A stretch of DNA of 62,625 nt, counting the filler. It is 6 parts of 6 records of this genome, joined end to end, with 100 filler letters (N's around TTAATTAATTAA, not from the genome) between each part and the next. Parts side by side here need not be neighbours in the genome. Positions count along the whole stretch, not along the records: positions 10,584 to 18,342 come from SRR31156797_2713; 5 more parts are not named here. One strand, 5' to 3'. Below the pieces are notes generated by a model. The model saw only the letters and a list, made by a program, of their open reading frames with translations. It searched no databases and had not been told where the DNA came from. This document shows, in pieces, positions 1 through 62,625 of this stretch. Both the position numbers and the translations under genes were made by a program. Numbering within the stretch: the first letter of the stretch is position 1; the number at the start of each line of letters is the position of its first letter.

Positions 1-2
1 TA

Positions 3-74
3 AACCATTAAGGTATTAAGATTAGTTAAGCCATTTAATCATAGTCCTTAATGAATCTTAACTTCTTAATGGTT
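3..74. repeat. Imperfect hairpin built from TTAAG/CTTAA-periodic repeats
   Basis: Left arm AACCATTAAG-GTATTAAG-ATTAGTTAAG (3-30) mirrors CTTAATGAAT-CTTAACTT-CTTAATGGTT (47-74); outer 10 bp are a perfect inverted repeat; lies just downstream of the Crp/Fnr gene. Confidence 0.75.
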
Positions 75-108
75 CAATGGTTTTAATATTTGTGTTAAAA
101 TTACGCTA

Positions 109-825
109 TCATCCTGTTTGACTTAAATCATGCAGCGCCTTTTTATTCAGTATCTTAACCGTGTGGTTTTCGTTTTCAATGTAACCTTCCTTTTGAAAAT
201 CTTGCAAAGTACGTACAACACTCATGGTTGACATGCCACTCATTTCGGCCAGGTCTTTTCTAGATAAACTAAGGTGAAATTCATCTGAATCATACACATC
301 ATAAGAAAGGTATAATAAGGTATCGGCCAGGCGACCGTTCAATTGCTTCATGGTGAGTGATACCATTTTGTCGCGACATAGTTGCAAGTCAAAGTTTACT
401 GACTCTAATACTTTGGCTGCAAATTCTCCATTTTGTTTTACTAAACGTTCTATTAGTGTTCGATCAATGGCACAAATGTGAGAGTCTTCAAGTGCAGCTA
501 TGGAATATTGAAAGTTACCTCCACCGTACAATGATGCAAGTCCCAATAGCTTTCCGGTTTGATGTATACTATATATAAGGTTGCTTCGGTAATCAACTTC
601 CTTGTATATTTTAACTAGTCCTTTCTTTAGGTATAAAATATGAGTTACGAAAGCGCCCTGTTTAGCAATGGTTTCACCCTTTTTAAAGGTCAGGTGGACC
701 TTATTTTCACTAATCTCCTGCAGCTCTTCGTAGAGTAGTTTTTCAAAACTCACAGCCTTATTTTGACAGTTAAAGCATAGCTGCTTCTCGTTGATATATT
801 TTTGGTTTTGTGTTATTTTATTCAT
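109..825 (-). CDS. Crp/Fnr family transcriptional regulator
   Basis: cNMP-binding-like region (FKKGETI...LKKGLVKI), C-terminal HTH LSRKDLAEMSGMSTMSVVRTL, N-terminal CFNC. Confidence 0.9.
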   Translation of the reverse strand: MNKITQNQKYINEKQLCFNCQNKAVSFEKLLYEELQEISENKVHLTFKKGETIAKQGAFVTHILYLKKGLVKIYKEVDYRSNLIYSIHQTGKLLGLASLYGGGNFQYSIAALEDSHICAIDRTLIERLVKQNGEFAAKVLESVNFDLQLCRDKMVSLTMKQLNGRLADTLLYLSYDVYDSDEFHLSLSRKDLAEMSGMSTMSVVRTLQDFQKEGYIENENHTVKILNKKALHDLSQTG

Positions 826-939
826 TTAACGAATGTTATATATTCTGAAAATGGTAATGTCAAATTTAGTATATATCCAGCGCAATTAAAAAATAGACGC
901 ATTTTATTTTTTTACTATATCTAACGATTCTGCAAATTC

Positions 940-970
940 TTTGCCTTAAATCTTAAAGTATCTACATTTG
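940..970 (+). promoter_or_regulatory. Bacteroidota primary-sigma promoter of the mrp/mbx operon
   Basis: TTTG (940-943), 19-nt spacer, TACATTTG (963-970) matches the -33 TTTG / -7 TAnnTTTG consensus. Confidence 0.7.
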
Positions 971-993
971 TTAATAAATTAATAATTAAAGAT

Positions 994-1488
994 ATGAACA
1001 TCAAAAACATAATTGTAACGACTGTTATCTTGTTCATTTTCTGGATCTTACTCGACAATACTTTTGAAGTTTTAAATTTGGCAATCGGTGCCGGTTTAGC
1101 TTTATTTTTGAGTTTGATCTTCTGCCGGAGCTGTAATGTGTTTGGAGATATGAAGCTTACACCTCTGGGAATTCTTTATACATTTATTTACCTTTTTGTA
1201 TTTCTGATTGAGTTATTAAAGTCTAATTTGGATGTGGCACGCAGAGTTGTATCTCCATCATTACCTATTAAACCGGGTATTGTGGAAGTTAAAACTAACC
1301 TAAAGTCACCCATGGGTCGAATGATTTTAGCCAACTCAATTACACTTACACCGGGTACATTAACAGTCGATATTGATGATGATCGCTTGTTTATTCACTG
1401 GATTGAGGTTAAAACTGCCGATCCTGAGCAGGCTACCAATGAGATTGTAAGAAAGTTTGAAAAATATTTAGAAAAGATTTATGGTTAG
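994..1488 (+). CDS. Na+/H+ antiporter subunit E (MnhE/MbxA-like)
   Basis: SNLDVARRV...PGIV...LANSITLTPGTLTVD...LFIHW motif. Confidence 0.9.
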   Translation: MNIKNIIVTTVILFIFWILLDNTFEVLNLAIGAGLALFLSLIFCRSCNVFGDMKLTPLGILYTFIYLFVFLIELLKSNLDVARRVVSPSLPIKPGIVEVKTNLKSPMGRMILANSITLTPGTLTVDIDDDRLFIHWIEVKTADPEQATNEIVRKFEKYLEKIYG

Positions 1489-1741
1489 TACAATTCTAAT
1501 AATCGCGTTGGGGTTTATGATTGCAGCTATTTTAACTGCAGCCATTCGCTTTTTTATGGGTCCCCAAACCACTGACCGCATTATAGCATTCGACGGAATG
1601 ACAATTTCTTCATTGTCGTTAATTGGTCTGATTGCATTTTTTGCGCAGCGTTCAATTTACCTGGATATTGCCATTGTCTACGGATTACTGAGCTTTCTGG
1701 GAGTAATAATTATTGCAAGATATCTCGAAAAAGGATTATAA
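1481..1741 (+). CDS. Na+/H+ antiporter subunit F (MnhF/MbxB-like)
   Basis: GPQTTDRIIAFD and YLDIAIVYGLLSFLG motifs; 86 aa, 3 hydrophobic segments. Confidence 0.9.
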   Translation: MVSTILIIALGFMIAAILTAAIRFFMGPQTTDRIIAFDGMTISSLSLIGLIAFFAQRSIYLDIAIVYGLLSFLGVIIIARYLEKGL

Positions 1742-1744
1742 ACT

Positions 1745-2095
1745 ATGGAATTAGCCGGAGCAATTATCGTACTTATTGGTTCAATTTTCCTGTTTCTTGG
1801 AGCATTGGGATTACTTCGTATGCCCGATAGCTTCAATCGTATACAGGCCGGAACCAAAGCCTCCACGTTAGGCACACTGCTTTCACTGGCAGGATTAATT
1901 TTTCTGATGCCTGCTTGGTGGGGTAAATTACTTGTGCTTATTATGTTTATCATACTCACAAACCCTGTTTCTTCACATGTGTTGGCGCGTGCTGCGCATC
2001 ACATCAAAACACCTTTGACAAGAAAAACAGTTGTGGATAAATATGCTGATGAGGAAAACAAAGAATTGGATAACCACAAAACTGAAGTCGCATGA
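1745..2095 (+). CDS. Na+/H+ antiporter subunit G (MnhG/MbxC-like)
   Basis: LGLLRMPDSFNRIQAGTKASTLG and LTNPVSSHVLARAA motifs. Confidence 0.9.
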   Translation: MELAGAIIVLIGSIFLFLGALGLLRMPDSFNRIQAGTKASTLGTLLSLAGLIFLMPAWWGKLLVLIMFIILTNPVSSHVLARAAHHIKTPLTRKTVVDKYADEENKELDNHKTEVA

Positions 2096-2337
2096 TGATA
2101 AAAATAGTTGCCATTATTATTGGCTTATTAATTATAGGACTGGCCATATATGCACTGCATGCTAAAAAGCTTACTGTAGCTATTTTGGGAGCAGGAGCGG
2201 TGAGTTTATTGGCTTCAATAATGTTTTTACTGCTTTCTGCGCCAGATGTAGCCATGACAGAGGCTGCCATTGGTAGTGGATTGAGCACCATTATTTTCTT
2301 TTATGTACTGAATAAAATACGCAAGCAAAATGGTTAA
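2092..2337 (+). CDS. MbhD/MbxD-like (DUF4040) subunit
   Basis: APDVAMTEAAIGSGL motif. Confidence 0.85.
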   Translation: MMIKIVAIIIGLLIIGLAIYALHAKKLTVAILGAGAVSLLASIMFLLLSAPDVAMTEAAIGSGLSTIIFFYVLNKIRKQNG

Positions 2338-3028
2338 AAATTTATTCATCATAATAGTTCTCATTGGAGTAGGCTTTATGTTCTACAATTTTGCCGATGG
2401 CTTTGAAAGTCCCGACAAACTAAATCCAGTTGCAGAACGATACGCAAAACAAGGACCCGATGAAGTGGGTGCTGCAAACCTGGTAACAGCTGTAGTTGTA
2501 ACATATCGTGGTTTGGATACATTAGGAGAGGTAACTATTTTATTTCTTTCTGCTGCAATCGTTGCATTTTTCTTAAAAGTAACATACGGTAGCGAAAAGA
2601 AACGAAAATATAGACCTGTGAGTGAGATTATGCAAACTGCTGCCGGAATACTGACACCTGCTGTTTTCTTGCTAGGAATTTATGTCTTTATTAATGGGCA
2701 CCTTACTCCGGGAGGAGGATTTCAGGGTGGAGCCATTGTTGCTTCCGGGTTAGTATTAATGCTATTGGCCCGTCCAAACATGAAAGTTAGCCATACCCTA
2801 ATCCATGTGGTAGAATCTATTTCAGGATTTGCATTTGTGTTTATTGGTGTACTTGGAATTTTATACGCAGGAGGTTTTCTTGACAATAGCTTGCTGGGTA
2901 TGGGAACGCTGGGTTCATTGCTAAGTGCAGGAGTTATTCCTCTCATTTACATATTTGTTGGGCTTAAAGTTGGAGCAGAACTCTCCAATATTGTAGCTCA
3001 TTTACAAGAATCTCAAAACGAAGCATAA
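2330..3028 (+). CDS. Na+/H+ antiporter subunit B (MnhB/MbxF-like)
   Basis: NLVTAVVVTYRGLDTLGE and GHLTPGGGFQGG motifs. Confidence 0.9.
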   Translation: MVKNLFIIIVLIGVGFMFYNFADGFESPDKLNPVAERYAKQGPDEVGAANLVTAVVVTYRGLDTLGEVTILFLSAAIVAFFLKVTYGSEKKRKYRPVSEIMQTAAGILTPAVFLLGIYVFINGHLTPGGGFQGGAIVASGLVLMLLARPNMKVSHTLIHVVESISGFAFVFIGVLGILYAGGFLDNSLLGMGTLGSLLSAGVIPLIYIFVGLKVGAELSNIVAHLQESQNEA

Positions 3029-3399
3029 TGGATAAAATAGGACTGGAAAATATTGCTTTGTTTAGTGGACTGATATTATCCCTCGTGGGTTTATGGGGTC
3101 TGCTGACACAGAAAAACATCATTAAGATGATCGTTGGTTTTGCATTGCTTGATACAGGTATTCACCTTATAATGATTGCCGTAGGTTACGTAAAAAATGC
3201 TACGGCACCAATTATTGGAGAAACTGTTACCAAAGAGAATGCAGCTGATGTAATTGCTGACCCTATTCCTCAAGCATTGGTGCTTACTGCCATTGTTATT
3301 GGATTAGGAATTACAGCTTTGATGTTAGCTTATGCAGTAAAAATGCATCAAAAGAAGAAATCATTGGATATCAATCATTATAAAGATTTAAAATGGTAG
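3028..3399 (+). CDS. Na+/H+ antiporter subunit C (MnhC/MbxG-like)
   Basis: ADPIPQALVLTAIVIG motif. Confidence 0.9.
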   Translation: MDKIGLENIALFSGLILSLVGLWGLLTQKNIIKMIVGFALLDTGIHLIMIAVGYVKNATAPIIGETVTKENAADVIADPIPQALVLTAIVIGLGITALMLAYAVKMHQKKKSLDINHYKDLKW

Positions 3400-6300
3400 G
3401 ACCAATTTATATAATAGCAATCGCACTCGGACTGGCATTTCTTTTAGGATTTTTCAAAAAGTTGAATGCCAATATTGCACAAACACTCATGATGGCCGGT
3501 GTAGGCGCAATGAGTTTTATATCTGTACAGTGGCTTTTTGGTCATTTAACCGGAATGGTAACCGAAACCGTAACTTATACGGCCGGTTTTAAACCACCTT
3601 TCTCCATTAGCTTGCAAATGGGAGCAATGGAAGCCGGGGTTACAGCCATGATCAATATTTTTGGATTTTTGGGTGGCGTTTATTTGTGGCGCAAATTAAG
3701 AGATATGGGTTTGAACGCCATCATTATTTATATGGTGACGTTGATGGGGCTCAATGTAATTGTGCTTACCCGTGACTTATTCAATCTTTTTGTATTCCTT
3801 GAAGTAAGCACCATTGGAATTGCAGGTTTGATTTTGCTTGAAAGGGGTGTGAATACATTGTCTGCCGGGTTTAAGTATTTGGTAGCAGGTGGTGTAATTT
3901 CTGCATTTATGCTGATAGGAACCATCATGGTTTATAACTATGCCGGATCGTTATACATTAATGATATTATTAATTCAAATGTAGCTGCAGCAAAAGGTGG
4001 AATGGTTGCACTATTTCTATTATTGATGGCAGTAATTTTAGAATTGAAACCTTTCCCTGCCAATGGTTGGGCATTGGATGTTTATGAAAGTGCAAACAGT
4101 GGTATCTCTGGATTTTTATCTGCCGGATTTGCAACCGCAATGTTGTTTGTACTGTACAAATTAATGCCAATATTTCCTGAACAGTGGAAAGTGATTATTG
4201 CTTTCATTGGAGGAATTACATTTGTGTTAGCAAACCTCTTGGGTATTCGTCAAACCAATGCACAACGCTTGTTGGGATACTCATCGGTTGGACAAATGGG
4301 ATTAATGACTGCCATTATTGGATTGTCAACCTATTTAGGAGATAAATTCATATTTATTTTAGTCACCATTTTATTAAGTCATTATTTGGCGAAAGCCGGA
4401 TTGTTTTGGCTGGCAGGTATTGCAAAAGAAAAAGAAATTAAGTCCTGGAGTTTACTTCGTAAAGAGCCATTATTGGTAGTATTGTTTGGTGTGTTTGTAT
4501 TGACATTATTAGGTATGCCTCCATTTCCATCATTCTTTGGAAAATGGGAATTGGTAATGAAACTGGCAGCAAGCGGAAAAGTATTATGGATTGCTGGTGT
4601 TTTAATCGGTTCATTCTTTGAAGCTGTCTACTTGTTTAAATGGTTTGGTTTTGTCTTAAAAGGCGAAAGAGAAGATTCACTTATTTTACAAATTAAACCA
4701 GAGCAAATAATAGCACCGGTTGTATTTGCTACAATTGCTGTAATGGCTGGTTATTACGCTGGAAACCTTCTGGGTGAGACAAACTTTGCTTATTATATTC
4801 CATTATTGTTCATAGCGGGTATTAGCTTGTTAGAGTTCTTGCCAGCATTTGCGAAAAATATTTTGGCCATTGCCGGTATGGGCTATTTGGCTTATGAAAC
4901 ACTTCCCGGATTTCACGAAAATGATATGCTTAGATTCATTTTCATGAGTATATTTATTGTGGGAGGTATTTTAACTCTAATTGCAGGATTTCATTATAAA
5001 GGAAAAAGAAAAGGATTTTTCCCATCGGCATTAATTATGTTTGCCGGGTTGGCCGGAATAATTCAAGCTGAAACATTATTGCAATTTTTCTTCTCCTGGG
5101 AGTTGATGACAATTGGCTCTTACTTTTTGATAATCAGAGGTAAGAAGTCAATTAAGCATGCCTTTAGTTATATGTTATTCTCATTGGGAGGAGCTTATTT
5201 AATTTTAGCTGCCTTCGGAATGGTCGATGCTCAGGTCGGTGGTATGTTAAATGCATTGAGTGGGGTTACTTCTTATAGGTCACTTATATTTATATTGTTG
5301 GTTATTGGTTTTATGACCAAAACGGCCACGGTAGGATTACACATTTGGTTACCTGGAGCTCATGCTGAAGCAGAAACAGATGTTTCTCCAATGGTATCTG
5401 GTATATTATTGAAAGCTGGAGTGTTTGGATTAATCCTCGTAATGTTGAGTATGGGATCACAGTTTGTAGGTAAAGTCGATGTGTATTATGTACTAGCTTG
5501 GTTAGGTGCCATTTCTGCTGTAATGGGTAATATGATGGCTGCATTTCAGGAAGATGCTAAGCGATTACTTGCTTATTCAAGTATTGGTTTCCTTGGTTAT
5601 ATTGTATTCGGATTATCATTTATGTCCCACCTTGGATGGTTAGGTGCTATTTCTTTATCAATTGTCCATTTCATGTTTAAAACCTTACTGTTCCTTGCAA
5701 TTGGAGGTGTTGTAATACGGGTTAAAACAAAAGAGATGTACAAAATGGGTGGTCTGATTAAGAGGATGCCATTTACTTTTATTTCTGTATTGATGGGGAT
5801 TATTGTGATTTCAGGTGTACCTCCATTGACTGGATTTGGAGGGAAATGGATTCTTTATAATGCTATTATGGAAAAAGGATGGTTCTTCCCATCGGTATTA
5901 GTATTTTTCGCTGGTATTGTGGCATTTTTATATTGTTTCAGATTGATTCATACTGTTTTCCTAGGGCAATTAAAAGATGAGCATCGTGAAGTGAAAGAGG
6001 CGCCATTCTGGATTTTAGCCCCACAGTATATCATTCTTGGAGTAATTATGCTTTTCTCCGCATTACCAAATTCACTTTTAAAACCAATTGGAGAATTATT
6101 AACACCAATTTTCCCTGATGGTGCTTTGAATTGGGATGGACAGTTAGCTACAAATGCATATGGATATTGGAATGGTCAATTGATCATGTATATCGTAATG
6201 GGAATTTTTGTTACTGTATTCGTATGGTTGTGGTACATGAACCGCAATGCTCAGAAAGTGAAGCAATTCAATATTGGTTACTCGGCAGAACGCCCATCAT

Positions 6301-6518
6301 TACCAGAAACAACGCACTTTGCATATAATTTCTTTGCTCCTTATAAAAAGGCATTGGGCTTTTTAGTTGCTCCGGTAATCTCAAATTTCTGGGATAGGGT
6401 AGCAGAGGCTTATAACGCAGTTGCAGATAAAATTCGACAACTATATAATGGAAACGCGCAAACTTATGCATTCCATATAGTTGCCTATATAGTAGTTATT
6501 TATTTAATCACATTTTAA
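3393..6518 (+). CDS. Fused double antiporter-like subunit (two MnhD/NuoLMN-type modules; MbxH+MbxH'-like)
   Basis: 1041 aa with two sets of motifs: DLFNLFVFLE / RLLGYSSVGQMG / GMPPFPSFFGKW and FFFSWELMT / LHIWLPGAH / KRLLAYSSIG / GVPPLTGFGGKW. Confidence 0.85.
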   Translation: MVGPIYIIAIALGLAFLLGFFKKLNANIAQTLMMAGVGAMSFISVQWLFGHLTGMVTETVTYTAGFKPPFSISLQMGAMEAGVTAMINIFGFLGGVYLWRKLRDMGLNAIIIYMVTLMGLNVIVLTRDLFNLFVFLEVSTIGIAGLILLERGVNTLSAGFKYLVAGGVISAFMLIGTIMVYNYAGSLYINDIINSNVAAAKGGMVALFLLLMAVILELKPFPANGWALDVYESANSGISGFLSAGFATAMLFVLYKLMPIFPEQWKVIIAFIGGITFVLANLLGIRQTNAQRLLGYSSVGQMGLMTAIIGLSTYLGDKFIFILVTILLSHYLAKAGLFWLAGIAKEKEIKSWSLLRKEPLLVVLFGVFVLTLLGMPPFPSFFGKWELVMKLAASGKVLWIAGVLIGSFFEAVYLFKWFGFVLKGEREDSLILQIKPEQIIAPVVFATIAVMAGYYAGNLLGETNFAYYIPLLFIAGISLLEFLPAFAKNILAIAGMGYLAYETLPGFHENDMLRFIFMSIFIVGGILTLIAGFHYKGKRKGFFPSALIMFAGLAGIIQAETLLQFFFSWELMTIGSYFLIIRGKKSIKHAFSYMLFSLGGAYLILAAFGMVDAQVGGMLNALSGVTSYRSLIFILLVIGFMTKTATVGLHIWLPGAHAEAETDVSPMVSGILLKAGVFGLILVMLSMGSQFVGKVDVYYVLAWLGAISAVMGNMMAAFQEDAKRLLAYSSIGFLGYIVFGLSFMSHLGWLGAISLSIVHFMFKTLLFLAIGGVVIRVKTKEMYKMGGLIKRMPFTFISVLMGIIVISGVPPLTGFGGKWILYNAIMEKGWFFPSVLVFFAGIVAFLYCFRLIHTVFLGQLKDEHREVKEAPFWILAPQYIILGVIMLFSALPNSLLKPIGELLTPIFPDGALNWDGQLATNAYGYWNGQLIMYIVMGIFVTVFVWLWYMNRNAQKVKQFNIGYSAERPSLPETTHFAYNFFAPYKKALGFLVAPVISNFWDRVAEAYNAVADKIRQLYNGNAQTYAFHIVAYIVVIYLITF

Positions 6519-6521
6519 GAT

Positions 6522-7433
6522 ATGGAAATCACTATAAAAGGTGTATTATATGCCCTACTAACAATTTTTATTGTTTTAAACTATGGGCTGATTCTGCAGG
6601 GAATTACTCGAAAAATTGGAGCTAGAGTCGGCAGAAGATATGGTATCAGATGGTACCAACCATATATTGATATCATTAAAAACTATGCAAAGCGAAGTAC
6701 CATTACACATGGTGTAATGTTTTATATCGCACCTGTATTTAGATTGACTGGTGGTATTGGCTTGCTTTTATTTATGCCTGTAATATTTGGCTCTGAAATG
6801 TTCGGAAACTTCTCTTTTGCAGGAGATTTAGTATTGGTTCTATACTTCCAGTTTTTTGGTACGCTTGGAATGGCTTTAGGTGCGGCTGAAGGTGGACATC
6901 CATATTCTGCCATTGGTGTATCCAGAGGTTTATCGCAAGTTACAGCTTTTGAGTTACCTTTAACATTGAGCGTAATTACAATTGCTATACAATACCAAAC
7001 TTTGAACATCTCAGAAATTGTAGCAGCACAGCAAGGAGGCATAATGTCCTGGACAATTATGACAAACCCTATAGCCGGAATAGCAGCGATGTTGTCATTT
7101 TTGGGAATTATGATGCGATCTCCTTTTGATGTGGTACTAGCTCCTCAAGAGATTCCAATTGGACCTCCAACAGAGTTTAGTTCTGGTTTATTGGGAGTAC
7201 TACAATTGAATAGAGCAATATTCCCAGCTGCTAAGCTTGTTTTATTTATGAATTTATTTTTTGGTGGTGCTACAAGTTGGCCGGAACTCATGCTGAAAAC
7301 ATTCTTAATTTATATGTGGTCGGTATTCGTGGGTGTTGTATTTCCTCGATTCCGAGTTGATCAATCAGTGCGTTGGTTCTTAACAATTCCATTAGCAATT
7401 GCCTTAATAGCAATAATATTAATCCGGTTTTAA
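6522..7433 (+). CDS. NuoH/MbxM-like membrane subunit
   Basis: RKIGARVGRRYG..WYQPYIDIIK, RSPFD...E..GPPTEFS, PRFRVDQ. Confidence 0.9.
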   Translation: MEITIKGVLYALLTIFIVLNYGLILQGITRKIGARVGRRYGIRWYQPYIDIIKNYAKRSTITHGVMFYIAPVFRLTGGIGLLLFMPVIFGSEMFGNFSFAGDLVLVLYFQFFGTLGMALGAAEGGHPYSAIGVSRGLSQVTAFELPLTLSVITIAIQYQTLNISEIVAAQQGGIMSWTIMTNPIAGIAAMLSFLGIMMRSPFDVVLAPQEIPIGPPTEFSSGLLGVLQLNRAIFPAAKLVLFMNLFFGGATSWPELMLKTFLIYMWSVFVGVVFPRFRVDQSVRWFLTIPLAIALIAIILIRF

Positions 7434-7443
7434 TTGATTTAAG

Positions 7444-8082
7444 ATGAAAGAAGATTTTAAAAAACGAACAGTTATAACACCAGAAGGAAAACCATTAGAA
7501 ATTGATCCGGTGAAGGATTATTTCAGTGATGCAAAGCCTAAGGTGCATAAACCGGCACATCCAGTAATTGAAAAGTTTGCCAACTGGGCAAGAGCTAATT
7601 CACTATGGATACTTGGATTTGGTACCGGATGTGGAGCCATTGAAACACGTCCGTTAATGACTCCCCGTTTTGATGCTTACCGTTATGGTATTCAGTGGAG
7701 ACCAACACCAAGACAATCTTCTGTATTTATAATTTCGGGTTACTTATCGGTAAAAACCCTTAAAAGGGTAGTTAGGACTTATGAGCAAATGCAAAACCCA
7801 AAATTTGTAATTGCTTTAGGAAGTTGTACTATTAACGGAGGTATGTATTGGGATAGTTATAATACCATTAACCGACTCGATCATTATTTGCCAGTTGATG
7901 TATACATCGCAGGCTGTATGCCAAGACCAGAGGCTATTTTACACGGATTTGAACACCTGAAAAAGATTATCAAAGAAGGTCGTGGTGAGGGAGCTAATAA
8001 ATATGCTGAAGAATTTGAATGGTACAAAGCAAACCAGAAGAAAATAATTAAAGACTGGGATATGCCTGATTATAATTGGTAA
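7444..8082 (+). CDS. NuoB/MbxJ-like Fe-S subunit
   Basis: GTGCGAIE...PRFDAYRYG...TPRQ...YEQMQNPKFVIALGSC...PVDVYIAGCMPRPE. Confidence 0.9.
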   Translation: MKEDFKKRTVITPEGKPLEIDPVKDYFSDAKPKVHKPAHPVIEKFANWARANSLWILGFGTGCGAIETRPLMTPRFDAYRYGIQWRPTPRQSSVFIISGYLSVKTLKRVVRTYEQMQNPKFVIALGSCTINGGMYWDSYNTINRLDHYLPVDVYIAGCMPRPEAILHGFEHLKKIIKEGRGEGANKYAEEFEWYKANQKKIIKDWDMPDYNW

Positions 8083-8085
8083 GTT

Positions 8086-8135
8086 AGGTTGAGGTTGAGG
8101 TTGAGGCTGAGGCTAAGGCTAAGGATGAGGCTGAG
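8086..8135 (+). repeat. Hexamer tandem array (AGGTTG/AGGCTG/AGGCTA x8), left arm of four-helix-bundle cassette 1
   Basis: aggttg aggttg aggttg aggctg aggcta aggcta aggatg aggctg ag, starting 3 nt after the NuoB-like stop. Confidence 0.9.
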
Positions 8136-8170
8136 TAGTAGTAGGATATTGAATATAGAGATAATTGAAT

Positions 8171-8533
8171 ATGAGTAAGGATTTTACAGATATGAATGTA
8201 TGGCAATTAGGACTTGAGTTCGTAAAGTCTATTTATGAGCTTACCAAATCTTTCCCTTCTGAGGAGAAATTTGGGTTAGTTTCTGATATGCGTCGTGCAG
8301 CAACTTCAATTCCTAATAATATTGCTGAAGGTTATGGTCGTTTTGAAGCCAGAGATAAATCAAGGTTTTACAAAATAGCAAGAGGAAGCTGCTATGAATT
8401 GCATAGTCAATTGATTATTTCGAAGGAATTAGGATTTATAATTTCAGATGAGATTACTAATTCATTAATAAATATGACAAAGGGTATTAACCTGGAATTA
8501 AATAAACTAATAAAAGCTATAGAATGTAAATAA
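8171..8533 (+). CDS. Four helix bundle protein (23S rRNA IVP / Avd-like family)
   Basis: F.D..VWQ...IYELTKSFPSEEKFGLVSDMRRAATSIPNNIAEG.GR...F..IARGS..EL signature; ATG at 8171 preferred over TTG at 8165. Confidence 0.92.
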   Translation: MSKDFTDMNVWQLGLEFVKSIYELTKSFPSEEKFGLVSDMRRAATSIPNNIAEGYGRFEARDKSRFYKIARGSCYELHSQLIISKELGFIISDEITNSLINMTKGINLELNKLIKAIECK

Positions 8534-8565
8534 TAGAAGGTATAAGGAATAATGCAGAGGCCTTT

Positions 8566-8589
8566 TAGCCTCAGCCTTAGCCTCAGCCT
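8566..8589 (-). repeat. Hexamer array (TAGCCT/CAGCCT x4), inverted right arm of cassette 1
   Basis: Reverse complement is aggctg aggcta aggctg aggcta, the same units as 8086-8135. Confidence 0.9.
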
Positions 8590-8703
8590 TTTGATTATAG
8601 AGATCAATAACTTGATTAACTATACAAACGAAAAATTGAAAGTATAGGCTAATAACATCATTAAGCAATTTAACAATATAACAATTAGACCATAAAAATA
8701 GAT

Positions 8704-9234
8704 ATGCAGAACATATTAAACGACATAAAAGACAGATTCCAAACCACTGATCACATTCAGCAACGGGATGATCTTTCTTTCGTAACAGTTGATAAAGAAA
8801 TTGCCATTTCACTAATCACATACATGAGAGATTATTTGGGTATGGCACATTTGGTATTACTAACAGCTACTGACTGGATTGAGGAAGGTAAGTTTCAATT
8901 GACATATCTTTTAAACAATCCTGACAAGAAATTAGATATTGGTGTTCGTGTTTATATTGAACGCGAAAATGCAAGTATGTATTCGGCTCATCATTTATGG
9001 GAACAGGTAGCTACTTATCAAAGAGAGCTCAGAGAAATGTTTGGAATTGATTTTCCTGGCAGTCCTGGAATTGAAAAAGATTTTATACTCGAAGGTTGGG
9101 AGGGTACGCCTCCTTACCGAAGAGAATTCGATACAAAGCAATATTCAGAAGATACTTATTTCCCACGTCCGGGAAGAGGATCTAATGATCCGGCAGAATA
9201 TATGAAGAAAAAGCTGTACGACGATGAAGAATAG
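8704..9234 (+). CDS. NuoC/MbxK-like subunit
   Basis: ATDW...FQLTYLL...YQRELREMFGIDFPGSP...LEGWEGTPPYRREF. Confidence 0.9.
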   Translation: MQNILNDIKDRFQTTDHIQQRDDLSFVTVDKEIAISLITYMRDYLGMAHLVLLTATDWIEEGKFQLTYLLNNPDKKLDIGVRVYIERENASMYSAHHLWEQVATYQRELREMFGIDFPGSPGIEKDFILEGWEGTPPYRREFDTKQYSEDTYFPRPGRGSNDPAEYMKKKLYDDEE

Positions 9235-10414
9235 ACGATTTAAAATAAACGAGGACAGGTCATTATTCCCTGAGAAAAACGCTGAGGGAAAGATAGACGT
9301 TGACTTAAGTTCACACAAGTATTTGAAACTTTGGCAAGGACCTCAGCACCCCGGTATTACTGGGAATATGTCCCTTGAATTAACTGTTTTGGGAGATGAG
9401 GTTATGGAGTGTGAAACACATGTGGGTTATCTACATCGTGGTTTCGAAAAACTCATGGAACGTCGCAAATACATTCAGTGTTTTCCAATTGTATGCCGTA
9501 TTGCTGTGCCTGAACCGGACTTTAATGAATACTGTTTTGCTTCGGCAATGGAAGAGCTTGCAGGTATTGAAATTCCTGAAATGGCTCAATGGCTGCGAAA
9601 CTTAGTGTTGGAAATGTCGCGATTACAATCATACCTTATGTGGATTGGTGGTCAGTCGGGAGCATTCGGATCTGGTATTATTGGTCAATGGGCCAACTAT
9701 TGTCGTGATTTAGTACTTGACCGCTTTGAGGAGCTTACCGGTGGTCGTATTTATCACATGTATCAGTTACCTGGTGGAGTCCGTGGTTTGTTGCCTGACG
9801 GATTTGAGCAAAGAATGGAAGAAACACTTCAAACCATAGAGAAGTTTATGGCTGATATTGAAAAGGTAATGTTCAATAATGCCATTTTTAAGAAACGTTC
9901 TGTAGGAATGGGATATATTGATCCGGCATGGATTACTAAATTTGGTATAACAGGGCCAAACGCAAGGGCAGCGGGAGTTGCATTGGATGTGAGAAAAGAT
10001 TACCCTTATTTGAAATATAATGAACTGGATTTTGAACCAATAGTTGGTAAAGATTCAGATATTTATACAAGAGCAGATGTGCGTCGTCGTGACTTGCTTT
10101 TAAGTATTGATCTTATCAGACAAATTTTCGCGAAGATGCCTAAGAAGGGTGAGTTTAGAGCAGAAACACCCAACGTATTGCACTGGAAAGTGCCTGCAGG
10201 TGAGACTTATAAACGCTCGGAATGTACACGTGGAGAATATGGTTATTATATGGTTTCTGATGGTTCAGGATATCCACGTAGAGTAAATGTAAGAGGACCA
10301 AGTTATACGCATGCTATCGCCTTGCTAGAGAAAATGATTGTGAATACAAACATTGCAGATGTCGCAGGTTTAATGGTATCGCTACACACTTATCCGCCGG
10401 AAATTGAAAGATAA
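9224..10414 (+). CDS. NuoD/MbxL-like large subunit without NiFe ligands
   Basis: GPQHPG...GYLHRGFEKLME, ELTGGR, TGPNARAAGVALDVRKDYPY, RGEYG, RGPS; C-terminus SLHTYPPEIER. Confidence 0.9.
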   Translation: MKNRRFKINEDRSLFPEKNAEGKIDVDLSSHKYLKLWQGPQHPGITGNMSLELTVLGDEVMECETHVGYLHRGFEKLMERRKYIQCFPIVCRIAVPEPDFNEYCFASAMEELAGIEIPEMAQWLRNLVLEMSRLQSYLMWIGGQSGAFGSGIIGQWANYCRDLVLDRFEELTGGRIYHMYQLPGGVRGLLPDGFEQRMEETLQTIEKFMADIEKVMFNNAIFKKRSVGMGYIDPAWITKFGITGPNARAAGVALDVRKDYPYLKYNELDFEPIVGKDSDIYTRADVRRRDLLLSIDLIRQIFAKMPKKGEFRAETPNVLHWKVPAGETYKRSECTRGEYGYYMVSDGSGYPRRVNVRGPSYTHAIALLEKMIVNTNIADVAGLMVSLHTYPPEIER

Positions 10415-10418
10415 AATG

Positions 10419-10483
10419 GTTTCATGTTCCATGTTTCAGGTTTCAAGTTCTAGAACCTGAAACTTGAAACCTGAAACTTGAAA
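10419..10483. repeat. Empty heptamer-repeat hairpin (GTTTCAN x4 / NTGAAAC x4)
   Basis: gtttcat gttccat gtttcag gtttcaa gttc|ta|gaac ctgaaac ttgaaac ctgaaac ttgaaa; starts 4 nt after the stop codon; contig ends inside it. Confidence 0.9.
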
Positions 10484-10583
10484 NNNNNNNNNNNNNNNNN
10501 NNNNNNNNNNNNNNNNNNNNNNNNNNNTTAATTAATTAANNNNNNNNNNNNNNNNNNNNNNNNNNNNNNNNNNNNNNNNNNNN
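10484..10583. other. Artificial contig-joining spacer
   Basis: N-run + TTAATTAATTAA (stops in all frames) + N-run, 100 nt. Confidence 0.97.
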
Positions 10584-10584
10584 A

Positions 10585-11187
10585 AAAAAAGACAATACCG
10601 AAGAAAAAATCCTTAATGCAGCACAATCCGTTTTTATACGTAAAGGAATGGACGGTGCACGCATGCAGGAAATAGCGGATGAAGCAGGTATTAACAAAGC
10701 ACTTTTACACTATTATTTTCGCTCAAAACAAAAATTATTTGAAGCGATTTTCACCATGCTTTTCAAACAAATTTTCCCGAATGTAAAAGCCATCATGCTT
10801 TCTGAAATCCCTTTGGAGAAGAAAATTGAAACTTTCGTTGAGAAATACATCGATTTACTCCTGAAAAATCCCTTCCTCCCGGCTTTTGTTTTAAAAGAAA
10901 TAAACAGAGATTCAAGCTTTTTTGCCACACTTTTTAAAAGCAATAAAATCGATATTGAACCCGTATTTGAAATGCTTCGGATAGAAATGGAAACCGGAAA
11001 GGTCAGAAAAATGGATCCACGCGAGATTATTATGAATATGATTGCACTTTGTATTTTCCCATTTGCTGCTAAGCCTCTTTTAAAAATCATGCTTTTTAAT
11101 GATGATAAAGAAGCATACCATGCTTTTTTAAGTGAAAGAAAAAAGACAGTTACACAATTTATTCTCAATTCAATTTTATTAAAATGA
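10585..11187 (+). CDS. TetR/AcrR family regulator (5' end cut by contig edge)
   Basis: Frame is open to the contig start: TEEKILNAAQSVFIRKGMDGARMQEIADEAGINKALLHYYFRSK. Confidence 0.92.
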   Translation, partial: KKDNTEEKILNAAQSVFIRKGMDGARMQEIADEAGINKALLHYYFRSKQKLFEAIFTMLFKQIFPNVKAIMLSEIPLEKKIETFVEKYIDLLLKNPFLPAFVLKEINRDSSFFATLFKSNKIDIEPVFEMLRIEMETGKVRKMDPREIIMNMIALCIFPFAAKPLLKIMLFNDDKEAYHAFLSERKKTVTQFILNSILLK

Positions 11188-11317
11188 AACGAACATGAAC
11201 TTATTCAATCATAACTACACAAATAAAATGATTTAAAAAGTTTATGCGAGAGCGGAGCGCTTACATCCGTTCTCAAATTTTAAAGTAAATAGTTAACAAC
11301 TTGAAAATTTAAAACGG

Positions 11318-12586
11318 ATGAAAAAACTGCTCATACTCCTGATCTTACCTGTACAAATAGCTTTCGGCCAAGCGGAAGTACAATTGGATAGCTGCTATGT
11401 TTGGGCCAGGCACCATTATCCCAACCTTAGAAACTCCGAATTATGGCAAGAAATAACCTCCTTGCAGCAGGCCAACCACGAAACAAACTACCTTCCTCAA
11501 CTGGCATTAAAAGGCCAGGCAACCTACCAAAGTGATGTTACAGAAGTACCAACCATTTTGCCCAATGTTAGTATTCCCACTTTGTCGAAAGACCAATACA
11601 AAGCCTACGCCGAATTGCAACAAACCATTTGGGATGGAGGAGTTACAAAAGCCAGCAAAGAGCTGGAAAATGCAATTTTAGAAAGCAACCTGAGCCAATT
11701 GGAAGTCGAGCTTTATCAGCTTAACGAAAAGGTTGCACAAGCTTTTTTCACGGGGTTGGTTGTCGATCAGCAAAGGGAAGTTATTAAAGCCCAACTGAAA
11801 ACATTGGATGTACAGTTAAAACAAGTGAATTCGGCAGTAATAAACGGGGCAATGGAGAGATCGTCGCTGTTAGTTCTAAAGGCCGAAAGATTAAACTTCG
11901 AACAAAATCTTATTGAACTGAAAACGGCAAAAAGGGCAAGCATTCAGGTTTTAAGCATTTTTACAGGAAAAGCCATTTCCGAGCAATCGGAACTTTCGTA
12001 TAACCGGATTAATACCAACTACAATTCCAACTTTCTTCGTCCTGAGTTACAACTGTACGCTCTTCAAAAAAATCAACTCAATACACAAATAAACCTATTG
12101 GATAAAACCCGTAATCCAAAACTTTATGGATTTGGGCAGCTGGGATATGGAAGGCCTGGACTAAACATGTTGCTCGATGAATTTAAAGGCTACTATTTAT
12201 TGGGCATTGGCGTGTCGTGGAAAGCTTTTGACTGGAAAAACACTGCGCGCCAAAAGGAAATACTTCAGGTACAACAAAAAATGCTTCAAAACCAGGAAAA
12301 CACTTTTATTCAAAATCTTGAATTATTATTGGTTCAACAAAAAGAACAAATCAGCAAACTGGAAAAGCTTTTGCAGAACGATGATAAAATCGTTACCCTA
12401 CGTACAGACATCACCAAAGCTACAGCCTCAAAGCTCGAAAACAAAACTATTACAACCTCTGATTACGTTCGCGAATTACAGGCCGAAACAGTTGCCAGAA
12501 TTAATCTCGAACTGCATAAAATACAACTCAATGAAGCACTGGAAAAGTATAACCTGATAAAAGGAAAAACGAGTGTGTCAAGGTAG
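11318..12586 (+). CDS. TolC family outer membrane protein
   Basis: Signal peptide, YLPQLALKGQATYQSDV, QTIWDGG, LGYGRPGLNM; sits in an efflux operon. Confidence 0.85.
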   Translation: MKKLLILLILPVQIAFGQAEVQLDSCYVWARHHYPNLRNSELWQEITSLQQANHETNYLPQLALKGQATYQSDVTEVPTILPNVSIPTLSKDQYKAYAELQQTIWDGGVTKASKELENAILESNLSQLEVELYQLNEKVAQAFFTGLVVDQQREVIKAQLKTLDVQLKQVNSAVINGAMERSSLLVLKAERLNFEQNLIELKTAKRASIQVLSIFTGKAISEQSELSYNRINTNYNSNFLRPELQLYALQKNQLNTQINLLDKTRNPKLYGFGQLGYGRPGLNMLLDEFKGYYLLGIGVSWKAFDWKNTARQKEILQVQQKMLQNQENTFIQNLELLLVQQKEQISKLEKLLQNDDKIVTLRTDITKATASKLENKTITTSDYVRELQAETVARINLELHKIQLNEALEKYNLIKGKTSVSR

Positions 12587-12635
12587 CTTTTTTAATAGAA
12601 TAATAACAACTTGTAAACCGGTAAAAAACAATATC

Positions 12636-13538
12636 ATGAAATACAATCGACTAATTTTCGCATTCGACAATGCACTTCTTCTAACGTTTGCCATATTTCT
12701 CTTTGCCTGCAAGAACAATAACGATACTTCAGATGCCTACGGTAATTTTGAAGCTGAATCAGTAATTGTATCTGCAGAAAATGCTGGCAAGATTCTGAAG
12801 CTGAACATTGAAAAAGGCCAGCAAATTCAAAAAGATTATGTTGCAGCTGTAGTTGATACGGTTCAGCTTCATTTACAACGATTACAAATTGATGCCCAAA
12901 AATCTTCGGTTTTGGCAAAAAAACAATCCATACAAGCTCAGGTCGATGTTTTAGAAGAACAGAAAAAAACACTGGCGATTAACGAAGTCCGAATAAAAAA
13001 AATGCAAAAGGATGGAGCAGCCACTCAAAAACAATTGGACGATATTCAGGGGCAAATCAATGTTATCGACAAACAAATTGCAAATACCAAAACCCAGTTT
13101 GTGTTGATTGCCAAAGAATACGAAGTACTGGATGCCCAGGCCGGTAGTATTACAGACCAACTAAATCGATGCTCAGTTAAGTCACCAATATCGGGTACAA
13201 TTTTAGAGACCTATGCAGAACAAGGTGAATTAACGGCCGCTGGCAAACCGCTTTTCAAAGTGGCAGACCTAAGTCAAATGGAACTTAAGGTTTATGTCAG
13301 CGGGTCGCAATTACCACAATTACAAATCGGGCAAAAGGTTGATATTCACATTGATAAAAACGAAAGCGAAAATCAGACATTACAAGGTAGGATCACATGG
13401 ATCTCAACGGAAGCAGAATTCACGCCGAAGATTATTCAAACCAAAGAAGAACGTGTAAAACTGGTTTATGCCGTAAAAGTGGCAGTGGCTAATGATGGCA
13501 AGCTAAAGATTGGTATGCCGGGAGAAATCAGTTGGTAG
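12636..13538 (+). CDS. HlyD family periplasmic adaptor (YbhG-like)
   Basis: Lipobox LFAC, YGNFEA, coiled coil, SPISGTIL, EAEFTPKIIQTKEERVKLVYAVK. Confidence 0.9.
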   Translation: MKYNRLIFAFDNALLLTFAIFLFACKNNNDTSDAYGNFEAESVIVSAENAGKILKLNIEKGQQIQKDYVAAVVDTVQLHLQRLQIDAQKSSVLAKKQSIQAQVDVLEEQKKTLAINEVRIKKMQKDGAATQKQLDDIQGQINVIDKQIANTKTQFVLIAKEYEVLDAQAGSITDQLNRCSVKSPISGTILETYAEQGELTAAGKPLFKVADLSQMELKVYVSGSQLPQLQIGQKVDIHIDKNESENQTLQGRITWISTEAEFTPKIIQTKEERVKLVYAVKVAVANDGKLKIGMPGEISW

Positions 13539-13552
13539 TGATCACTTTAATC

Positions 13553-14455
13553 ATGATAGAGATAAATAAAATATCAAAGTCGTACAATGAAACGGTAGCA
13601 TTGGCCGACATCAGTCTGAAGATAAACAAAGGGGAGTTGTTTGGGCTGATCGGACCCGACGGGGCAGGTAAAACTACTCTGATGCGAATCCTGATGACAC
13701 TGTTACTTCCCGATTCCGGAGAGGCCAAAATGGATGAGATGGATGTGGTGACGCATTTCAAAACAATCCGAAACATTGTGGGCTATATGCCCGGACGCTT
13801 TTCGCTCTACCAGGATCTTACGGTTGAAGAAAACCTCAACTTTTTTGCTACGGTGTTTGGAACCACAGTTGAAGAAAATTACGACTTAATTCGCGATATC
13901 TATTACCAGATTGAACCGTTTAAAATGCGCCGGGCAGGAAAACTCTCGGGCGGGATGAAACAAAAACTGGCTTTATCGTGCGCATTAATCCACAAACCAA
14001 AGGTGTTGGTATTGGACGAACCCACAACCGGGGTTGATGCGGTCTCGAGAAAAGAATTTTGGGAGATGCTAAAAGACCTGCAAAAAAAGGAAATTACTAT
14101 TATGGTATCTACACCATACATGGATGAAGCAGATTTATGCGACCGGGTGGCACTGATACAAAACGGTGAAATTCTGGATATTGACACTCCAAAGGGAATT
14201 ACCCAAAAATTCACCAAAAAGATCTTTCAGGTACATGCCCGAAATATGTACAAACTAATTAAAGACTTACGTGCATACAAAAGGACAGAATCTGTTTTTG
14301 CCTTTGGACAGTTTGCCCATTTTACCGGGGTAAACAACCAGGTAAATACCAACGAACTCAATCAGTACCTTCAGGTGCTGGGACACGAAGATGTATGGGT
14401 TGAAGAAATCGCGGCAGGAATTGAGGATGTGTTTATGCATAAGATGAAGGACTAG
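13553..14455 (+). CDS. ABC transporter ATP-binding protein
   Basis: Walker A GPDGAGKTT, signature LSGGMKQK, Walker B LDEPTTGVD. Confidence 0.95.
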   Translation: MIEINKISKSYNETVALADISLKINKGELFGLIGPDGAGKTTLMRILMTLLLPDSGEAKMDEMDVVTHFKTIRNIVGYMPGRFSLYQDLTVEENLNFFATVFGTTVEENYDLIRDIYYQIEPFKMRRAGKLSGGMKQKLALSCALIHKPKVLVLDEPTTGVDAVSRKEFWEMLKDLQKKEITIMVSTPYMDEADLCDRVALIQNGEILDIDTPKGITQKFTKKIFQVHARNMYKLIKDLRAYKRTESVFAFGQFAHFTGVNNQVNTNELNQYLQVLGHEDVWVEEIAAGIEDVFMHKMKD

Positions 14456-14522
14456 CTAAAAGATACCAGCCACAAGCTTCAAGCTTATTAAAACTTGGGA
14501 TTTGCTGCTTACAACTTGTAGC
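14454..14522. repeat. Degenerate empty heptamer-repeat hairpin
   Basis: agctaaa agatacc agccaca agcttca agctt ... acttggg atttgct gcttaca acttgta gc; overlaps the TAG stop. Confidence 0.7.
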
Positions 14523-14535
14523 CAAAATAAACAAA

Positions 14536-15255
14536 ATGGAAAACATAATTACAACCAATAAGCTCACCAAAAAATTCGGCAGCTTCAAAGCAAACGACAA
14601 CCTGACTTTTGAAGTTAAAAAGGGAGAAATATTTGGTTTTCTGGGTGCAAACGGTGCCGGAAAAACTACAGCCATACGTATTTTATGCGGACTCTCTGCT
14701 CCAACCTCGGGAGAAGTAAAGGTGGCCGGTTTTGATATTTACCGTGAAACCGAAAAGATTAAAAAGAACATCGGTTACATGAGTCAGAAGTTTTCGTTGT
14801 ACGAAGATTTAACCGTTTCGGAAAACATTCAACTTTATGCTGGTATTTATGGTATTCCAACTAAAAAACGAAAAGCAAAGGAAGCTGAACTGCTAAAAAA
14901 ACTGGAACTTGAAACCGTTAAAAATAAACTGATTGGCGACCTGCCTCTTGGCTGGAAACAAAAGCTAGCCTTTTCGGTGGCTATTTTTCACGAACCTAAA
15001 ATTGTTTTTCTCGACGAACCAACAGGAGGAGTCGATCCGGTTACCCGACGTAAATTCTGGGATTTGATTTACGAAGCAGCCAACAATGGAATAACCGTTT
15101 TTGTAACCACCCATTACATGGACGAAGCCGAATATTGTAACCGCGTTTCGATTATGGATGCAGGAAAAATTGAAGCACTTGATACCCCTGCCAAATTAAA
15201 AGAAAAGTACAACGCCAAAAATATGGACGAGGTGTTTTTGAAGATTGCGAGATAG
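14536..15255 (+). CDS. ABC transporter ATP-binding protein
   Basis: GANGAGKTT, LPLGWKQK, LDEPTGGVD, THYMDEAE. Confidence 0.95.
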   Translation: MENIITTNKLTKKFGSFKANDNLTFEVKKGEIFGFLGANGAGKTTAIRILCGLSAPTSGEVKVAGFDIYRETEKIKKNIGYMSQKFSLYEDLTVSENIQLYAGIYGIPTKKRKAKEAELLKKLELETVKNKLIGDLPLGWKQKLAFSVAIFHEPKIVFLDEPTGGVDPVTRRKFWDLIYEAANNGITVFVTTHYMDEAEYCNRVSIMDAGKIEALDTPAKLKEKYNAKNMDEVFLKIAR

Positions 15256-15320
15256 GCAAGCCACAAGCTTCACGCCACAAGCTACAAGAAAGAACAACTT
15301 GAAGCTTGCAGCTTGAAGCT
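15255..15320. repeat. Empty heptamer-repeat hairpin
   Basis: ggcaagc cacaagc ttcacgc cacaagc tacaag, loop aaagaacaa, cttgaa gcttgca gcttgaa gct; starts at the TAG stop. Confidence 0.85.
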
Positions 15321-15333
15321 AAAAAAACAAATA

Positions 15334-16440
15334 ATGAAACAACTAATATCATTTATAAAAAAGGAATTCTTCCACATTTTTCGCGACCCGAGAACGGTGT
15401 TGATTTTGTTTGGAATTCCAATCATTCAGCTGTTGGTTTTTGGTACGGTTATCAAAAGCGAAATCAAAGACCTGCACATTGCTGTTTACGACCAGTCGAA
15501 AGATGAAACCACCCAGCAAGTAATCAACAAGTTATTGTCATCGGGTTATTTTATTCTCGATAAAAACCTGAACAGCCTTGATGAAGTAGAAGCTATTTTC
15601 AGAAAAGGAAAAGTAAAGGAGGTGGTTGTTTTTGAAAATAACTTTGGTAAAAACCTAAGGCGCGAAGGCACTGCAAATCTGCAGCTTATTGCCGATGCAT
15701 CAGATCCGAATACCGCCAAACTGGCCATTTCGTACACTTCGGCCATCGTTAACGATTACATTCGAAAGGAATTTCCTGAGCTGAAAATGCCCATGCAAAT
15801 TACACCTGAGGTGCGCATGTTTTTTAACGAAGAGATGAAAAGTGCCTATATGTTTGTACCGGGAGTAATGGCACTTATTTTAATGCTAATTTCTGCCATG
15901 ATGACCTCTATTTCCATCACCCGGGAAAAAGAACTGGGCACCATGGAAATTCTGCTTGTTTCGCCACTAAAACCAGCACAAATCATTATCGGGAAAGTAA
16001 TCCCCTACCTCTTTCTTTCCATTGCCAATGCATTTATAATTGTTCTAATGGGCAGGTTTGTTTTTGGCGTCCCGATCACCGGGAGCTTTATTTTGCTCAT
16101 GTTCGAAACCATACTTTTTATTTTGATGGCCTTATGCCTGGGCATACTTATTTCAACAGTAGCAAAAAACCAAATGGTTGCCATGTTCATTTCCATGATC
16201 GGCCTTATGTTACCCACCATTTTGTTATCGGGCTTTATTTTCCCCATCGAAAATATGCCTGTGGCCTTACAAATTCTAAGCAATATTATGCCTGCCAAAT
16301 ACTTTATTATTGTGGTACGCAGCATTATGCTAAAAGGTGTTGGACTACTTTTTATCTGGAAAGAAACCCTTACAATGTTGGGAATGACCTTGTTTTTTAT
16401 TGGAGTTAGTGTGCGGAAGTTTAAGGTGAGGTTGGAGTGA
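15334..16440 (+). CDS. ABC-2 type permease (YbhS-like)
   Basis: KEFFHIFRDPRT, SITREKELGTME.LLVSPL, LLSGFIFPIENMP. Confidence 0.92.
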   Translation: MKQLISFIKKEFFHIFRDPRTVLILFGIPIIQLLVFGTVIKSEIKDLHIAVYDQSKDETTQQVINKLLSSGYFILDKNLNSLDEVEAIFRKGKVKEVVVFENNFGKNLRREGTANLQLIADASDPNTAKLAISYTSAIVNDYIRKEFPELKMPMQITPEVRMFFNEEMKSAYMFVPGVMALILMLISAMMTSISITREKELGTMEILLVSPLKPAQIIIGKVIPYLFLSIANAFIIVLMGRFVFGVPITGSFILLMFETILFILMALCLGILISTVAKNQMVAMFISMIGLMLPTILLSGFIFPIENMPVALQILSNIMPAKYFIIVVRSIMLKGVGLLFIWKETLTMLGMTLFFIGVSVRKFKVRLE

Positions 16441-16443
16441 AAG

Positions 16444-16488
16444 AGCTAGAAGACACAAGCTACAAGCTTCAAGTCTCAAGTCTCAAGT
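16444..16488 (+). repeat. Heptamer tandem array, left arm of four-helix-bundle cassette 2
   Basis: agctaga agacaca agctaca agcttca agtctca agtctca agt, 3 nt after the TGA stop. Confidence 0.9.
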
Positions 16489-16572
16489 ACAGTTAGTATA
16501 TGTTGAACTTTAAGTGAAAATAATTTTAGAAGTGATACTAAAAAAATCAAATAAGACTCAAAAACAAACGCT

Positions 16573-16926
16573 ATGAAAGACTTTAAAAACTTAAAAGTAT
16601 GGCAAAAGGGAATTCAATTGGTTCTTGACATCTACAAATCATCCAAAGAATTCCCAAAAGAAGAGTTGTATGGACTTACTAGCCAGATGAGACGTTCTGC
16701 AGTTTCCATTCCATCTAATATTGCTGAAGGTTCGGGTAGAAACTCAGATAACGAATTTAATCGTTTTTTGGATATTTCACTTGGCTCTTCATTCGAATTG
16801 GAAACACAAATCATAATCGCTCATGAGTTAGAATTATTGTCTGACAATGATTTCAATTGCCTTAACAACAAGGTGAAAGAAGTACAAAAAATGATTACTG
16901 GTCTGCAAAAAAGTATACGAAAATAG
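16573..16926 (+). CDS. Four helix bundle protein (23S rRNA IVP / Avd-like family)
   Basis: FKNLKVWQK...FPKEELYGLTSQMRRSAVSIPSNIAEGSGR...FLDISLGSSFELETQ. Confidence 0.95.
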   Translation: MKDFKNLKVWQKGIQLVLDIYKSSKEFPKEELYGLTSQMRRSAVSIPSNIAEGSGRNSDNEFNRFLDISLGSSFELETQIIIAHELELLSDNDFNCLNNKVKEVQKMITGLQKSIRK

Positions 16927-16967
16927 ATCGCTTAAACATTGTGCAATAAATATCTTTAAAGCAATTC

Positions 16968-16992
16968 ACTTGAAGCTTGTAGCTTGAAGCTT
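16968..16992 (-). repeat. Heptamer array, inverted right arm of cassette 2
   Basis: acttgaa gcttgta gcttgaa gctt; 16968-16986 is the exact reverse complement of 16456-16474. Confidence 0.9.
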
Positions 16993-17009
16993 ACCAGTAA
17001 CTCTAATAA

Positions 17010-18128
17010 ATGAAAACAATTCTCTACATCCTACAAAAAGAATTCCGGCAAATATTCCGGAACCGAACCATGTTACCCATGATTTTTGGGGTACCCATAT
17101 TACAAATGCTATTGCTGGTATTTGCAGCTACCTACGACATGAAACGTATTGATTTAATGGTGGTCGATAATGATATGTCGGCAACAACACGCGAGCTGAT
17201 TGCTAAATTCGATGGCATTCCTTTTTTTCATGTAAAAAAGCAAGCTTTGTCGGCGCAAATGGCCGAGCAGAACTTATTAAATGACAAAGCCGATGCCATT
17301 TTGGTATTGCCCAATAACTTCGAGCGCGACCTTATTCGCGATGATAAAAACACGGTACAACTGCTGGTAAACGCCATTGAGAGCAACTCTGCCCAGCTAA
17401 TTTATGGTTACGCTGCCAATGTAATTGCCGACCACAACAAAAATATTATTGCCGAATGGAAAGCCATTCCGGAATTTACCCCACCGGTACAAATAGCTAT
17501 TACCGAAAACTACTGGTACAATCCCGAGCTCGACTACAAATGGTTTATGGCTCCCGGTATTTTAGCTGTTTTGGTTACCCTGATAGGCATGTTTTTATCG
17601 GGAATGAACCTGGTGCGCGAAAAGGAGATTGGCACCATTGAACAGATAAATGTTACACCGGTAAAAAAATATCAGTTTATAATTGGCAAATTGGTGCCCT
17701 TTTGGGTAATCGGCCTGTTCGACCTGGCATTTGGACTGGCCATTGCCTGGATCGTTTTCGATTTGCCTATTGTTGGCAGCCTCTTCACTTTGTTTTTTAT
17801 GGCAGGCATATACCTCATTGGAGTGCTGGGGCTGGGCATGTTTATTTCAACGGTTAGCGAAACCCAGCAACAGGTTATGTTCGTCAGCTTTTTCTTTTTA
17901 ATGATTTTTATTTTGATGGGCGGTATTTTTACGCCAGTTGAAAGTATGCCCGACTGGGCACAAACCCTCGACCGCCTAAATCCTATTTATTATTTTATGC
18001 GAATTATGCGTATGGTAGTGCTTAAAGGCTCCGGCTTTTTTGATTTGCTGGAAGAACTGGTTTCACTATTAATTTTAGGCACCACATTTTTAAGTTTGGC
18101 CATTTGGAGGTACCGGAAGACGGCTTGA
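17010..18128 (+). CDS. ABC-2 type permease (YbhR-like)
   Basis: KEFRQIFRN, WYNPELDY, VREKEIGTIEQINVTPV, GGIFTPVESMP. Confidence 0.92.
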   Translation: MKTILYILQKEFRQIFRNRTMLPMIFGVPILQMLLLVFAATYDMKRIDLMVVDNDMSATTRELIAKFDGIPFFHVKKQALSAQMAEQNLLNDKADAILVLPNNFERDLIRDDKNTVQLLVNAIESNSAQLIYGYAANVIADHNKNIIAEWKAIPEFTPPVQIAITENYWYNPELDYKWFMAPGILAVLVTLIGMFLSGMNLVREKEIGTIEQINVTPVKKYQFIIGKLVPFWVIGLFDLAFGLAIAWIVFDLPIVGSLFTLFFMAGIYLIGVLGLGMFISTVSETQQQVMFVSFFFLMIFILMGGIFTPVESMPDWAQTLDRLNPIYYFMRIMRMVVLKGSGFFDLLEELVSLLILGTTFLSLAIWRYRKTA

Positions 18129-18162
18129 TGCTTTCGTAGTCTTCAGTCGCAGTTTTATTGCT

Positions 18163-18290
18163 GTCATCCCGAACGAAGAGAGGGATCTGTTACAGAAAAG
18201 CTGCAAGCTACAAGCTGCAAGTCACAAGAACAAATTGAAGACAAAGATTCAGTTTTATGCTGGTTGTCTTTCGACTAGAGTTCGTATGAC
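18163..18290. repeat. REP-like element (GTCAT...ATGAC ends) enclosing a heptamer array
   Basis: gtcatcccgaac (18163-18174) ... gttcgtatgac (18280-18290); inside, agctgca agctaca agctgca agtcaca ag (18199-18228). Confidence 0.55.
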
Positions 18291-18342
18291 GACTATTTTA
18301 CCCGGTTCCGCATCATTCAGAAACGGTTCTCCGTCATTCAGA

Positions 18343-18442
18343 NNNNNNNNNNNNNNNNNNNNNNNNNNNNNNNNNNNNNNNNNNNNTTAATTAATTAANN
18401 NNNNNNNNNNNNNNNNNNNNNNNNNNNNNNNNNNNNNNNNNN
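18343..18442. other. Artificial contig-joining spacer
   Basis: N-run + TTAATTAATTAA + N-run. Confidence 0.97.
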
Positions 18443-18796
18443 TTGCTAATTGCACGAAGAGATGCTAAAATAAGCGATGGCTCAGTAGTTACTATTAATT
18501 ATGTTACAGGAACCAGCAACAGAATCCAGACTATGTCTCTGCCAAAGAAGGCTGTCGGCAATCATCAGAAAGCTCTTATAATTGATGACTTCATGAAAGG
18601 CGGCGGCAGTGCACGAGGCCTGATGGATATGATGCGTGAATTCTCTATTACTGTGGTAGGTGTCGGCGTTGTAATAGCTACTCAATATCCAGAAGCTAAA
18701 AGAGTACGTAATTACAAGTCGTTAATGGTTCTAAACAATGTTGATGAAGTAAATAGAAAGGTTGATGTCAGTCCATCTGATTGGATAAAATCTTAA
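18443..18796 (+). CDS. purR: Pur operon repressor, C-terminal part (5' truncated)
   Basis: RRD.KI.DGS.V.INYV.G....IQTMSL and LIIDDFMKGGG PRPP-binding motif; upstream of glmU-prs. Confidence 0.88.
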   Translation: MLIARRDAKISDGSVVTINYVTGTSNRIQTMSLPKKAVGNHQKALIIDDFMKGGGSARGLMDMMREFSITVVGVGVVIATQYPEAKRVRNYKSLMVLNNVDEVNRKVDVSPSDWIKS

Positions 18797-18813
18797 GGGG
18801 AAAAATTAGCAAT

Positions 18814-20163
18814 ATGACAATTAAAGCAGTAATTTTAGCGGCTGGTAAAGGAACCAGAATGAAATCTTCTCTACCAAAAGTGCTCCACAAAGCAGTTGGC
18901 AAAGAAATGATTAAATGGGCAATGGATGCTGTTAAGGGAGTTGATGACAAGCCTGTACTGGTTGTGGGATATGGGAAAGAACAGGTTATTGATGCTATTG
19001 GGGATGATGCGTTCTATGCAGTACAGGAAGAACAAAACGGCACAGGTCACGCTGTTATGATGGCAAAGGAACATATCTCCGACTGTGACTATGTAGTTAT
19101 TACCTGCGGTGATATGATTCTATTAAGAAGTGAAAGTATTGAAGATATTGTTAATTATACAATAAAAAATGATTTAGATGGTGCAGTCTTAACTGCATTT
19201 GTAGATACCCCATTTGGCTTAGGAAGAATTCTAAAAGATGAAAATGATAATATCAAGTCAATAGTTGAAGAAAAAGACGCAAGTGATGATGAGCGTAAAA
19301 TTAATGAAATAAATACTGGTGTTTACTGCTATAAATCATCTATGCTGCTTGAATCTCTTGATAAGCTGGAGTGCAATAATTCTCAGAATGAATATTACCT
19401 AACTGATGTTGTGAAGATTATTAGCAACGGCGGCGGTAAAATCCGCAGCAAAAGCTGCGACCCAAGCGAAGGCTTAGGAATAAATGATAAATCACAGCTA
19501 GCAATTGCTGCAAAGGAGATAAGAAGCAGAATAAACTTAAAACATATGAAAAACGGGGTTACAATTATTGACCCGGAAAATACATATATTGATGATACTG
19601 TAGTTATTGGCAATGATACTACTATTTATCCAGGTGCAGTTATTGAAGGATATACTAAAATAGGTGAAGGATGCGTTTTGAAAGGTGCTTCATTGATTTC
19701 CAATGCTGCAATAGGCAATGATGTAACCATCAAGTCTTCTACTATTGAAAAAGCGATAGTAGATGATAGTACACTTGTTGGTCCAAATGCATATTTAAGA
19801 CCAAATTCAGTTATAGGTAAGAATTGCAAAATCGGTGATTTTGTAGAGATAAAAAATTCTAACATTGGCGATGATACTAAAATTTCACATCTTACATATG
19901 TAGGAGATGCTGATATTGGTAAGAACGTTAATCTGGGGTGTGGTGTAGTTCTTGTAAACTATGATGGTAATAACAAACATAGAACAGTTGTAGAAGATAA
20001 TGCATTTATCGGATGCAATACAAATTTAGTCTCTCCCGTGAGAATAGGAGAGGGAGCGTATACGGCCGCTGGTTCAACTATAACAGATGATGTACCAGCA
20101 AATACCTTGGCAATTGCCAGAAGCAGGCAAGTAGTAAAAAACAATTGGAAGAAGCCTGACTAA
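18814..20163 (+). CDS. glmU: Bifunctional UDP-GlcNAc pyrophosphorylase / GlcN-1-P acetyltransferase
   Basis: ILAAGKGTRMKS.LPKVLH, EYYLTD, hexapeptide repeats, HLTYVGD, NYDG. Confidence 0.97.
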   Translation: MTIKAVILAAGKGTRMKSSLPKVLHKAVGKEMIKWAMDAVKGVDDKPVLVVGYGKEQVIDAIGDDAFYAVQEEQNGTGHAVMMAKEHISDCDYVVITCGDMILLRSESIEDIVNYTIKNDLDGAVLTAFVDTPFGLGRILKDENDNIKSIVEEKDASDDERKINEINTGVYCYKSSMLLESLDKLECNNSQNEYYLTDVVKIISNGGGKIRSKSCDPSEGLGINDKSQLAIAAKEIRSRINLKHMKNGVTIIDPENTYIDDTVVIGNDTTIYPGAVIEGYTKIGEGCVLKGASLISNAAIGNDVTIKSSTIEKAIVDDSTLVGPNAYLRPNSVIGKNCKIGDFVEIKNSNIGDDTKISHLTYVGDADIGKNVNLGCGVVLVNYDGNNKHRTVVEDNAFIGCNTNLVSPVRIGEGAYTAAGSTITDDVPANTLAIARSRQVVKNNWKKPD

Positions 20164-20185
20164 GAGAATAACTAGGAGTATTTTT

Positions 20186-21202
20186 ATGAGTATGAATGGC
20201 GAGATAAAGCTATTTTGTGTCGGTTCTAACCCGAAGCTGACAGAAGAAATAGCTAAACTACTGGAACTTCCTTTAGGAATGAACAATGTAGGACGATTTA
20301 GTGATGGCGAGACCAGCGTACAAATCGAGGAAACAGTACGGGGATGCGATGTATTCCTCATACAGTCTACATGTGAACCGGTAAATGACCATTTAATGGA
20401 ACTTTTAGTTATGATTGATGCCACAAAGCGGGCAAGTGCTAGAAGAATTACCGCAGTAATACCATATTTCGGTTATGCTCGTCAGGACAGAAAATCCAAA
20501 GCTCGTGATCCTATTACTGCTAAACTAGTAGCAAATTTGATAACAGCTGCAGGTGCGGATAGGATACTTACAATGGATTTACACGCTCCACAGATACAGG
20601 GATTCTTTGATATTCCTACAGATAATCTTCAGGGGCTTCCAATATTAATAGCACATTACCAAAAGAGAATGTTTGCTGGCGATGATTTGGTAATAGTGTC
20701 TCCCGACTTAGGTTCAGTAAACAGAGCAAGGATGTTTGCTGGAGCGGTCAATGCACCTCTTGCAATAATTGAAAAAAGACGTCCAAAGGCAAATAAATCA
20801 CAGGTAATGAATGTTATCGGTGATGTAAATGGAAAAAGAGCGTTATTAGTTGATGATATGATTGACACTGCTGGTACAATAGTAAAAGCAGCAGAATCAT
20901 TAATTGAACGTGGTGCTACAGAAGTATATGCATGCTGTACACACAGCGTATTGTCAGGCGAAGCAATAGAGAGAATCAAAAACTCAAGCATTAAAGAATT
21001 GGTAGTTACAAATACTATACCATTGGCAAAATGCAAAAGAATTGATAAAATAAGAGTATTATCTGTGGCTCCTATGTTTGCAGAAGCAATAGAAAGAGTG
21101 TATGAGGATTTACCTGTCTCTTCACTATTTACTCATGCTCCTACAAATATAAGACCAATAGGCGTACAACAGTCAATAGAAAATTTAAATATTAGCAAAT
21201 AA
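20186..21202 (+). CDS. prs: Ribose-phosphate pyrophosphokinase
   Basis: FSDGE, PYFGYARQDRK, DLHAPQIQGFF, VDDMIDTAGT. Confidence 0.97.
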   Translation: MSMNGEIKLFCVGSNPKLTEEIAKLLELPLGMNNVGRFSDGETSVQIEETVRGCDVFLIQSTCEPVNDHLMELLVMIDATKRASARRITAVIPYFGYARQDRKSKARDPITAKLVANLITAAGADRILTMDLHAPQIQGFFDIPTDNLQGLPILIAHYQKRMFAGDDLVIVSPDLGSVNRARMFAGAVNAPLAIIEKRRPKANKSQVMNVIGDVNGKRALLVDDMIDTAGTIVKAAESLIERGATEVYACCTHSVLSGEAIERIKNSSIKELVVTNTIPLAKCKRIDKIRVLSVAPMFAEAIERVYEDLPVSSLFTHAPTNIRPIGVQQSIENLNISK

Positions 21203-21218
21203 TTTTTAGGAGGACAAA

Positions 21219-22148
21219 ATGCCATTAGTAAACACAAAGGAAATGTTAAAGGCTGCATATGAAGGCGGTTATGCAATTGGAGCATTTAATGTTAATAACA
21301 TGGAAATGGTTCAAGGCATAGTTGAAGCAGCTGCAAAGCAAAAATCACCATTAATTCTACAAGCGTCAGCAGGTGCTAGAAAGTATGCAGGAAGCGAATA
21401 TTTGACTGCTTTAGTTAATGCCGCAGTATCTGGAACAGATATCCCAATTGCACTTCATTTAGACCATGGTGCGGATTTTGAAATCTGTAAGGCTTGTATC
21501 GACAGCGGTTTTACTTCAGTTATGATTGATGCCAGTCATCACTCTTTTGAAGAAAACATTGCATTAACAAAAAAAGTTGTTGATTATGCAAAAGGAAGAA
21601 ATGTTACAGTTGAAGCTGAATTAGGTCAATTAGCTGGTATTGAAGATGATGTTAACGTATCAGCAGAAGATGCAAGCTATACTAATCCAGATCAAGTTGA
21701 AGAATTCGTAAGCAAAACAGGCGTTGATTCATTAGCAATTGCTATCGGAACAAGCCACGGTGCTTTTAAATTCAAAGGCGAACCAAAGCTAAGATATGAT
21801 ATCTTGGAAGAAATCATGCAAAGAATTCCAGGATTCCCAATAGTACTTCACGGCGCATCAAGCGTTGTACCTGAGTATGTAAAAGAGATTAATGAATACG
21901 GCGGTGACATGTCAGGTGCACAAGGCGTTCCAGAGCACATGCTTCGTAAGGCTGCTGAATTGGCTGTATGTAAGATTAACATTGACTCTGACATCAGATT
22001 AGCCGTTACTGCTGCTATTCGTCATTATTTGAATGATAATCCTACAGTATTTGACCCAAGAAAATATTTAGGTGAAGCCCGTAAGTATACAAAGGACATC
22101 GTAACACATAAGATTATTAATGTTCTTGGTTCAAACGGTAAAGCATAG
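21219..22148 (+). CDS. fba: Class II fructose-bisphosphate aldolase
   Basis: HLDHG, SVMIDAS, VEAELG, IGTSHGA, VLHGAS, KINIDSD. Confidence 0.95.
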   Translation: MPLVNTKEMLKAAYEGGYAIGAFNVNNMEMVQGIVEAAAKQKSPLILQASAGARKYAGSEYLTALVNAAVSGTDIPIALHLDHGADFEICKACIDSGFTSVMIDASHHSFEENIALTKKVVDYAKGRNVTVEAELGQLAGIEDDVNVSAEDASYTNPDQVEEFVSKTGVDSLAIAIGTSHGAFKFKGEPKLRYDILEEIMQRIPGFPIVLHGASSVVPEYVKEINEYGGDMSGAQGVPEHMLRKAAELAVCKINIDSDIRLAVTAAIRHYLNDNPTVFDPRKYLGEARKYTKDIVTHKIINVLGSNGKA

Positions 22149-22172
22149 ATTTGATAAAACTTTAAATCATTG

Positions 22173-22205
22173 TACCCACAGTTATTTTTAAAGTAGCTGT
22201 GGGTA
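22173..22205 (+). terminator. Stem-loop after fba (probable terminator)
   Basis: TACCCACAGTTATTT...AAGTAGCTGTGGGTA inverted repeat. Confidence 0.65.
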
Positions 22206-22308
22206 AATAATTTATACAAAATATTAATAAATTGATATATAATGATTAATGATTCTTAGAATTAGTTATACTAATTTTAAGCACCATTAATATTATGAGG
22301 CAAAATGA

Positions 22309-23028
22309 ATGGAAAAGAACAAACGAAAAAAGAATATAATCTTTGTGATGATATATGTAGTTATGTTATTAGCTCAAATATATACTCATTTTATATTTGA
22401 ATTTACTTATGAGACCAGTGCATATAGAAATATTTCAATTGCTGGATTTATCTTGTACTGCCTAGCAGGTTTAGTTTACCTAATACTATTGATATTTAAA
22501 AATATCAATCGACAAAAAACTGTTAAGATAATTATTATTGTTATGCTAGTTGTTCAGGTAGTTTCACTATTAGGGGTCAATCTTCATGCTGGTACTTTCC
22601 CAATAATAAGTGCAAGAGGATCAGTTTATCAATATGGGATTTTGGATCCTGAGGTATCATCATCTCAGATGCTGCTATTTCTAAGTTATTATCTAGACGG
22701 TAAAACATTATATGCTACACCAAAAGATGATCCAAGGCTTTTTGAAGCAGCAGAGCTATTCTTTGAAGATGAATATACTTTCGTTGCAAAGACTACTAAA
22801 GTTCTTACATACGAAGAACGTAAATACTTTCTTGAGGAAGAACGAGAAAACTATTATACATTAACTGTACTACCAAATTATAAACTCGGTACAAAAGGCA
22901 TCTTCGTAACTGTTTATAGTGCTGATGATTTATATAAATACGATGAATTTATGCTGTACAAAGATTATTATCATAATTGGTATATCATACCTAAGGAATT
23001 AAGAGGTGACAAATGGCAGCTTCACTAA
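22309..23028 (+). CDS. Hypothetical membrane protein (3 N-terminal TM segments plus soluble domain)
   Basis: GAGG RBS; hydrophobic N-terminal segments; no family recognised. Confidence 0.7.
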   Translation: MEKNKRKKNIIFVMIYVVMLLAQIYTHFIFEFTYETSAYRNISIAGFILYCLAGLVYLILLIFKNINRQKTVKIIIIVMLVVQVVSLLGVNLHAGTFPIISARGSVYQYGILDPEVSSSQMLLFLSYYLDGKTLYATPKDDPRLFEAAELFFEDEYTFVAKTTKVLTYEERKYFLEEERENYYTLTVLPNYKLGTKGIFVTVYSADDLYKYDEFMLYKDYYHNWYIIPKELRGDKWQLH

Positions 23029-24611
23029 AGAACAAAAAGAAGAAATGGCTGATAACTGCCCTAATATGTATAGTCCTACTGCTGTTATCTGCTGCATTAT
23101 TTTATATTCATTATAGAACAAAAACATACAATCATATGTATGACAATATGACTGAACCTCTTCATAAGATGGTTATAAATCAGAGCATATTCATATACGC
23201 TATTACAATTTTCGGAATGACAGCTTTGTCATTCATGAATAGATACATAAAGAGTGACTTAGCAATAGCTATGTCCTTAGTCGTTGGCTCAATGCTGTGG
23301 TCGTTAATCAGCAAATTCACAATATGTACTGGTTTAGAATTTACTGCATTAAATACAATTATTATTGCATTGCTGTTTCTTGCTGTATTATTCTTTGTTG
23401 CCAAACCGGATAAAAACAAGCTGAAGGAATTTTACTTTAGTACCATAAATATCAGATTAGTATTATTGTGTGTATCTATATTATTCTCAATGTTTTGTTT
23501 CTATTCATTTAGTTATGATTCATATATTTATGTTGCACTTGGTGAAAAAATAGTTAAAGTAGGGCACTTAACCAGAGAAATGATACAGTATGTTTCCGGC
23601 TTTTCACTGTTTACATCAATGTATTTTGCTCCGGCTGAGATGTTTGGATTTGACTTTTCCATAGGATACTATACATATTTTACTGTTAATTTTGTAGCTG
23701 CTGTATCATATGTAATCTATTTAGAGATAATAGATAGGGTAGGTATGGTCAAAGCTGCAGTTATATCTGCGTGCTCATTTCTGGCAGTAGTTACTGCGAA
23801 TATTTTCTTCCTGTTAATGTATCTGCCTTTAAGCAATCTGATAGCTGCCTGCGGAATGTTCTTTATGATTTATTTCATCTATAAATCATACAAAGAGGAT
23901 AAATCACTTCCACTGCTATTGGTCTCACTGTTTTTTGCTTTATGCTTCATATGGACCAGGTCAGAGAATGGATTGTTTGTGCTGATGATATTATTCCTGA
24001 TGACACAAATGAAATTTGATAAAAAGTCAACAGCTCTATATTCGCTGATATGCTTTGGTGCAATTGGTTTCTGGTACATGCGATTTTTCCTTGTCGCCGG
24101 TAGGTTTTCTGAGGGCGATTTCTTGACTATTGATAAAGCGTTATTAGTATTAGGTGTTTATGTCATTATGATTATCTATATATTTCTATCTGATAAGAAA
24201 TTTATCACCGACAACACAAAAACTATAAGAATACTATACTATACGGGTATTACTGTATGTTTAGCAGTTTTGATACTTTTAGATTTAGAAAAAGCAGCAA
24301 CAAATTTGCAGGTGACTATTACGAATCTCTTCAGAACAGGCGGATGGGGCTTTACAATGGTGTTCCTCATATTAACGATATTGATTTATTATTATTTTGT
24401 TGATGAGCGTGATATCTTTGATGTGGCATTATTGAACTTTGTATTATTCTATACATTGATATATATGCTAAGAGGACATTCTCTGCGGGTTGGCTTCGGT
24501 GATTCTGGAAACAGGTACTTTACTTATATAATTCCATACTTCGTATTCATGGTTTCAACAAAGCTGATACCCAAAACAGTGTATAATAATAACAATATTG
24601 GTTTGTTATAG
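23013..24611 (+). CDS. Polytopic membrane protein, possible GT-C-fold glycosyltransferase
   Basis: Many TM segments; SYDSYIY and TRSENG motifs resemble GT-C enzymes; overlaps the upstream gene. Confidence 0.55.
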   Translation: MAASLKNKKKKWLITALICIVLLLLSAALFYIHYRTKTYNHMYDNMTEPLHKMVINQSIFIYAITIFGMTALSFMNRYIKSDLAIAMSLVVGSMLWSLISKFTICTGLEFTALNTIIIALLFLAVLFFVAKPDKNKLKEFYFSTINIRLVLLCVSILFSMFCFYSFSYDSYIYVALGEKIVKVGHLTREMIQYVSGFSLFTSMYFAPAEMFGFDFSIGYYTYFTVNFVAAVSYVIYLEIIDRVGMVKAAVISACSFLAVVTANIFFLLMYLPLSNLIAACGMFFMIYFIYKSYKEDKSLPLLLVSLFFALCFIWTRSENGLFVLMILFLMTQMKFDKKSTALYSLICFGAIGFWYMRFFLVAGRFSEGDFLTIDKALLVLGVYVIMIIYIFLSDKKFITDNTKTIRILYYTGITVCLAVLILLDLEKAATNLQVTITNLFRTGGWGFTMVFLILTILIYYYFVDERDIFDVALLNFVLFYTLIYMLRGHSLRVGFGDSGNRYFTYIIPYFVFMVSTKLIPKTVYNNNNIGLL

Positions 24612-24750
24612 TTAATTTTGTGATAAATTTATATTATTTATTTGTTAATTTCAAAAAAATTCATAATTTCAACACATAATTAACATAAATTTAGGTAATA
24701 ATGATATTGAACGAAACATCTATGTTTCTTCATTCTTAATCTACCTCTTC

Positions 24751-24850
24751 NNNNNNNNNNNNNNNNNNNNNNNNNNNNNNNNNNNNNNNNNNNNTTAATT
24801 AATTAANNNNNNNNNNNNNNNNNNNNNNNNNNNNNNNNNNNNNNNNNNNN
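24751..24850. other. Artificial contig-joining spacer
   Basis: N-run + TTAATTAATTAA + N-run. Confidence 0.97.
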
Positions 24851-25301
24851 GGAAAGGAAACCCCGCGCGCTGATTAGCCTGGGAGAAATATATTATTTGG
24901 ATGAAAAAGGAACGGCCTTCAAAAAGCTCGATCCCAAGGAAATTCCCGATATGCCGATAATCACGGGCTTAACCAGGGCCGACCTGGTGGACAGGAAAGA
25001 ACACACGCGTAAGGATTTAAAGGAAGTATTCGCCCTGATGGACGTCTTATCCGAAAGGAACGACAGGTTCCGAGTCAGTAATATATCGGAGATCAATTTC
25101 GATCCGGTCCGGGGCATAAGCATGTTCACCAGGGACGATAACGTTCAGGTCAAAATCGGCCTGGGCGAGTATGAAAAAAAGATGAAGAGACTTGGCCGGG
25201 TGTTGGCCCATTTGAAAATAAACGGCCGATGCCAAGGTCTGACATATTTCAATCTGGAATGCAGCCCGCGCGTAGTAGTGCGTCACGCAGCCAGCTCTTG
25301 A
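24851..25301 (+). CDS. ftsQ: Cell division protein FtsQ, C-terminal part (5' truncated)
   Basis: ERKPRALI..GEIYYLDEKG..FK...DMPIITG; directly upstream of ftsA. Confidence 0.8.
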
Positions 25302-25412
25302 AACGGGGAGGGTAAATGAACCGCACCGAAATTATAACAGTCGCTGTAATTACTGCCGGATCAGTCGGTACAGGCGGCGCATTTTTGAATATTTCCAAGG
25401 AGGTGGACTGCC

Positions 25413-26642
25413 GTGGCTAATCAATTGATAGTCGGTCTGGATATCGGCACGACCAAAATATGCTGCGTAGTGGGAGAAGCTACATCCAACGGCATAGACA
25501 TTGTGGGCATCGGCATGCATCCATCCGTGGGGCTCCGCAAGGGAGTCGTGGTCAATATAGAAAAGACCGTGGATTCGATCAAGAGGGCGGTGGAAGAAGC
25601 CGAACTGATGGCCGGATGCGAGATATCCAGCGTATATGCGGGCATTGCCGGCGGCCATATAAAGGGCTTTAACAGCCATGGAGTAATCGCCGTCAAAAAC
25701 CGTGAAGTCGGACAACACGATATTGAAAGGGTGCTGGAAGCGGCGCGGGCCGTGGCCATACCCATGGACAGGGAAGTCATACACACGATTGCCCAGGAGT
25801 TCATTGTGGACGACCAGGACGGCATCCAGGATCCGCTGGGCATGTCCGGGGTCAGGCTGGAAGCCAAGGTCCACATTGTGACCGGGGCGGTGACATCGGC
25901 CCAGAACATTATCCGGTGCGCGCACAGCGCGGGCCTGGATGTTTGCGATATCGTGCTGGAATCGCTGGCTTCGTCCGAGGCGGTGTTGACGGAAGAAGAA
26001 CGGGACCTGGGGGTCGCCCTGATAGATCTGGGAGGCGGCACCACCGACCTGGCCATTTTTTCCCAGAACAGCATCAAGCACACGGCGGTGTTGGCTTTGG
26101 GCGGGACAAACCTGACCAACGATATCGCTATCGGCCTCAGGACTCCGATGAACAGCGCGGAGGAGATTAAGAAAAAGTTCGGCTGTTGTCTGGCCGGCAT
26201 GATTGACAAGGATGAAGTAATAGAAGTTGAAAGCGTGGGCGGCCGGCAGACGAGGACATTGTCCAGGCAGGTGCTGGGCGAGATTCTGGAGCCGCGCATG
26301 GAAGAAATACTTGCGCTTATAAACCGTGAGATGATCCGTTCGGGTTATGACGACCAGGTGACGTCGGGCGTTGTGGTCACAGGCGGAGCAGCCATGCTGG
26401 AAGGCGTGCCGGAGGTTGCGGAGCAGATATTCGACCTTCCGGTTCGCAGGGGCTATCCGCTCAAGGTGGGGGGACTGACCGATGTGATCAACAATCCCAT
26501 GTTCGCCACCGCGGTGGGCCTGGTCATATACGGGGTCAAGCAGGAAGAGGGTCAGGCGGAAAAGATTTTCCGCATCCGGCAAAAAAACATTTTCAACCGG
26601 GTGGCCCAGAGAATGAAGAAATGGTTCAAGGACGTTATTTAA
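25413..26642 (+). CDS. ftsA: Cell division protein FtsA
   Basis: VGLDIGTTKI, GLRKGVVVNI, PLGMSGVRLEA, DLGGGTTD, VTGG. Confidence 0.97.
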   Translation: MANQLIVGLDIGTTKICCVVGEATSNGIDIVGIGMHPSVGLRKGVVVNIEKTVDSIKRAVEEAELMAGCEISSVYAGIAGGHIKGFNSHGVIAVKNREVGQHDIERVLEAARAVAIPMDREVIHTIAQEFIVDDQDGIQDPLGMSGVRLEAKVHIVTGAVTSAQNIIRCAHSAGLDVCDIVLESLASSEAVLTEEERDLGVALIDLGGGTTDLAIFSQNSIKHTAVLALGGTNLTNDIAIGLRTPMNSAEEIKKKFGCCLAGMIDKDEVIEVESVGGRQTRTLSRQVLGEILEPRMEEILALINREMIRSGYDDQVTSGVVVTGGAAMLEGVPEVAEQIFDLPVRRGYPLKVGGLTDVINNPMFATAVGLVIYGVKQEEGQAEKIFRIRQKNIFNRVAQRMKKWFKDVI

Positions 26643-26666
26643 TTGACTAAAGGGAGGGGATAAGTC

Positions 26667-27869
26667 ATGGAATTCGAATTTGTGGACAATCAGCGAAAAG
26701 CCAAAATCAAAGTGGTGGGTATTGGCGGGGCAGGCAACAACGCCATTAACAACATGATTGTATCCGGCCTGGAAGGTCCGGCCTTTATTGCGGCCAATAC
26801 CGACATGCAGGATTTGGACGGATCCGCCGCTCCGATCAAGCTTCAGCTTGGCCTGGAATTGACCAAGGGGCTTGGCTGCGGCGCCGATCCCGAGGTCGGC
26901 CGCGAGGCGGCTTTGGAGGATGAACTCAAGATCCAGGAACTCCTGGCCGATTCGGACATGGTGTTCGTCACCGCGGGCATGGGCGGCGGAACCGGCACAG
27001 GCGGCGCGCCTGTATTCGCGGAAAGCCTTAAAAAACTTGAAGAGCCTCCGCTGACAGTGGCGGTGGTGACCAAACCGTTTATGTTTGAAGGCCCCCGCCG
27101 CATGAGGCAGGCGGAAGAAGGCATCGAGCGTCTGAAGGACTATGCGGACACTATTATCACCATACCCAATGACCGGTTGATGTCCATGGCCCCCAGGGGC
27201 TGCAGCATCCGGGACGCTTTCAAGCTGGCGGACGAAGTCCTGTTGCAGGCGGTCAAAGGCGTATCCGATCTTATTCTGCTGCCCGGCTTCATCAACGTGG
27301 ACTTCAAGGACGCCGAGAAAGTTATGTCCAACAAGGGACAGGCCTTGATGGGAACCGGCATTGCCAGCGGTCCGGACAGGGCGACAACGGCCGCCCAGGA
27401 AGCCATCAGCAGCCCTCTGCTGGAGGACGTCTCCATTGAAGGCGCCCAGGGCATTCTGATCAATATTTCCTGCGCGGAAGACAACGTAACCCTGGATGAA
27501 GTAAACGATGCGTGCAGCCTGATACAAAAGGAAGCTGATCCAAATGCAAACGTCATCTTCGGCGTGGCCTGGGACAACAGCCTGGAAGACAATATCCGCA
27601 TAACGGTAATTGCCACCGGAATAGGCGAAAAGAGAATAGTCGTGGAGCCGGTTCCCGAAAAGGAAGAGGTCAAGCCCCCGATTTCAACCCTGGACGAAGT
27701 GGCCAAGAACGGCGCGGTTTATGACCGGCCGACCAGAGAGCGCCGGGCCCGGAGCAACGTTACCAGCCTGGACAGGTTTGAAAGACCCAAGTATACGCGG
27801 TATGAAAGCTTTATCGTGGACGAGGAGGATCTTGAAAAGCCGACCTTTATGCGCATAAAAGCGGATTAG
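26667..27869 (+). CDS. ftsZ: Cell division protein FtsZ
   Basis: GIGGAGNN, NTD, GMGGGTGTG tubulin signature, INVDFKD, C-terminal LEKPTFMR. Confidence 0.98.
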   Translation: MEFEFVDNQRKAKIKVVGIGGAGNNAINNMIVSGLEGPAFIAANTDMQDLDGSAAPIKLQLGLELTKGLGCGADPEVGREAALEDELKIQELLADSDMVFVTAGMGGGTGTGGAPVFAESLKKLEEPPLTVAVVTKPFMFEGPRRMRQAEEGIERLKDYADTIITIPNDRLMSMAPRGCSIRDAFKLADEVLLQAVKGVSDLILLPGFINVDFKDAEKVMSNKGQALMGTGIASGPDRATTAAQEAISSPLLEDVSIEGAQGILINISCAEDNVTLDEVNDACSLIQKEADPNANVIFGVAWDNSLEDNIRITVIATGIGEKRIVVEPVPEKEEVKPPISTLDEVAKNGAVYDRPTRERRARSNVTSLDRFERPKYTRYESFIVDEEDLEKPTFMRIKAD

Positions 27870-27923
27870 GAAGGCTGTCAGCCATTGACAGGCATTTCAT
27901 CCGGTTAACGAAGGTATACGGTC

Positions 27924-29678
27924 ATGTCGTGGAATATTAAGTCCGAGCACCGTCGCCTTCTGGCCGGGGAGACAGGAACTGTTATCAAGGACTGGGGAGG
28001 AAAAACGCCGGTGGCTTTGGCATTCCCGAACACTTATTACACCGGGATGTCCAACCTGGGCTTCCAGTCAATATATGGATTGCTTAATTCCTTCCCTGAT
28101 GTTGTTTGCGAAAGATTCTTTCTTCCTGACAGGAGGTCGGCCGCCGAATATGCCAGAACGGGAACGCCGTTGCTTTCCCTTGAGAGCGGACGTCCGCTCA
28201 AAGACTTCGAACTGGCGGCTTTTTCACTGTCGTATGAAAACGACTATCCCGGACTGGTCAGGATGCTCAAGATGTCCGGCCTGGCCGCGCGTCGGGACGA
28301 CAGGCGTGAAAGCGACCCCCTTGTAATAGCGGGCGGCGTGTGCGTGCGCACGAACCCGGAACCCTTGGCCGGTTTTCTGGACCTGGCCCTTCTAGGAGAC
28401 GGAGAAGTAATAATCCCGGCCCTGATTCAGGCCTGGAGAGAAACACGCTCCAATCCCCTCCCCCCAGTGGAGCGTGTTTTTCACCTGGCCGGAATGACTC
28501 CGGGGGCTTATGCTCCCGGTTTCTACAAGGCGACCCTTGACGACAAGGGTCGCCTTGAGAAATTTTTTCCTACACGGAAGGGCTCGCCTGAGTCCGTCAA
28601 ATCATCGCTGGCCCAAACCATGCCCGACCCCGCGATTTCCACGCAAGTACTGACCAGCGAGACCGAATTTGCCGGAACAAGACTTGTGGAAATCGGGCGG
28701 GGCTGCCCTCGCGGCTGCAGGTTTTGTCTGGCCGGGTTCGTATATAGGCCGCCCCGGTTTGCATCTGCCGGGGCTATCTATCGAGCCTTGGGCGAACCGT
28801 CCGGTAAAGGCGACAGGGTCGGTTTGGTGAGTCCGGCAGTAGCCGACCATCCGGAAATAGAACAAATTGTCCAAAATCTTGTCGGGCAGGGCCGGGAAGT
28901 AACCGTATCGTCGCTTCGCGTGGAAACCATAACACCCGGTTTGGCCGAGGCTCTTTTCAAAGGCAAACAACGAAGCGCGGCCATTGCCCCGGAAGCAGGA
29001 TCGCAGAACCTGAGAAATTTCATAAACAAGAATCTGAAGGAAGAGCAGATACTGGATGGGGCTCAAATACTGGCCGAGGCGGGAGTGAAGCGCCTTAAGC
29101 TTTATTTTATGATCGGTCTGCCCAATGAAACCAGGGACGACGTCAAGGCCATTCCGGAACTGACCGGTAAAATAAAGGATCGCATGCTCAGGTCGGCCAA
29201 GGGCAAAGGTCTTACGCCCGAAGTCACGCTGAGTGTGGCAAGTTTTGTTCCCAAGCCGTTTACTCCGTTTGAAACCCAGCCGATGCTGGAAACAAACGAG
29301 TTGAAAAATCGGGCCAAATTGATAAAAAGCGGGTTGAAGAACCGTAAAGGGTTAAGGGTTCATTTCGACATCCCCAAGTGGGCAAGGCTGCAGGCGCTTT
29401 TTTCCAGGGGAGACAGAAGGGTCGGCGACCTGATTGAAGCGCTGGCCGGGCAGGAAGGCGGGCTTTCCCGCATTATGAAGGAGATGTCTTTTAATCCGGA
29501 TTTTTTTGTGACCCGGTCCATGGCCGAGGACAGGCTGTTGCCGTGGTCGTTTATCGACTACGGTTTTAAAAACGGATATTTGGATAGCGAACTTAAAAGG
29601 GCCGAACAAGGGCGCCTGTCGCCGGCCTGCAAAACAGATGTCTGCCGGACATGCGGCGTGTGCCCGGGAGATCAATAA
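27924..29678 (+). CDS. Radical SAM protein with N-terminal B12-binding-like region
   Basis: FPNTYYTGMSNLG, RGCPRGCRFC (CxxxCxxC), APEAGS, YFMIGLP, C-terminal CxxxxCxxCGVC. Confidence 0.85.
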   Translation: MSWNIKSEHRRLLAGETGTVIKDWGGKTPVALAFPNTYYTGMSNLGFQSIYGLLNSFPDVVCERFFLPDRRSAAEYARTGTPLLSLESGRPLKDFELAAFSLSYENDYPGLVRMLKMSGLAARRDDRRESDPLVIAGGVCVRTNPEPLAGFLDLALLGDGEVIIPALIQAWRETRSNPLPPVERVFHLAGMTPGAYAPGFYKATLDDKGRLEKFFPTRKGSPESVKSSLAQTMPDPAISTQVLTSETEFAGTRLVEIGRGCPRGCRFCLAGFVYRPPRFASAGAIYRALGEPSGKGDRVGLVSPAVADHPEIEQIVQNLVGQGREVTVSSLRVETITPGLAEALFKGKQRSAAIAPEAGSQNLRNFINKNLKEEQILDGAQILAEAGVKRLKLYFMIGLPNETRDDVKAIPELTGKIKDRMLRSAKGKGLTPEVTLSVASFVPKPFTPFETQPMLETNELKNRAKLIKSGLKNRKGLRVHFDIPKWARLQALFSRGDRRVGDLIEALAGQEGGLSRIMKEMSFNPDFFVTRSMAEDRLLPWSFIDYGFKNGYLDSELKRAEQGRLSPACKTDVCRTCGVCPGDQ

Positions 29679-29683
29679 TGCGG

Positions 29684-30205
29684 TCAGTCTGCAATACGGG
29701 CGCCCAGGACCTTTTCCATTCTTTTAAGTGCGAATTCATGGGCCTGGGGATCGAAGTCGGCAACGACCTTTTTATGGACAACAGTCGTGTAATCCCGGTT
29801 TCTGAGGTCGGAGACAGTGTCCATGACGCAGATGGAAGTGCATACGCCGCAGAGGTGCACTTCCTCAACACGTTCTTTTTTAAGGATTTTTTCCAGATCG
29901 GTTTCAAAAAAGGCGCTGTATCTTTTTTTAGTGATAGAATAATCGCCGGGGAGGACTCCAATTTCGGAAATAGTTTCAGCGCCCCATTCGCCGGCGACGC
30001 AATGCGGAGGAAAAAGAACGAACTCCTTGTCATCGGGTTTATGGTTATCCGCGATAAAGATGATAACCGAGCCGCTTTGCCGGTGGAAATCGATGAGTTT
30101 TTGAACTTCGGGTATGATATCCACGGATTGTGGTCCGCAGAAAAGAGCGCCTTCGGGATTGAGAAAATCATTGAGCATGTCGACAACTAGCAGGGCCTTG
30201 TGCAT
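29684..30205 (-). CDS. Nicotinamidase / isochorismatase family cysteine hydrolase
   Basis: LLVVDMLNDF, DNH, FPPHCV, KKRYSAF, GVCTSICV. Confidence 0.9.
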   Translation of the reverse strand: MHKALLVVDMLNDFLNPEGALFCGPQSVDIIPEVQKLIDFHRQSGSVIIFIADNHKPDDKEFVLFPPHCVAGEWGAETISEIGVLPGDYSITKKRYSAFFETDLEKILKKERVEEVHLCGVCTSICVMDTVSDLRNRDYTTVVHKKVVADFDPQAHEFALKRMEKVLGARIAD

Positions 30206-30292
30206 GTCGTCCTCCTCGATAGAAAAGTTAAGTTAATTCTGTTGCCAAATGTGGAAAAAGTCAACACGGTCATCATACTGGAGCTATAGCAG

Positions 30293-32356
30293 ATGGACAA
30301 TCTAAGACCGGACCGTCCGGGACCGCCCCCTCCACCGACCGGATTGGTGTTTCTGATCATCGCCCTTGTTTTGGTTGCGGGCGCTGTGGTCTGGTACGCG
30401 CTTCATCCACAGGATCTGGGCAGACTGGTCGGCCGCATCCGGGAATCGAAACCCGAGGTGGAGTATTTGTCCATTACCATCAATGACAAGAAAAAAGAAA
30501 TTCGCCCCGGACAATTCGTGCGTTTTCATCCTACTGATAAAATTGCAATTACAGGTTTTAAAAGCAACCGAATCGGCAATTACGATTTGAAGCTGGAATC
30601 TCCGGATTTTGACCCGGTCAAACTCACCCGGCCCGTCACCTTGATGGATGTACTGGGAGAAGCCGGGTTTGCCGAACCAAGGCAATTTATCATTCAGGTA
30701 AAGGAAAATCAGACCATAATCGCTGATTTTTACATGCTGGTCGGTATGACCGTGCTGGATTGGTCGGCCAAGGCCAAGCATGCAACCAGTGTTGAAAAGA
30801 AGATTTATTATTACAGTCTGGCCCTGAAAATGGAGCCTCAAAACAGAATGATCAGAGAAAGACTAGCTGATTTACTGCTTGAGGCCAAGGACTATCTGAG
30901 CGCGGCCGTAATGTATGAAAGCCTGCTGACTTCTGAAAAAGACACGGCCACTTTAAGAAAGATACTGTCCGTATATAAAACAGCCGGAAACAAGGAGAAA
31001 GTGGTCGGCACGTATGAACGCCTGATAAAAGCCGGAACAGAATCGGAAGCTCGAGGCTATTTGGATGAGTTGGTCAAATATTACAAAAAGATAGGCGACA
31101 GGGCCGGCCTCGTCAATACTTACGAACGTTTGATTAAAATGAGCGATGCCAAGGAAGCATCCGGGTATCTGAAAAAAATCATAGCGATTTACCGCGCGGC
31201 TGGAGACCATGAGAAGATGGTTGCGACCTACCAGCGTCTTATAGAAATAAGCGACGACGGATCCGCACTGGTGTATTTGCGGGAGTTGGCCAAGATACAT
31301 GAAAAAAAGGACGAGTGGAACGAACTGATAAGCGTCTATGAACAAATGAAGGACAGGCTGCCGGCTGACAGGCGGGTCGGAATCCTGAAAAAACTTGGTT
31401 TTCTGCATGCCAAAAGACAGAAAATGGAAGACGCGGCCAAATATTACGAGGCCGCGGCCGAGCTTGATAAAAAGGATGTAAACCTTTATTTGAATCTGGC
31501 CCGGCTATACCAGTCCCTGGGTCGCCAGGACAAGTATGCCGAGAGTCTGAAAAAAATACTTGAGTTCAAGCCCAAGGACGCGAAGACGAGATTTCAGCTT
31601 ATTGAAACGCTTATGGCGTCGGAAAAGAAACAGGAAGCTGAAGATCAGTTGATCGTGCTTTTGAAGCAGGAACCGGACAACCTTGACGCCCGGCTTTTTT
31701 TAATTAAACTTCTTGAAGAAAAGGGCGACAAAACCAGGCTCATGGCCCAGTATGAAATTCTGCTTAAGAGCACCCCCGATAACAAAGTGCTTCTTTACAA
31801 TCTCGGTGTTTTGTATCTGGAGGCCGACCAGTTGGAAAAGGCTGCGGACATGATGAAAAAGGCTGCGGAACTGGATCCGGATGATGCGGACGCGCACAAA
31901 TACCTTTTTCGGATTTACCAACGGTTGGACGATTTTGACGGCGCAATAGAGGAAGCCAGGGAAATTCTGCGGCTTAATCCTCAAATGCTTTCCATGCACG
32001 AATTTTTGATCGACTATCTCATTGGTAAGAAAGATCATGAAGGCGTGGTTAAATCGGCCGCGGAAGCGTTAAAAGCGTTCCCGAAAAAAGAGAAATTTTT
32101 AAAGGCGGAGGCGGATGCTCTTTTAAAACTGAACAGGTTCGCGGAAGCCGCCGAATCTTATGAAAAGCTGTTGGAGTTAAAAAACGGCGACAAGAGTCTG
32201 ATGTTCAAGATTGCGGAACTGTATGAAAAAGCGGAACAACTTGGCAAAGCCAAGAGTATGTACGCCCGGATTTTAAAGTTGGATCCGGATAATGAGGATG
32301 CGGCCGAGGCCCACCTGCGGTTGAGCCTGAAAGGGTTGGAATCCAAGACCCGGTGA
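30293..32356 (+). CDS. Membrane-anchored multi-TPR protein
   Basis: N-terminal TM segment, then many TPR repeats (e.g. LLYNLGVLYLEADQLEKAADMMKKAAELDP). Confidence 0.85.
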   Translation: MDNLRPDRPGPPPPPTGLVFLIIALVLVAGAVVWYALHPQDLGRLVGRIRESKPEVEYLSITINDKKKEIRPGQFVRFHPTDKIAITGFKSNRIGNYDLKLESPDFDPVKLTRPVTLMDVLGEAGFAEPRQFIIQVKENQTIIADFYMLVGMTVLDWSAKAKHATSVEKKIYYYSLALKMEPQNRMIRERLADLLLEAKDYLSAAVMYESLLTSEKDTATLRKILSVYKTAGNKEKVVGTYERLIKAGTESEARGYLDELVKYYKKIGDRAGLVNTYERLIKMSDAKEASGYLKKIIAIYRAAGDHEKMVATYQRLIEISDDGSALVYLRELAKIHEKKDEWNELISVYEQMKDRLPADRRVGILKKLGFLHAKRQKMEDAAKYYEAAAELDKKDVNLYLNLARLYQSLGRQDKYAESLKKILEFKPKDAKTRFQLIETLMASEKKQEAEDQLIVLLKQEPDNLDARLFLIKLLEEKGDKTRLMAQYEILLKSTPDNKVLLYNLGVLYLEADQLEKAADMMKKAAELDPDDADAHKYLFRIYQRLDDFDGAIEEAREILRLNPQMLSMHEFLIDYLIGKKDHEGVVKSAAEALKAFPKKEKFLKAEADALLKLNRFAEAAESYEKLLELKNGDKSLMFKIAELYEKAEQLGKAKSMYARILKLDPDNEDAAEAHLRLSLKGLESKTR

Positions 32357-32414
32357 ACGGCTGAGCATCCGGGCGAAAAGAACAATTAAGCAACATGGGA
32401 ATGGAAAAAGAGTT

Positions 32415-33035
32415 ATGGATTTTTTATTACCGGACCTCATAGTGCGAGGCGGATGGTTAATGTATCCCATCTTTCTTTGCAGCGTGGTGGCGCTTGGTTT
32501 TTTCATTGAAAGGCTTTTTAAGCTGAGGCGGGCCAGAATAATGCCCAAGGTTCAGATACAGAATCTGAACGACCTGATTTCCAGAAAAAAGTATAATGAC
32601 GCAGCCTATTTGTGCCAGGGGCAGCCGAGCGCCATATCCCGGATTTACCATGCGGCCTTAAAGAGCAACGGCCTGCCGCGTTCTTCGATAAAAGAAGTCG
32701 TGCTGGAAGTGGGCCGCCGGGAGGCTTCGGACTTGTTGAAGCACGTTTCGGTATTGGGAACGGTGGCAAGCATAACTCCCCTGCTCGGCCTTCTGGGTAC
32801 GGTATCGGGCATGATTAAGACTTTCAACCTGATTTCCTATTATGGCGTCGGGAATCCGGGGACGCTGGCCGCCGGCATTTCCGAGGCCTTGCTGACCACG
32901 GCCGCCGGACTGAGCGTAGCCATTCCCACGCTGGTCGGATATCGTTTTGTATCGAGCAAGGCGGACGGCTTGATATCCGAAATGGAAGAACAATCGCTGC
33001 TCCTGGTGGAAGCGCTAAAAGGGCCGGAGGTTTAA
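32415..33035 (+). CDS. MotA/TolQ/ExbB proton channel protein
   Basis: TPLLGLLGTVSGMI and GISEALLTTAAGL.VAIP. Confidence 0.93.
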   Translation: MDFLLPDLIVRGGWLMYPIFLCSVVALGFFIERLFKLRRARIMPKVQIQNLNDLISRKKYNDAAYLCQGQPSAISRIYHAALKSNGLPRSSIKEVVLEVGRREASDLLKHVSVLGTVASITPLLGLLGTVSGMIKTFNLISYYGVGNPGTLAAGISEALLTTAAGLSVAIPTLVGYRFVSSKADGLISEMEEQSLLLVEALKGPEV

Positions 33036-33037
33036 AC

Positions 33038-33460
33038 ATGGAATTCAGGGTGAAGCGCCGCGATGAACCGGTAGTGGAAATAGCGCCGCTTATCGATGTG
33101 GTATTTCTGCTCCTGCTGTTTTTCATGGTTACAACTCAGTTTATTTCCCTGCCGGGATTGAAGCTGACCCTTCCCGGCATAGAGCCGGGATCCACGGTGA
33201 CCGCCACGGATAAAATTGAAGTGCAGATAACCGCGGCCGGCGACATATATGTTGATGGAAATCCGGTGGCCGAATCCGACCTGCCCGGCGCGATCAAGGA
33301 AAGCGTGGTCGACCCGGAATCCAGCGTAGTGATACTGATGGCTGATGAAAAAACGTATCACGGCCGCATCGTCGGACTCATGGATACTATCAGGCGGAAC
33401 GGATTAAAAAGAGTTGTGCTGGCAGCCCGTTGGAAGGACAAAGGAGAGACCGTAAATTGA
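33038..33460 (+). CDS. ExbD/TolR family protein
   Basis: IAPLIDVVFLLLLFFMV, LP, ADEK...G.IV..MD. Confidence 0.93.
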   Translation: MEFRVKRRDEPVVEIAPLIDVVFLLLLFFMVTTQFISLPGLKLTLPGIEPGSTVTATDKIEVQITAAGDIYVDGNPVAESDLPGAIKESVVDPESSVVILMADEKTYHGRIVGLMDTIRRNGLKRVVLAARWKDKGETVN

Positions 33461-33777
33461 CCGATCCGAAATCTTTCATTGGTAACAAGGTTTATGCATT
33501 CATTTCCATCGCCCTGACCGTCACCTGTAGTCTGGTGCTTTTTTACAGCGATCAGGGATTGATGCGGCTTCGACATTTAAAGGACGAAAAAAGTAAACTG
33601 GAAAGCGTTAATTCCGATCTTCGGGAAGAGAACAGGAGGCTGGTCAACAGGATAAAGAGGGTCAAATCGGATGCCGGGTATATCGAAGATGAAGCCCGCA
33701 GGAAACTGGGCTTGATCCGGCCTGATGAGGTTATTTACCGGTTGAGGGAAGAGCCCGACCTTTCTTATGACGACTAA
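33457..33777 (+). CDS. ftsB: Septum formation initiator FtsB/DivIC family
   Basis: TM + QG + coiled coil + IEDEARRKLGLIRPDE; TTG start overlaps the exbD stop and follows AAGGAG. Confidence 0.85.
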   Translation: MTDPKSFIGNKVYAFISIALTVTCSLVLFYSDQGLMRLRHLKDEKSKLESVNSDLREENRRLVNRIKRVKSDAGYIEDEARRKLGLIRPDEVIYRLREEPDLSYDD

Positions 33778-34639
33778 GCCGGGGAATCATGTATACAGTA
33801 ACACATTTATAAGAAAATCCTATAGCCCGCGCAAACCGCGAACACTTGGTAATTATGGAATAAGGCCAATAATAACAGCCTACCAGTTGTTGCGGTTCGC
33901 TTACTGCCCATAACAATTCGGCAGCAGGTCGCCCAACTGTTTATCTCCCAATTGTTCATGTATGAACCAAGTCAAAATTAGCTATCGGGATTCAGACTTC
34001 AACCTCACCACCGTATCCCCCTTTATGACGCGCTCCTTGCGCTTCGCTGCTTCTGCGAACTTGGTCGAAACGCCCTCAACCAACTCGAATCTAATCGCAA
34101 AGCGCTTCAGTGATCATTTTTCCCGTTATGATTATGAGGTTGTTCGGTAGAAACCTGAATTCCCTCATAGACAACTAAAATCAGGCAAAGCTGATGACGA
34201 TAACAGAAGTTCACCGATGATATTGATCGAAATCGTAAATGGATTAGGGATATCATTTATAGCTAAAGAAGTAGGTAATGTGAAGCAACGCAGGCGCCTT
34301 GCTGACCGGATGAGTTCGGCTTGACTCTGAGAAAACGATTGGCTACTATATCCGCGAATTGAATAAGATTTATTCTTTTAAATAAATCGGCAAAAATCAG
34401 GGGTGGTTTCAAAGCCTACGGCTCAAGGTAAAGCCTTGGAACAGGCTGAATGCATAGCCAGAGGGCGGGAACATGAAAATCAAGTCGCCTGCTTTCTCGG
34501 TCAAGCAGATGCTGTTGAAGCCATAAAGAGAACTTCTCAAATCGGATCATTATTAGATTTTCTTAGCGGGTAGTCACTACGCTTGCTGTTTTAGTGCGTT
34601 TTACAATTATGACGCCCTTCTCTCCATGAAAGAGGTGTT

Positions 34640-37324
34640 ATGAAAATCACCGGTTTCACAGCATTTTGTCTATTCGCCATACTCATACTTTCGGCCTGTG
34701 CCGAGTTTTCGTCTTCCGGGCCGGCAACTTCTGTCAATCTAGCCGAAACCGCAAAACTGCAGGCCGGTTATGCTAACCGTAAACAATACGACCTTCTGGA
34801 AAAAAGTCTGATAGGCGAATATAAACGCTTCAAAAAGTCAGGCAACCAGTATGGACGCCTTCTCACAACCCTGGATCTGGCAGTTTTTTACAGCTTTGGA
34901 TTTGTAAACTTTAGAGAATCCTTGATGTATTTCAACGAAGCCCATTCTATCAACGAATCCATCCAAGCGTATCATGGCCCCAAACCGCTGCCTGATCTCC
35001 AGTTTTATCGGACTCTTGGAGACCAGGTCATTCCCTGGAACTATAACTACAAGGTCATAAAGGAAGCCATAGACATGGGGCGACGCCGTGTGGAGGTCGC
35101 AGTTGGCGACATCAACTTGCCTCCCCAACTCCCTGTGGACCAACCGCCGAAAATTATGGACCTGGCCGAGGCCCCGGACGCCTATGCCTTGAATATCCCA
35201 TTCGACCTTTACCAACCCGAATTGTTTGGTGTTATAGAAAATAAACTAACTGAAAGGGCAATAAAACACTTCGCATTGAGGCATAAACTATCGGCAGACA
35301 AGAAAAAATATTTCCAGCATTTCAATCAAGCCAGAATTCTGTTCCGCTCTTTCCCCTTTCCGGAGTTGAACGACCAAGATGTGGAAAGGCTGCTATTCCA
35401 CTCTGAAACCGCCTTGGGTTTATACCCCCACGATAAAGTGACTCTTGAAAAAGTGCGTTTGGGCTTCATCCGCACCCTTTGCCTGGCCAAGCTAAAAAAA
35501 GACAAGGATGCCTTAAATGCATACCAAGCCTTTTTCAAGGATTTGAAAATAGTGGAATCCGGTCTGATTCAGGATGTGAAATACTATCAAAACGAAAGGG
35601 CCAAAACCTTGCTCCTGGCCGCCATTTCTCTGACTGTGGGTATGGGAGCCGATATATCGTCTGCCTTTTCTGGAGGCGCAGCCTTGAACACGAATTCACT
35701 TTATTCCCTTGGCGGCATGATGCTCATGGGGGTTTTGCCTACCGAAAGCCGGAATCTGACCCTGATCGGCGAATCCGAATATTCACGGGAATTGAATCTA
35801 GTCCTGGATAAATCCGAACAGCTCTTGATGTTTCACTATCTTGGAGCTTCAGCCTTCCGTCTGGGCGATAATGGGAAAAGCGTCGGTTTTCACCGGGAAG
35901 GTGTAGAAATTCTTAATGCCATGCGTTCCACCATATCCACCGAAAGCCGCCGTATAGGTTTCGCCCGGCACGGTAAAACATTGTATGAGAACCTGATCCA
36001 ATCGCTATCGAACCAGAACAAACCAGAGGCTGCCTACTTTTATTCAGAGAATGCACGTTCCAGAGCCTTGGTCGATCTTCTGGGAACAAAAAAACTGGTG
36101 CTGAAAAACCAGGAGCAAACCAAGCTGGCCGGTCGAATCCGCTATTCACTGTCCAATACTGAACATCTGCGGGACCAGGTCGGCATAACCGCAGGACAGG
36201 CCGAGTACAACAACAAATTAGCCGAGGTCTTGAAATCGGACTGGAGTAAACCGGACTCGATCGGAGTGAATGTATTGTCTTTGGTGAGTGTATCAAGCCT
36301 TTCAGCCGCTGAGACGACCGAAAAGCTGCCCAAGGATTGTTCACTCATCGAGTATTTTTTTACATCCAAAGGCTGTTTTGCCTGGCTGATTGAACGCAAA
36401 AGTGTAAAGGAATACCGCCTTTTGATCACCCCGGACCAAGTGCGGACCCGGATCAAATCCATGGGCCTGAACAAAGTTCCGAAATCGTCGACCGAGGTCT
36501 CGGCCAGGTTCCTCTCCCAGGCCCAGGCTCTGTATGCCAAGCTTTTCCAACCCATGGAAAAAGACCTGACCTCAACAAAAGTCTACTTGGTTATGCACGG
36601 CCCACTCAATTATCTGCCCTTTGAAGCCCTGCATGACGGAAGGCAATTTTTGGTCGAACGATACGCTTTTTCCTATCTGCCGAGCAGTTCGATTTTACAG
36701 TTCCTGATACCTACCGGGGAATCCTTCAACTCCCTGACCGCTGTGGGAAATCCCTGGCGACCGAAAGCAGCGCCTCTGCCAGGAGCTGAGAAAGAGGCCC
36801 TGGCCATTGCCGAATTATTCAACCAAAGCCAGGTTTTTACAGGGCGCGCCGCTACCGAAAGCTCCTTCCGGCAGTCCTCCCGTAAAAGTGACGTAATACA
36901 TATGGCTTGTCACGGGCTATTCGATGCTGAAGACCCCATGAGTTCTCGCCTTATACTCGCCGGCGACATCGAAAACGACGGTAACCTTACCACCGAGGAG
37001 TTATATGCTTTGGACCTTTCTGCCTCGCTAGTAGTATTGAGCGCCTGCGATACGGCTGTTTCCAAAATACAAAACGGCAACGAACTGATAGGATTATTAA
37101 GGGGGTTTTTCTTCGCGGGCGCGCCTCGGATAGTTGCGAGTTTGTGGTCCGTTGCCGATGAACCCACAGCCCGACTGATGACAGAATTTTACACCAAGTT
37201 AAAGAATGAAAAACAAACACCCAGCCAGGCCCTTCGGCAAGCCAAACTGGATTTGCTGGAAAATTCGGACTGGAAACACCCTTTCTTTTGGGCTCCGTTC
37301 AATCTTTACGGATTAATTGATTGA
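34640..37324 (+). CDS. CHAT-domain (caspase-like) protease lipoprotein
   Basis: Lipobox ILSAC; RSRALVDLL, HGPLNYLPFEAL, catalytic IHMACHG and VVLSACDT, ASLWSVAD, HPFFWAPF. Confidence 0.9.
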   Translation: MKITGFTAFCLFAILILSACAEFSSSGPATSVNLAETAKLQAGYANRKQYDLLEKSLIGEYKRFKKSGNQYGRLLTTLDLAVFYSFGFVNFRESLMYFNEAHSINESIQAYHGPKPLPDLQFYRTLGDQVIPWNYNYKVIKEAIDMGRRRVEVAVGDINLPPQLPVDQPPKIMDLAEAPDAYALNIPFDLYQPELFGVIENKLTERAIKHFALRHKLSADKKKYFQHFNQARILFRSFPFPELNDQDVERLLFHSETALGLYPHDKVTLEKVRLGFIRTLCLAKLKKDKDALNAYQAFFKDLKIVESGLIQDVKYYQNERAKTLLLAAISLTVGMGADISSAFSGGAALNTNSLYSLGGMMLMGVLPTESRNLTLIGESEYSRELNLVLDKSEQLLMFHYLGASAFRLGDNGKSVGFHREGVEILNAMRSTISTESRRIGFARHGKTLYENLIQSLSNQNKPEAAYFYSENARSRALVDLLGTKKLVLKNQEQTKLAGRIRYSLSNTEHLRDQVGITAGQAEYNNKLAEVLKSDWSKPDSIGVNVLSLVSVSSLSAAETTEKLPKDCSLIEYFFTSKGCFAWLIERKSVKEYRLLITPDQVRTRIKSMGLNKVPKSSTEVSARFLSQAQALYAKLFQPMEKDLTSTKVYLVMHGPLNYLPFEALHDGRQFLVERYAFSYLPSSSILQFLIPTGESFNSLTAVGNPWRPKAAPLPGAEKEALAIAELFNQSQVFTGRAATESSFRQSSRKSDVIHMACHGLFDAEDPMSSRLILAGDIENDGNLTTEELYALDLSASLVVLSACDTAVSKIQNGNELIGLLRGFFFAGAPRIVASLWSVADEPTARLMTEFYTKLKNEKQTPSQALRQAKLDLLENSDWKHPFFWAPFNLYGLID

Positions 37325-37379
37325 TAAGCATATTGAAGTCTCTACTTGAAACGAAACCATCTGGGGAAGTGAGGAAGGA

Positions 37380-38993
37380 ATGAAAAAAACAATCTTGATT
37401 TTATTATACCTTATTCTGCTGACCATTCTTTGCGGATGCGCTGCAGGGCCGCCCCTTCCACCATTCACTCCCATTGTGGACATCCCGGAAGACCATGCAT
37501 TGATTTATGCTTATAGGCATGAGAATGACAATGGCTGGGCAGCTTCAGCCATGGGCTTCCAGCTTAAAGTGGGCCGATCGGAGGCAACACTACTTGGTGG
37601 TGAACACCACGTATTTTTAGTTAAACCCGGCATCGACAGTGTAAAGTATTCTCCACGTCCATTTGTTTTCCTGGAGTGGGACTTTGTACCTTTTGAAAGC
37701 GTCAACCATCTGGAACCTGGAAAAACCTATTATATGGAGATCGGTTTGGACAATGTAAAGTCCCCTTTTAATGTTCATTTTGTTCCGGAAAGCGTCGGTA
37801 AGCCCAAAATTGCCGAAACAGGATTCAGGCAGGCGGTCTACCGGCGAGTACCGGGCAACCCAGCCTACACCGATTTATCTTCAACAAACATGGTCACTAT
37901 ATACATTAATCGCTCTGACAGCTTTGTTGGCTCCGCTGTAAAACACGATATATTGGCATTCAACTACGATGATAGCTCCTATGCTTTTTACTCCATGCCA
38001 AAATGTGGTTTTTTCAAGGCGGAACTTCCACCTGGAGAAATCGGCATAATGAGCTGCGGCACTTTTCTTCGCGAGCCTCCACCTGGTGTAGTGCGAATTA
38101 TGACGTTTGCTGAAAATCTGAATTGGCCGAATCATGAGTCGGACTTGTCCACCCTTGCCGCGTACCGGTTCCATGGCAAGGCCGGGCACACCTATTTCAT
38201 GGAATATGACTCCGGTGACATCTTATTTCTAAACCTGCGGAATCTAACGCAAACCGGCAAAATGGCCTCAAACTGTCGCTCAAAAAAACTTTCCGATAGC
38301 CTTTCCGCTGCCGGGCTGGCGGCAGAGGTCGAAAAATTGCCCCCGGCTATACCACTTAAATACGCCAACCGCACTAGCATAAAACAACTTTTAAAATCAA
38401 AGAAAAAAATCGGACTGGTCTGGATGATACCGCCCCAAGCCAGGTATTATCAGGGTGGAGACCAGGGCGGCCTTATCGACATTTTGGTGACCGAAGCTTC
38501 TACATCTGCCATGCAGGCATGGCTGAATAATTTCAAAATCAGCCAAGAGGTTGCCGACCACTATATAACATTGTTTTCCAATGCCTTTAAGCACAAGGGA
38601 CTAACAGTGATAGCCGGCCCCAAGTCTATGGCCCCAAATAGTCTCACGAAAACAACACAGCCCGGTCCGTTGAAACATGACCTTTCAAACATAGCCCGGG
38701 AAATTGGTGTAGATTATCTGCTTGTTCTGGATATAAAAAAGTTCGGGATCATTAGGGGTCATTTAGGCTTCATCACCCTGACCGAGCCCCACGGTCTGGT
38801 TAAGATGGACGCTTTTATGGTTGATGCCTCAACAAATCGGATGCTGATGTATCATCCTATAACTTCCTGGGCCAAAACAGAAGGCGCCTGGGACACTCCG
38901 CCGGAATATCAGGGACTTAAAGAGGCTATATCCAATGCTTTTGAACAGGCTGTTGATATGGCCTACGTGACCATATTCCAAGAAAAACCTTAA
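37380..38993 (+). CDS. Lipoprotein with two DUF2846-like domains and an unknown C-terminal domain
   Basis: Lipobox LCGC; ALIYAYR...PG...LEPGKTYYM and VTIYINR..SFVGSA...LPPG...GKAGHTYFM. Confidence 0.6.
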   Translation: MKKTILILLYLILLTILCGCAAGPPLPPFTPIVDIPEDHALIYAYRHENDNGWAASAMGFQLKVGRSEATLLGGEHHVFLVKPGIDSVKYSPRPFVFLEWDFVPFESVNHLEPGKTYYMEIGLDNVKSPFNVHFVPESVGKPKIAETGFRQAVYRRVPGNPAYTDLSSTNMVTIYINRSDSFVGSAVKHDILAFNYDDSSYAFYSMPKCGFFKAELPPGEIGIMSCGTFLREPPPGVVRIMTFAENLNWPNHESDLSTLAAYRFHGKAGHTYFMEYDSGDILFLNLRNLTQTGKMASNCRSKKLSDSLSAAGLAAEVEKLPPAIPLKYANRTSIKQLLKSKKKIGLVWMIPPQARYYQGGDQGGLIDILVTEASTSAMQAWLNNFKISQEVADHYITLFSNAFKHKGLTVIAGPKSMAPNSLTKTTQPGPLKHDLSNIAREIGVDYLLVLDIKKFGIIRGHLGFITLTEPHGLVKMDAFMVDASTNRMLMYHPITSWAKTEGAWDTPPEYQGLKEAISNAFEQAVDMAYVTIFQEKP

Positions 38994-39254
38994 AAAGGGT
39001 CCAACCGGGTAATATTGGATTAGAGGGTTAATTCTTATCACATGAACCTGGTTGAATGTAGGCCGGTTCTTTTCGGATTGATTAATATACAGGTGTAATG
39101 AAGAAGTGAAAGAGGCTATGCCGGCCGGTTTGTATCCTTATTCAAAAGATAATTGAAATCCATGCATTACTCCGGGTTGACTTGCCAGGCATCCTTGTGC
39201 TTTAAATAGAAATATTTAGTTCCTATTATTTCCGCCATAAGGCAGGGAGGGATA

Positions 39255-39719
39255 ATGAGTTCATCTTTATCGGACGCCGGGCCGATGAAGGCCGAAGAGC
39301 GAAGAATCTGGGAGTTGATAGTCAGGACCGACCCTGCGTCGCCGGCTTTGCTTCAATTGGCCCGTAAGTATATGGCCATGGGCAAACCCGGGCGAGCCCT
39401 GGAAATCGCTCAGCGAGTCGCGGTCGTTCATCCCACGCTTTTTGAGGCGGCTTTGGTAAGCGCAAACGCCCTGGTAAAACTGGATCGGTTGGATGATGCG
39501 CGCAAGACCCTCAATAAAGCTTTGGGAATCATTGAAGGGCTGGCCGACCGGTTGGAAGAAATGTCCGACCTGTTCGACGTCGTGGGAGATGGAAAAAACG
39601 CATATAAAGTCGGCGAGGCGTCCAAACTGCTAAAGGCGGGCCCGGTTCCGGATGAACCTGAAGAAGATGATTCCGAAATACTGGATACGGAAGCCGTGCC
39701 GACCGAAACCCTGGCCGCC
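39255..39719 (+). CDS. TPR-like protein (3' truncated)
   Basis: GGGAGG RBS, DPASP...LA..Y...G...A TPR-like segment, acidic linker, PTETLA at contig end. Confidence 0.7.
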
Positions 39720-39819
39720 NNNNNNNNNNNNNNNNNNNNNNNNNNNNNNNNNNNNNNNNNNNNTTAATTAATTAANNNNNNNNNNNNNNNNNNNNNNNNN
39801 NNNNNNNNNNNNNNNNNNN
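39720..39819. other. Artificial contig-joining spacer
   Basis: N-run + TTAATTAATTAA + N-run. Confidence 0.97.
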
Positions 39820-39891
39820 TGCCCCTTTTGAGACAGCCTCTTTTTTTTGTAAGTATTATATCTTTTAAATTTGCTTCAAGAAAAAAAACAT

Positions 39892-40443
39892 CTAGTTTTT
39901 TAAAGGCTCAGGTAAGAAAGTATTATAACTTCCATGAGGCTCTTTTGCTACTTTAGGTACTCCGTCTTTCGATACATAAAGACGCATTGCAGAACAGTCA
40001 TTTTCATAAATTGTAACTCTCCAATCCCAACTGGCACCAGTTGCAGTTGCAGTAAATGAATAATAGCCTGGCTCTCTTGTAATAGTTACACATCCGCTAG
40101 CACCACAATCTGGTGTTGATGTTGCATGATAATCTGTAATTTGTCCTTCATATGTTCCTTCAACATAAACGCTGATGAAGCCAACACCATAATCAGCATC
40201 TGTCCAGAAAATAGCCTCTCCCTGATATTCACAGCTACCATCATCTATCCCAGCATTGGGGTCATAATTGTATGCATCAGAGTCTGTACATCCATAAATG
40301 TATTCACAACTTCCATCATCATCTGTTGCAGTTGCTTCATAATTCACAGCTTTTTCATCAGTACATCCTTCTATGGTGCAAGATTGAATAGAAAGACTAC
40401 TAATCAGTGCAAGGGTTCCTAAAAAAATTGTTCCTTTTTTCAT
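39892..40443 (-). CDS. Cys-rich lipoprotein with 2 GCTD..A.NY...A..DDGSC repeats
   Basis: Start MKKGTIF at 40443, lipobox IQSC; 8 further Cys in the mature protein. Confidence 0.85.
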   Translation of the reverse strand: MKKGTIFLGTLALISSLSIQSCTIEGCTDEKAVNYEATATDDDGSCEYIYGCTDSDAYNYDPNAGIDDGSCEYQGEAIFWTDADYGVGFISVYVEGTYEGQITDYHATSTPDCGASGCVTITREPGYYSFTATATGASWDWRVTIYENDCSAMRLYVSKDGVPKVAKEPHGSYNTFLPEPLKN

Positions 40444-40517
40444 ATGCAATAAATTGATTTGATATAAATATGAAAAATTAAATAGCAATATGCAAATGTT
40501 GATTTAAATAGGTAGTT

Positions 40518-40550
40518 AAAAAAAGAGATGCCTAAATTGACATCTCTTTT
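40518..40550 (-). terminator. Rho-independent terminator
   Basis: AAAAGAGATG-loop-CATCTCTTTT, with an A-run giving a U-tract on the minus strand. Confidence 0.75.
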
Positions 40551-40571
40551 CAAACTCTTTTTTTTGAATAG

Positions 40572-41048
40572 TTAATTCTTCAATGGTTCAGGTTGGAAAG
40601 TATTAAAGCTTCCATGAGGCTCTTTTGCTACCTTAGGTTCACCATCTTTAGAAACATAAAGTTTCATTGTAGAACAGTCATTAGCATTTATGGTAACACC
40701 CCAATCCCAGCTTGCACCAGTTGCGGAAGCTGTAAAGCTATAGTAGCCTGGTTCTCTTGTAATAGTAACACATCCACTAGCACCACAATCTGGTATACTA
40801 CTTGAATAATAGCTTGTAATCTGACCTACATAAGTACCTTCAACATATACACTAATATTTCCTACACCATAATCCCAATCAGTCCAGAAAATAGCTTCTC
40901 CTTCATATTCGCAGCTACCATCATCATCAGTTGCTTCAGAGTCATAATTTACGGCATCTTCATCTGTACAACCTTCAATTATACATGATTGCATGCCAAA
41001 TGCACCTACAAAAAGGATTAATCCAAAAAGTAAAATTGTTTTATTCAT
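40572..41048 (-). CDS. Cys-rich lipoprotein paralog with 1 GCTD...DDGSC repeat
   Basis: Lipobox MQSC; C-terminal domain nearly identical to that of 39892-40443. Confidence 0.87.
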   Translation of the reverse strand: MNKTILLFGLILFVGAFGMQSCIIEGCTDEDAVNYDSEATDDDGSCEYEGEAIFWTDWDYGVGNISVYVEGTYVGQITSYYSSSIPDCGASGCVTITREPGYYSFTASATGASWDWGVTINANDCSTMKLYVSKDGEPKVAKEPHGSFNTFQPEPLKN

Positions 41049-41175
41049 AACTATAAATTTTAAGGTTTCAGTAATTCAGGCTTTTTACAATAGCCAAAAT
41101 AGGGATATTTTTTTAAAAAGACCGAATCAAAGATTGATTTTAATGTTTGTGAATTGTTAAATTTTTAATTCTTGA

Positions 41176-42129
41176 CTACTTATCATTCAGCAAGTTGGGG
41201 TATTCTTTTGTCAAAACCGGGATCGAGGGTAATAGTCCTAAGTGTTTCAAAATGATTTTGTTATGCTGGATGAATAACGTGGTAGGATAGATTCTGGAAA
41301 TGTTTGTATACTCTTTTTTACTGATTTGCCTGATATCAAAGTTGTCCTTATTGATGTCAAAATATTTGGATAAGCGATAGAATGTACTTTGATGATTAGA
41401 GACAATTACAATTGTAATATGGTCAACAATTTGTTTTTCTTTATAGCTTTTCAGGTTCTCAATAGAGTTTAAACAAAATTCGCATGATTCCGACATGAAA
41501 AATACCATCTGTAGCTCGTCGGTCTTATTAGGATTAATGAACTTTTTAATAGCAGAATCAGAATCACTTTCCAAACTTTTAGGTTTAGATGCTCCATACC
41601 AAAATTGATTAACAATACCTGAAGTTTTTTTAATGTCAGTTTTTAATCCTAGAATGAAAGTGAATAAAATAATAAGAGGGAGAATTATATGACTAATTTT
41701 CAGTTGCTTGGACTTTATGGATGACTGGTACAAATAGAAAGCTAATAAGCTTAAAATTAAGTTACGAATATAAAAGTAAATAGGTTCGGAATCCATAAAT
41801 GAAATACTTCCAAAGCAATGACATTCAGAAATTTTATGATACACCAAACCATAGGTGTAAAAGAGTGTGAATCCAATGATTAATAAAAGAAAAATAAATG
41901 CATGTTGGCGGATCTTTTGCAGAAATAATAATTGTATGCCAATATATATTTCAAGAAACACGACCACCGGTGCTAACAAACTCAGAATTCCAAGTTTGTA
42001 TTCTGTATGAAGTTGCCCTATAAAACTATTGATACTGAAAAGTTTTATGATTCCTGAGAATAAAAATATTAACCCAAGTACCAGCGAGGTACTAATCAAA
42101 AGCGTATGAAATAGTTTTTTTTTAGGCAT
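41176..42129 (-). CDS. MauE/DoxX-type membrane protein fused to a thioredoxin-like CxxC domain
   Basis: LG.IFLFSG..K, E...G..LL, ECHCFG, RNLIL; C-terminal FFMSESCEFC...YPT. Confidence 0.8.
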   Translation of the reverse strand: MPKKKLFHTLLISTSLVLGLIFLFSGIIKLFSINSFIGQLHTEYKLGILSLLAPVVVFLEIYIGIQLLFLQKIRQHAFIFLLLIIGFTLFYTYGLVYHKISECHCFGSISFMDSEPIYFYIRNLILSLLAFYLYQSSIKSKQLKISHIILPLIILFTFILGLKTDIKKTSGIVNQFWYGASKPKSLESDSDSAIKKFINPNKTDELQMVFFMSESCEFCLNSIENLKSYKEKQIVDHITIVIVSNHQSTFYRLSKYFDINKDNFDIRQISKKEYTNISRIYPTTLFIQHNKIILKHLGLLPSIPVLTKEYPNLLNDK

Positions 42130-42132
42130 GTA

Positions 42133-42537
42133 TTAATTTAATGAATCCAATATTATTTGCTGTGCTGTACATTCATTCTTTTCTATTGGTATTGAGGAAT
42201 TCCAAGTTGCACCTAAGCTATCTATTGCTATAAAGTCATAATGACCCGGTTCTATAGTGATATTTACACCCTGAGGAACTCCACACTCTGGTTCTTTTGT
42301 GAAATATCCCTCAATAACACCAATGGTATCATCATTTAAAACAATGGTGATGTCGTTAAATGCAAAAGTGGAATCTACCCAAAAAATAGCATGGCCTTCG
42401 TAACTACAACTGCCATCGTCTTCATTGGCTTTTGACTCGTAGTTTATAGCGGTATTATCTGTGCATCCTTCAATTTTGCATGAATTGAACGTAAAAAAAG
42501 TAGCAATAGCAAATATGAATAGTACAAAGCGAATCAT
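42133..42537 (-). CDS. Third, divergent Cys-rich lipoprotein
   Basis: Start MIRFVLF at 42537, lipobox FNSC, EGCTDNTAINYESKANEDDGSCSYEG.AIFW. Confidence 0.82.
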   Translation of the reverse strand: MIRFVLFIFAIATFFTFNSCKIEGCTDNTAINYESKANEDDGSCSYEGHAIFWVDSTFAFNDITIVLNDDTIGVIEGYFTKEPECGVPQGVNITIEPGHYDFIAIDSLGATWNSSIPIEKNECTAQQIILDSLN

Positions 42538-42571
42538 TTCACAAATATTTTGGACTAAGGTAATAAATTCA

Positions 42572-43738
42572 TTAATTAATTTGATGATATTTCTTTGTGA
42601 ACATGTTGATAAATGCAATGATAAAGGCAAATCCGCCTGCGGCCAGAAATACCCATTTGTAATTTTCATTGAAGAAAAAGAAGGTGATAGTAATTGGGCC
42701 TAGTGATTGTCCTATTCTGAGCACCATGCTGTTTATTGACATAATTGTGGCTCTTTCTCCTTTTGTAGCAAAGCCTGCCAATAATGTTTGCATGGTTGGA
42801 ATAAAAAGGCCCTGCCCAATACCATAAAGTATAACTGCAATTAATGCAAGCATATAAAACTTGGAAAATGCAAGCATTACAAGTGCAAGAATATAACCAA
42901 TTGATGCTATTGTAATTATTCTTTTCGGGGTAAGTTTTTTTGAGATATAACCAATTCTTGAGGCCATTATTGCAGTCGTTACCGACATGGTCGACATAGT
43001 TATACCAATTTGAAAAGAATTGGCTCCAAATGTATCTTCTAAAAATGAAGGAAGAAAAGTGAGATAGGCACCATAAAGTATAATGAAAACAAGCACATTT
43101 ATGGTGAATATGCTCCATAAAGATTTTTGCTTGAGGATTTTGCCAATTGATTTCAGATAGTCCTTAGTGTTGGTTTTTTGAGTTATTTTGGGAGAATCTA
43201 ATAAGGAGAATGAAATGATAGCCAAAGGGATAGCTAATAATGGTAAATAAAAAATATATTGCCAGTTAATTAATGCCAATGCACCTCCAATGGCTGGATA
43301 ACTGGCAGTTCCAATGCTCAGAACACTGGCATTGTAACCCATGGCAGTAGCTCTTTTGTTGCCTGAAAATAAATCTCCAATTAAAGTGATATTTAATGAA
43401 CCCAGCGGCGCAGCACCAATGCCCTGAAAAATACGTAATATAAGAATGGTGTTAAAATTTTCCACATGAGCACATGCAGCTCCTGCTAGTGCAAATACTG
43501 AAAGTGCAGGAATTAAGATTGTTTTTCGGCCATACCGGTCTGCTAAAATCCCAAGAACCGGAGCTAAAATGATTCCGGGAATAGTGAAAAAAGTAATGAG
43601 CAAACCAATCTCCTCCATGTTGAGGTTAAAATGCCTTGAAATGGTTGGAAAAGCAGGAGTAAGACTTGCTACACCCATTACAGCCATCAAAGTAATTGAA
43701 AATATGATTAGTAGGTTTTTATTGATGGCTCTTGTCAT
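42572..43738 (-). CDS. MFS transporter
   Basis: Motif A GILADRYGRK, RIFQGIG, about 12 TM segments. Confidence 0.92.
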   Translation of the reverse strand: MTRAINKNLLIIFSITLMAVMGVASLTPAFPTISRHFNLNMEEIGLLITFFTIPGIILAPVLGILADRYGRKTILIPALSVFALAGAACAHVENFNTILILRIFQGIGAAPLGSLNITLIGDLFSGNKRATAMGYNASVLSIGTASYPAIGGALALINWQYIFYLPLLAIPLAIISFSLLDSPKITQKTNTKDYLKSIGKILKQKSLWSIFTINVLVFIILYGAYLTFLPSFLEDTFGANSFQIGITMSTMSVTTAIMASRIGYISKKLTPKRIITIASIGYILALVMLAFSKFYMLALIAVILYGIGQGLFIPTMQTLLAGFATKGERATIMSINSMVLRIGQSLGPITITFFFFNENYKWVFLAAGGFAFIIAFINMFTKKYHQIN

Positions 43739-43810
43739 ATCTTTATTATTTGGCTTAATAAGTAAATATGGTAATTAATAATTATATTCACGAAAAATAA
43801 TAGCATTAAG

Positions 43811-44506
43811 ATGAAATTCGAACAACCATTAATTCACGGCAGATTAATAAAACGGTATAAACGATTTTTAGCAGATATAATCTTGGATGATGGTAGCCAG
43901 GTAACTGCCCATTGCACCAATTCAGGATCAATGAAAACCTGCCTGGAAGATGATGCTGAAGTATACATGAGTCCGGTCAATGATCCTAAGCGTAAAACCA
44001 AATTTACCTGGGAAATGATCAAAATCAATGGTGACTGGGTGGGTATTAATACCAATCATCCTAACCGAATAGTGTATGAAGCTATGGTGAATGGAGAGGT
44101 TGATCAATTGAAAGGTTATACCGAAATAAAGCGTGAGCAAAAGTTCGACGATAGCCGCTTTGATGTGATGGCGCGTAATGAAGAGGAAATTTGTTTTGTG
44201 GAGGTGAAGAATGTGACCATGAAAGAGGGCGATTTCGCTCTGTTTCCCGATGCTAAAACCGAGCGGGGGCGCAAGCACCTGGAAACGCTTATTAAAGTAA
44301 AACAGCAAGGTATGCGTGCTGTAATGTTTTACGTAATTCAACGTCAGGATGTATTCAAATTTGGTCCAGCTACGGAGATTGATCCTGCTTACGCAGAGTC
44401 ACTCAAAAAAGCAGTAGATGCAGGAGTTGAAGTCATAGCTATGATGGCCTTAGTAACACCCGAAGGTATCAAATTGGTAAAGGAATTACCATTTGAAATT
44501 GAATAA
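43811..44506 (+). CDS. sfsA: DNA/RNA nuclease SfsA
   Basis: RYKRFLAD, AHCTNSGSM, SRFD, VEVKNVT, FPDAKTERGRKHL. Confidence 0.95.
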   Translation: MKFEQPLIHGRLIKRYKRFLADIILDDGSQVTAHCTNSGSMKTCLEDDAEVYMSPVNDPKRKTKFTWEMIKINGDWVGINTNHPNRIVYEAMVNGEVDQLKGYTEIKREQKFDDSRFDVMARNEEEICFVEVKNVTMKEGDFALFPDAKTERGRKHLETLIKVKQQGMRAVMFYVIQRQDVFKFGPATEIDPAYAESLKKAVDAGVEVIAMMALVTPEGIKLVKELPFEIE

Positions 44507-44521
44507 TTGACCTAAAGTAAA

Positions 44522-45400
44522 TTATTTTTTGACGTTTGTATAAAGGTGTACAAATCCGGTTTTCTTATCCATTTGAGGATTGTTTTCCGGAGTAATCACA
44601 TAATAATATACTCCTGTAGAAGCCATAGAGTTATCTTTTAATCGCCCATTCCAGGTTTGAGTGGTTTGGGGTTCTTCTGATTCATATACAATATTACCCC
44701 AACGACTGAATATAATAAGAGAAATTTTAGTTCCGTCACCCGTAGAAATAACGAAGTTATTGTTTTGACTGGCATTTTCACCAGTTGGAAAGAATACATT
44801 TGGAATAAATAAAGCTTTGCTCAAAATTACTGTTGAGTCATAAGAATCAGAGCACCCGGCATTATTTGTTACCGTTAATGAAATATTGAAAATGCTATCA
44901 TCTCCTGAAAGGTCATATGTATGTGACTGAATTGACCTGTATTCACCATTATCAATTGTGGCAGTAATACTTTCCTGGTCAGTTGTGCCATCTCCAAAAT
45001 CCCAATCAAAAGTAATTGGCGGTTTATATGGTTCAGGTTGATTCACACTTACTACTTGTACTTTATTTCTGTCAAGTACGCCAATTATAGCTTCAAATTC
45101 AGCACTTACATTAGAAATGGTAATGGTTATAGCACTTGTATTGCCTGATTCATTGGCATTGATCACAAACTCACCCAGTTGATTGCAAACAATTTGCACT
45201 GATGGAACGCCTGTTGCGGATCCAATTATTTCGAAAGTTCCTGAAGGTATGGTCCAATCTGTGGCAAGGTTGTTTTCGTGATTAAGTGTTATGGTATCTC
45301 CTATGCAAGGATTGCTGTCTGTAGCTTGAATAGTGAAATCCTGCGCTTGCATTTGAAATGGAAGGGCAAGTATGAGTATGATTAAAAATCGTTGTAACAT
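44522..45400 (-). CDS. PKD-domain protein with gliding-motility/T9SS type B C-terminal domain
   Basis: Signal peptide, WDFGDG, IPNVF.P, IFSRWG..VY, WNG, GVYYYVI. Confidence 0.85.
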   Translation of the reverse strand: MLQRFLIILILALPFQMQAQDFTIQATDSNPCIGDTITLNHENNLATDWTIPSGTFEIIGSATGVPSVQIVCNQLGEFVINANESGNTSAITITISNVSAEFEAIIGVLDRNKVQVVSVNQPEPYKPPITFDWDFGDGTTDQESITATIDNGEYRSIQSHTYDLSGDDSIFNISLTVTNNAGCSDSYDSTVILSKALFIPNVFFPTGENASQNNNFVISTGDGTKISLIIFSRWGNIVYESEEPQTTQTWNGRLKDNSMASTGVYYYVITPENNPQMDKKTGFVHLYTNVKK

Positions 45401-45457
45401 GCTTATTGTATATGAACTATCTATTACAAACATAATCATTTTTAATCAAAAAAGTAA

Positions 45458-46555
45458 CTAAATTTTTTCGGTTAGCTTTTCAACAAATCGGTATTGTGAG
45501 AAAAACTCCTTTGCTATTACCCTCAAAATAGTATAAGAAGGGATGGCCAAAACCATTCCGCCTATTCCAGCTAATGTCCCCGCAGCCAGTATGACCAAAA
45601 AGATTTCAAGTGGATGGGCTTTTACACTGTTTGAGAATACCAAAGGTTGGAATATAAAGTTGTCAAGCATTTGAACAATCAAAAATGCAATGGTCATATA
45701 ACCCAATAATGGCATTAATTCGTCGTAAAAATCTAGTTGCAAGTGAGTTACAATTCCAATGGTTAATCCGAAAATGATTCCGATAATTGGGCCAATATAT
45801 GGAATGACATTAATAAGTGCTGCAAAGAGTGCAATAAGCATTACATGGCTAAATTGTAATCCAACAATGGACAGTCCTATGGTAAGACCTGTAAATATTA
45901 AACTCATTTGAACCAATAGTCCAATAAAATAGCGCGATAATAGTTTTTTGATGCTCAACATGGCATGCAAAGCACCTGAGTCCCATTTTGTTGGTGTAAT
46001 GAGCAGTATGAAACGGGTTATGATATTTTTTTCTTTCAAGAAGAAAAATGTAATAAAAGAAATCGAAAAGATTGCGATGAATATATTTCCTAACACATTG
46101 GTGATGGAAGAGAATACACTTTTAATGTTAGAAAGGCTGAGTAGTGATTTTAAACGATCACTTGCAACTTCTTCCAACGTTTGGTCATTGTCATCTGATT
46201 TGTATTCCTTGTAAATTTCTTCAACTTGTGAGATCGGTTCTTCCAGATTTCTTACAACTTCATCAACATTGATGGTACTCAGATTTTGCCCTTCTTTTAT
46301 AACCAGTGGAATGAAAATTACAAAGAATGCCAGCATCACGACCCAAATAACCATTAGTGTGATTCCGGCACCAACTGCATCTGGAATATTTTTGCCCTTT
46401 ATTTTAATTTTTGCAATTTGATCTACTAGTGGTCTTCCAATGAGTGCAATAACTGCTGCAATGATCATGTATAGTATGATGGCACTCAAATACCAGGCAA
46501 TTACACCAAAAAGAGCAACTGCTAAAACGATTAAAATGTATTTTAAAATCTTCAT
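45458..46555 (-). CDS. AI-2E family transporter
   Basis: IPYIGPII, QMLDNFIFQPLV, HPLEIF, GMVLAIP. Confidence 0.9.
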   Translation of the reverse strand: MKILKYILIVLAVALFGVIAWYLSAIILYMIIAAVIALIGRPLVDQIAKIKIKGKNIPDAVGAGITLMVIWVVMLAFFVIFIPLVIKEGQNLSTINVDEVVRNLEEPISQVEEIYKEYKSDDNDQTLEEVASDRLKSLLSLSNIKSVFSSITNVLGNIFIAIFSISFITFFFLKEKNIITRFILLITPTKWDSGALHAMLSIKKLLSRYFIGLLVQMSLIFTGLTIGLSIVGLQFSHVMLIALFAALINVIPYIGPIIGIIFGLTIGIVTHLQLDFYDELMPLLGYMTIAFLIVQMLDNFIFQPLVFSNSVKAHPLEIFLVILAAGTLAGIGGMVLAIPSYTILRVIAKEFFSQYRFVEKLTEKI

Positions 46556-46557
46556 AT

Positions 46558-47658
46558 CTATAGCTTATCAGGCAAATATAATAAACAATGGATAGGATAG
46601 TGGTCTGAAAAGTCAACTTTATCTCTTTGAAAATTGCTTGACCGTATATTTTTATCGTGGAAAATATAATCTATTCTGAATGATGGAAATGCCCGGGCTA
46701 TCGTCAGGCCAAATCCAAAACCACTTTTGAGGAATGCATCACAAAGTTGTCCGCGCATTTGCCGATAACTGTAAGAAACAGGTGTGTCATTAAAATCTCC
46801 ACAAACAATTACAGGGTAAGGTGATTTTCTAATATGCTTTCCGATTTGTTCCACCTGGAAAGCTCTTTTTTCAAACGCTAGCGACATTTTATTCAAAATT
46901 GGACCCACACGGAATAGTTGTTTTGCGGTTTCTTTATTCCCCATTTTATCTATTACCTGGTAATCATCAGGTGAAAAATGATTTGATTGTAAGTGGTTGT
47001 TATATACCCTTATAGTATCATTTAAAACTTTGATGTCCGTGTAAATGGTTACGTTGTTTGTCCCTGAGAAACTAATGGTTCCTTTTTTAATAATTGGGTA
47101 TTTCGAAAATGTGGCAATGCCAAATTGATGAATACCCCTATTTACAGTTGTATATTCAGCATGTACTTCGCGGGCTTTCTGAAATTTAATTAAGCTGTCA
47201 AGCGTCGTGAATTTATTTGTTTTATCATTGAAGAATTCCTGAAAACAAATAACATCAGCATTCTGATGAATAATGTAATTGAAGATTTTATCTCTTGTTT
47301 CAGTGTTGTTTGACCAATTGTACAAGTCAAACAAGCGCACATTATAAGATAGTACTTTTATGGGTTGATGTGTTGTGATTACATCATGATGTGTAAGATT
47401 ATAAGCAAAAATACTTGTGAGTTGTTTATAACCAATTCCTATAGCAAGCAATGATAACAAGAATATCCATTGTTTTTTCCATATCCAGAAAATCAGAAAG
47501 AGTGTATTCATTATTAAAAATGCAGGATAGGCTAATCCAAAGAATGGCAACCAAAATACTCTATCCGGGGAAACATAGGTTGATAAATATGAAAAAAACA
47601 ATCCTACAACGGATAAGCTATTAAGAATAAGCAATATGATGTAAAAAATTCTCTTCAC
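46558..47658 (-). CDS. Endonuclease/exonuclease/phosphatase family protein
   Basis: SYNV, CFQE, GDFNDTP, RIDYIF, SDHYP. Confidence 0.92.
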   Translation of the reverse strand: MKRIFYIILLILNSLSVVGLFFSYLSTYVSPDRVFWLPFFGLAYPAFLIMNTLFLIFWIWKKQWIFLLSLLAIGIGYKQLTSIFAYNLTHHDVITTHQPIKVLSYNVRLFDLYNWSNNTETRDKIFNYIIHQNADVICFQEFFNDKTNKFTTLDSLIKFQKAREVHAEYTTVNRGIHQFGIATFSKYPIIKKGTISFSGTNNVTIYTDIKVLNDTIRVYNNHLQSNHFSPDDYQVIDKMGNKETAKQLFRVGPILNKMSLAFEKRAFQVEQIGKHIRKSPYPVIVCGDFNDTPVSYSYRQMRGQLCDAFLKSGFGFGLTIARAFPSFRIDYIFHDKNIRSSNFQRDKVDFSDHYPIHCLLYLPDKL

Positions 47659-47734
47659 AACAATACCTTTTGAGGGATAAATTTAAGCCTTTTCGTTATT
47701 ATAATTACGTTACAGGGATTTGCCTAACGTTGTG

Positions 47735-48646
47735 TTAACGTTTATTCGACATTTTGAATAAAATCTCTTTTTCTTTTTTGGATAGACTTTCATAACCCGA
47801 TTTTGCTACTTTATCCAGTATTTTGTCCAGTTCTTCCCTCTCAACAGCCTTATTGGCATTGTATTCCATGTCTGTTTTTGGTTTTTTATAGCTCACATGC
47901 ATATGTGGGTTCTTTTTCTTTTTGGTTTTAGAAGATTTTACCGGATAAAATAAACCCCATGCCCATTTGGTTATATCTTTTTGCTTTTTGTATTGTGTTA
48001 TAAAAAGGTATCCAAATAATGCACCTCCAAGATGAGATATGTGCCCTCCGGCATTGGGTGATGCAATCATTAAAATATCCAGAATAATTGTTGCAAATGC
48101 TACATATTTCAACTTTACCTGGCCAATTAGTAGCAAATTAAGGGTGAAATTTGGAACATAAAATGAAATAGCAATAACTACTGCCATTACTGCTGCAGAG
48201 GCTCCCAGCATAATACTGTATGGAACAAATTCATGAAAAGCGGGTATGCCATTATATGCTAATAAATAAACTAAAGCTCCCGAAAGTCCTCCAACTAAAT
48301 ATACACCAAGGAGTTTCTTTTGATCAATATACATTAAAAATATTCGTCCAAACCAAAATAGCCACAGCATGTTAAATAAAACATGGAACAAATCTTTGTG
48401 CAGGAACATGTAGGTAATTACAGTCCATGGTCTTTTAGCTAAATCTCCTCCGGCTGTTGGCACTGCCAACCATCCTAATACTTCATCAATTAATTCGGTG
48501 GCACCTTCTGTGCTACCTGCAACAAAAATCAGAATTACATGAACCAGATTGATAGCTACAAAAACGGCCAGGTTAATAAAAATTAACCGTGTGAGAATAG
48601 ATCCTTGTTTAAATTGGTTTTGTATTTCTTGCCAAATATTATTCAT
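47735..48646 (-). CDS. Rhomboid intramembrane serine protease with C-terminal soluble domain
   Basis: H.LFNM, GASAAV, HLGGA; ILDKVAKSGYESLS tail. Confidence 0.92.
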   Translation of the reverse strand: MNNIWQEIQNQFKQGSILTRLIFINLAVFVAINLVHVILIFVAGSTEGATELIDEVLGWLAVPTAGGDLAKRPWTVITYMFLHKDLFHVLFNMLWLFWFGRIFLMYIDQKKLLGVYLVGGLSGALVYLLAYNGIPAFHEFVPYSIMLGASAAVMAVVIAISFYVPNFTLNLLLIGQVKLKYVAFATIILDILMIASPNAGGHISHLGGALFGYLFITQYKKQKDITKWAWGLFYPVKSSKTKKKKNPHMHVSYKKPKTDMEYNANKAVEREELDKILDKVAKSGYESLSKKEKEILFKMSNKR

Positions 48647-48664
48647 GGTTTTTATCTAATGGGT

Positions 48665-49411
48665 TTAATAGAAATTTTTGCCTTTACTATTCCAGTATTT
48701 GATAAGGATGAATCCGAAGAGCATTCCGCCTAAATGAGCGAAATGGGCAATGTTACCGCCTGAATTTGAGATTCCTAACCATAACTCTAAAGCTCCATAA
48801 CCAATTACCAGCCATTTTGCTTTAATGGGAATTGGCGGAAATAATAGCATAAGTTGTGTGTTGGGGAATAGCATACCAAAGGCTAAAAGCACTCCGAAAA
48901 CTGCTCCGGAAGCACCAACAGTTGGAATATTTAAAATTAAGTTTAATTCTCCTAATTGTGGATCTGTATAATTGCGATTTGTTTGCAATAGCTCGGCGCC
49001 TTGATTAATTACGTAGCTAACCTGATCTTTAGGAAGGTCACTAATTATTGATTGCATATCCAAATAATTTACAAACATATGCAAAGCAGCGGCTCCTAAA
49101 CCGGTTACAAAATAGTATATGAAGAATCTTTTTGGGCCCCAAACACTTTCTAATACTCTACCAAACATCCATAATGCGAACATGTTAAAGAATAAATGGA
49201 ATAAGTCACCGTGCATAAACATATGAGTGACTATTTGATATGGTTCAAATTCTGAAGAAAGTGGGAAGTAAAGCCCAAGCTTGTAGTTGAGATTTATATT
49301 GAACATGGACTGGACAGCCAAATTACCTAAAAGCATCAATACGTTGATAATTAGTAGGTTCTTGACTACCAGTGGTATATTGCTAAACATGGGTTGTCTG
49401 TATCCTTGCAT
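48665..49411 (-). CDS. Rhomboid intramembrane serine protease
   Basis: HLFFNM, GASGAVFG, AHFAHLGG. Confidence 0.93.
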   Translation of the reverse strand: MQGYRQPMFSNIPLVVKNLLIINVLMLLGNLAVQSMFNINLNYKLGLYFPLSSEFEPYQIVTHMFMHGDLFHLFFNMFALWMFGRVLESVWGPKRFFIYYFVTGLGAAALHMFVNYLDMQSIISDLPKDQVSYVINQGAELLQTNRNYTDPQLGELNLILNIPTVGASGAVFGVLLAFGMLFPNTQLMLLFPPIPIKAKWLVIGYGALELWLGISNSGGNIAHFAHLGGMLFGFILIKYWNSKGKNFY

Positions 49412-49420
49412 TTCTTTTGG

Positions 49421-51262
49421 TTAATTGGTTAATAGCTTTTCAATATCCTCCATGGTCATAATTCTTAAAACCGGTTTACCATCAGGTGTATAGTTTGGCA
49501 TCTTACAGGTAAACAAACTTTCAGTCAAATGTTCCATTTCAGACTCAGTTAAATGTTTTCCTTTATGCTTAGACGAAATTTGTGCCAACCTTGCAGCAAT
49601 CATTTCTGTCAGGTTTTCGTGTAAGTCAGGATTGGCTTCATCCAAAGAAGCAATTAAGTTTTCCAGTAATGGAATAGGTTGTATTTCTGTAAGCTCTGCA
49701 GGAATTCCATTGATTTGAAAGGTGTCTTCTGATTCTGAAATATGAAATCCAATTTTTTGCAATTCAGGTAAGATTTCCCGCAATGTATCAGCTTCTAGTG
49801 GATTAGGAGTGTAGGTTTCAGGGAAAAGAGATGGCTGGGTGGATGATTGCTTAATGGATAAATTATGTTGTAATTGCTCGAATAAAATGCGCTCATGTGC
49901 TCTGATTTGATCAATAAGCATAAATCCTGATTTGACCTGCGAAAGGATATATTTTTCTTTAACTTGAAAGAATCGGGCAGATGAAATTTTGTCAGGTTGA
50001 ATTTTTACAGATTCTGTTTCTTTTTCAAAATTTATTTGAGCACTTTCATTGGAGTCCTTGTCAAAATCCTGGTAAAGTGTATCCCAATTTCCTTCAGATT
50101 TTTTCTGATCAAAATCCTGATAGGAATTTCTTGAATGGTATGTTTTGTCCCTTTCAAATGGATTATATTCCGGGTTAACTTTTATTTCCGGTGAATGAGA
50201 TGGTTCAGGTCTGGCACTTGCCACGGGTATTTCTATGCTGTTGCTGGCATCAAAATCAATGGTTGGAGTCAGGTTGTGTTTTCCAATAGATTCTTTTATT
50301 GCAGCGAGCACAATTTGCCATAGGTCCTTTTCATTTTCAAATTTAATTTCTGTTTTGGTGGGATGAATGTTTACATCTATACTTTCCGGATCCACATCAA
50401 AATAAATGAAGAATACCGGTAGTTGACCTTTCTGTAATAAGTTTTCATAGGCCATCATCACGGCTTTATAAAAATAAGGATGGCGCATGAATCGGTTGTT
50501 GGCAAAAAAGTATTGTTCTCCCGGACTTTTTTTAGCTATTTCGGTTTTGCCAATAAATCCATGAATTTTGCCAAGCGTCGTTGTTGTTTCAATAGGAATT
50601 AGATTGCCATTATATGATTTCCCAAATATTTGAATGATTCTGATCTTATGATTGCCTTTGGGAAGATTATGAACTATGCTGTCATTATGTATTAATTCAA
50701 AATGAATCTGCGGATTTGTTAATGCAACACGAATAAATTCTTCATTGATATGCTTAAATTCGGTGATATCGGATTTTAAAAATTTGCGTCTGGCAGGCAC
50801 ATTGAAAAACAAACTTTTAATTTGAAAAGTACTTCCTTCAGGGCATTGCACGGGTTCTTGCTTTATAACCTCTGATCCGGATATCTGGATGAGGGTTCCT
50901 AATTCTTCACCTTTTTCTCTGGTTTGTAAAGAGACTTTTGCAATGGCTGCTATGGAAGCTAGGGCTTCTCCTCTAAAACCCATTGTGGTCAAATGGAATA
51001 AATCCTTGGCTTCTTTTATTTTACTGGTAGCATGGCGCTCAAAAGCCATTCGAGCATCCGGGTCCGACATGCCTTTTCCGTTGTCAGAAACTTGAATTAA
51101 TGTTTTTCCGGCATCTTTAATAACTACCGTAATCTTGTCAGCTCCTGCATCAACTGCATTTTCAATGAGTTCTTTAATTACAGAAGCAGGTCGTTGAATG
51201 ACTTCTCCTGCTGCAATTTGGTTGGCTATATGATCAGGTAGCTGGTGTATTTGATTTCCCAT
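49421..51262 (-). CDS. mutL: DNA mismatch repair protein MutL
   Basis: ANQIAAGEVIQRP, ELIENAVDAG, HATSKI, GFRGEALASI, DVNIHPTK. Confidence 0.97.
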   Translation of the reverse strand: MGNQIHQLPDHIANQIAAGEVIQRPASVIKELIENAVDAGADKITVVIKDAGKTLIQVSDNGKGMSDPDARMAFERHATSKIKEAKDLFHLTTMGFRGEALASIAAIAKVSLQTREKGEELGTLIQISGSEVIKQEPVQCPEGSTFQIKSLFFNVPARRKFLKSDITEFKHINEEFIRVALTNPQIHFELIHNDSIVHNLPKGNHKIRIIQIFGKSYNGNLIPIETTTTLGKIHGFIGKTEIAKKSPGEQYFFANNRFMRHPYFYKAVMMAYENLLQKGQLPVFFIYFDVDPESIDVNIHPTKTEIKFENEKDLWQIVLAAIKESIGKHNLTPTIDFDASNSIEIPVASARPEPSHSPEIKVNPEYNPFERDKTYHSRNSYQDFDQKKSEGNWDTLYQDFDKDSNESAQINFEKETESVKIQPDKISSARFFQVKEKYILSQVKSGFMLIDQIRAHERILFEQLQHNLSIKQSSTQPSLFPETYTPNPLEADTLREILPELQKIGFHISESEDTFQINGIPAELTEIQPIPLLENLIASLDEANPDLHENLTEMIAARLAQISSKHKGKHLTESEMEHLTESLFTCKMPNYTPDGKPVLRIMTMEDIEKLLTN

Positions 51263-51291
51263 AAAATCCTGTGACGTTGAGCTTTTTATGC

Positions 51292-51567
51292 TTAATCTAA
51301 AAAGGGTATGTCCTCAAAAATCAGATAATAAGCAATGAGTATTAAAACAACTATGATAATGAAAGCTCTTGTGTTCGAAATTCTTGATGATTTTTTTTGT
51401 CTTTTCCTTCTTTCGGTAAATTTACCACGAATTGATTCTCCCGGTCCCGCTTTTCCTGATACTCTTTTCTGTCTTTCCTGGCGTTCTTCTTCTTCAGGAT
51501 CGTAATAGCGGGGGGTGTAATTAAACTTTTTGTTTTTGGGTGTATGAAAGAATTTTACTTTAAGCAT
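51292..51567 (-). CDS. Small hypothetical protein with C-terminal TM segment
   Basis: FF..PK.KKFNY.PRYYDP, basic middle, C-terminal hydrophobic helix; upstream of mutL. Confidence 0.75.
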   Translation of the reverse strand: MLKVKFFHTPKNKKFNYTPRYYDPEEEERQERQKRVSGKAGPGESIRGKFTERRKRQKKSSRISNTRAFIIIVVLILIAYYLIFEDIPFLD

Positions 51568-51770
51568 GCTTTTTTATTTGAAAATACTAATTCTGTGCCA
51601 TTGTACAAAGTTAACCAATAAACTTGAACTCGTTTTGTAAGGTTAAGTAATAATTCTAATTGATTTCTTTTTCCGTGTTCAGAATCTGTTATTTATTCAA
51701 AGAATTAATATTTAGATATTTTTTTTTCATTGAAAAGATGTTATATTTATTACAACTAAAAACCAGCCAC

Positions 51771-54008
51771 ATGCCGAAATTTTATATTCTCTTACTGGGA
51801 TTACTATATTCAATTTACGGGTATACGATAAATGATTCTTTGTGCCAGAAATTGAAATCAGCTGTTCAGAGTGAAAGAACACAGTTGTATAATGATATTT
51901 CTATTGAATTTCAGAATATTAATGTAGATAGCTCCATTTTTTATGCAAAACTGGCTGTTGATAATGCAAGGAAATTTGCACAACCTTCCGAATTGTCCCG
52001 TGGCTATTCAACTCTTGGTAGAGCTTTGGCATTAAAAGGTGAGTTGAATGCAGCTGAACAATATATAGATAGTGCACTATTTTTGTCTAAAAACACTTAT
52101 AATGAAGTTTATGTAAATGCTTTGATAAATAAAGGTTTAGTATTGGAAGGAAAAGATCTTCTTGTGCATGCATTAGAGATTTATCATCAGTCATTAAGTA
52201 TAGTAGATAGTTTAAAACTTTCTAGAGCTAGAGCTAATGCTTTTAATAGTCTGGGTATTGTATATAAAAAGTTGGATAGACATGAAGAAGCTTTGATGCA
52301 TTTCAAAGAAGCTTTGGCTATTAAAAGGGAGCAGAATGATTTACACGGGGTTGCTTTCATTCTGAATAATATAGGAACTGTATATGATAATATGGGTGAT
52401 ACAGCACAAGCACTTGAGACGTATAATGAAGCTTTGAAATTGAACAAAGACCTTGGAAATACTATAGCTGTTGCATATATAGAGTTTAATATTGGGGTGA
52501 TTTTGAAAAAAATGAAAGTCTACGATAAGGCACACAGAATGTTTAGTCACTCACTTAAGATTGCTCAAAACTCTGAGGATTTAATTAGTATAGCTTATAA
52601 TTACTATCAATTAGGGGATATGTTTTTTGAAACCAATCGACTTAATGATGCTGAGGAATATTCTGACAAAAGTATGCAAATTGCCAGAGAAGCTAATTTG
52701 TTAAATGTAATGGCTAATAATTATTATTTAAAAAGCTCAATTGCCAGAAAAAGATCTCAGTTTAAGCAATCTTTGGATTTTTATGAGAGGTATGATGAAT
52801 TAATAGACTCCCTGGAAAAAAATGAGAGCATTAAAAAAGTAGAGGAGTTAAGACTGGCTTACAAGAAATCCCGGGTTGAAAAGCAAGTTAAACTGCTTGA
52901 GAAGGAAAAAAACCTTCAGGATTTAAAGTTGGCTCAAAATGAAATTCAGATTAGAAACCGAAGCTTATGGATGATATTATTTCTCACAGGATTTATATTA
53001 ATCGGAGGCTTTTCAATTTTATTATTTAGGCAGGTTAGACAAAAAAGAGAAGCTAACAATTTATTGGCTGCTCGAAATGCTGAGGTGAGTCAGCAAAATG
53101 AGGAAATTAAAGCTCAGAGAGACGCTTTAAGTGATCTGAATAAGCAATTGGAGTCTAAAAACATTGAAATTGAAGCGCAAAGAGATGCTTTAGAAGAACA
53201 GCGAAATTTAGCCACCCGGCAAAGAGATAAGATATACTTGCAGAAGCAAAATTTAACAGATAATATTACTTATGCGGCGCGAATACAAAAAGCGCTATTG
53301 CCTCCAAAGGCTTATTTTTCAGACTGCTTTACCGATCATTTTATTTTTAATCAACCGCAAGGAATTGTAGGTGGTGATTTTTATTGGGTTGGCAATGTAA
53401 ACAGCAAAATCGTACTTGTGACTGCTGATAGTACAGGCCATGGAGTTACCGGAGGGTTTATGAGTATTCTTGGTATTTCAATACTTAACGAAACTGTGTT
53501 GAGAAAAGGGATAGTAGATCCTTCACAAATATTAAATGAGACCCGAAAACAAGTTGTTAGTTCTTTACATCAATCTAGCAGGTCAATTGAAAGTAAGGAT
53601 GGAATGGATATGACTGTTTTTTGTTTTGATAAATCATCAAATACTTATAAATTTTCTGCAGCAAACCAGAAGGCTTACAAAGTAAATGCTAAAAGTAAGG
53701 AGTTGCTTGAGTTAACCGGTGATAACATGCCCGTAGCTTTTTATGGCGATGCGCAAAGAGATTTTACCGTTCAGTCAGGTTCTTATAATTCTAATGATAT
53801 ATTTTATTTGTTTTCTGACGGTTACCCTGATCAATTTGGAGGTAAGTCAAATAAAAAGTTTTTATATAAGCGATTTCGAAGTTTGGTAGAAAAAGCTTCT
53901 CCTTTGACAATGTCTGAACAACTTGATGTATTTGCAACAACATTTTACCAGTGGAAAGGAAATTATGATCAGGTCGATGATTTATTGGTGATAGGTGTAA
54001 TAGTATAA
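51771..54008 (+). CDS. TPR sensor - TM - coiled coil - SpoIIE/PP2C phosphatase
   Basis: TPR repeats; YAARIQKALLP, VGGDFYW, ADSTGHGV, DGMD, SDGYPDQFGG, QVDD. Confidence 0.9.
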   Translation: MPKFYILLLGLLYSIYGYTINDSLCQKLKSAVQSERTQLYNDISIEFQNINVDSSIFYAKLAVDNARKFAQPSELSRGYSTLGRALALKGELNAAEQYIDSALFLSKNTYNEVYVNALINKGLVLEGKDLLVHALEIYHQSLSIVDSLKLSRARANAFNSLGIVYKKLDRHEEALMHFKEALAIKREQNDLHGVAFILNNIGTVYDNMGDTAQALETYNEALKLNKDLGNTIAVAYIEFNIGVILKKMKVYDKAHRMFSHSLKIAQNSEDLISIAYNYYQLGDMFFETNRLNDAEEYSDKSMQIAREANLLNVMANNYYLKSSIARKRSQFKQSLDFYERYDELIDSLEKNESIKKVEELRLAYKKSRVEKQVKLLEKEKNLQDLKLAQNEIQIRNRSLWMILFLTGFILIGGFSILLFRQVRQKREANNLLAARNAEVSQQNEEIKAQRDALSDLNKQLESKNIEIEAQRDALEEQRNLATRQRDKIYLQKQNLTDNITYAARIQKALLPPKAYFSDCFTDHFIFNQPQGIVGGDFYWVGNVNSKIVLVTADSTGHGVTGGFMSILGISILNETVLRKGIVDPSQILNETRKQVVSSLHQSSRSIESKDGMDMTVFCFDKSSNTYKFSAANQKAYKVNAKSKELLELTGDNMPVAFYGDAQRDFTVQSGSYNSNDIFYLFSDGYPDQFGGKSNKKFLYKRFRSLVEKASPLTMSEQLDVFATTFYQWKGNYDQVDDLLVIGVIV

Positions 54009-54037
54009 ATATTTAAGCAATTTTGAGTACTAATTGT

Positions 54038-57000
54038 ATGATAGGTCGAATTAAGATATTGTTTTTGAATACATTAATGATTCTGTGGTTTATTTCCTCA
54101 GCAGCTATTGCACAATATAATTATCAGTATAATGGATCTTATTTAATTACGCACTATACAACAACAGATTATGGAGCAAGTGCTCAAATATGGAGTGCTG
54201 CATCTGATGATCGAAATTTAATGTTGTTTGGGTCAAATAGAGCCCTTTTGGTATTTGATGGCGTAAACTGGAACCAATTTCAAGCTTCAAATAAAAGTAT
54301 AATCAGGTCAATTGACGTTGATGAAAATAATATAATATATATTGGTTCTTATAATGAGTTTGGACGATTTTTGCCAGATTCACTTGGGGGTTATCAATAC
54401 CAATCATTGAGTCAATTGCTCCCAGATTCAATACCAACTATACGAAATGTCTGGCAAACTCATGCCACTTCTCATGGTGTTTATTTTATAGGAGAGAGTG
54501 GCGTCTATCATTTTTCAGAAGGAAAGGTCAGCTATATTTCAATTAAAGTGAATTCATTGTTCGGATTTAAAATTCATGATAAAGTATGGGTGGTCGATGC
54601 AGAAAGAGGATTGGCATCTATTGTAAATGGACAGCTAAAATATTTTAAATCCACCAATATTTTAGGTAATCGGTCCTATGGTTTGGTTAACATGTTGGAA
54701 GAACAGGATGGCAATCCAATTATTATTACACAATCCGGTGATTTTTTTAAATTGTATATAAAAAAGGATTCGTTATTGAAAGTAAGTATTTCGGAAGAGT
54801 TAAAAGTTTATATCCAAAGGAATGGTTTGTACAATAGTGTTAATATTGGATTAGATTACAGGGCAATAGGAACTCTTTATGGTGGTGTGGTGATTGTCGA
54901 TGATAACTATAATATCGAACGAATAATTAAGCATGAAAATGGTTTGAAAACAGGAATGGTGTATGGCATTTTTGCTGATAAGAATAAGGATTTATGGATT
55001 CTAGGGGAGAATGGAATAGCGCATGTTAATACAAATTACAATATACATAAATATGCCGATGAGCAAGGGTTAAATGGATTTGTAACAGATGTGATACAAT
55101 ATGAAGGTTTGACATATGTGACTACACTTAAAGGTGTTTTTTATCTTGAAAATTTTAAGTCTGCTTCAGTTGAACATAAGTTGATAAAAATGCATGATTT
55201 TAATGAAAGTGCATGGGGCTTTAGGGAGTTTAAAGGAAGGTTATTTGTACCAACTAGCAAAGGATTATATCAAATTGTAGGAAAACAATCAAAGCTAATT
55301 GCAAAAGACTTGTTTGTTTTCTCAATGAATGTGAGTGAACATTATCCGGGAAAGGTATTTTTAGGTTTACTAAAAGGATTAGCTGTGGCGGATATTTCCT
55401 TTGATAATGGAAAGGTTGCGAAGATAAGTAATGTGAATATTGTGAGTGAGATGCAAGATCGTGTTTTATCCATAACTATTGACAATGCTAAGAGACTATG
55501 GTTGGGAACGCATACTGAGGGCTTAAAAGTACTAATTCCAAAAAAGAATGATTTTTCACAAAATAAAGTTATTTCCTTAAGTCAATCAAATGGTCTTCCG
55601 AAAGACAAAAATAATGTATCTGCACAAATCATGAATAATGAGTTTTTAGTAGCAACTAAAAAAGGAGTTTATGTAATTGACTCCGCAAATTCTGATAATG
55701 ATACGATCATTCATTTAGTTTATGATAAAAAGTGGAACAGCTATTTTACTCAAGATTCTGTATCTATTTCCGGAATAGTTCCAATATCAGATAGTAGTTA
55801 CGTTGTCGATGGATATAAGATCGGCTTTTTGGAGTTCATCAAAGATACTTTCTCTTTTAATACAACCTTTTTTGACCGCATTAAAAATGAAGTTTCTTAT
55901 GTCCGGTATGATAAAGATCTGAATGTTTTGAGTGTAGCTACGGCAAGTTCTTTTTTGATATCATATTTAGATGATTATAAGTTAAATGCTACACTCCCAA
56001 AGCCACTAATTAGAAAAGTGACTATTGGAAAAGACTCTGTTGTTTTTATGGGGAACTATTATGATGGAGGAAACTTAGAAAAACTTTATGGTCATCAAAC
56101 ATTATGCTGTTCGCCAGTAATTGAATATAAATACAATAACTTGCTTATTGACTTTGCCCCTGCCTTTTATGTTGAGCCTGCAATGATGAAATACCAATAT
56201 AAAATAGAGGGCTTTGATGAAGAGTTTAGCAATTGGTCATCCGAAACACAAGCAAAATATACAAACATTCCGGAAGGAAAATATACGTTCATTTTAAGAT
56301 CAAAAAATGTTTATGGTGAAATAAGTGAAGAAACAACCTACATATTTGAAGTGCTTGCGCCATGGTACAGGACAAGTTTAGCTTATATTTTTTATTTACT
56401 GCTAATTATTTCAGCCATTTATGTGATCATAAAATTATATGCATATTCATTGGTCCAAAAGAATAAAAGATTAGATGAGTTAGTTAGGGAGCGAACTGTA
56501 GAGTTGCAAAATAAAAATGAAGAAGTCATAGTACAAAGAAATGAGATTGAACAGCAAAAAGAAGAAATTCAAGTTCAGAAAGATGAGCTTGAAAGACACA
56601 AAAACCATTTAGAACAATTGGTTGAAAATAGAACAGCAGCTTTAAAAAGTGCAAAAGAAAAAGCTGAGGAGTCTGATAAGCTTAAAAGTGCATTTTTATC
56701 AAACATGTCTCATGAAATCAGAACACCCATGAATGCTATTGTGGGTTATTCAGATTTGATATCTGAAGAAAATAACCTTGTTGAGCAAAAGAAATATGCT
56801 GAATTAATCTCTCAAAATGTAAATAGTTTATTGGAGCTTATTGAAAATATAATTGACCTGTCCCAACTTGAAACTTCTCATATTTCTTTTAAAAATAATC
56901 AAGTTGAAGCAGATGAACTAATTCTCAATACTTACCACAAATATATTAACACTGCTAAGAAGAAATCAATTAGTTTTTCTGTTCAAAAAGATAATTCTGC

Positions 57001-57370
57001 AAAGGTAATTTTAAACGTTGATGCTGGCAGGTTAAGGCAGGTGTTTGATCATGTTGTTGGTAATGCACTGAAATACACTGACGAGGGACATATTATTATT
57101 GGTCTTGATAAGAATAATCCGAAATATCCTAACGAAGTGCTGTTTTATGTGAAAGATACAGGTGTAGGAATGTCTAAAGAAGAAGTTTCAAAAGTATTTC
57201 AATATTTTACTAAAGTTGAAAAAGATATAAGAAAATTATATCGCGGAACAGGAATTGGATTGGCACTTTGCCAACGTATTATTACAATTATTGGGGGAAG
57301 GATATGGATAGAGTCTATAGAAAATGAAGGTACATCTGTGTATTTTACTGTTCCAAAGGGAAATCAATGA
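54038..57370 (+). CDS. Sensor histidine kinase with beta-propeller/Y_Y_Y extracellular region
   Basis: YTNIPEGKY.F, PWY, TM, FLSNMSHEIRTPMN, NALKYT, DTGVG, GTGIGL. Confidence 0.92.
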   Translation: MIGRIKILFLNTLMILWFISSAAIAQYNYQYNGSYLITHYTTTDYGASAQIWSAASDDRNLMLFGSNRALLVFDGVNWNQFQASNKSIIRSIDVDENNIIYIGSYNEFGRFLPDSLGGYQYQSLSQLLPDSIPTIRNVWQTHATSHGVYFIGESGVYHFSEGKVSYISIKVNSLFGFKIHDKVWVVDAERGLASIVNGQLKYFKSTNILGNRSYGLVNMLEEQDGNPIIITQSGDFFKLYIKKDSLLKVSISEELKVYIQRNGLYNSVNIGLDYRAIGTLYGGVVIVDDNYNIERIIKHENGLKTGMVYGIFADKNKDLWILGENGIAHVNTNYNIHKYADEQGLNGFVTDVIQYEGLTYVTTLKGVFYLENFKSASVEHKLIKMHDFNESAWGFREFKGRLFVPTSKGLYQIVGKQSKLIAKDLFVFSMNVSEHYPGKVFLGLLKGLAVADISFDNGKVAKISNVNIVSEMQDRVLSITIDNAKRLWLGTHTEGLKVLIPKKNDFSQNKVISLSQSNGLPKDKNNVSAQIMNNEFLVATKKGVYVIDSANSDNDTIIHLVYDKKWNSYFTQDSVSISGIVPISDSSYVVDGYKIGFLEFIKDTFSFNTTFFDRIKNEVSYVRYDKDLNVLSVATASSFLISYLDDYKLNATLPKPLIRKVTIGKDSVVFMGNYYDGGNLEKLYGHQTLCCSPVIEYKYNNLLIDFAPAFYVEPAMMKYQYKIEGFDEEFSNWSSETQAKYTNIPEGKYTFILRSKNVYGEISEETTYIFEVLAPWYRTSLAYIFYLLLIISAIYVIIKLYAYSLVQKNKRLDELVRERTVELQNKNEEVIVQRNEIEQQKEEIQVQKDELERHKNHLEQLVENRTAALKSAKEKAEESDKLKSAFLSNMSHEIRTPMNAIVGYSDLISEENNLVEQKKYAELISQNVNSLLELIENIIDLSQLETSHISFKNNQVEADELILNTYHKYINTAKKKSISFSVQKDNSAKVILNVDAGRLRQVFDHVVGNALKYTDEGHIIIGLDKNNPKYPNEVLFYVKDTGVGMSKEEVSKVFQYFTKVEKDIRKLYRGTGIGLALCQRIITIIGGRIWIESIENEGTSVYFTVPKGNQ

Positions 57371-57425
57371 TATTTTAGATCCCCCAAAAAAAGTGTAAAA
57401 AATATTAAAAATCCAGTCAATTATT

Positions 57426-57456
57426 TTTGTTTCTATAAAATCTTTGTCTATTTTTG
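57426..57456 (+). promoter_or_regulatory. Bacteroidota primary-sigma promoter of the tRNA
   Basis: TTTG (57426-57429), 19 nt, TATTTTTG (57449-57456). Confidence 0.7.
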
Positions 57457-57495
57457 CAGCCGCAATGATTCAAAATGAATGATTGACTAAAAAAA

Positions 57496-57523
57496 GGCCC
57501 GTTCGTCTAGGGGTTAGGACGCC
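57496..57523 (+). tRNA. tRNA 5' part, probably tRNA-Glu (cut by contig end before the anticodon)
   Basis: GGCCCGTTCGTCTAGGGGTTAGGACGCC acceptor and D-arm, typical of tRNA-Glu. Confidence 0.75.
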
Positions 57524-57623
57524 NNNNNNNNNNNNNNNNNNNNNNNNNNNNNNNNNNNNNNNNNNNNTTAATTAATTAANNNNNNNNNNNNNNNNNNNNN
57601 NNNNNNNNNNNNNNNNNNNNNNN
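57524..57623. other. Artificial contig-joining spacer
   Basis: N-run + TTAATTAATTAA + N-run. Confidence 0.97.
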
Positions 57624-57651
57624 GACGCTCTACCAACTGAGCTATTCCCGC
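57624..57651 (-). tRNA. tRNA 5' part, probably tRNA-Gly (truncated)
   Basis: Minus strand reads GCGGGAATAGCTCAGTTGGTAGAGCGTC. Confidence 0.8.
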
Positions 57652-57695
57652 ATTCACTGAGGTTTTTTTAACGCCTTTCCTCTGAGGCGAATATA

Positions 57696-57724
57696 ATATT
57701 ACCACACATTTACTTCAGTGTCAA
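57696..57724 (-). promoter_or_regulatory. Sigma70-type promoter of the tRNA
   Basis: TTGACA, 17 nt, (TG-n-)TAATAT on the minus strand. Confidence 0.75.
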
Positions 57725-58072
57725 CATTTTTTTACTTTTTTAATTCAGAAAAAATTGAGATATTGAAAATCAATATTTTGCGATTGTACCTTTTTATTTA
57801 ACATATTATTTCTTTATAAAAAAATTTATTAATTATGCTCTAATTTGATATTAATAATAAATTTTAATTCATCTAAAACTGAAATTTAAGCTGAATATTA
57901 ATAAAAACTTCTTTTTTTATTTTCTAAGAAAATAAAAAAACCCTATTCTCAGTGAGAGAAAAGGGTTTAGAGAGATGGTAAAATTGCGTCTCCGCAATTT
58001 TTTGCAGCTTCTCATTATATCTTTTTTTTCTTTTTTTGTCAATATAGAGAATAGCTTAAATTTAAATTTATA

Positions 58073-59194
58073 CTAAATATTTTTAAGTGCCTCAGCATTC
58101 GTTACTTTAGAGTCACAATAAATATAACCGGCAAACATAGCTGTAATTGGCGCAACCAAAACTAAACCTATACTTCCTATTACCGTACGCATAATTTCAG
58201 CAGATATAATCTTCATATTTAATATTTGAGCGACTCCTGTACCTTGTTGATAAAATAGCATGATAAGTGTTAAATAACTCCCTGAATAAGCCAGTAGAAG
58301 TGTAGTCGTCATAGTTCCTATTACTGACTGCCCTACATTAAATCCTGACTTAATAAGAGCCTCTCTTGTCATCACAGGGTTATTTACTATTACTTCTTCC
58401 ATAGAAGCAGCAACGTCCATTGCAATATCCATTGCCGCACCTGATGCTCCTATCAAGATTGCACTATAAAATATTTGCTTCATATTTAATGACATTCCAC
58501 TTCCAAAAAACAATGTTTGCGAAAAAGGTTCTGTCATCCCCTGTAATCTGAATATTTCGCCGAATATAAAAGTTATTATTACAGTTGAGATCAAACCAAA
58601 CATTGTACCACAAAATGCAGCATATCCTTTTCTGGTAAATCCTGCTACACTAAACACTATTAATGCTGTTAAAAGTCCAAGTGTTAATGTTGTAATTAAT
58701 ATTGGATTGTATCCTTTAAATAGGAGAGGAATTAATATTTTCCAAATGATACCTACACTTCCTGCAAATGATAACAAGGCATAAGCTCCGGTTGCTCTTG
58801 CATAAACAAGCAAACAAATAACAAAAACAAGCATAAGCAAGGCTGTTGCTTTATCTCTGTAAAGGGATAATGGTTTTCCAAATATTTTCCCGTTATTTTC
58901 AAAAACACCAAGTAAAACTTTATCATTAAGTCTATATATTTCATCAAATTCCATATCACCAATTAGATTATTGTTGGCTGTAATTATTTTCCCTTTTTTA
59001 TCTCCCGTTAATATTTCTAATTTTAAGTTTTGTCCTCCAAGTACAGCTTTACCAGCTGTTATAAGTTCTGTATTATCTAAATCAATTATTTTTCCAACTG
59101 CCTGACCACTTTCTAATCTATTCTTATTATAAGCATGTAAACCTAACAGTGTAAATGATAATAAAATTAATAAGATCGTTATAAATTTTTTCAT
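58073..59194 (-). CDS. YibE/F family membrane protein
   Basis: R...L.L, IGASGAAMDIAMDVA, SGFNVG..VIGTMTTTLLLAYSG, EIMRTVIGSIGLVL. Confidence 0.9.
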   Translation of the reverse strand: MKKFITILLILLSFTLLGLHAYNKNRLESGQAVGKIIDLDNTELITAGKAVLGGQNLKLEILTGDKKGKIITANNNLIGDMEFDEIYRLNDKVLLGVFENNGKIFGKPLSLYRDKATALLMLVFVICLLVYARATGAYALLSFAGSVGIIWKILIPLLFKGYNPILITTLTLGLLTALIVFSVAGFTRKGYAAFCGTMFGLISTVIITFIFGEIFRLQGMTEPFSQTLFFGSGMSLNMKQIFYSAILIGASGAAMDIAMDVAASMEEVIVNNPVMTREALIKSGFNVGQSVIGTMTTTLLLAYSGSYLTLIMLFYQQGTGVAQILNMKIISAEIMRTVIGSIGLVLVAPITAMFAGYIYCDSKVTNAEALKNI

Positions 59195-59220
59195 TATAAT
59201 GTTTCCTCCGTTTATACTTC

Positions 59221-59257
59221 AAAAAGAGCTTTTGACCCTCAACGTCATAAGCTCTTT
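59221..59257 (-). terminator. Terminator-like hairpin between the phosphatase and YibE/F genes
   Basis: Minus strand AAAGAGCTTATGAC-GTTGAGG-GTCAAAAGCTCTTTTT. Confidence 0.55.
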
Positions 59258-59348
59258 CATGATTTCCATATGCAGACTGAAGAAAACTTAATAAAGTGGG
59301 TTTTCTTCGGTCTGCCAAAACAACATCTCTTTTAGTCTTTATATTTTA

Positions 59349-60809
59349 TTATTTATCCAATCCTAATACTTCGAACATCGTATCTGCTAACTCAGTGTTA
59401 TCTTTATATCCACCGAACATCTCAGCTTGTACACCTTCTGCTGATAAAGCTACTTGTGTTGCAGTATGTGCATATGTAGTCCATTGTAAATTAGCTTTTT
59501 CAGATAAGATGTGAGTTGCTTCGATAGCTGCAGGGTTATAGTAACCAGCTACTACTTTACCAGCGTCAGCCATATCCATAGCTTCATTTAGATTTTCTAC
59601 ATCTGCTTCTGATAAATTAAACAGTCCAAAATCATCTGCTAATAAATTTAAGAAAGCGTCTCTGTCACCTTTATATGCTTTTTGTAATTTATCCTCTACT
59701 GACATAGTTGTTTGATCTAATGCTGTCATGTTTAACCAGTAGTTCTTAGCAAATCCCAGTCCCATTCCTCCAGTTTCGTGATCAGCAGCAACTACTATCA
59801 GAGTTTCTTCAGGATGCTCCATGTAGAACTCATAAGCTACTTTTACAGCTTCATCAAGTGCTAAAGTATCTCCTATGTTACCCATAGCATCATTTGCATG
59901 TCCTGCATGGTCAATTCTTCCACCTTCTACCATCATAAAGAATCCAGTATCAGAACCTTCTAATGCCTCTATTCCTTTTTCAGTTAACGCTGCTAGAGAA
60001 GGAACTTTATCCTCCTGAGCTCTGTCAACTTCATACGGCATATGAGTATAAGTTAATGCTGCAAATATTTTTTCATCTTTAGCCGGAGTGTAAGCCATGA
60101 AATCATTTGCCTCTGCTTCTGAGATGAAAGTTTTGTATCCTTCAGCTTCAAATTCAGCTACAATATCTCTTCCATCTTTTCTTTTTGATTTTAATCCTTC
60201 TGTATTATCTTTTGCAACGAAGTGTCTGTATCCTCCACCAGCGTAAAAATCTACACCTGAATCAACAAAGTCTGCTGCAATTTCATTTTCATTGTTTCTG
60301 CTTATGTTATGCGATGCAAAACTTGCAGGAGTTGCATGAGTTAATCTAGTAGTAGAGATAAGAGCTGTTTTCATTCCTTTTTCTTCTGCTGCTTCAACTA
60401 AAGTTTTTACAGGCTGTCCTTCTGGTGTCATAGCTATTACACCGTTATCAGTTTTGTATCCAGTTGCTAATGCTGTTCCTGCGGCTGCCGAATCAGTTAC
60501 TAAACTGCTTGAGCTATGAGTAGTGTTAATTCCAGCTACTTTTAATTCGTTCATTTTTAATTTGTAGTTTTCGTCTTCCATGAAATGTTGAGCATAGTAT
60601 TCAGCAACTTGTCTTTGAGAAGTTCCCATACCGTCTCCAATAAAGTAAAATACATATTTTGGTGCTTTTTCTTCCATCATCGGCTTTTCCATTTTTGCGT
60701 CAGCCATTTGGTCTTTTTTAGCATCTGTCATTCCACATGAAGTGAAAAATACAGATCCAGCTACAACAATTGAAGCTAGTGCAATAAGTTTTTTTGTCAT
60801 TTTGTTCAT
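59349..60809 (-). CDS. phoA: Alkaline phosphatase (lipoprotein)
   Basis: IGDGMG, VTDSAAAGTA (catalytic Ser), THATPA, VEGGRIDHAGH, ADHETGG; lipobox FTSC. Confidence 0.93.
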   Translation of the reverse strand: MNKMTKKLIALASIVVAGSVFFTSCGMTDAKKDQMADAKMEKPMMEEKAPKYVFYFIGDGMGTSQRQVAEYYAQHFMEDENYKLKMNELKVAGINTTHSSSSLVTDSAAAGTALATGYKTDNGVIAMTPEGQPVKTLVEAAEEKGMKTALISTTRLTHATPASFASHNISRNNENEIAADFVDSGVDFYAGGGYRHFVAKDNTEGLKSKRKDGRDIVAEFEAEGYKTFISEAEANDFMAYTPAKDEKIFAALTYTHMPYEVDRAQEDKVPSLAALTEKGIEALEGSDTGFFMMVEGGRIDHAGHANDAMGNIGDTLALDEAVKVAYEFYMEHPEETLIVVAADHETGGMGLGFAKNYWLNMTALDQTTMSVEDKLQKAYKGDRDAFLNLLADDFGLFNLSEADVENLNEAMDMADAGKVVAGYYNPAAIEATHILSEKANLQWTTYAHTATQVALSAEGVQAEMFGGYKDNTELADTMFEVLGLDK

Positions 60810-60851
60810 TTGAGATATTACCTCCGTTTTTTAATTTTGCTTCCAAAACGG

Positions 60852-60904
60852 ATTATACCGCACAGGTGTGAAAAGCTTATTAACTTTATGTAAAAATTCG
60901 TTAA
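60852..60904 (-). promoter_or_regulatory. Pho-box array plus -10 element of the phosphatase gene
   Basis: Minus strand TTAACG, TTTACA, TTAATA, TTCACA at 10-11 nt period, then TATAAT 9 nt downstream. Confidence 0.7.
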
Positions 60905-60992
60905 AAAATTTTTTATATTTTTAATTGTCTACTAAAAAAGTATAGAAAGTTTCCTTATATAAAAACTCAGGATTTTTATATAAGTTTCTACA

Positions 60993-61033
60993 AACATAAA
61001 AAGTTCTGTGAAATTCACAGAACTTTTTATGTT
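60993..61033. terminator. Bidirectional rho-independent terminator
   Basis: AACATAAAAAGTTCTGTGA-AAT-TCACAGAACTTTTTATGTT, perfect 19-bp inverted repeat. Confidence 0.85.
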
Positions 61034-61072
61034 ATCTTAATTATTATTTTTCAGATTTTAAGATTGAATAAT

Positions 61073-61144
61073 TCAAATAATCACTTCTACTACTATTATA
61101 AAAAGGGTCATTAATATCATAGCAGCTAAATATCTTTGATTCAT
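61073..61144 (-). CDS. Small hydrophobic peptide, 23 aa (MNQRYLAAMILMTLFIIVVEVII)
   Basis: GAGGAG RBS, own TTGAAA-16-TATAAT promoter (61224-61251), downstream terminator; below the ORF-track size cutoff. Confidence 0.6.
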   Translation of the reverse strand: MNQRYLAAMILMTLFIIVVEVII

Positions 61145-61434
61145 TTTAACTCCTCTCGAATATATTACTCATAATAAAGTTAAATTCTGAATCCCAATCC
61201 TTACCTCTGATCCCTTATTTATTATTATACTACAATATTAAAATATTTCAACCTTCCTCTGTTCTTTTTTTGAAAAATCATACTCTTTCAGAACGAGTCA
61301 TTCGTTGGAATGACTAATATTTATTGAGCTAAGTAACTATTTGGATATTTTAAAATAAAAATTTGTTTTTTTGTTTTTTTTGTGTTATTTATATAATAAG
61401 GTAACTGACAAGAAAACTCTTATTTAAAAATTTC

Positions 61435-61463
61435 TTGACAAAGAAACCATTTTTTGATATTCT
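61435..61463 (+). promoter_or_regulatory. Sigma70-type promoter of the ilv leader
   Basis: TTGACA, 17 nt, TATTCT with extended TG. Confidence 0.75.
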
Positions 61464-61525
61464 TATAGCAACTAAAGTAATCCTAGTTAACTAGGACACA
61501 ATTTTCGTAAAGGAGTCGGTCACGT

Positions 61526-61633
61526 ATGAGATTAGTTATTATTAGCATTGTTCTCTTAATAGTCTTAATTAATGTCGTAGTCAATACGCTTGCTAATAAT
61601 AAAAATCTATATAAGATCGGTGCTTGTATCTAA
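61526..61633 (+). CDS. ilv leader (attenuator) peptide, 35 aa (MRLVIISIVLLIVLINVVVNTLANNKNLYKIGACI)
   Basis: AAGGAG RBS; 15 of residues 3-19 are Ile/Leu/Val; upstream of a terminator and ilvD. Confidence 0.85.
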   Translation: MRLVIISIVLLIVLINVVVNTLANNKNLYKIGACI

Positions 61634-61721
61634 TCCGTTGTTTAAACCCAGTAAATACTGGCGTTTTGAACTACAACAAGAGTATAAATATGTTATAGTT
61701 GGTCGATATGACTATTAATGT

Positions 61722-61756
61722 AAGCAGCTGATTAAAGGAAATCAGCTGCTTTTTTA
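61722..61756 (+). terminator. Attenuator terminator upstream of ilvD
   Basis: AAGCAGCTGATT-AAAGGA-AATCAGCTGCTT-TTTT. Confidence 0.88.
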
Positions 61757-61816
61757 TATATACTATATATATTAATAATTAATTTAAATAATATTTCAAC
61801 AAAGAGGAGGAGTAAA

Positions 61817-62625
61817 ATGAGAAGTGATAGAATGACAAAAGGTGTTAAAAGAGTTCCACACTTATCTTTACTTAAAGCATTAGGATTAACAGACGAAGAG
61901 ATAGGAAAACCAATTATCGGAATAGCAGGTTCGTTTAATGAAATTGTTCCGGGACATATGCACCTAAGAAGTGTCATAGATGCAGTAAAAGCCGGTGTAA
62001 GAATGGCTGGAGGAATCCCATTAGAATTCAACACTATCAGTATTTGTGATGGATTAGCAATGAATCATGAAGGAATGAAATATTCGCTAGTTACAAGAGG
62101 AATTATCGCTGACTCAGTTGAAGCAACAGCAATGGCTACTCCTTTTGATGGAATGATCATGATACCTAGTTGTGACAAAAGTGTACCTGGTATGTTAATG
62201 GCGGCAGCGAGAGTAAACATCCCTACAGTATTTGTAAGTGGTGGACCAATGCTAGCTGGTAAATTCAGAAATGAAAAAATCGCACTAAGTAACGTATTTG
62301 AATATGTAGGAGAATATGAGCAAGGTAAAATAAGCGATGAAGAATTAAAAGAAGTAGAAAATAACGCATGTCCTACTTGTGGATCATGTGCAGGAATGTA
62401 TACAGCTAATACAATGAACTGTATGACAGAAGCATTAGGTATGGCAATGCCAGGAAACGGAACTGTTCCTGCCGTATATTCAGAAAGATTAAGACTAGCT
62501 AAAAAAGCTGGTTTCCAAATAATGAAAGTTTTAGACGCTGATTTAAAACCTAGAGATATCATGACTAAAGATGCATTTGAAAATGCTCTTGCAGTAGATA
62601 TGGCTCTTGGAGGATCAAGTAATAC
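61817..62625 (+). CDS. ilvD: Dihydroxy-acid dehydratase (runs off the window; absent from the ORF track)
   Basis: GAGGAGG RBS; MRSD...PGHMHL...[15 protein letters not shown]...[14 protein letters not shown]...GGPM...[18 protein letters not shown]. Confidence 0.96.

Follow-up and report, generated by a model that had tools for sequence, protein, structure and literature searches.

Known inserts and repeats of this kind

Intervening sequences (IVS) of bacterial 23S rRNA that bear an open reading frame (ORF) have been described in Leptospira, Coxiella and other bacteria, where a PF05635 ('S23p') ORF lies in the loop of an inverted-repeat stem (PMC4990558). In Coxiella, the 28-bp stem is cut by RNase III, and two to three tandem heptamers with one degenerate unit stand beside an ORF that has been argued to be decaying (PMC4990558). 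The distribution of these IVS is sporadic, and horizontal transfer has been inferred (PMC4990558). Non-intron insertions in CPR rRNA, mostly situated at the tops or bases of stem-loops, carry 23S_rRNA_IVP and GIY-YIG ORFs as cargo (10.1101/2024.02.27.582315). The four-helix-bundle (4HB) pentamer fold family of the IVS proteins also includes Avd from diversity-generating retroelements (DGR). All five protomers of the Avd pentamer take part in gripping an RNA stem-loop, and DGR RNA pairs sequences up- and downstream of its cargo (10.1101/2023.10.23.563531).

Tandem heptamers form another class of elements. In cyanobacteria, Bacteroidota, Beggiatoaceae and xanthomonads they are intergenic and often placed beside start or stop codons, and their origin and function are described as unexplained (PMC4679880, PMC4692102). 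They go by the names STRR, long simple sequence repeats, TAACTGA and GGGAATC. Xanthomonas harbors 70-75 convergent inverted heptamer pairs (PMC4692102). The passages searched in these two papers hold no link between the heptamer repeats and PF05635 genes. Likewise, a full-text literature search, which covered sources other than subscription journals and database family comments, found no mention of PF05635 genes being generally flanked by repeat arms.

Architecture of the cassette

The DNA analyzed here, called the window, is a stretch of 62,625 nucleotides in which six draft contigs are chained. Its main feature, at 16444-16992, lies in operon orientation in the few-nucleotide spacer between two ABC-2 permease cistrons, unlike the IVS, which reside in an rRNA helix (Table 1). 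The original prediction placed a heptamer array 3 nt past the stop codon of permease 1 and its inverted copy 17 nt before the ATG of permease 2 (17010), and both distances were confirmed. Tandem Repeats Finder reports the period-7 array of the left arm in two rows (16444-16473 and 16469-16488) and the inverted array of the right arm at 16969-16992. The predicted perfect 19-bp inverted repeat is present and extends to 25 nt at 80%; by our own arithmetic, about 1e-6 such repeats would be expected by chance within 681 nt. The arms enclose, as anticipated, a single ORF with a family match, the 4HB gene. An antisense ORF of 60 aa (16632-16814), devoid of any support, lies inside this gene. In the minimum-energy RNA fold of 16430-17010 both arms are paired, with a z-score of -3.49 and none of 100 shuffles as good. 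The anatomy thereby agrees with the IVS-like design of stem and cargo that had been proposed, with terminal inverted repeats around a PF05635 ORF.

Table 1. Coordinates of the cassettes, repeat hairpins and adjoining genes in the window
Feature	Position	Strand	Remarks
NuoB-like gene, upstream of second cassette	7444-8082		
Second cassette, left arm	8086..8135	+	Hexamer array AGGYTG; 3 nt after NuoB-like stop
Second 4HB gene, 120 aa	8171..8533	+	tblastn; TIGR02436 116 bits; 46% identical to first
Second cassette, right arm	8565..8590	+	TTAGCC / TCAGCC, inverse of 8086-8135
NuoC-like gene, after second cassette	starts 8704		
Cargo-less heptamer hairpin	10419..10483	+	GTTTCAN; fold -27.8 kcal/mol, z -6.08
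Cargo-less hairpin	15257..15320	+	CAAGCYN unit as in first cassette; fold -24.2 kcal/mol, z -4.94
ABC-2 permease 1, upstream cistron	15334..16440	+	PF12698 E 1.7e-48; stop codon 16438-16440
First cassette, left arm	16444..16488	+	~6 heptamer units AGCTNCA / AGTCTCA
Perfect 19-bp inverted repeat, left half	16456..16474	+	Partner 16968-16986
Inner left spacer, leader of 4HB gene	16489..16572	+	Without TAnnTTTG motif or + strand sigma-70-like site
4HB gene, 23S rRNA IVS protein family, 117 aa	16573..16926	+	PF05635
Inner right spacer	16927..16967	+	
First cassette, right arm	16968..16992	+	~3.4 heptamer units CTTGAAG, inverse of left arm
ABC-2 permease 2, downstream cistron	17010..18128	+	PF12698 E 2.7e-48
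Lone heptamer array downstream of permease 2	18198..18228	+	AAGCTGC / AAGCCAC; fold not significant, z -0.40

The ATG at 15334 is a likelier start for permease 1 than the TTG at 15313 given in the ORF listing, because most relatives align from residue 8 and the TTG falls inside the upstream hairpin. The length of the inner left spacer varies among copies, being about 45 nt in locus L009. No target-site duplication could be seen by eye at the borders of the window copy or of the copies in locus L030. Across the whole window, no Rfam family, rRNA included, reached its gathering score; at E<=1 over 8000-18342 there were four matches only, all at chance level. ARAGORN found no tRNA genes. A sigma-70 and terminator scan of 15200-18342, whose model does not include Bacteroidota promoters, left the plus strand of the cassette empty. 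TAnnTTTG is the -7 promoter motif of Bacteroidota. It was absent within 120 nt upstream in all 27 Bacteroidota cassettes, where shuffles predict 0.06 occurrences per flank.

The window contains further elements of this type. A second cassette sits within a Nuo-like operon, and its fold pairs the arms with a z-score of -4.22. The window copies have inverted short-period arrays directly flanking a PF05635 ORF between cistrons, as in the class of elements proposed below. Two hairpins have no cargo. The hairpin at 15257-15320 separates ABC ATPase 2 (stop at 15255) from permease 1, a junction that is filled by a 4HB gene in 11 related loci, and the one at 10419-10483 begins 4 nt past a NuoD-like stop (10414). 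No partner for the lone array at 18198-18228 occurs before the contig end at 18342. That these structures arose as chance repeats or through misassembly is scarcely credible. The window does consist of draft contigs, one of which breaks inside the hairpin at 10419-10483, but the cassette folds have strongly negative z-scores and the same architecture recurs in assemblies made independently, complete chromosomes and finished plasmids among them.

The four-helix-bundle protein

The 4HB family is among the commonest uncharacterized small proteins of cyanobacteria and Bacteroidota. The protein encoded in the window is a member according to PF05635 (E 5e-43, 146 bits, cut-off 33.8), TIGR02436 (135.5 bits, cut-off 24) and NF008911 (151.1 bits, cut-off 137). 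Over residues 5-116 it is related in sequence to a solved four-helix-bundle pentamer (2gsc_A, E 7.8e-23), and a second PDB match is 2rld_A (E 9.6e-5).

The kinship to Avd that had been suggested holds, but only as weak matches below threshold, with bAvd at E 4.7e-7 (30.7 bits, cut-off 40) and with the Avd equivalog at 24.2 bits (cut-off 80). These matches could be taken to mean that the gene is an orphan Avd left over from a diversity-generating retroelement. That origin is very improbable, since both scores stay under their cut-offs, no reverse transcriptase is present among the nine ORFs scanned in 11318-21202 (the operon and its downstream neighbors), and 4HB genes recur at the junction of permeases 1 and 2 in relatives, also without reverse transcriptase. 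Unlike a DGR, the cassette has no template repeat or variable repeat either. The domains found in it are PF05635 and the weak bAvd match, with no homing endonuclease among them. We know of no nuclease activity of 4HB proteins, and in this the cassette differs from free-standing homing endonuclease genes. A likeness to those genes and to the CPR insertions is nevertheless seen in nuclease cargo at related loci, where PF13366 and GIY-YIG genes occur.

Values of dN/dS between the 4HB gene and its orthologues range from 0.03 to 0.13. Judged by these ratios, the protein is shown to be under strong purifying selection, and this extends to a pair of paralogous copies within a single operon. The ORF of the cassettes is thus clearly selected, in contrast to the decay argued for its Coxiella counterpart (PMC4990558).

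Pairing and strand bias of the arms

In contrast to the stems of IVS, the arms of the cassette are themselves microsatellite arrays with a lineage-variable unit. They also differ from the known heptamer microsatellites in forming inverted pairs around a gene, with a unit characteristic of each cassette lineage. Across species and junctions, the arm unit goes with the cargo clade. In five orthologous cassettes, 90.5% of 21 arm pairs are paired and seven pairs have changed on both sides, whereas slid controls reach 25-41% and none of 500 shuffles attains the observed value. Aligned in this way, the arms show that the unit, mostly of 7 nt, varies by cassette lineage while complementarity is kept through compensatory change.

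The level at which pairing acts was addressed through mismatches. When the arms of 40 cassettes were compared, G·U mismatches outnumbered those of A·C, but not significantly (44 vs 30, p 0.13; 18 vs 14 when counted by cassette). Therefore, a stem in the sense RNA is not favored over a stem at the DNA level or concerted evolution of the inverted repeats, and a DNA-level role for the stem is equally plausible. The upstream arm tends to be G-rich relative to the ORF, G exceeding C in 26 of 35 cassettes and C exceeding G in 2.

Bacterial genomes contain other palindromic intercistronic inserts that fold in the transcript, such as REP/BIME, ERIC and Correia elements, some of which are cut by RNase III. 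These carry no gene, and their arms are conserved rather than lineage-specific microsatellites. The cassette does not belong with such MITE- or REP-like non-coding hairpins, having a selected ORF, lineage-variable arms and no duplication visible by eye. The cargo-less hairpins may be non-coding derivatives of the cassette.

Occupancy, duplication and exchange in related operons

The original prediction would have been weakened by a gene fixed at this junction in relatives, and occupancy is variable. Across 80 related operons, the junction between permeases 1 and 2 is tight (2-34 nt, as in many distant relatives), occupied by a hairpin alone, or filled by a 4HB gene. On a host tree of 30 taxa (31 loci with at least 61.5% permease-1 identity, one of them dropped), a 4HB gene is found there in five, requiring at least four changes. 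Some long junctions in distant relatives, at first sight without cargo, were rejected as cassettes; what fills them is either unassigned ORFs or additional genes of ordinary type (DUF2147, OsmC, ferritin-like, glyoxalase).

Several loci record the history of the unit. Locus L030 has two cassettes at different junctions that are 90% identical over 508-520 nt, and the duplicated stretch runs from the upstream stop codon through the end of the right arm, comprising the ORF with both arms. Locus L007, one of the closest relatives, retains the arms and the last ~13 codons of the 4HB gene, a deletion remnant. In the 4HB tree, L012 pairs with L021 (support 95/92), and the host group that unites the window with L009 and L021 is rejected (p-AU 0.013, for a group named after the tree was seen). 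As far as these trees can tell, the cassette tree is in conflict with the host tree. L012 and L021 have the cargo clade and the arm unit in common, against the host tree, and closely related 4HB cargo is found in unrelated contexts. Sequence comparison thus shows that the ORF travels together with its arms in inheritance, duplication and exchange, and that deletion of the ORF can leave a repeat hairpin behind. The transposase-less mobile cassette that had been proposed gains backing from the L030 duplication, the tree conflict and the recurrence of related cargo in unrelated contexts.

Could the gene instead have been domesticated, with 4HB protein and stem serving the operon, for example by balancing the stability or translation of one flanking cistron against the other, and being kept by host-level selection? 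Purifying selection and the G-rich upstream arm would fit such a role. So would the orientation of the 4HB genes found inside the ABC operon, all 25 of which lie on the operon strand. The five copies between permeases 1 and 2 form one clade, suggesting long vertical retention. However, occupancy is patchy, with at least four and at least eight changes at two junctions among 30 relatives. The same cassette type also recurs in unrelated operons (Nuo, cas, ribonucleotide reductase, par and tra), and nuclease genes occupy the same junction slots, so that domestication appears decidedly improbable.

Inverted flanks in other loci

Other family members had been predicted to carry inverted short-period flanks, and many do. 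An inverted-repeat score of at least 12 was reached by 20 of 32 4HB genes, in a set that includes Draconibacterium relatives and cyanobacterial plasmid loci. Among 1230 control ORFs, 17 did so (Fisher p 8e-26); these counts lack phylogenetic independence because many cassettes are orthologues. Small control ORFs reached it once in 164. On plasmids, 10 of 20 loci fetched from 32 records scored as high, including Azospirillum, Riemerella and many cyanobacteria. Arrays were called with Tandem Repeats Finder and a relaxed scorer, and for 14 of them an inverted partner lay no more than 750 nt away; nine of these enclose a 4HB gene. The RNA duplex energy of 120-nt flanks was rejected as a metric because of wide overlap (control median -29, 4HB -45 kcal/mol), cassettes not being separated from controls. 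The inverted repeat pair at L039:463-1004 proved to be a false positive inside a repetitive coding region.

The association has exceptions. Scores under 12 were obtained for twelve of the 32 4HB genes. In a few cases (L007:7890, L021:7893) arms are not visible, and the long arrays of L002 are in direct, not inverted, orientation. In three of the first six plasmid loci whose neighbors were checked (L001, L003, L004), the 4HB gene is antisense to both neighbors; therefore, operon-driven expression is not universal. On three cyanobacterial plasmids, 4HB genes are lodged between cas genes. Other cargo is seen as well. PD-(D/E)XK (PF13366) genes occur between repeat arms at the same operon junctions in relatives, and a GIY-YIG gene lies between plain inverted repeats elsewhere in one related locus.

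The repeat hairpins might alternatively be host intergenic elements born by slippage, either REP-like or acting as mRNA stabilizing or processing sites, in whose loops the 4HB gene is a secondary guest. Cargo-less hairpins are indeed common, both in the window and at many related junctions, and of 169 repeat arrays just 22 have a cargo gene within 150 nt, leaving 147 that do not adjoin one. Neighboring junctions of one operon have a common unit even if only one of them is filled, and no cargo has been reported, in the text consulted, for the inverted pairs of Xanthomonas (PMC4692102). Against this, the L030 duplication takes in both arms exactly, arm units track cargo clades, the L007 hairpin derives from a filled cassette by deletion, and L012 and L021 agree in cargo and arm unit contrary to the host tree. 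A host origin of the hairpins is on balance rather unlikely.

A possible mode of maintenance and spread

The stretch at 16444-16992 probably belongs to a class of small selfish cassettes that work in mRNA as the ORF-bearing IVS do in rRNA. Such a cassette would have no promoter of its own and would be transcribed as part of the operon mRNA. Its arms would pair into a stem of 19-25 bp, setting the insert apart from the flanking cistrons. By analogy, this separation may be likened to the action of RNase III on the homologous 23S rRNA inserts; excision without religation is a trait of the IVS. The Avd-like pentameric protein may bind the arm stem. Copying to new junctions would need a trans-acting factor or recombination via the arms.

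A wider scheme can be drawn from this reading, in which the 4HB pentamer would bind the stem of its own arms and, together with a factor in trans, have the cassette copied into intercistronic spacers and rRNA helices. This factor might be a reverse transcriptase of the host, in parallel with Avd, or else a hairpin-specific DNA enzyme; no enzyme candidate for cassette transfer was seen in the present analysis. Many heptamer microsatellites of cyanobacteria, Bacteroidota, Beggiatoaceae and xanthomonads would then be arms or relics, and 4HB, PD-(D/E)XK and GIY-YIG genes interchangeable cargo. Taken as a whole, this scheme is speculative and quite unlikely to hold.

Implications

One large survey of CRISPR systems lists the 4HB family as associated with the adaptation module (PMC10910872). 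In gene-association studies, 'guilt by association' can mislead for 4HB genes, because they appear inside CRISPR-cas and other operons. We read the window cassette as the selfish, non-ribosomal counterpart of the ORF-bearing 23S rRNA IVS, which have gone unexplained since the early 1990s (literature cited in PMC4990558). A unit of stem and gene that lies between ordinary cistrons and moves as a whole would turn an rRNA oddity into a general, testable cassette system, and some, at least, of the heptamer microsatellites of bacteria would gain a concrete origin.

The focal cassette and other repeats in the window

The four-helix-bundle (4HB) gene is located between the two permeases of an efflux-type operon comprising OEP, HlyD, two ABC ATPases and two ABC-2 permeases. 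The original prediction placed it between a permease stop codon and a permease ATG, within two opposed heptamer arrays sharing an inverted repeat, and all of these features were located at the predicted positions. The 4HB gene is the sole supported ORF within the arms, and its protein has a structurally solved relative, the pentamer 2gsc (E 7.8e-23). In the RNA fold of 16430-17010 that had been proposed as a check, the arms pair (z -3.49), with equal stability in 0/100 shuffles. The TTG start given for permease 1 (15313) falls within the right arm of an upstream hairpin; ATG 15334 matches the relatives better.

A second cassette separates a NuoB-like from a NuoC-like gene; as in the focal cassette, the left arm begins 3 nt past a stop codon. 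The window consists of six draft contigs, the first of which ends within a repeat hairpin, so that such repeats probably break up the assembly.

Features of the window and PF13366 genes of related loci
Feature	Position	Details
Second cassette, arms	8086-8135 and 8565-8590	inverted hexamer arrays; fold z -4.22
Second PF05635 gene	8171-8533	46% identical to focal 4HB
Cargo-less hairpin	10419-10483	4 nt past NuoD-like stop; z -6.08
Linkers, N44-TTAATTAATTAA-N44	10484-10583, 18343-18442, 24751-24850, 39720-39819, 57524-57623
Contig bearing the focal operon	10584-18342
Cargo-less hairpin	15257-15320	ATPase 2/permease 1 junction; CAAGCYN unit as in focal arms; z -4.94
Permease 1 stop	16438-16440	TGA, + strand
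Focal left arm	16444-16488	period-7 array
Perfect 19-bp inverted repeat	16456-16474 / 16968-16986
Focal 4HB gene	16573-16926	117 aa; PF05635 / TIGR02436, E 5e-43
Focal right arm	16968-16992	inverse of left array
Permease 2 start	17010	ATG
tgtcatcccgaacgaagagagggatctg hairpin	18150-18195	3' of permease 2; half of tgtcattcc...-type repeat near 18163-18190
Lone array	18198-18228	3' of permease 2
21-nt tandem repeat	18303-18342	1.9 copies; extreme end of operon contig
PF13366 cargo genes	L016:9561-9941, L022:8229-8600, L025:8784-9143, L078:4775-5161, L079:9442-9828

Occupancy of the operon in relatives

A scan with permease 1 yielded 80 related loci (L handles). Identity was highest to Draconibacterium (77-86%), with other Prolixibacteraceae and Bacteroidales next and then Flavobacteriia (~58-60%), which argues that the window is Draconibacterium-like. 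The comparison of orthologous operons, proposed as a check for filled, empty and absent junctions, showed that the permease 1/permease 2 junction occurs tight, with a hairpin or other insert only, or filled. Tight junctions of 2-34 nt are present in many distant relatives, and unfilled junctions of 55-370 nt hold repeat hairpins with various units, or other inserts. A 4HB gene with inverted heptamer arms occupies this junction in the window, L009, L012, L021 and L022. In L007, among the closest relatives, both arms and the final ~13 codons of the 4HB gene remain, the result of an in-place deletion. In L028 (11117-11485) the same junction contains no ORF and is filled with a ~52-nt unit repeated about seven times in tandem; each copy holds GTGATAAGT-type short repeats, the inverse of which closes the run.

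4HB genes were also identified at other junctions of the operon, namely ATPase 2/permease 1 (11 loci), ATPase 1/ATPase 2 (5) and HlyD/ATPase 1 (4), and all copies within this operon (25/25) follow its strand. On a 30-taxon permease tree, occupancy requires a minimum of four changes at permease 1/permease 2 and of eight at ATPase 2/permease 1.

Duplication and probable exchange of cassettes

Two cassettes at different junctions of L030 are 90% identical across 508-520 nt, from the upstream stop codon through the end of the right arm, which indicates that the duplicated unit is arms plus ORF. Older pairs exist in L009 (79% identical) and L013 (77%). In the 4HB tree, the five permease 1/permease 2 copies form one clade (SH-aLRT 85), and a 125-aa subfamily spans mixed junctions. 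Compared clade by clade, arm units track the cargo: CAGTCGC-type in the 125-aa subfamily (L009, L010, L012, L013, L030), GAGTNNT-type in the core of the ATPase 2/permease 1 clade (L013, L014, L018, L035), and CAAGCTN, changing to CGAGTNA, in the permease 1/permease 2 clade. The cassette tree pairs L012 with L021 (support 95/92), and the permease tree groups L021 with the window and L009 (support 99). Forcing the host grouping, chosen after the trees were inspected, on the cassette tree was rejected (p-AU 0.013). This conflict, together with the CGAG arm unit common to L012 and L021, points to whole cassettes having been exchanged between lineages at a single site.

Constraints on stem, protein and expression

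Pairing in the outer stem (21 pairs) stands at 90.5% over the five orthologous cassettes, with both sides changed in 7 pairs; this level was matched by 0/500 shuffles, and slid controls reached 25-41%. The 4HB gene shows a dN/dS of 0.03-0.13, and the L030 pair a dN of 0.017 and a dS of 0.259. Arm mismatches comprise 44 G·U versus 30 A·C (p 0.13), a difference that is not significant and fits an RNA or a DNA stem alike. Among 35 cassettes, G exceeds C in 26 upstream arms and C exceeds G in 2. Relative to the ORF, upstream arms are rich in G and purine and downstream arms in C/T. Many cyanobacterial and Azospirillum units resemble Shine-Dalgarno sequences (GGAG, GAGG, AGGAG), a resemblance that Bacteroidota units lack. 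There are hints that arm composition is connected to translation. The consensus of the Bacteroidota-type -7 motif was upstream of 0/27 cassettes, which would be consistent with expression from the operon transcript.

Plasmid copies and the family-wide survey

A plasmid tblastn search returned 32 records, chiefly cyanobacterial, of which 20 were fetched. By eye, a short-period array flanks the gene on one or both sides in all 20, and 10/20 have an inverted-repeat score of at least 12. Units vary per locus (GTAGGGA, GGGAACA, AAGGGA, GGCAGAA), with CAGAGGA in Azospirillum and AAGGTTN in Riemerella. Exceptions include L093 and L094, whose left arm is lost beside an ISL3 transposase, L095, with a broken gene, and L097-L100, with a short right arm. 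L002 (1280-1970) breaks the inverted rule: ~15 AAAAGCT upstream and ~10 AAAAGCC downstream are in direct orientation, the inverse unit lying farther upstream. The predicted association of the family with inverted flanks extends to all loci pooled, which are not phylogenetically independent: scores of at least 12 were obtained for 20/32 4HB genes versus 17/1230 other ORFs (Fisher p 8e-26), and for 1/164 small non-4HB ORFs. The commonest array period was 7.

Plasmid copies sit in unrelated operons, including ribonucleotide reductase beta/alpha, parA/parB and hlyD/ABC, and in a tra region one copy follows a gene with a TraM-recognition domain. Among the first six plasmid loci with neighbours checked, three (L001, L003, L004) carry the 4HB gene antisense to the genes on either side. 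In cyanobacterial plasmids, 4HB genes were found twice at cas6/cas4 and once at cas10/cmr3 (L002:1501-1860, L091:595-963, L090:592-948). Such insertion may be the reason for the listing of '23S rRNA IVP' as tied to adaptation modules in a large CRISPR survey (PMC10910872).

Alternative cargo and solitary arrays

Five PF13366 genes (PD-(D/E)XK, 'GxxExxY') lie between inverted CACAGAG- or ATCTGCG-type arms at the same operon junctions, each in the orientation of the operon. Away from these junctions, L039 has a GIY-YIG gene (5113-5427) with plain tgtcattcc...-type inverted repeats on both sides, and a cargo-less inverted pair of this type fills the L008 junction (11105-11346). The tgtcatcccgaacgaagagagggatctg hairpin of the window resembles the terminal repeats of both, and such elements look like another family of cassettes, one whose ends are conserved and not microsatellites.

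A survey of 1.45 Mb of loci identified 169 arrays of period 6-8. A cargo gene lies no farther than 150 nt from 22 of them, against an expectation of 0.7% (p 6e-21), and most arrays therefore stand alone. A 4HB gene is enclosed by 9/14 arrays having an inverted partner within 750 nt.

Proposed relation to ribosomal intervening sequences

The 4HB family and rRNA intervening sequences are already known, and bacterial heptamer repeats have been described (PMC4679880, PMC4692102). Repeat arms as a general family trait, the intercistronic habit, unit-level duplication and alternative nuclease cargo were not found in full-text searches of openly available papers. According to one account, 23S rRNA intervening sequences have a terminal inverted-repeat stem and are excised by RNase III, and that of Coxiella carries tandem heptamers beside its ORF (PMC4990558). 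The focal element is best accounted for as a selfish cassette, the non-ribosomal counterpart of these ORF-bearing sequences. Avd, a relative of the 4HB protein, is described as gripping an RNA stem-loop via all five protomers (10.1101/2023.10.23.563531); it is thus plausible, and a reasonable guess by analogy, that the 4HB protein would bind the stem of its own arms.
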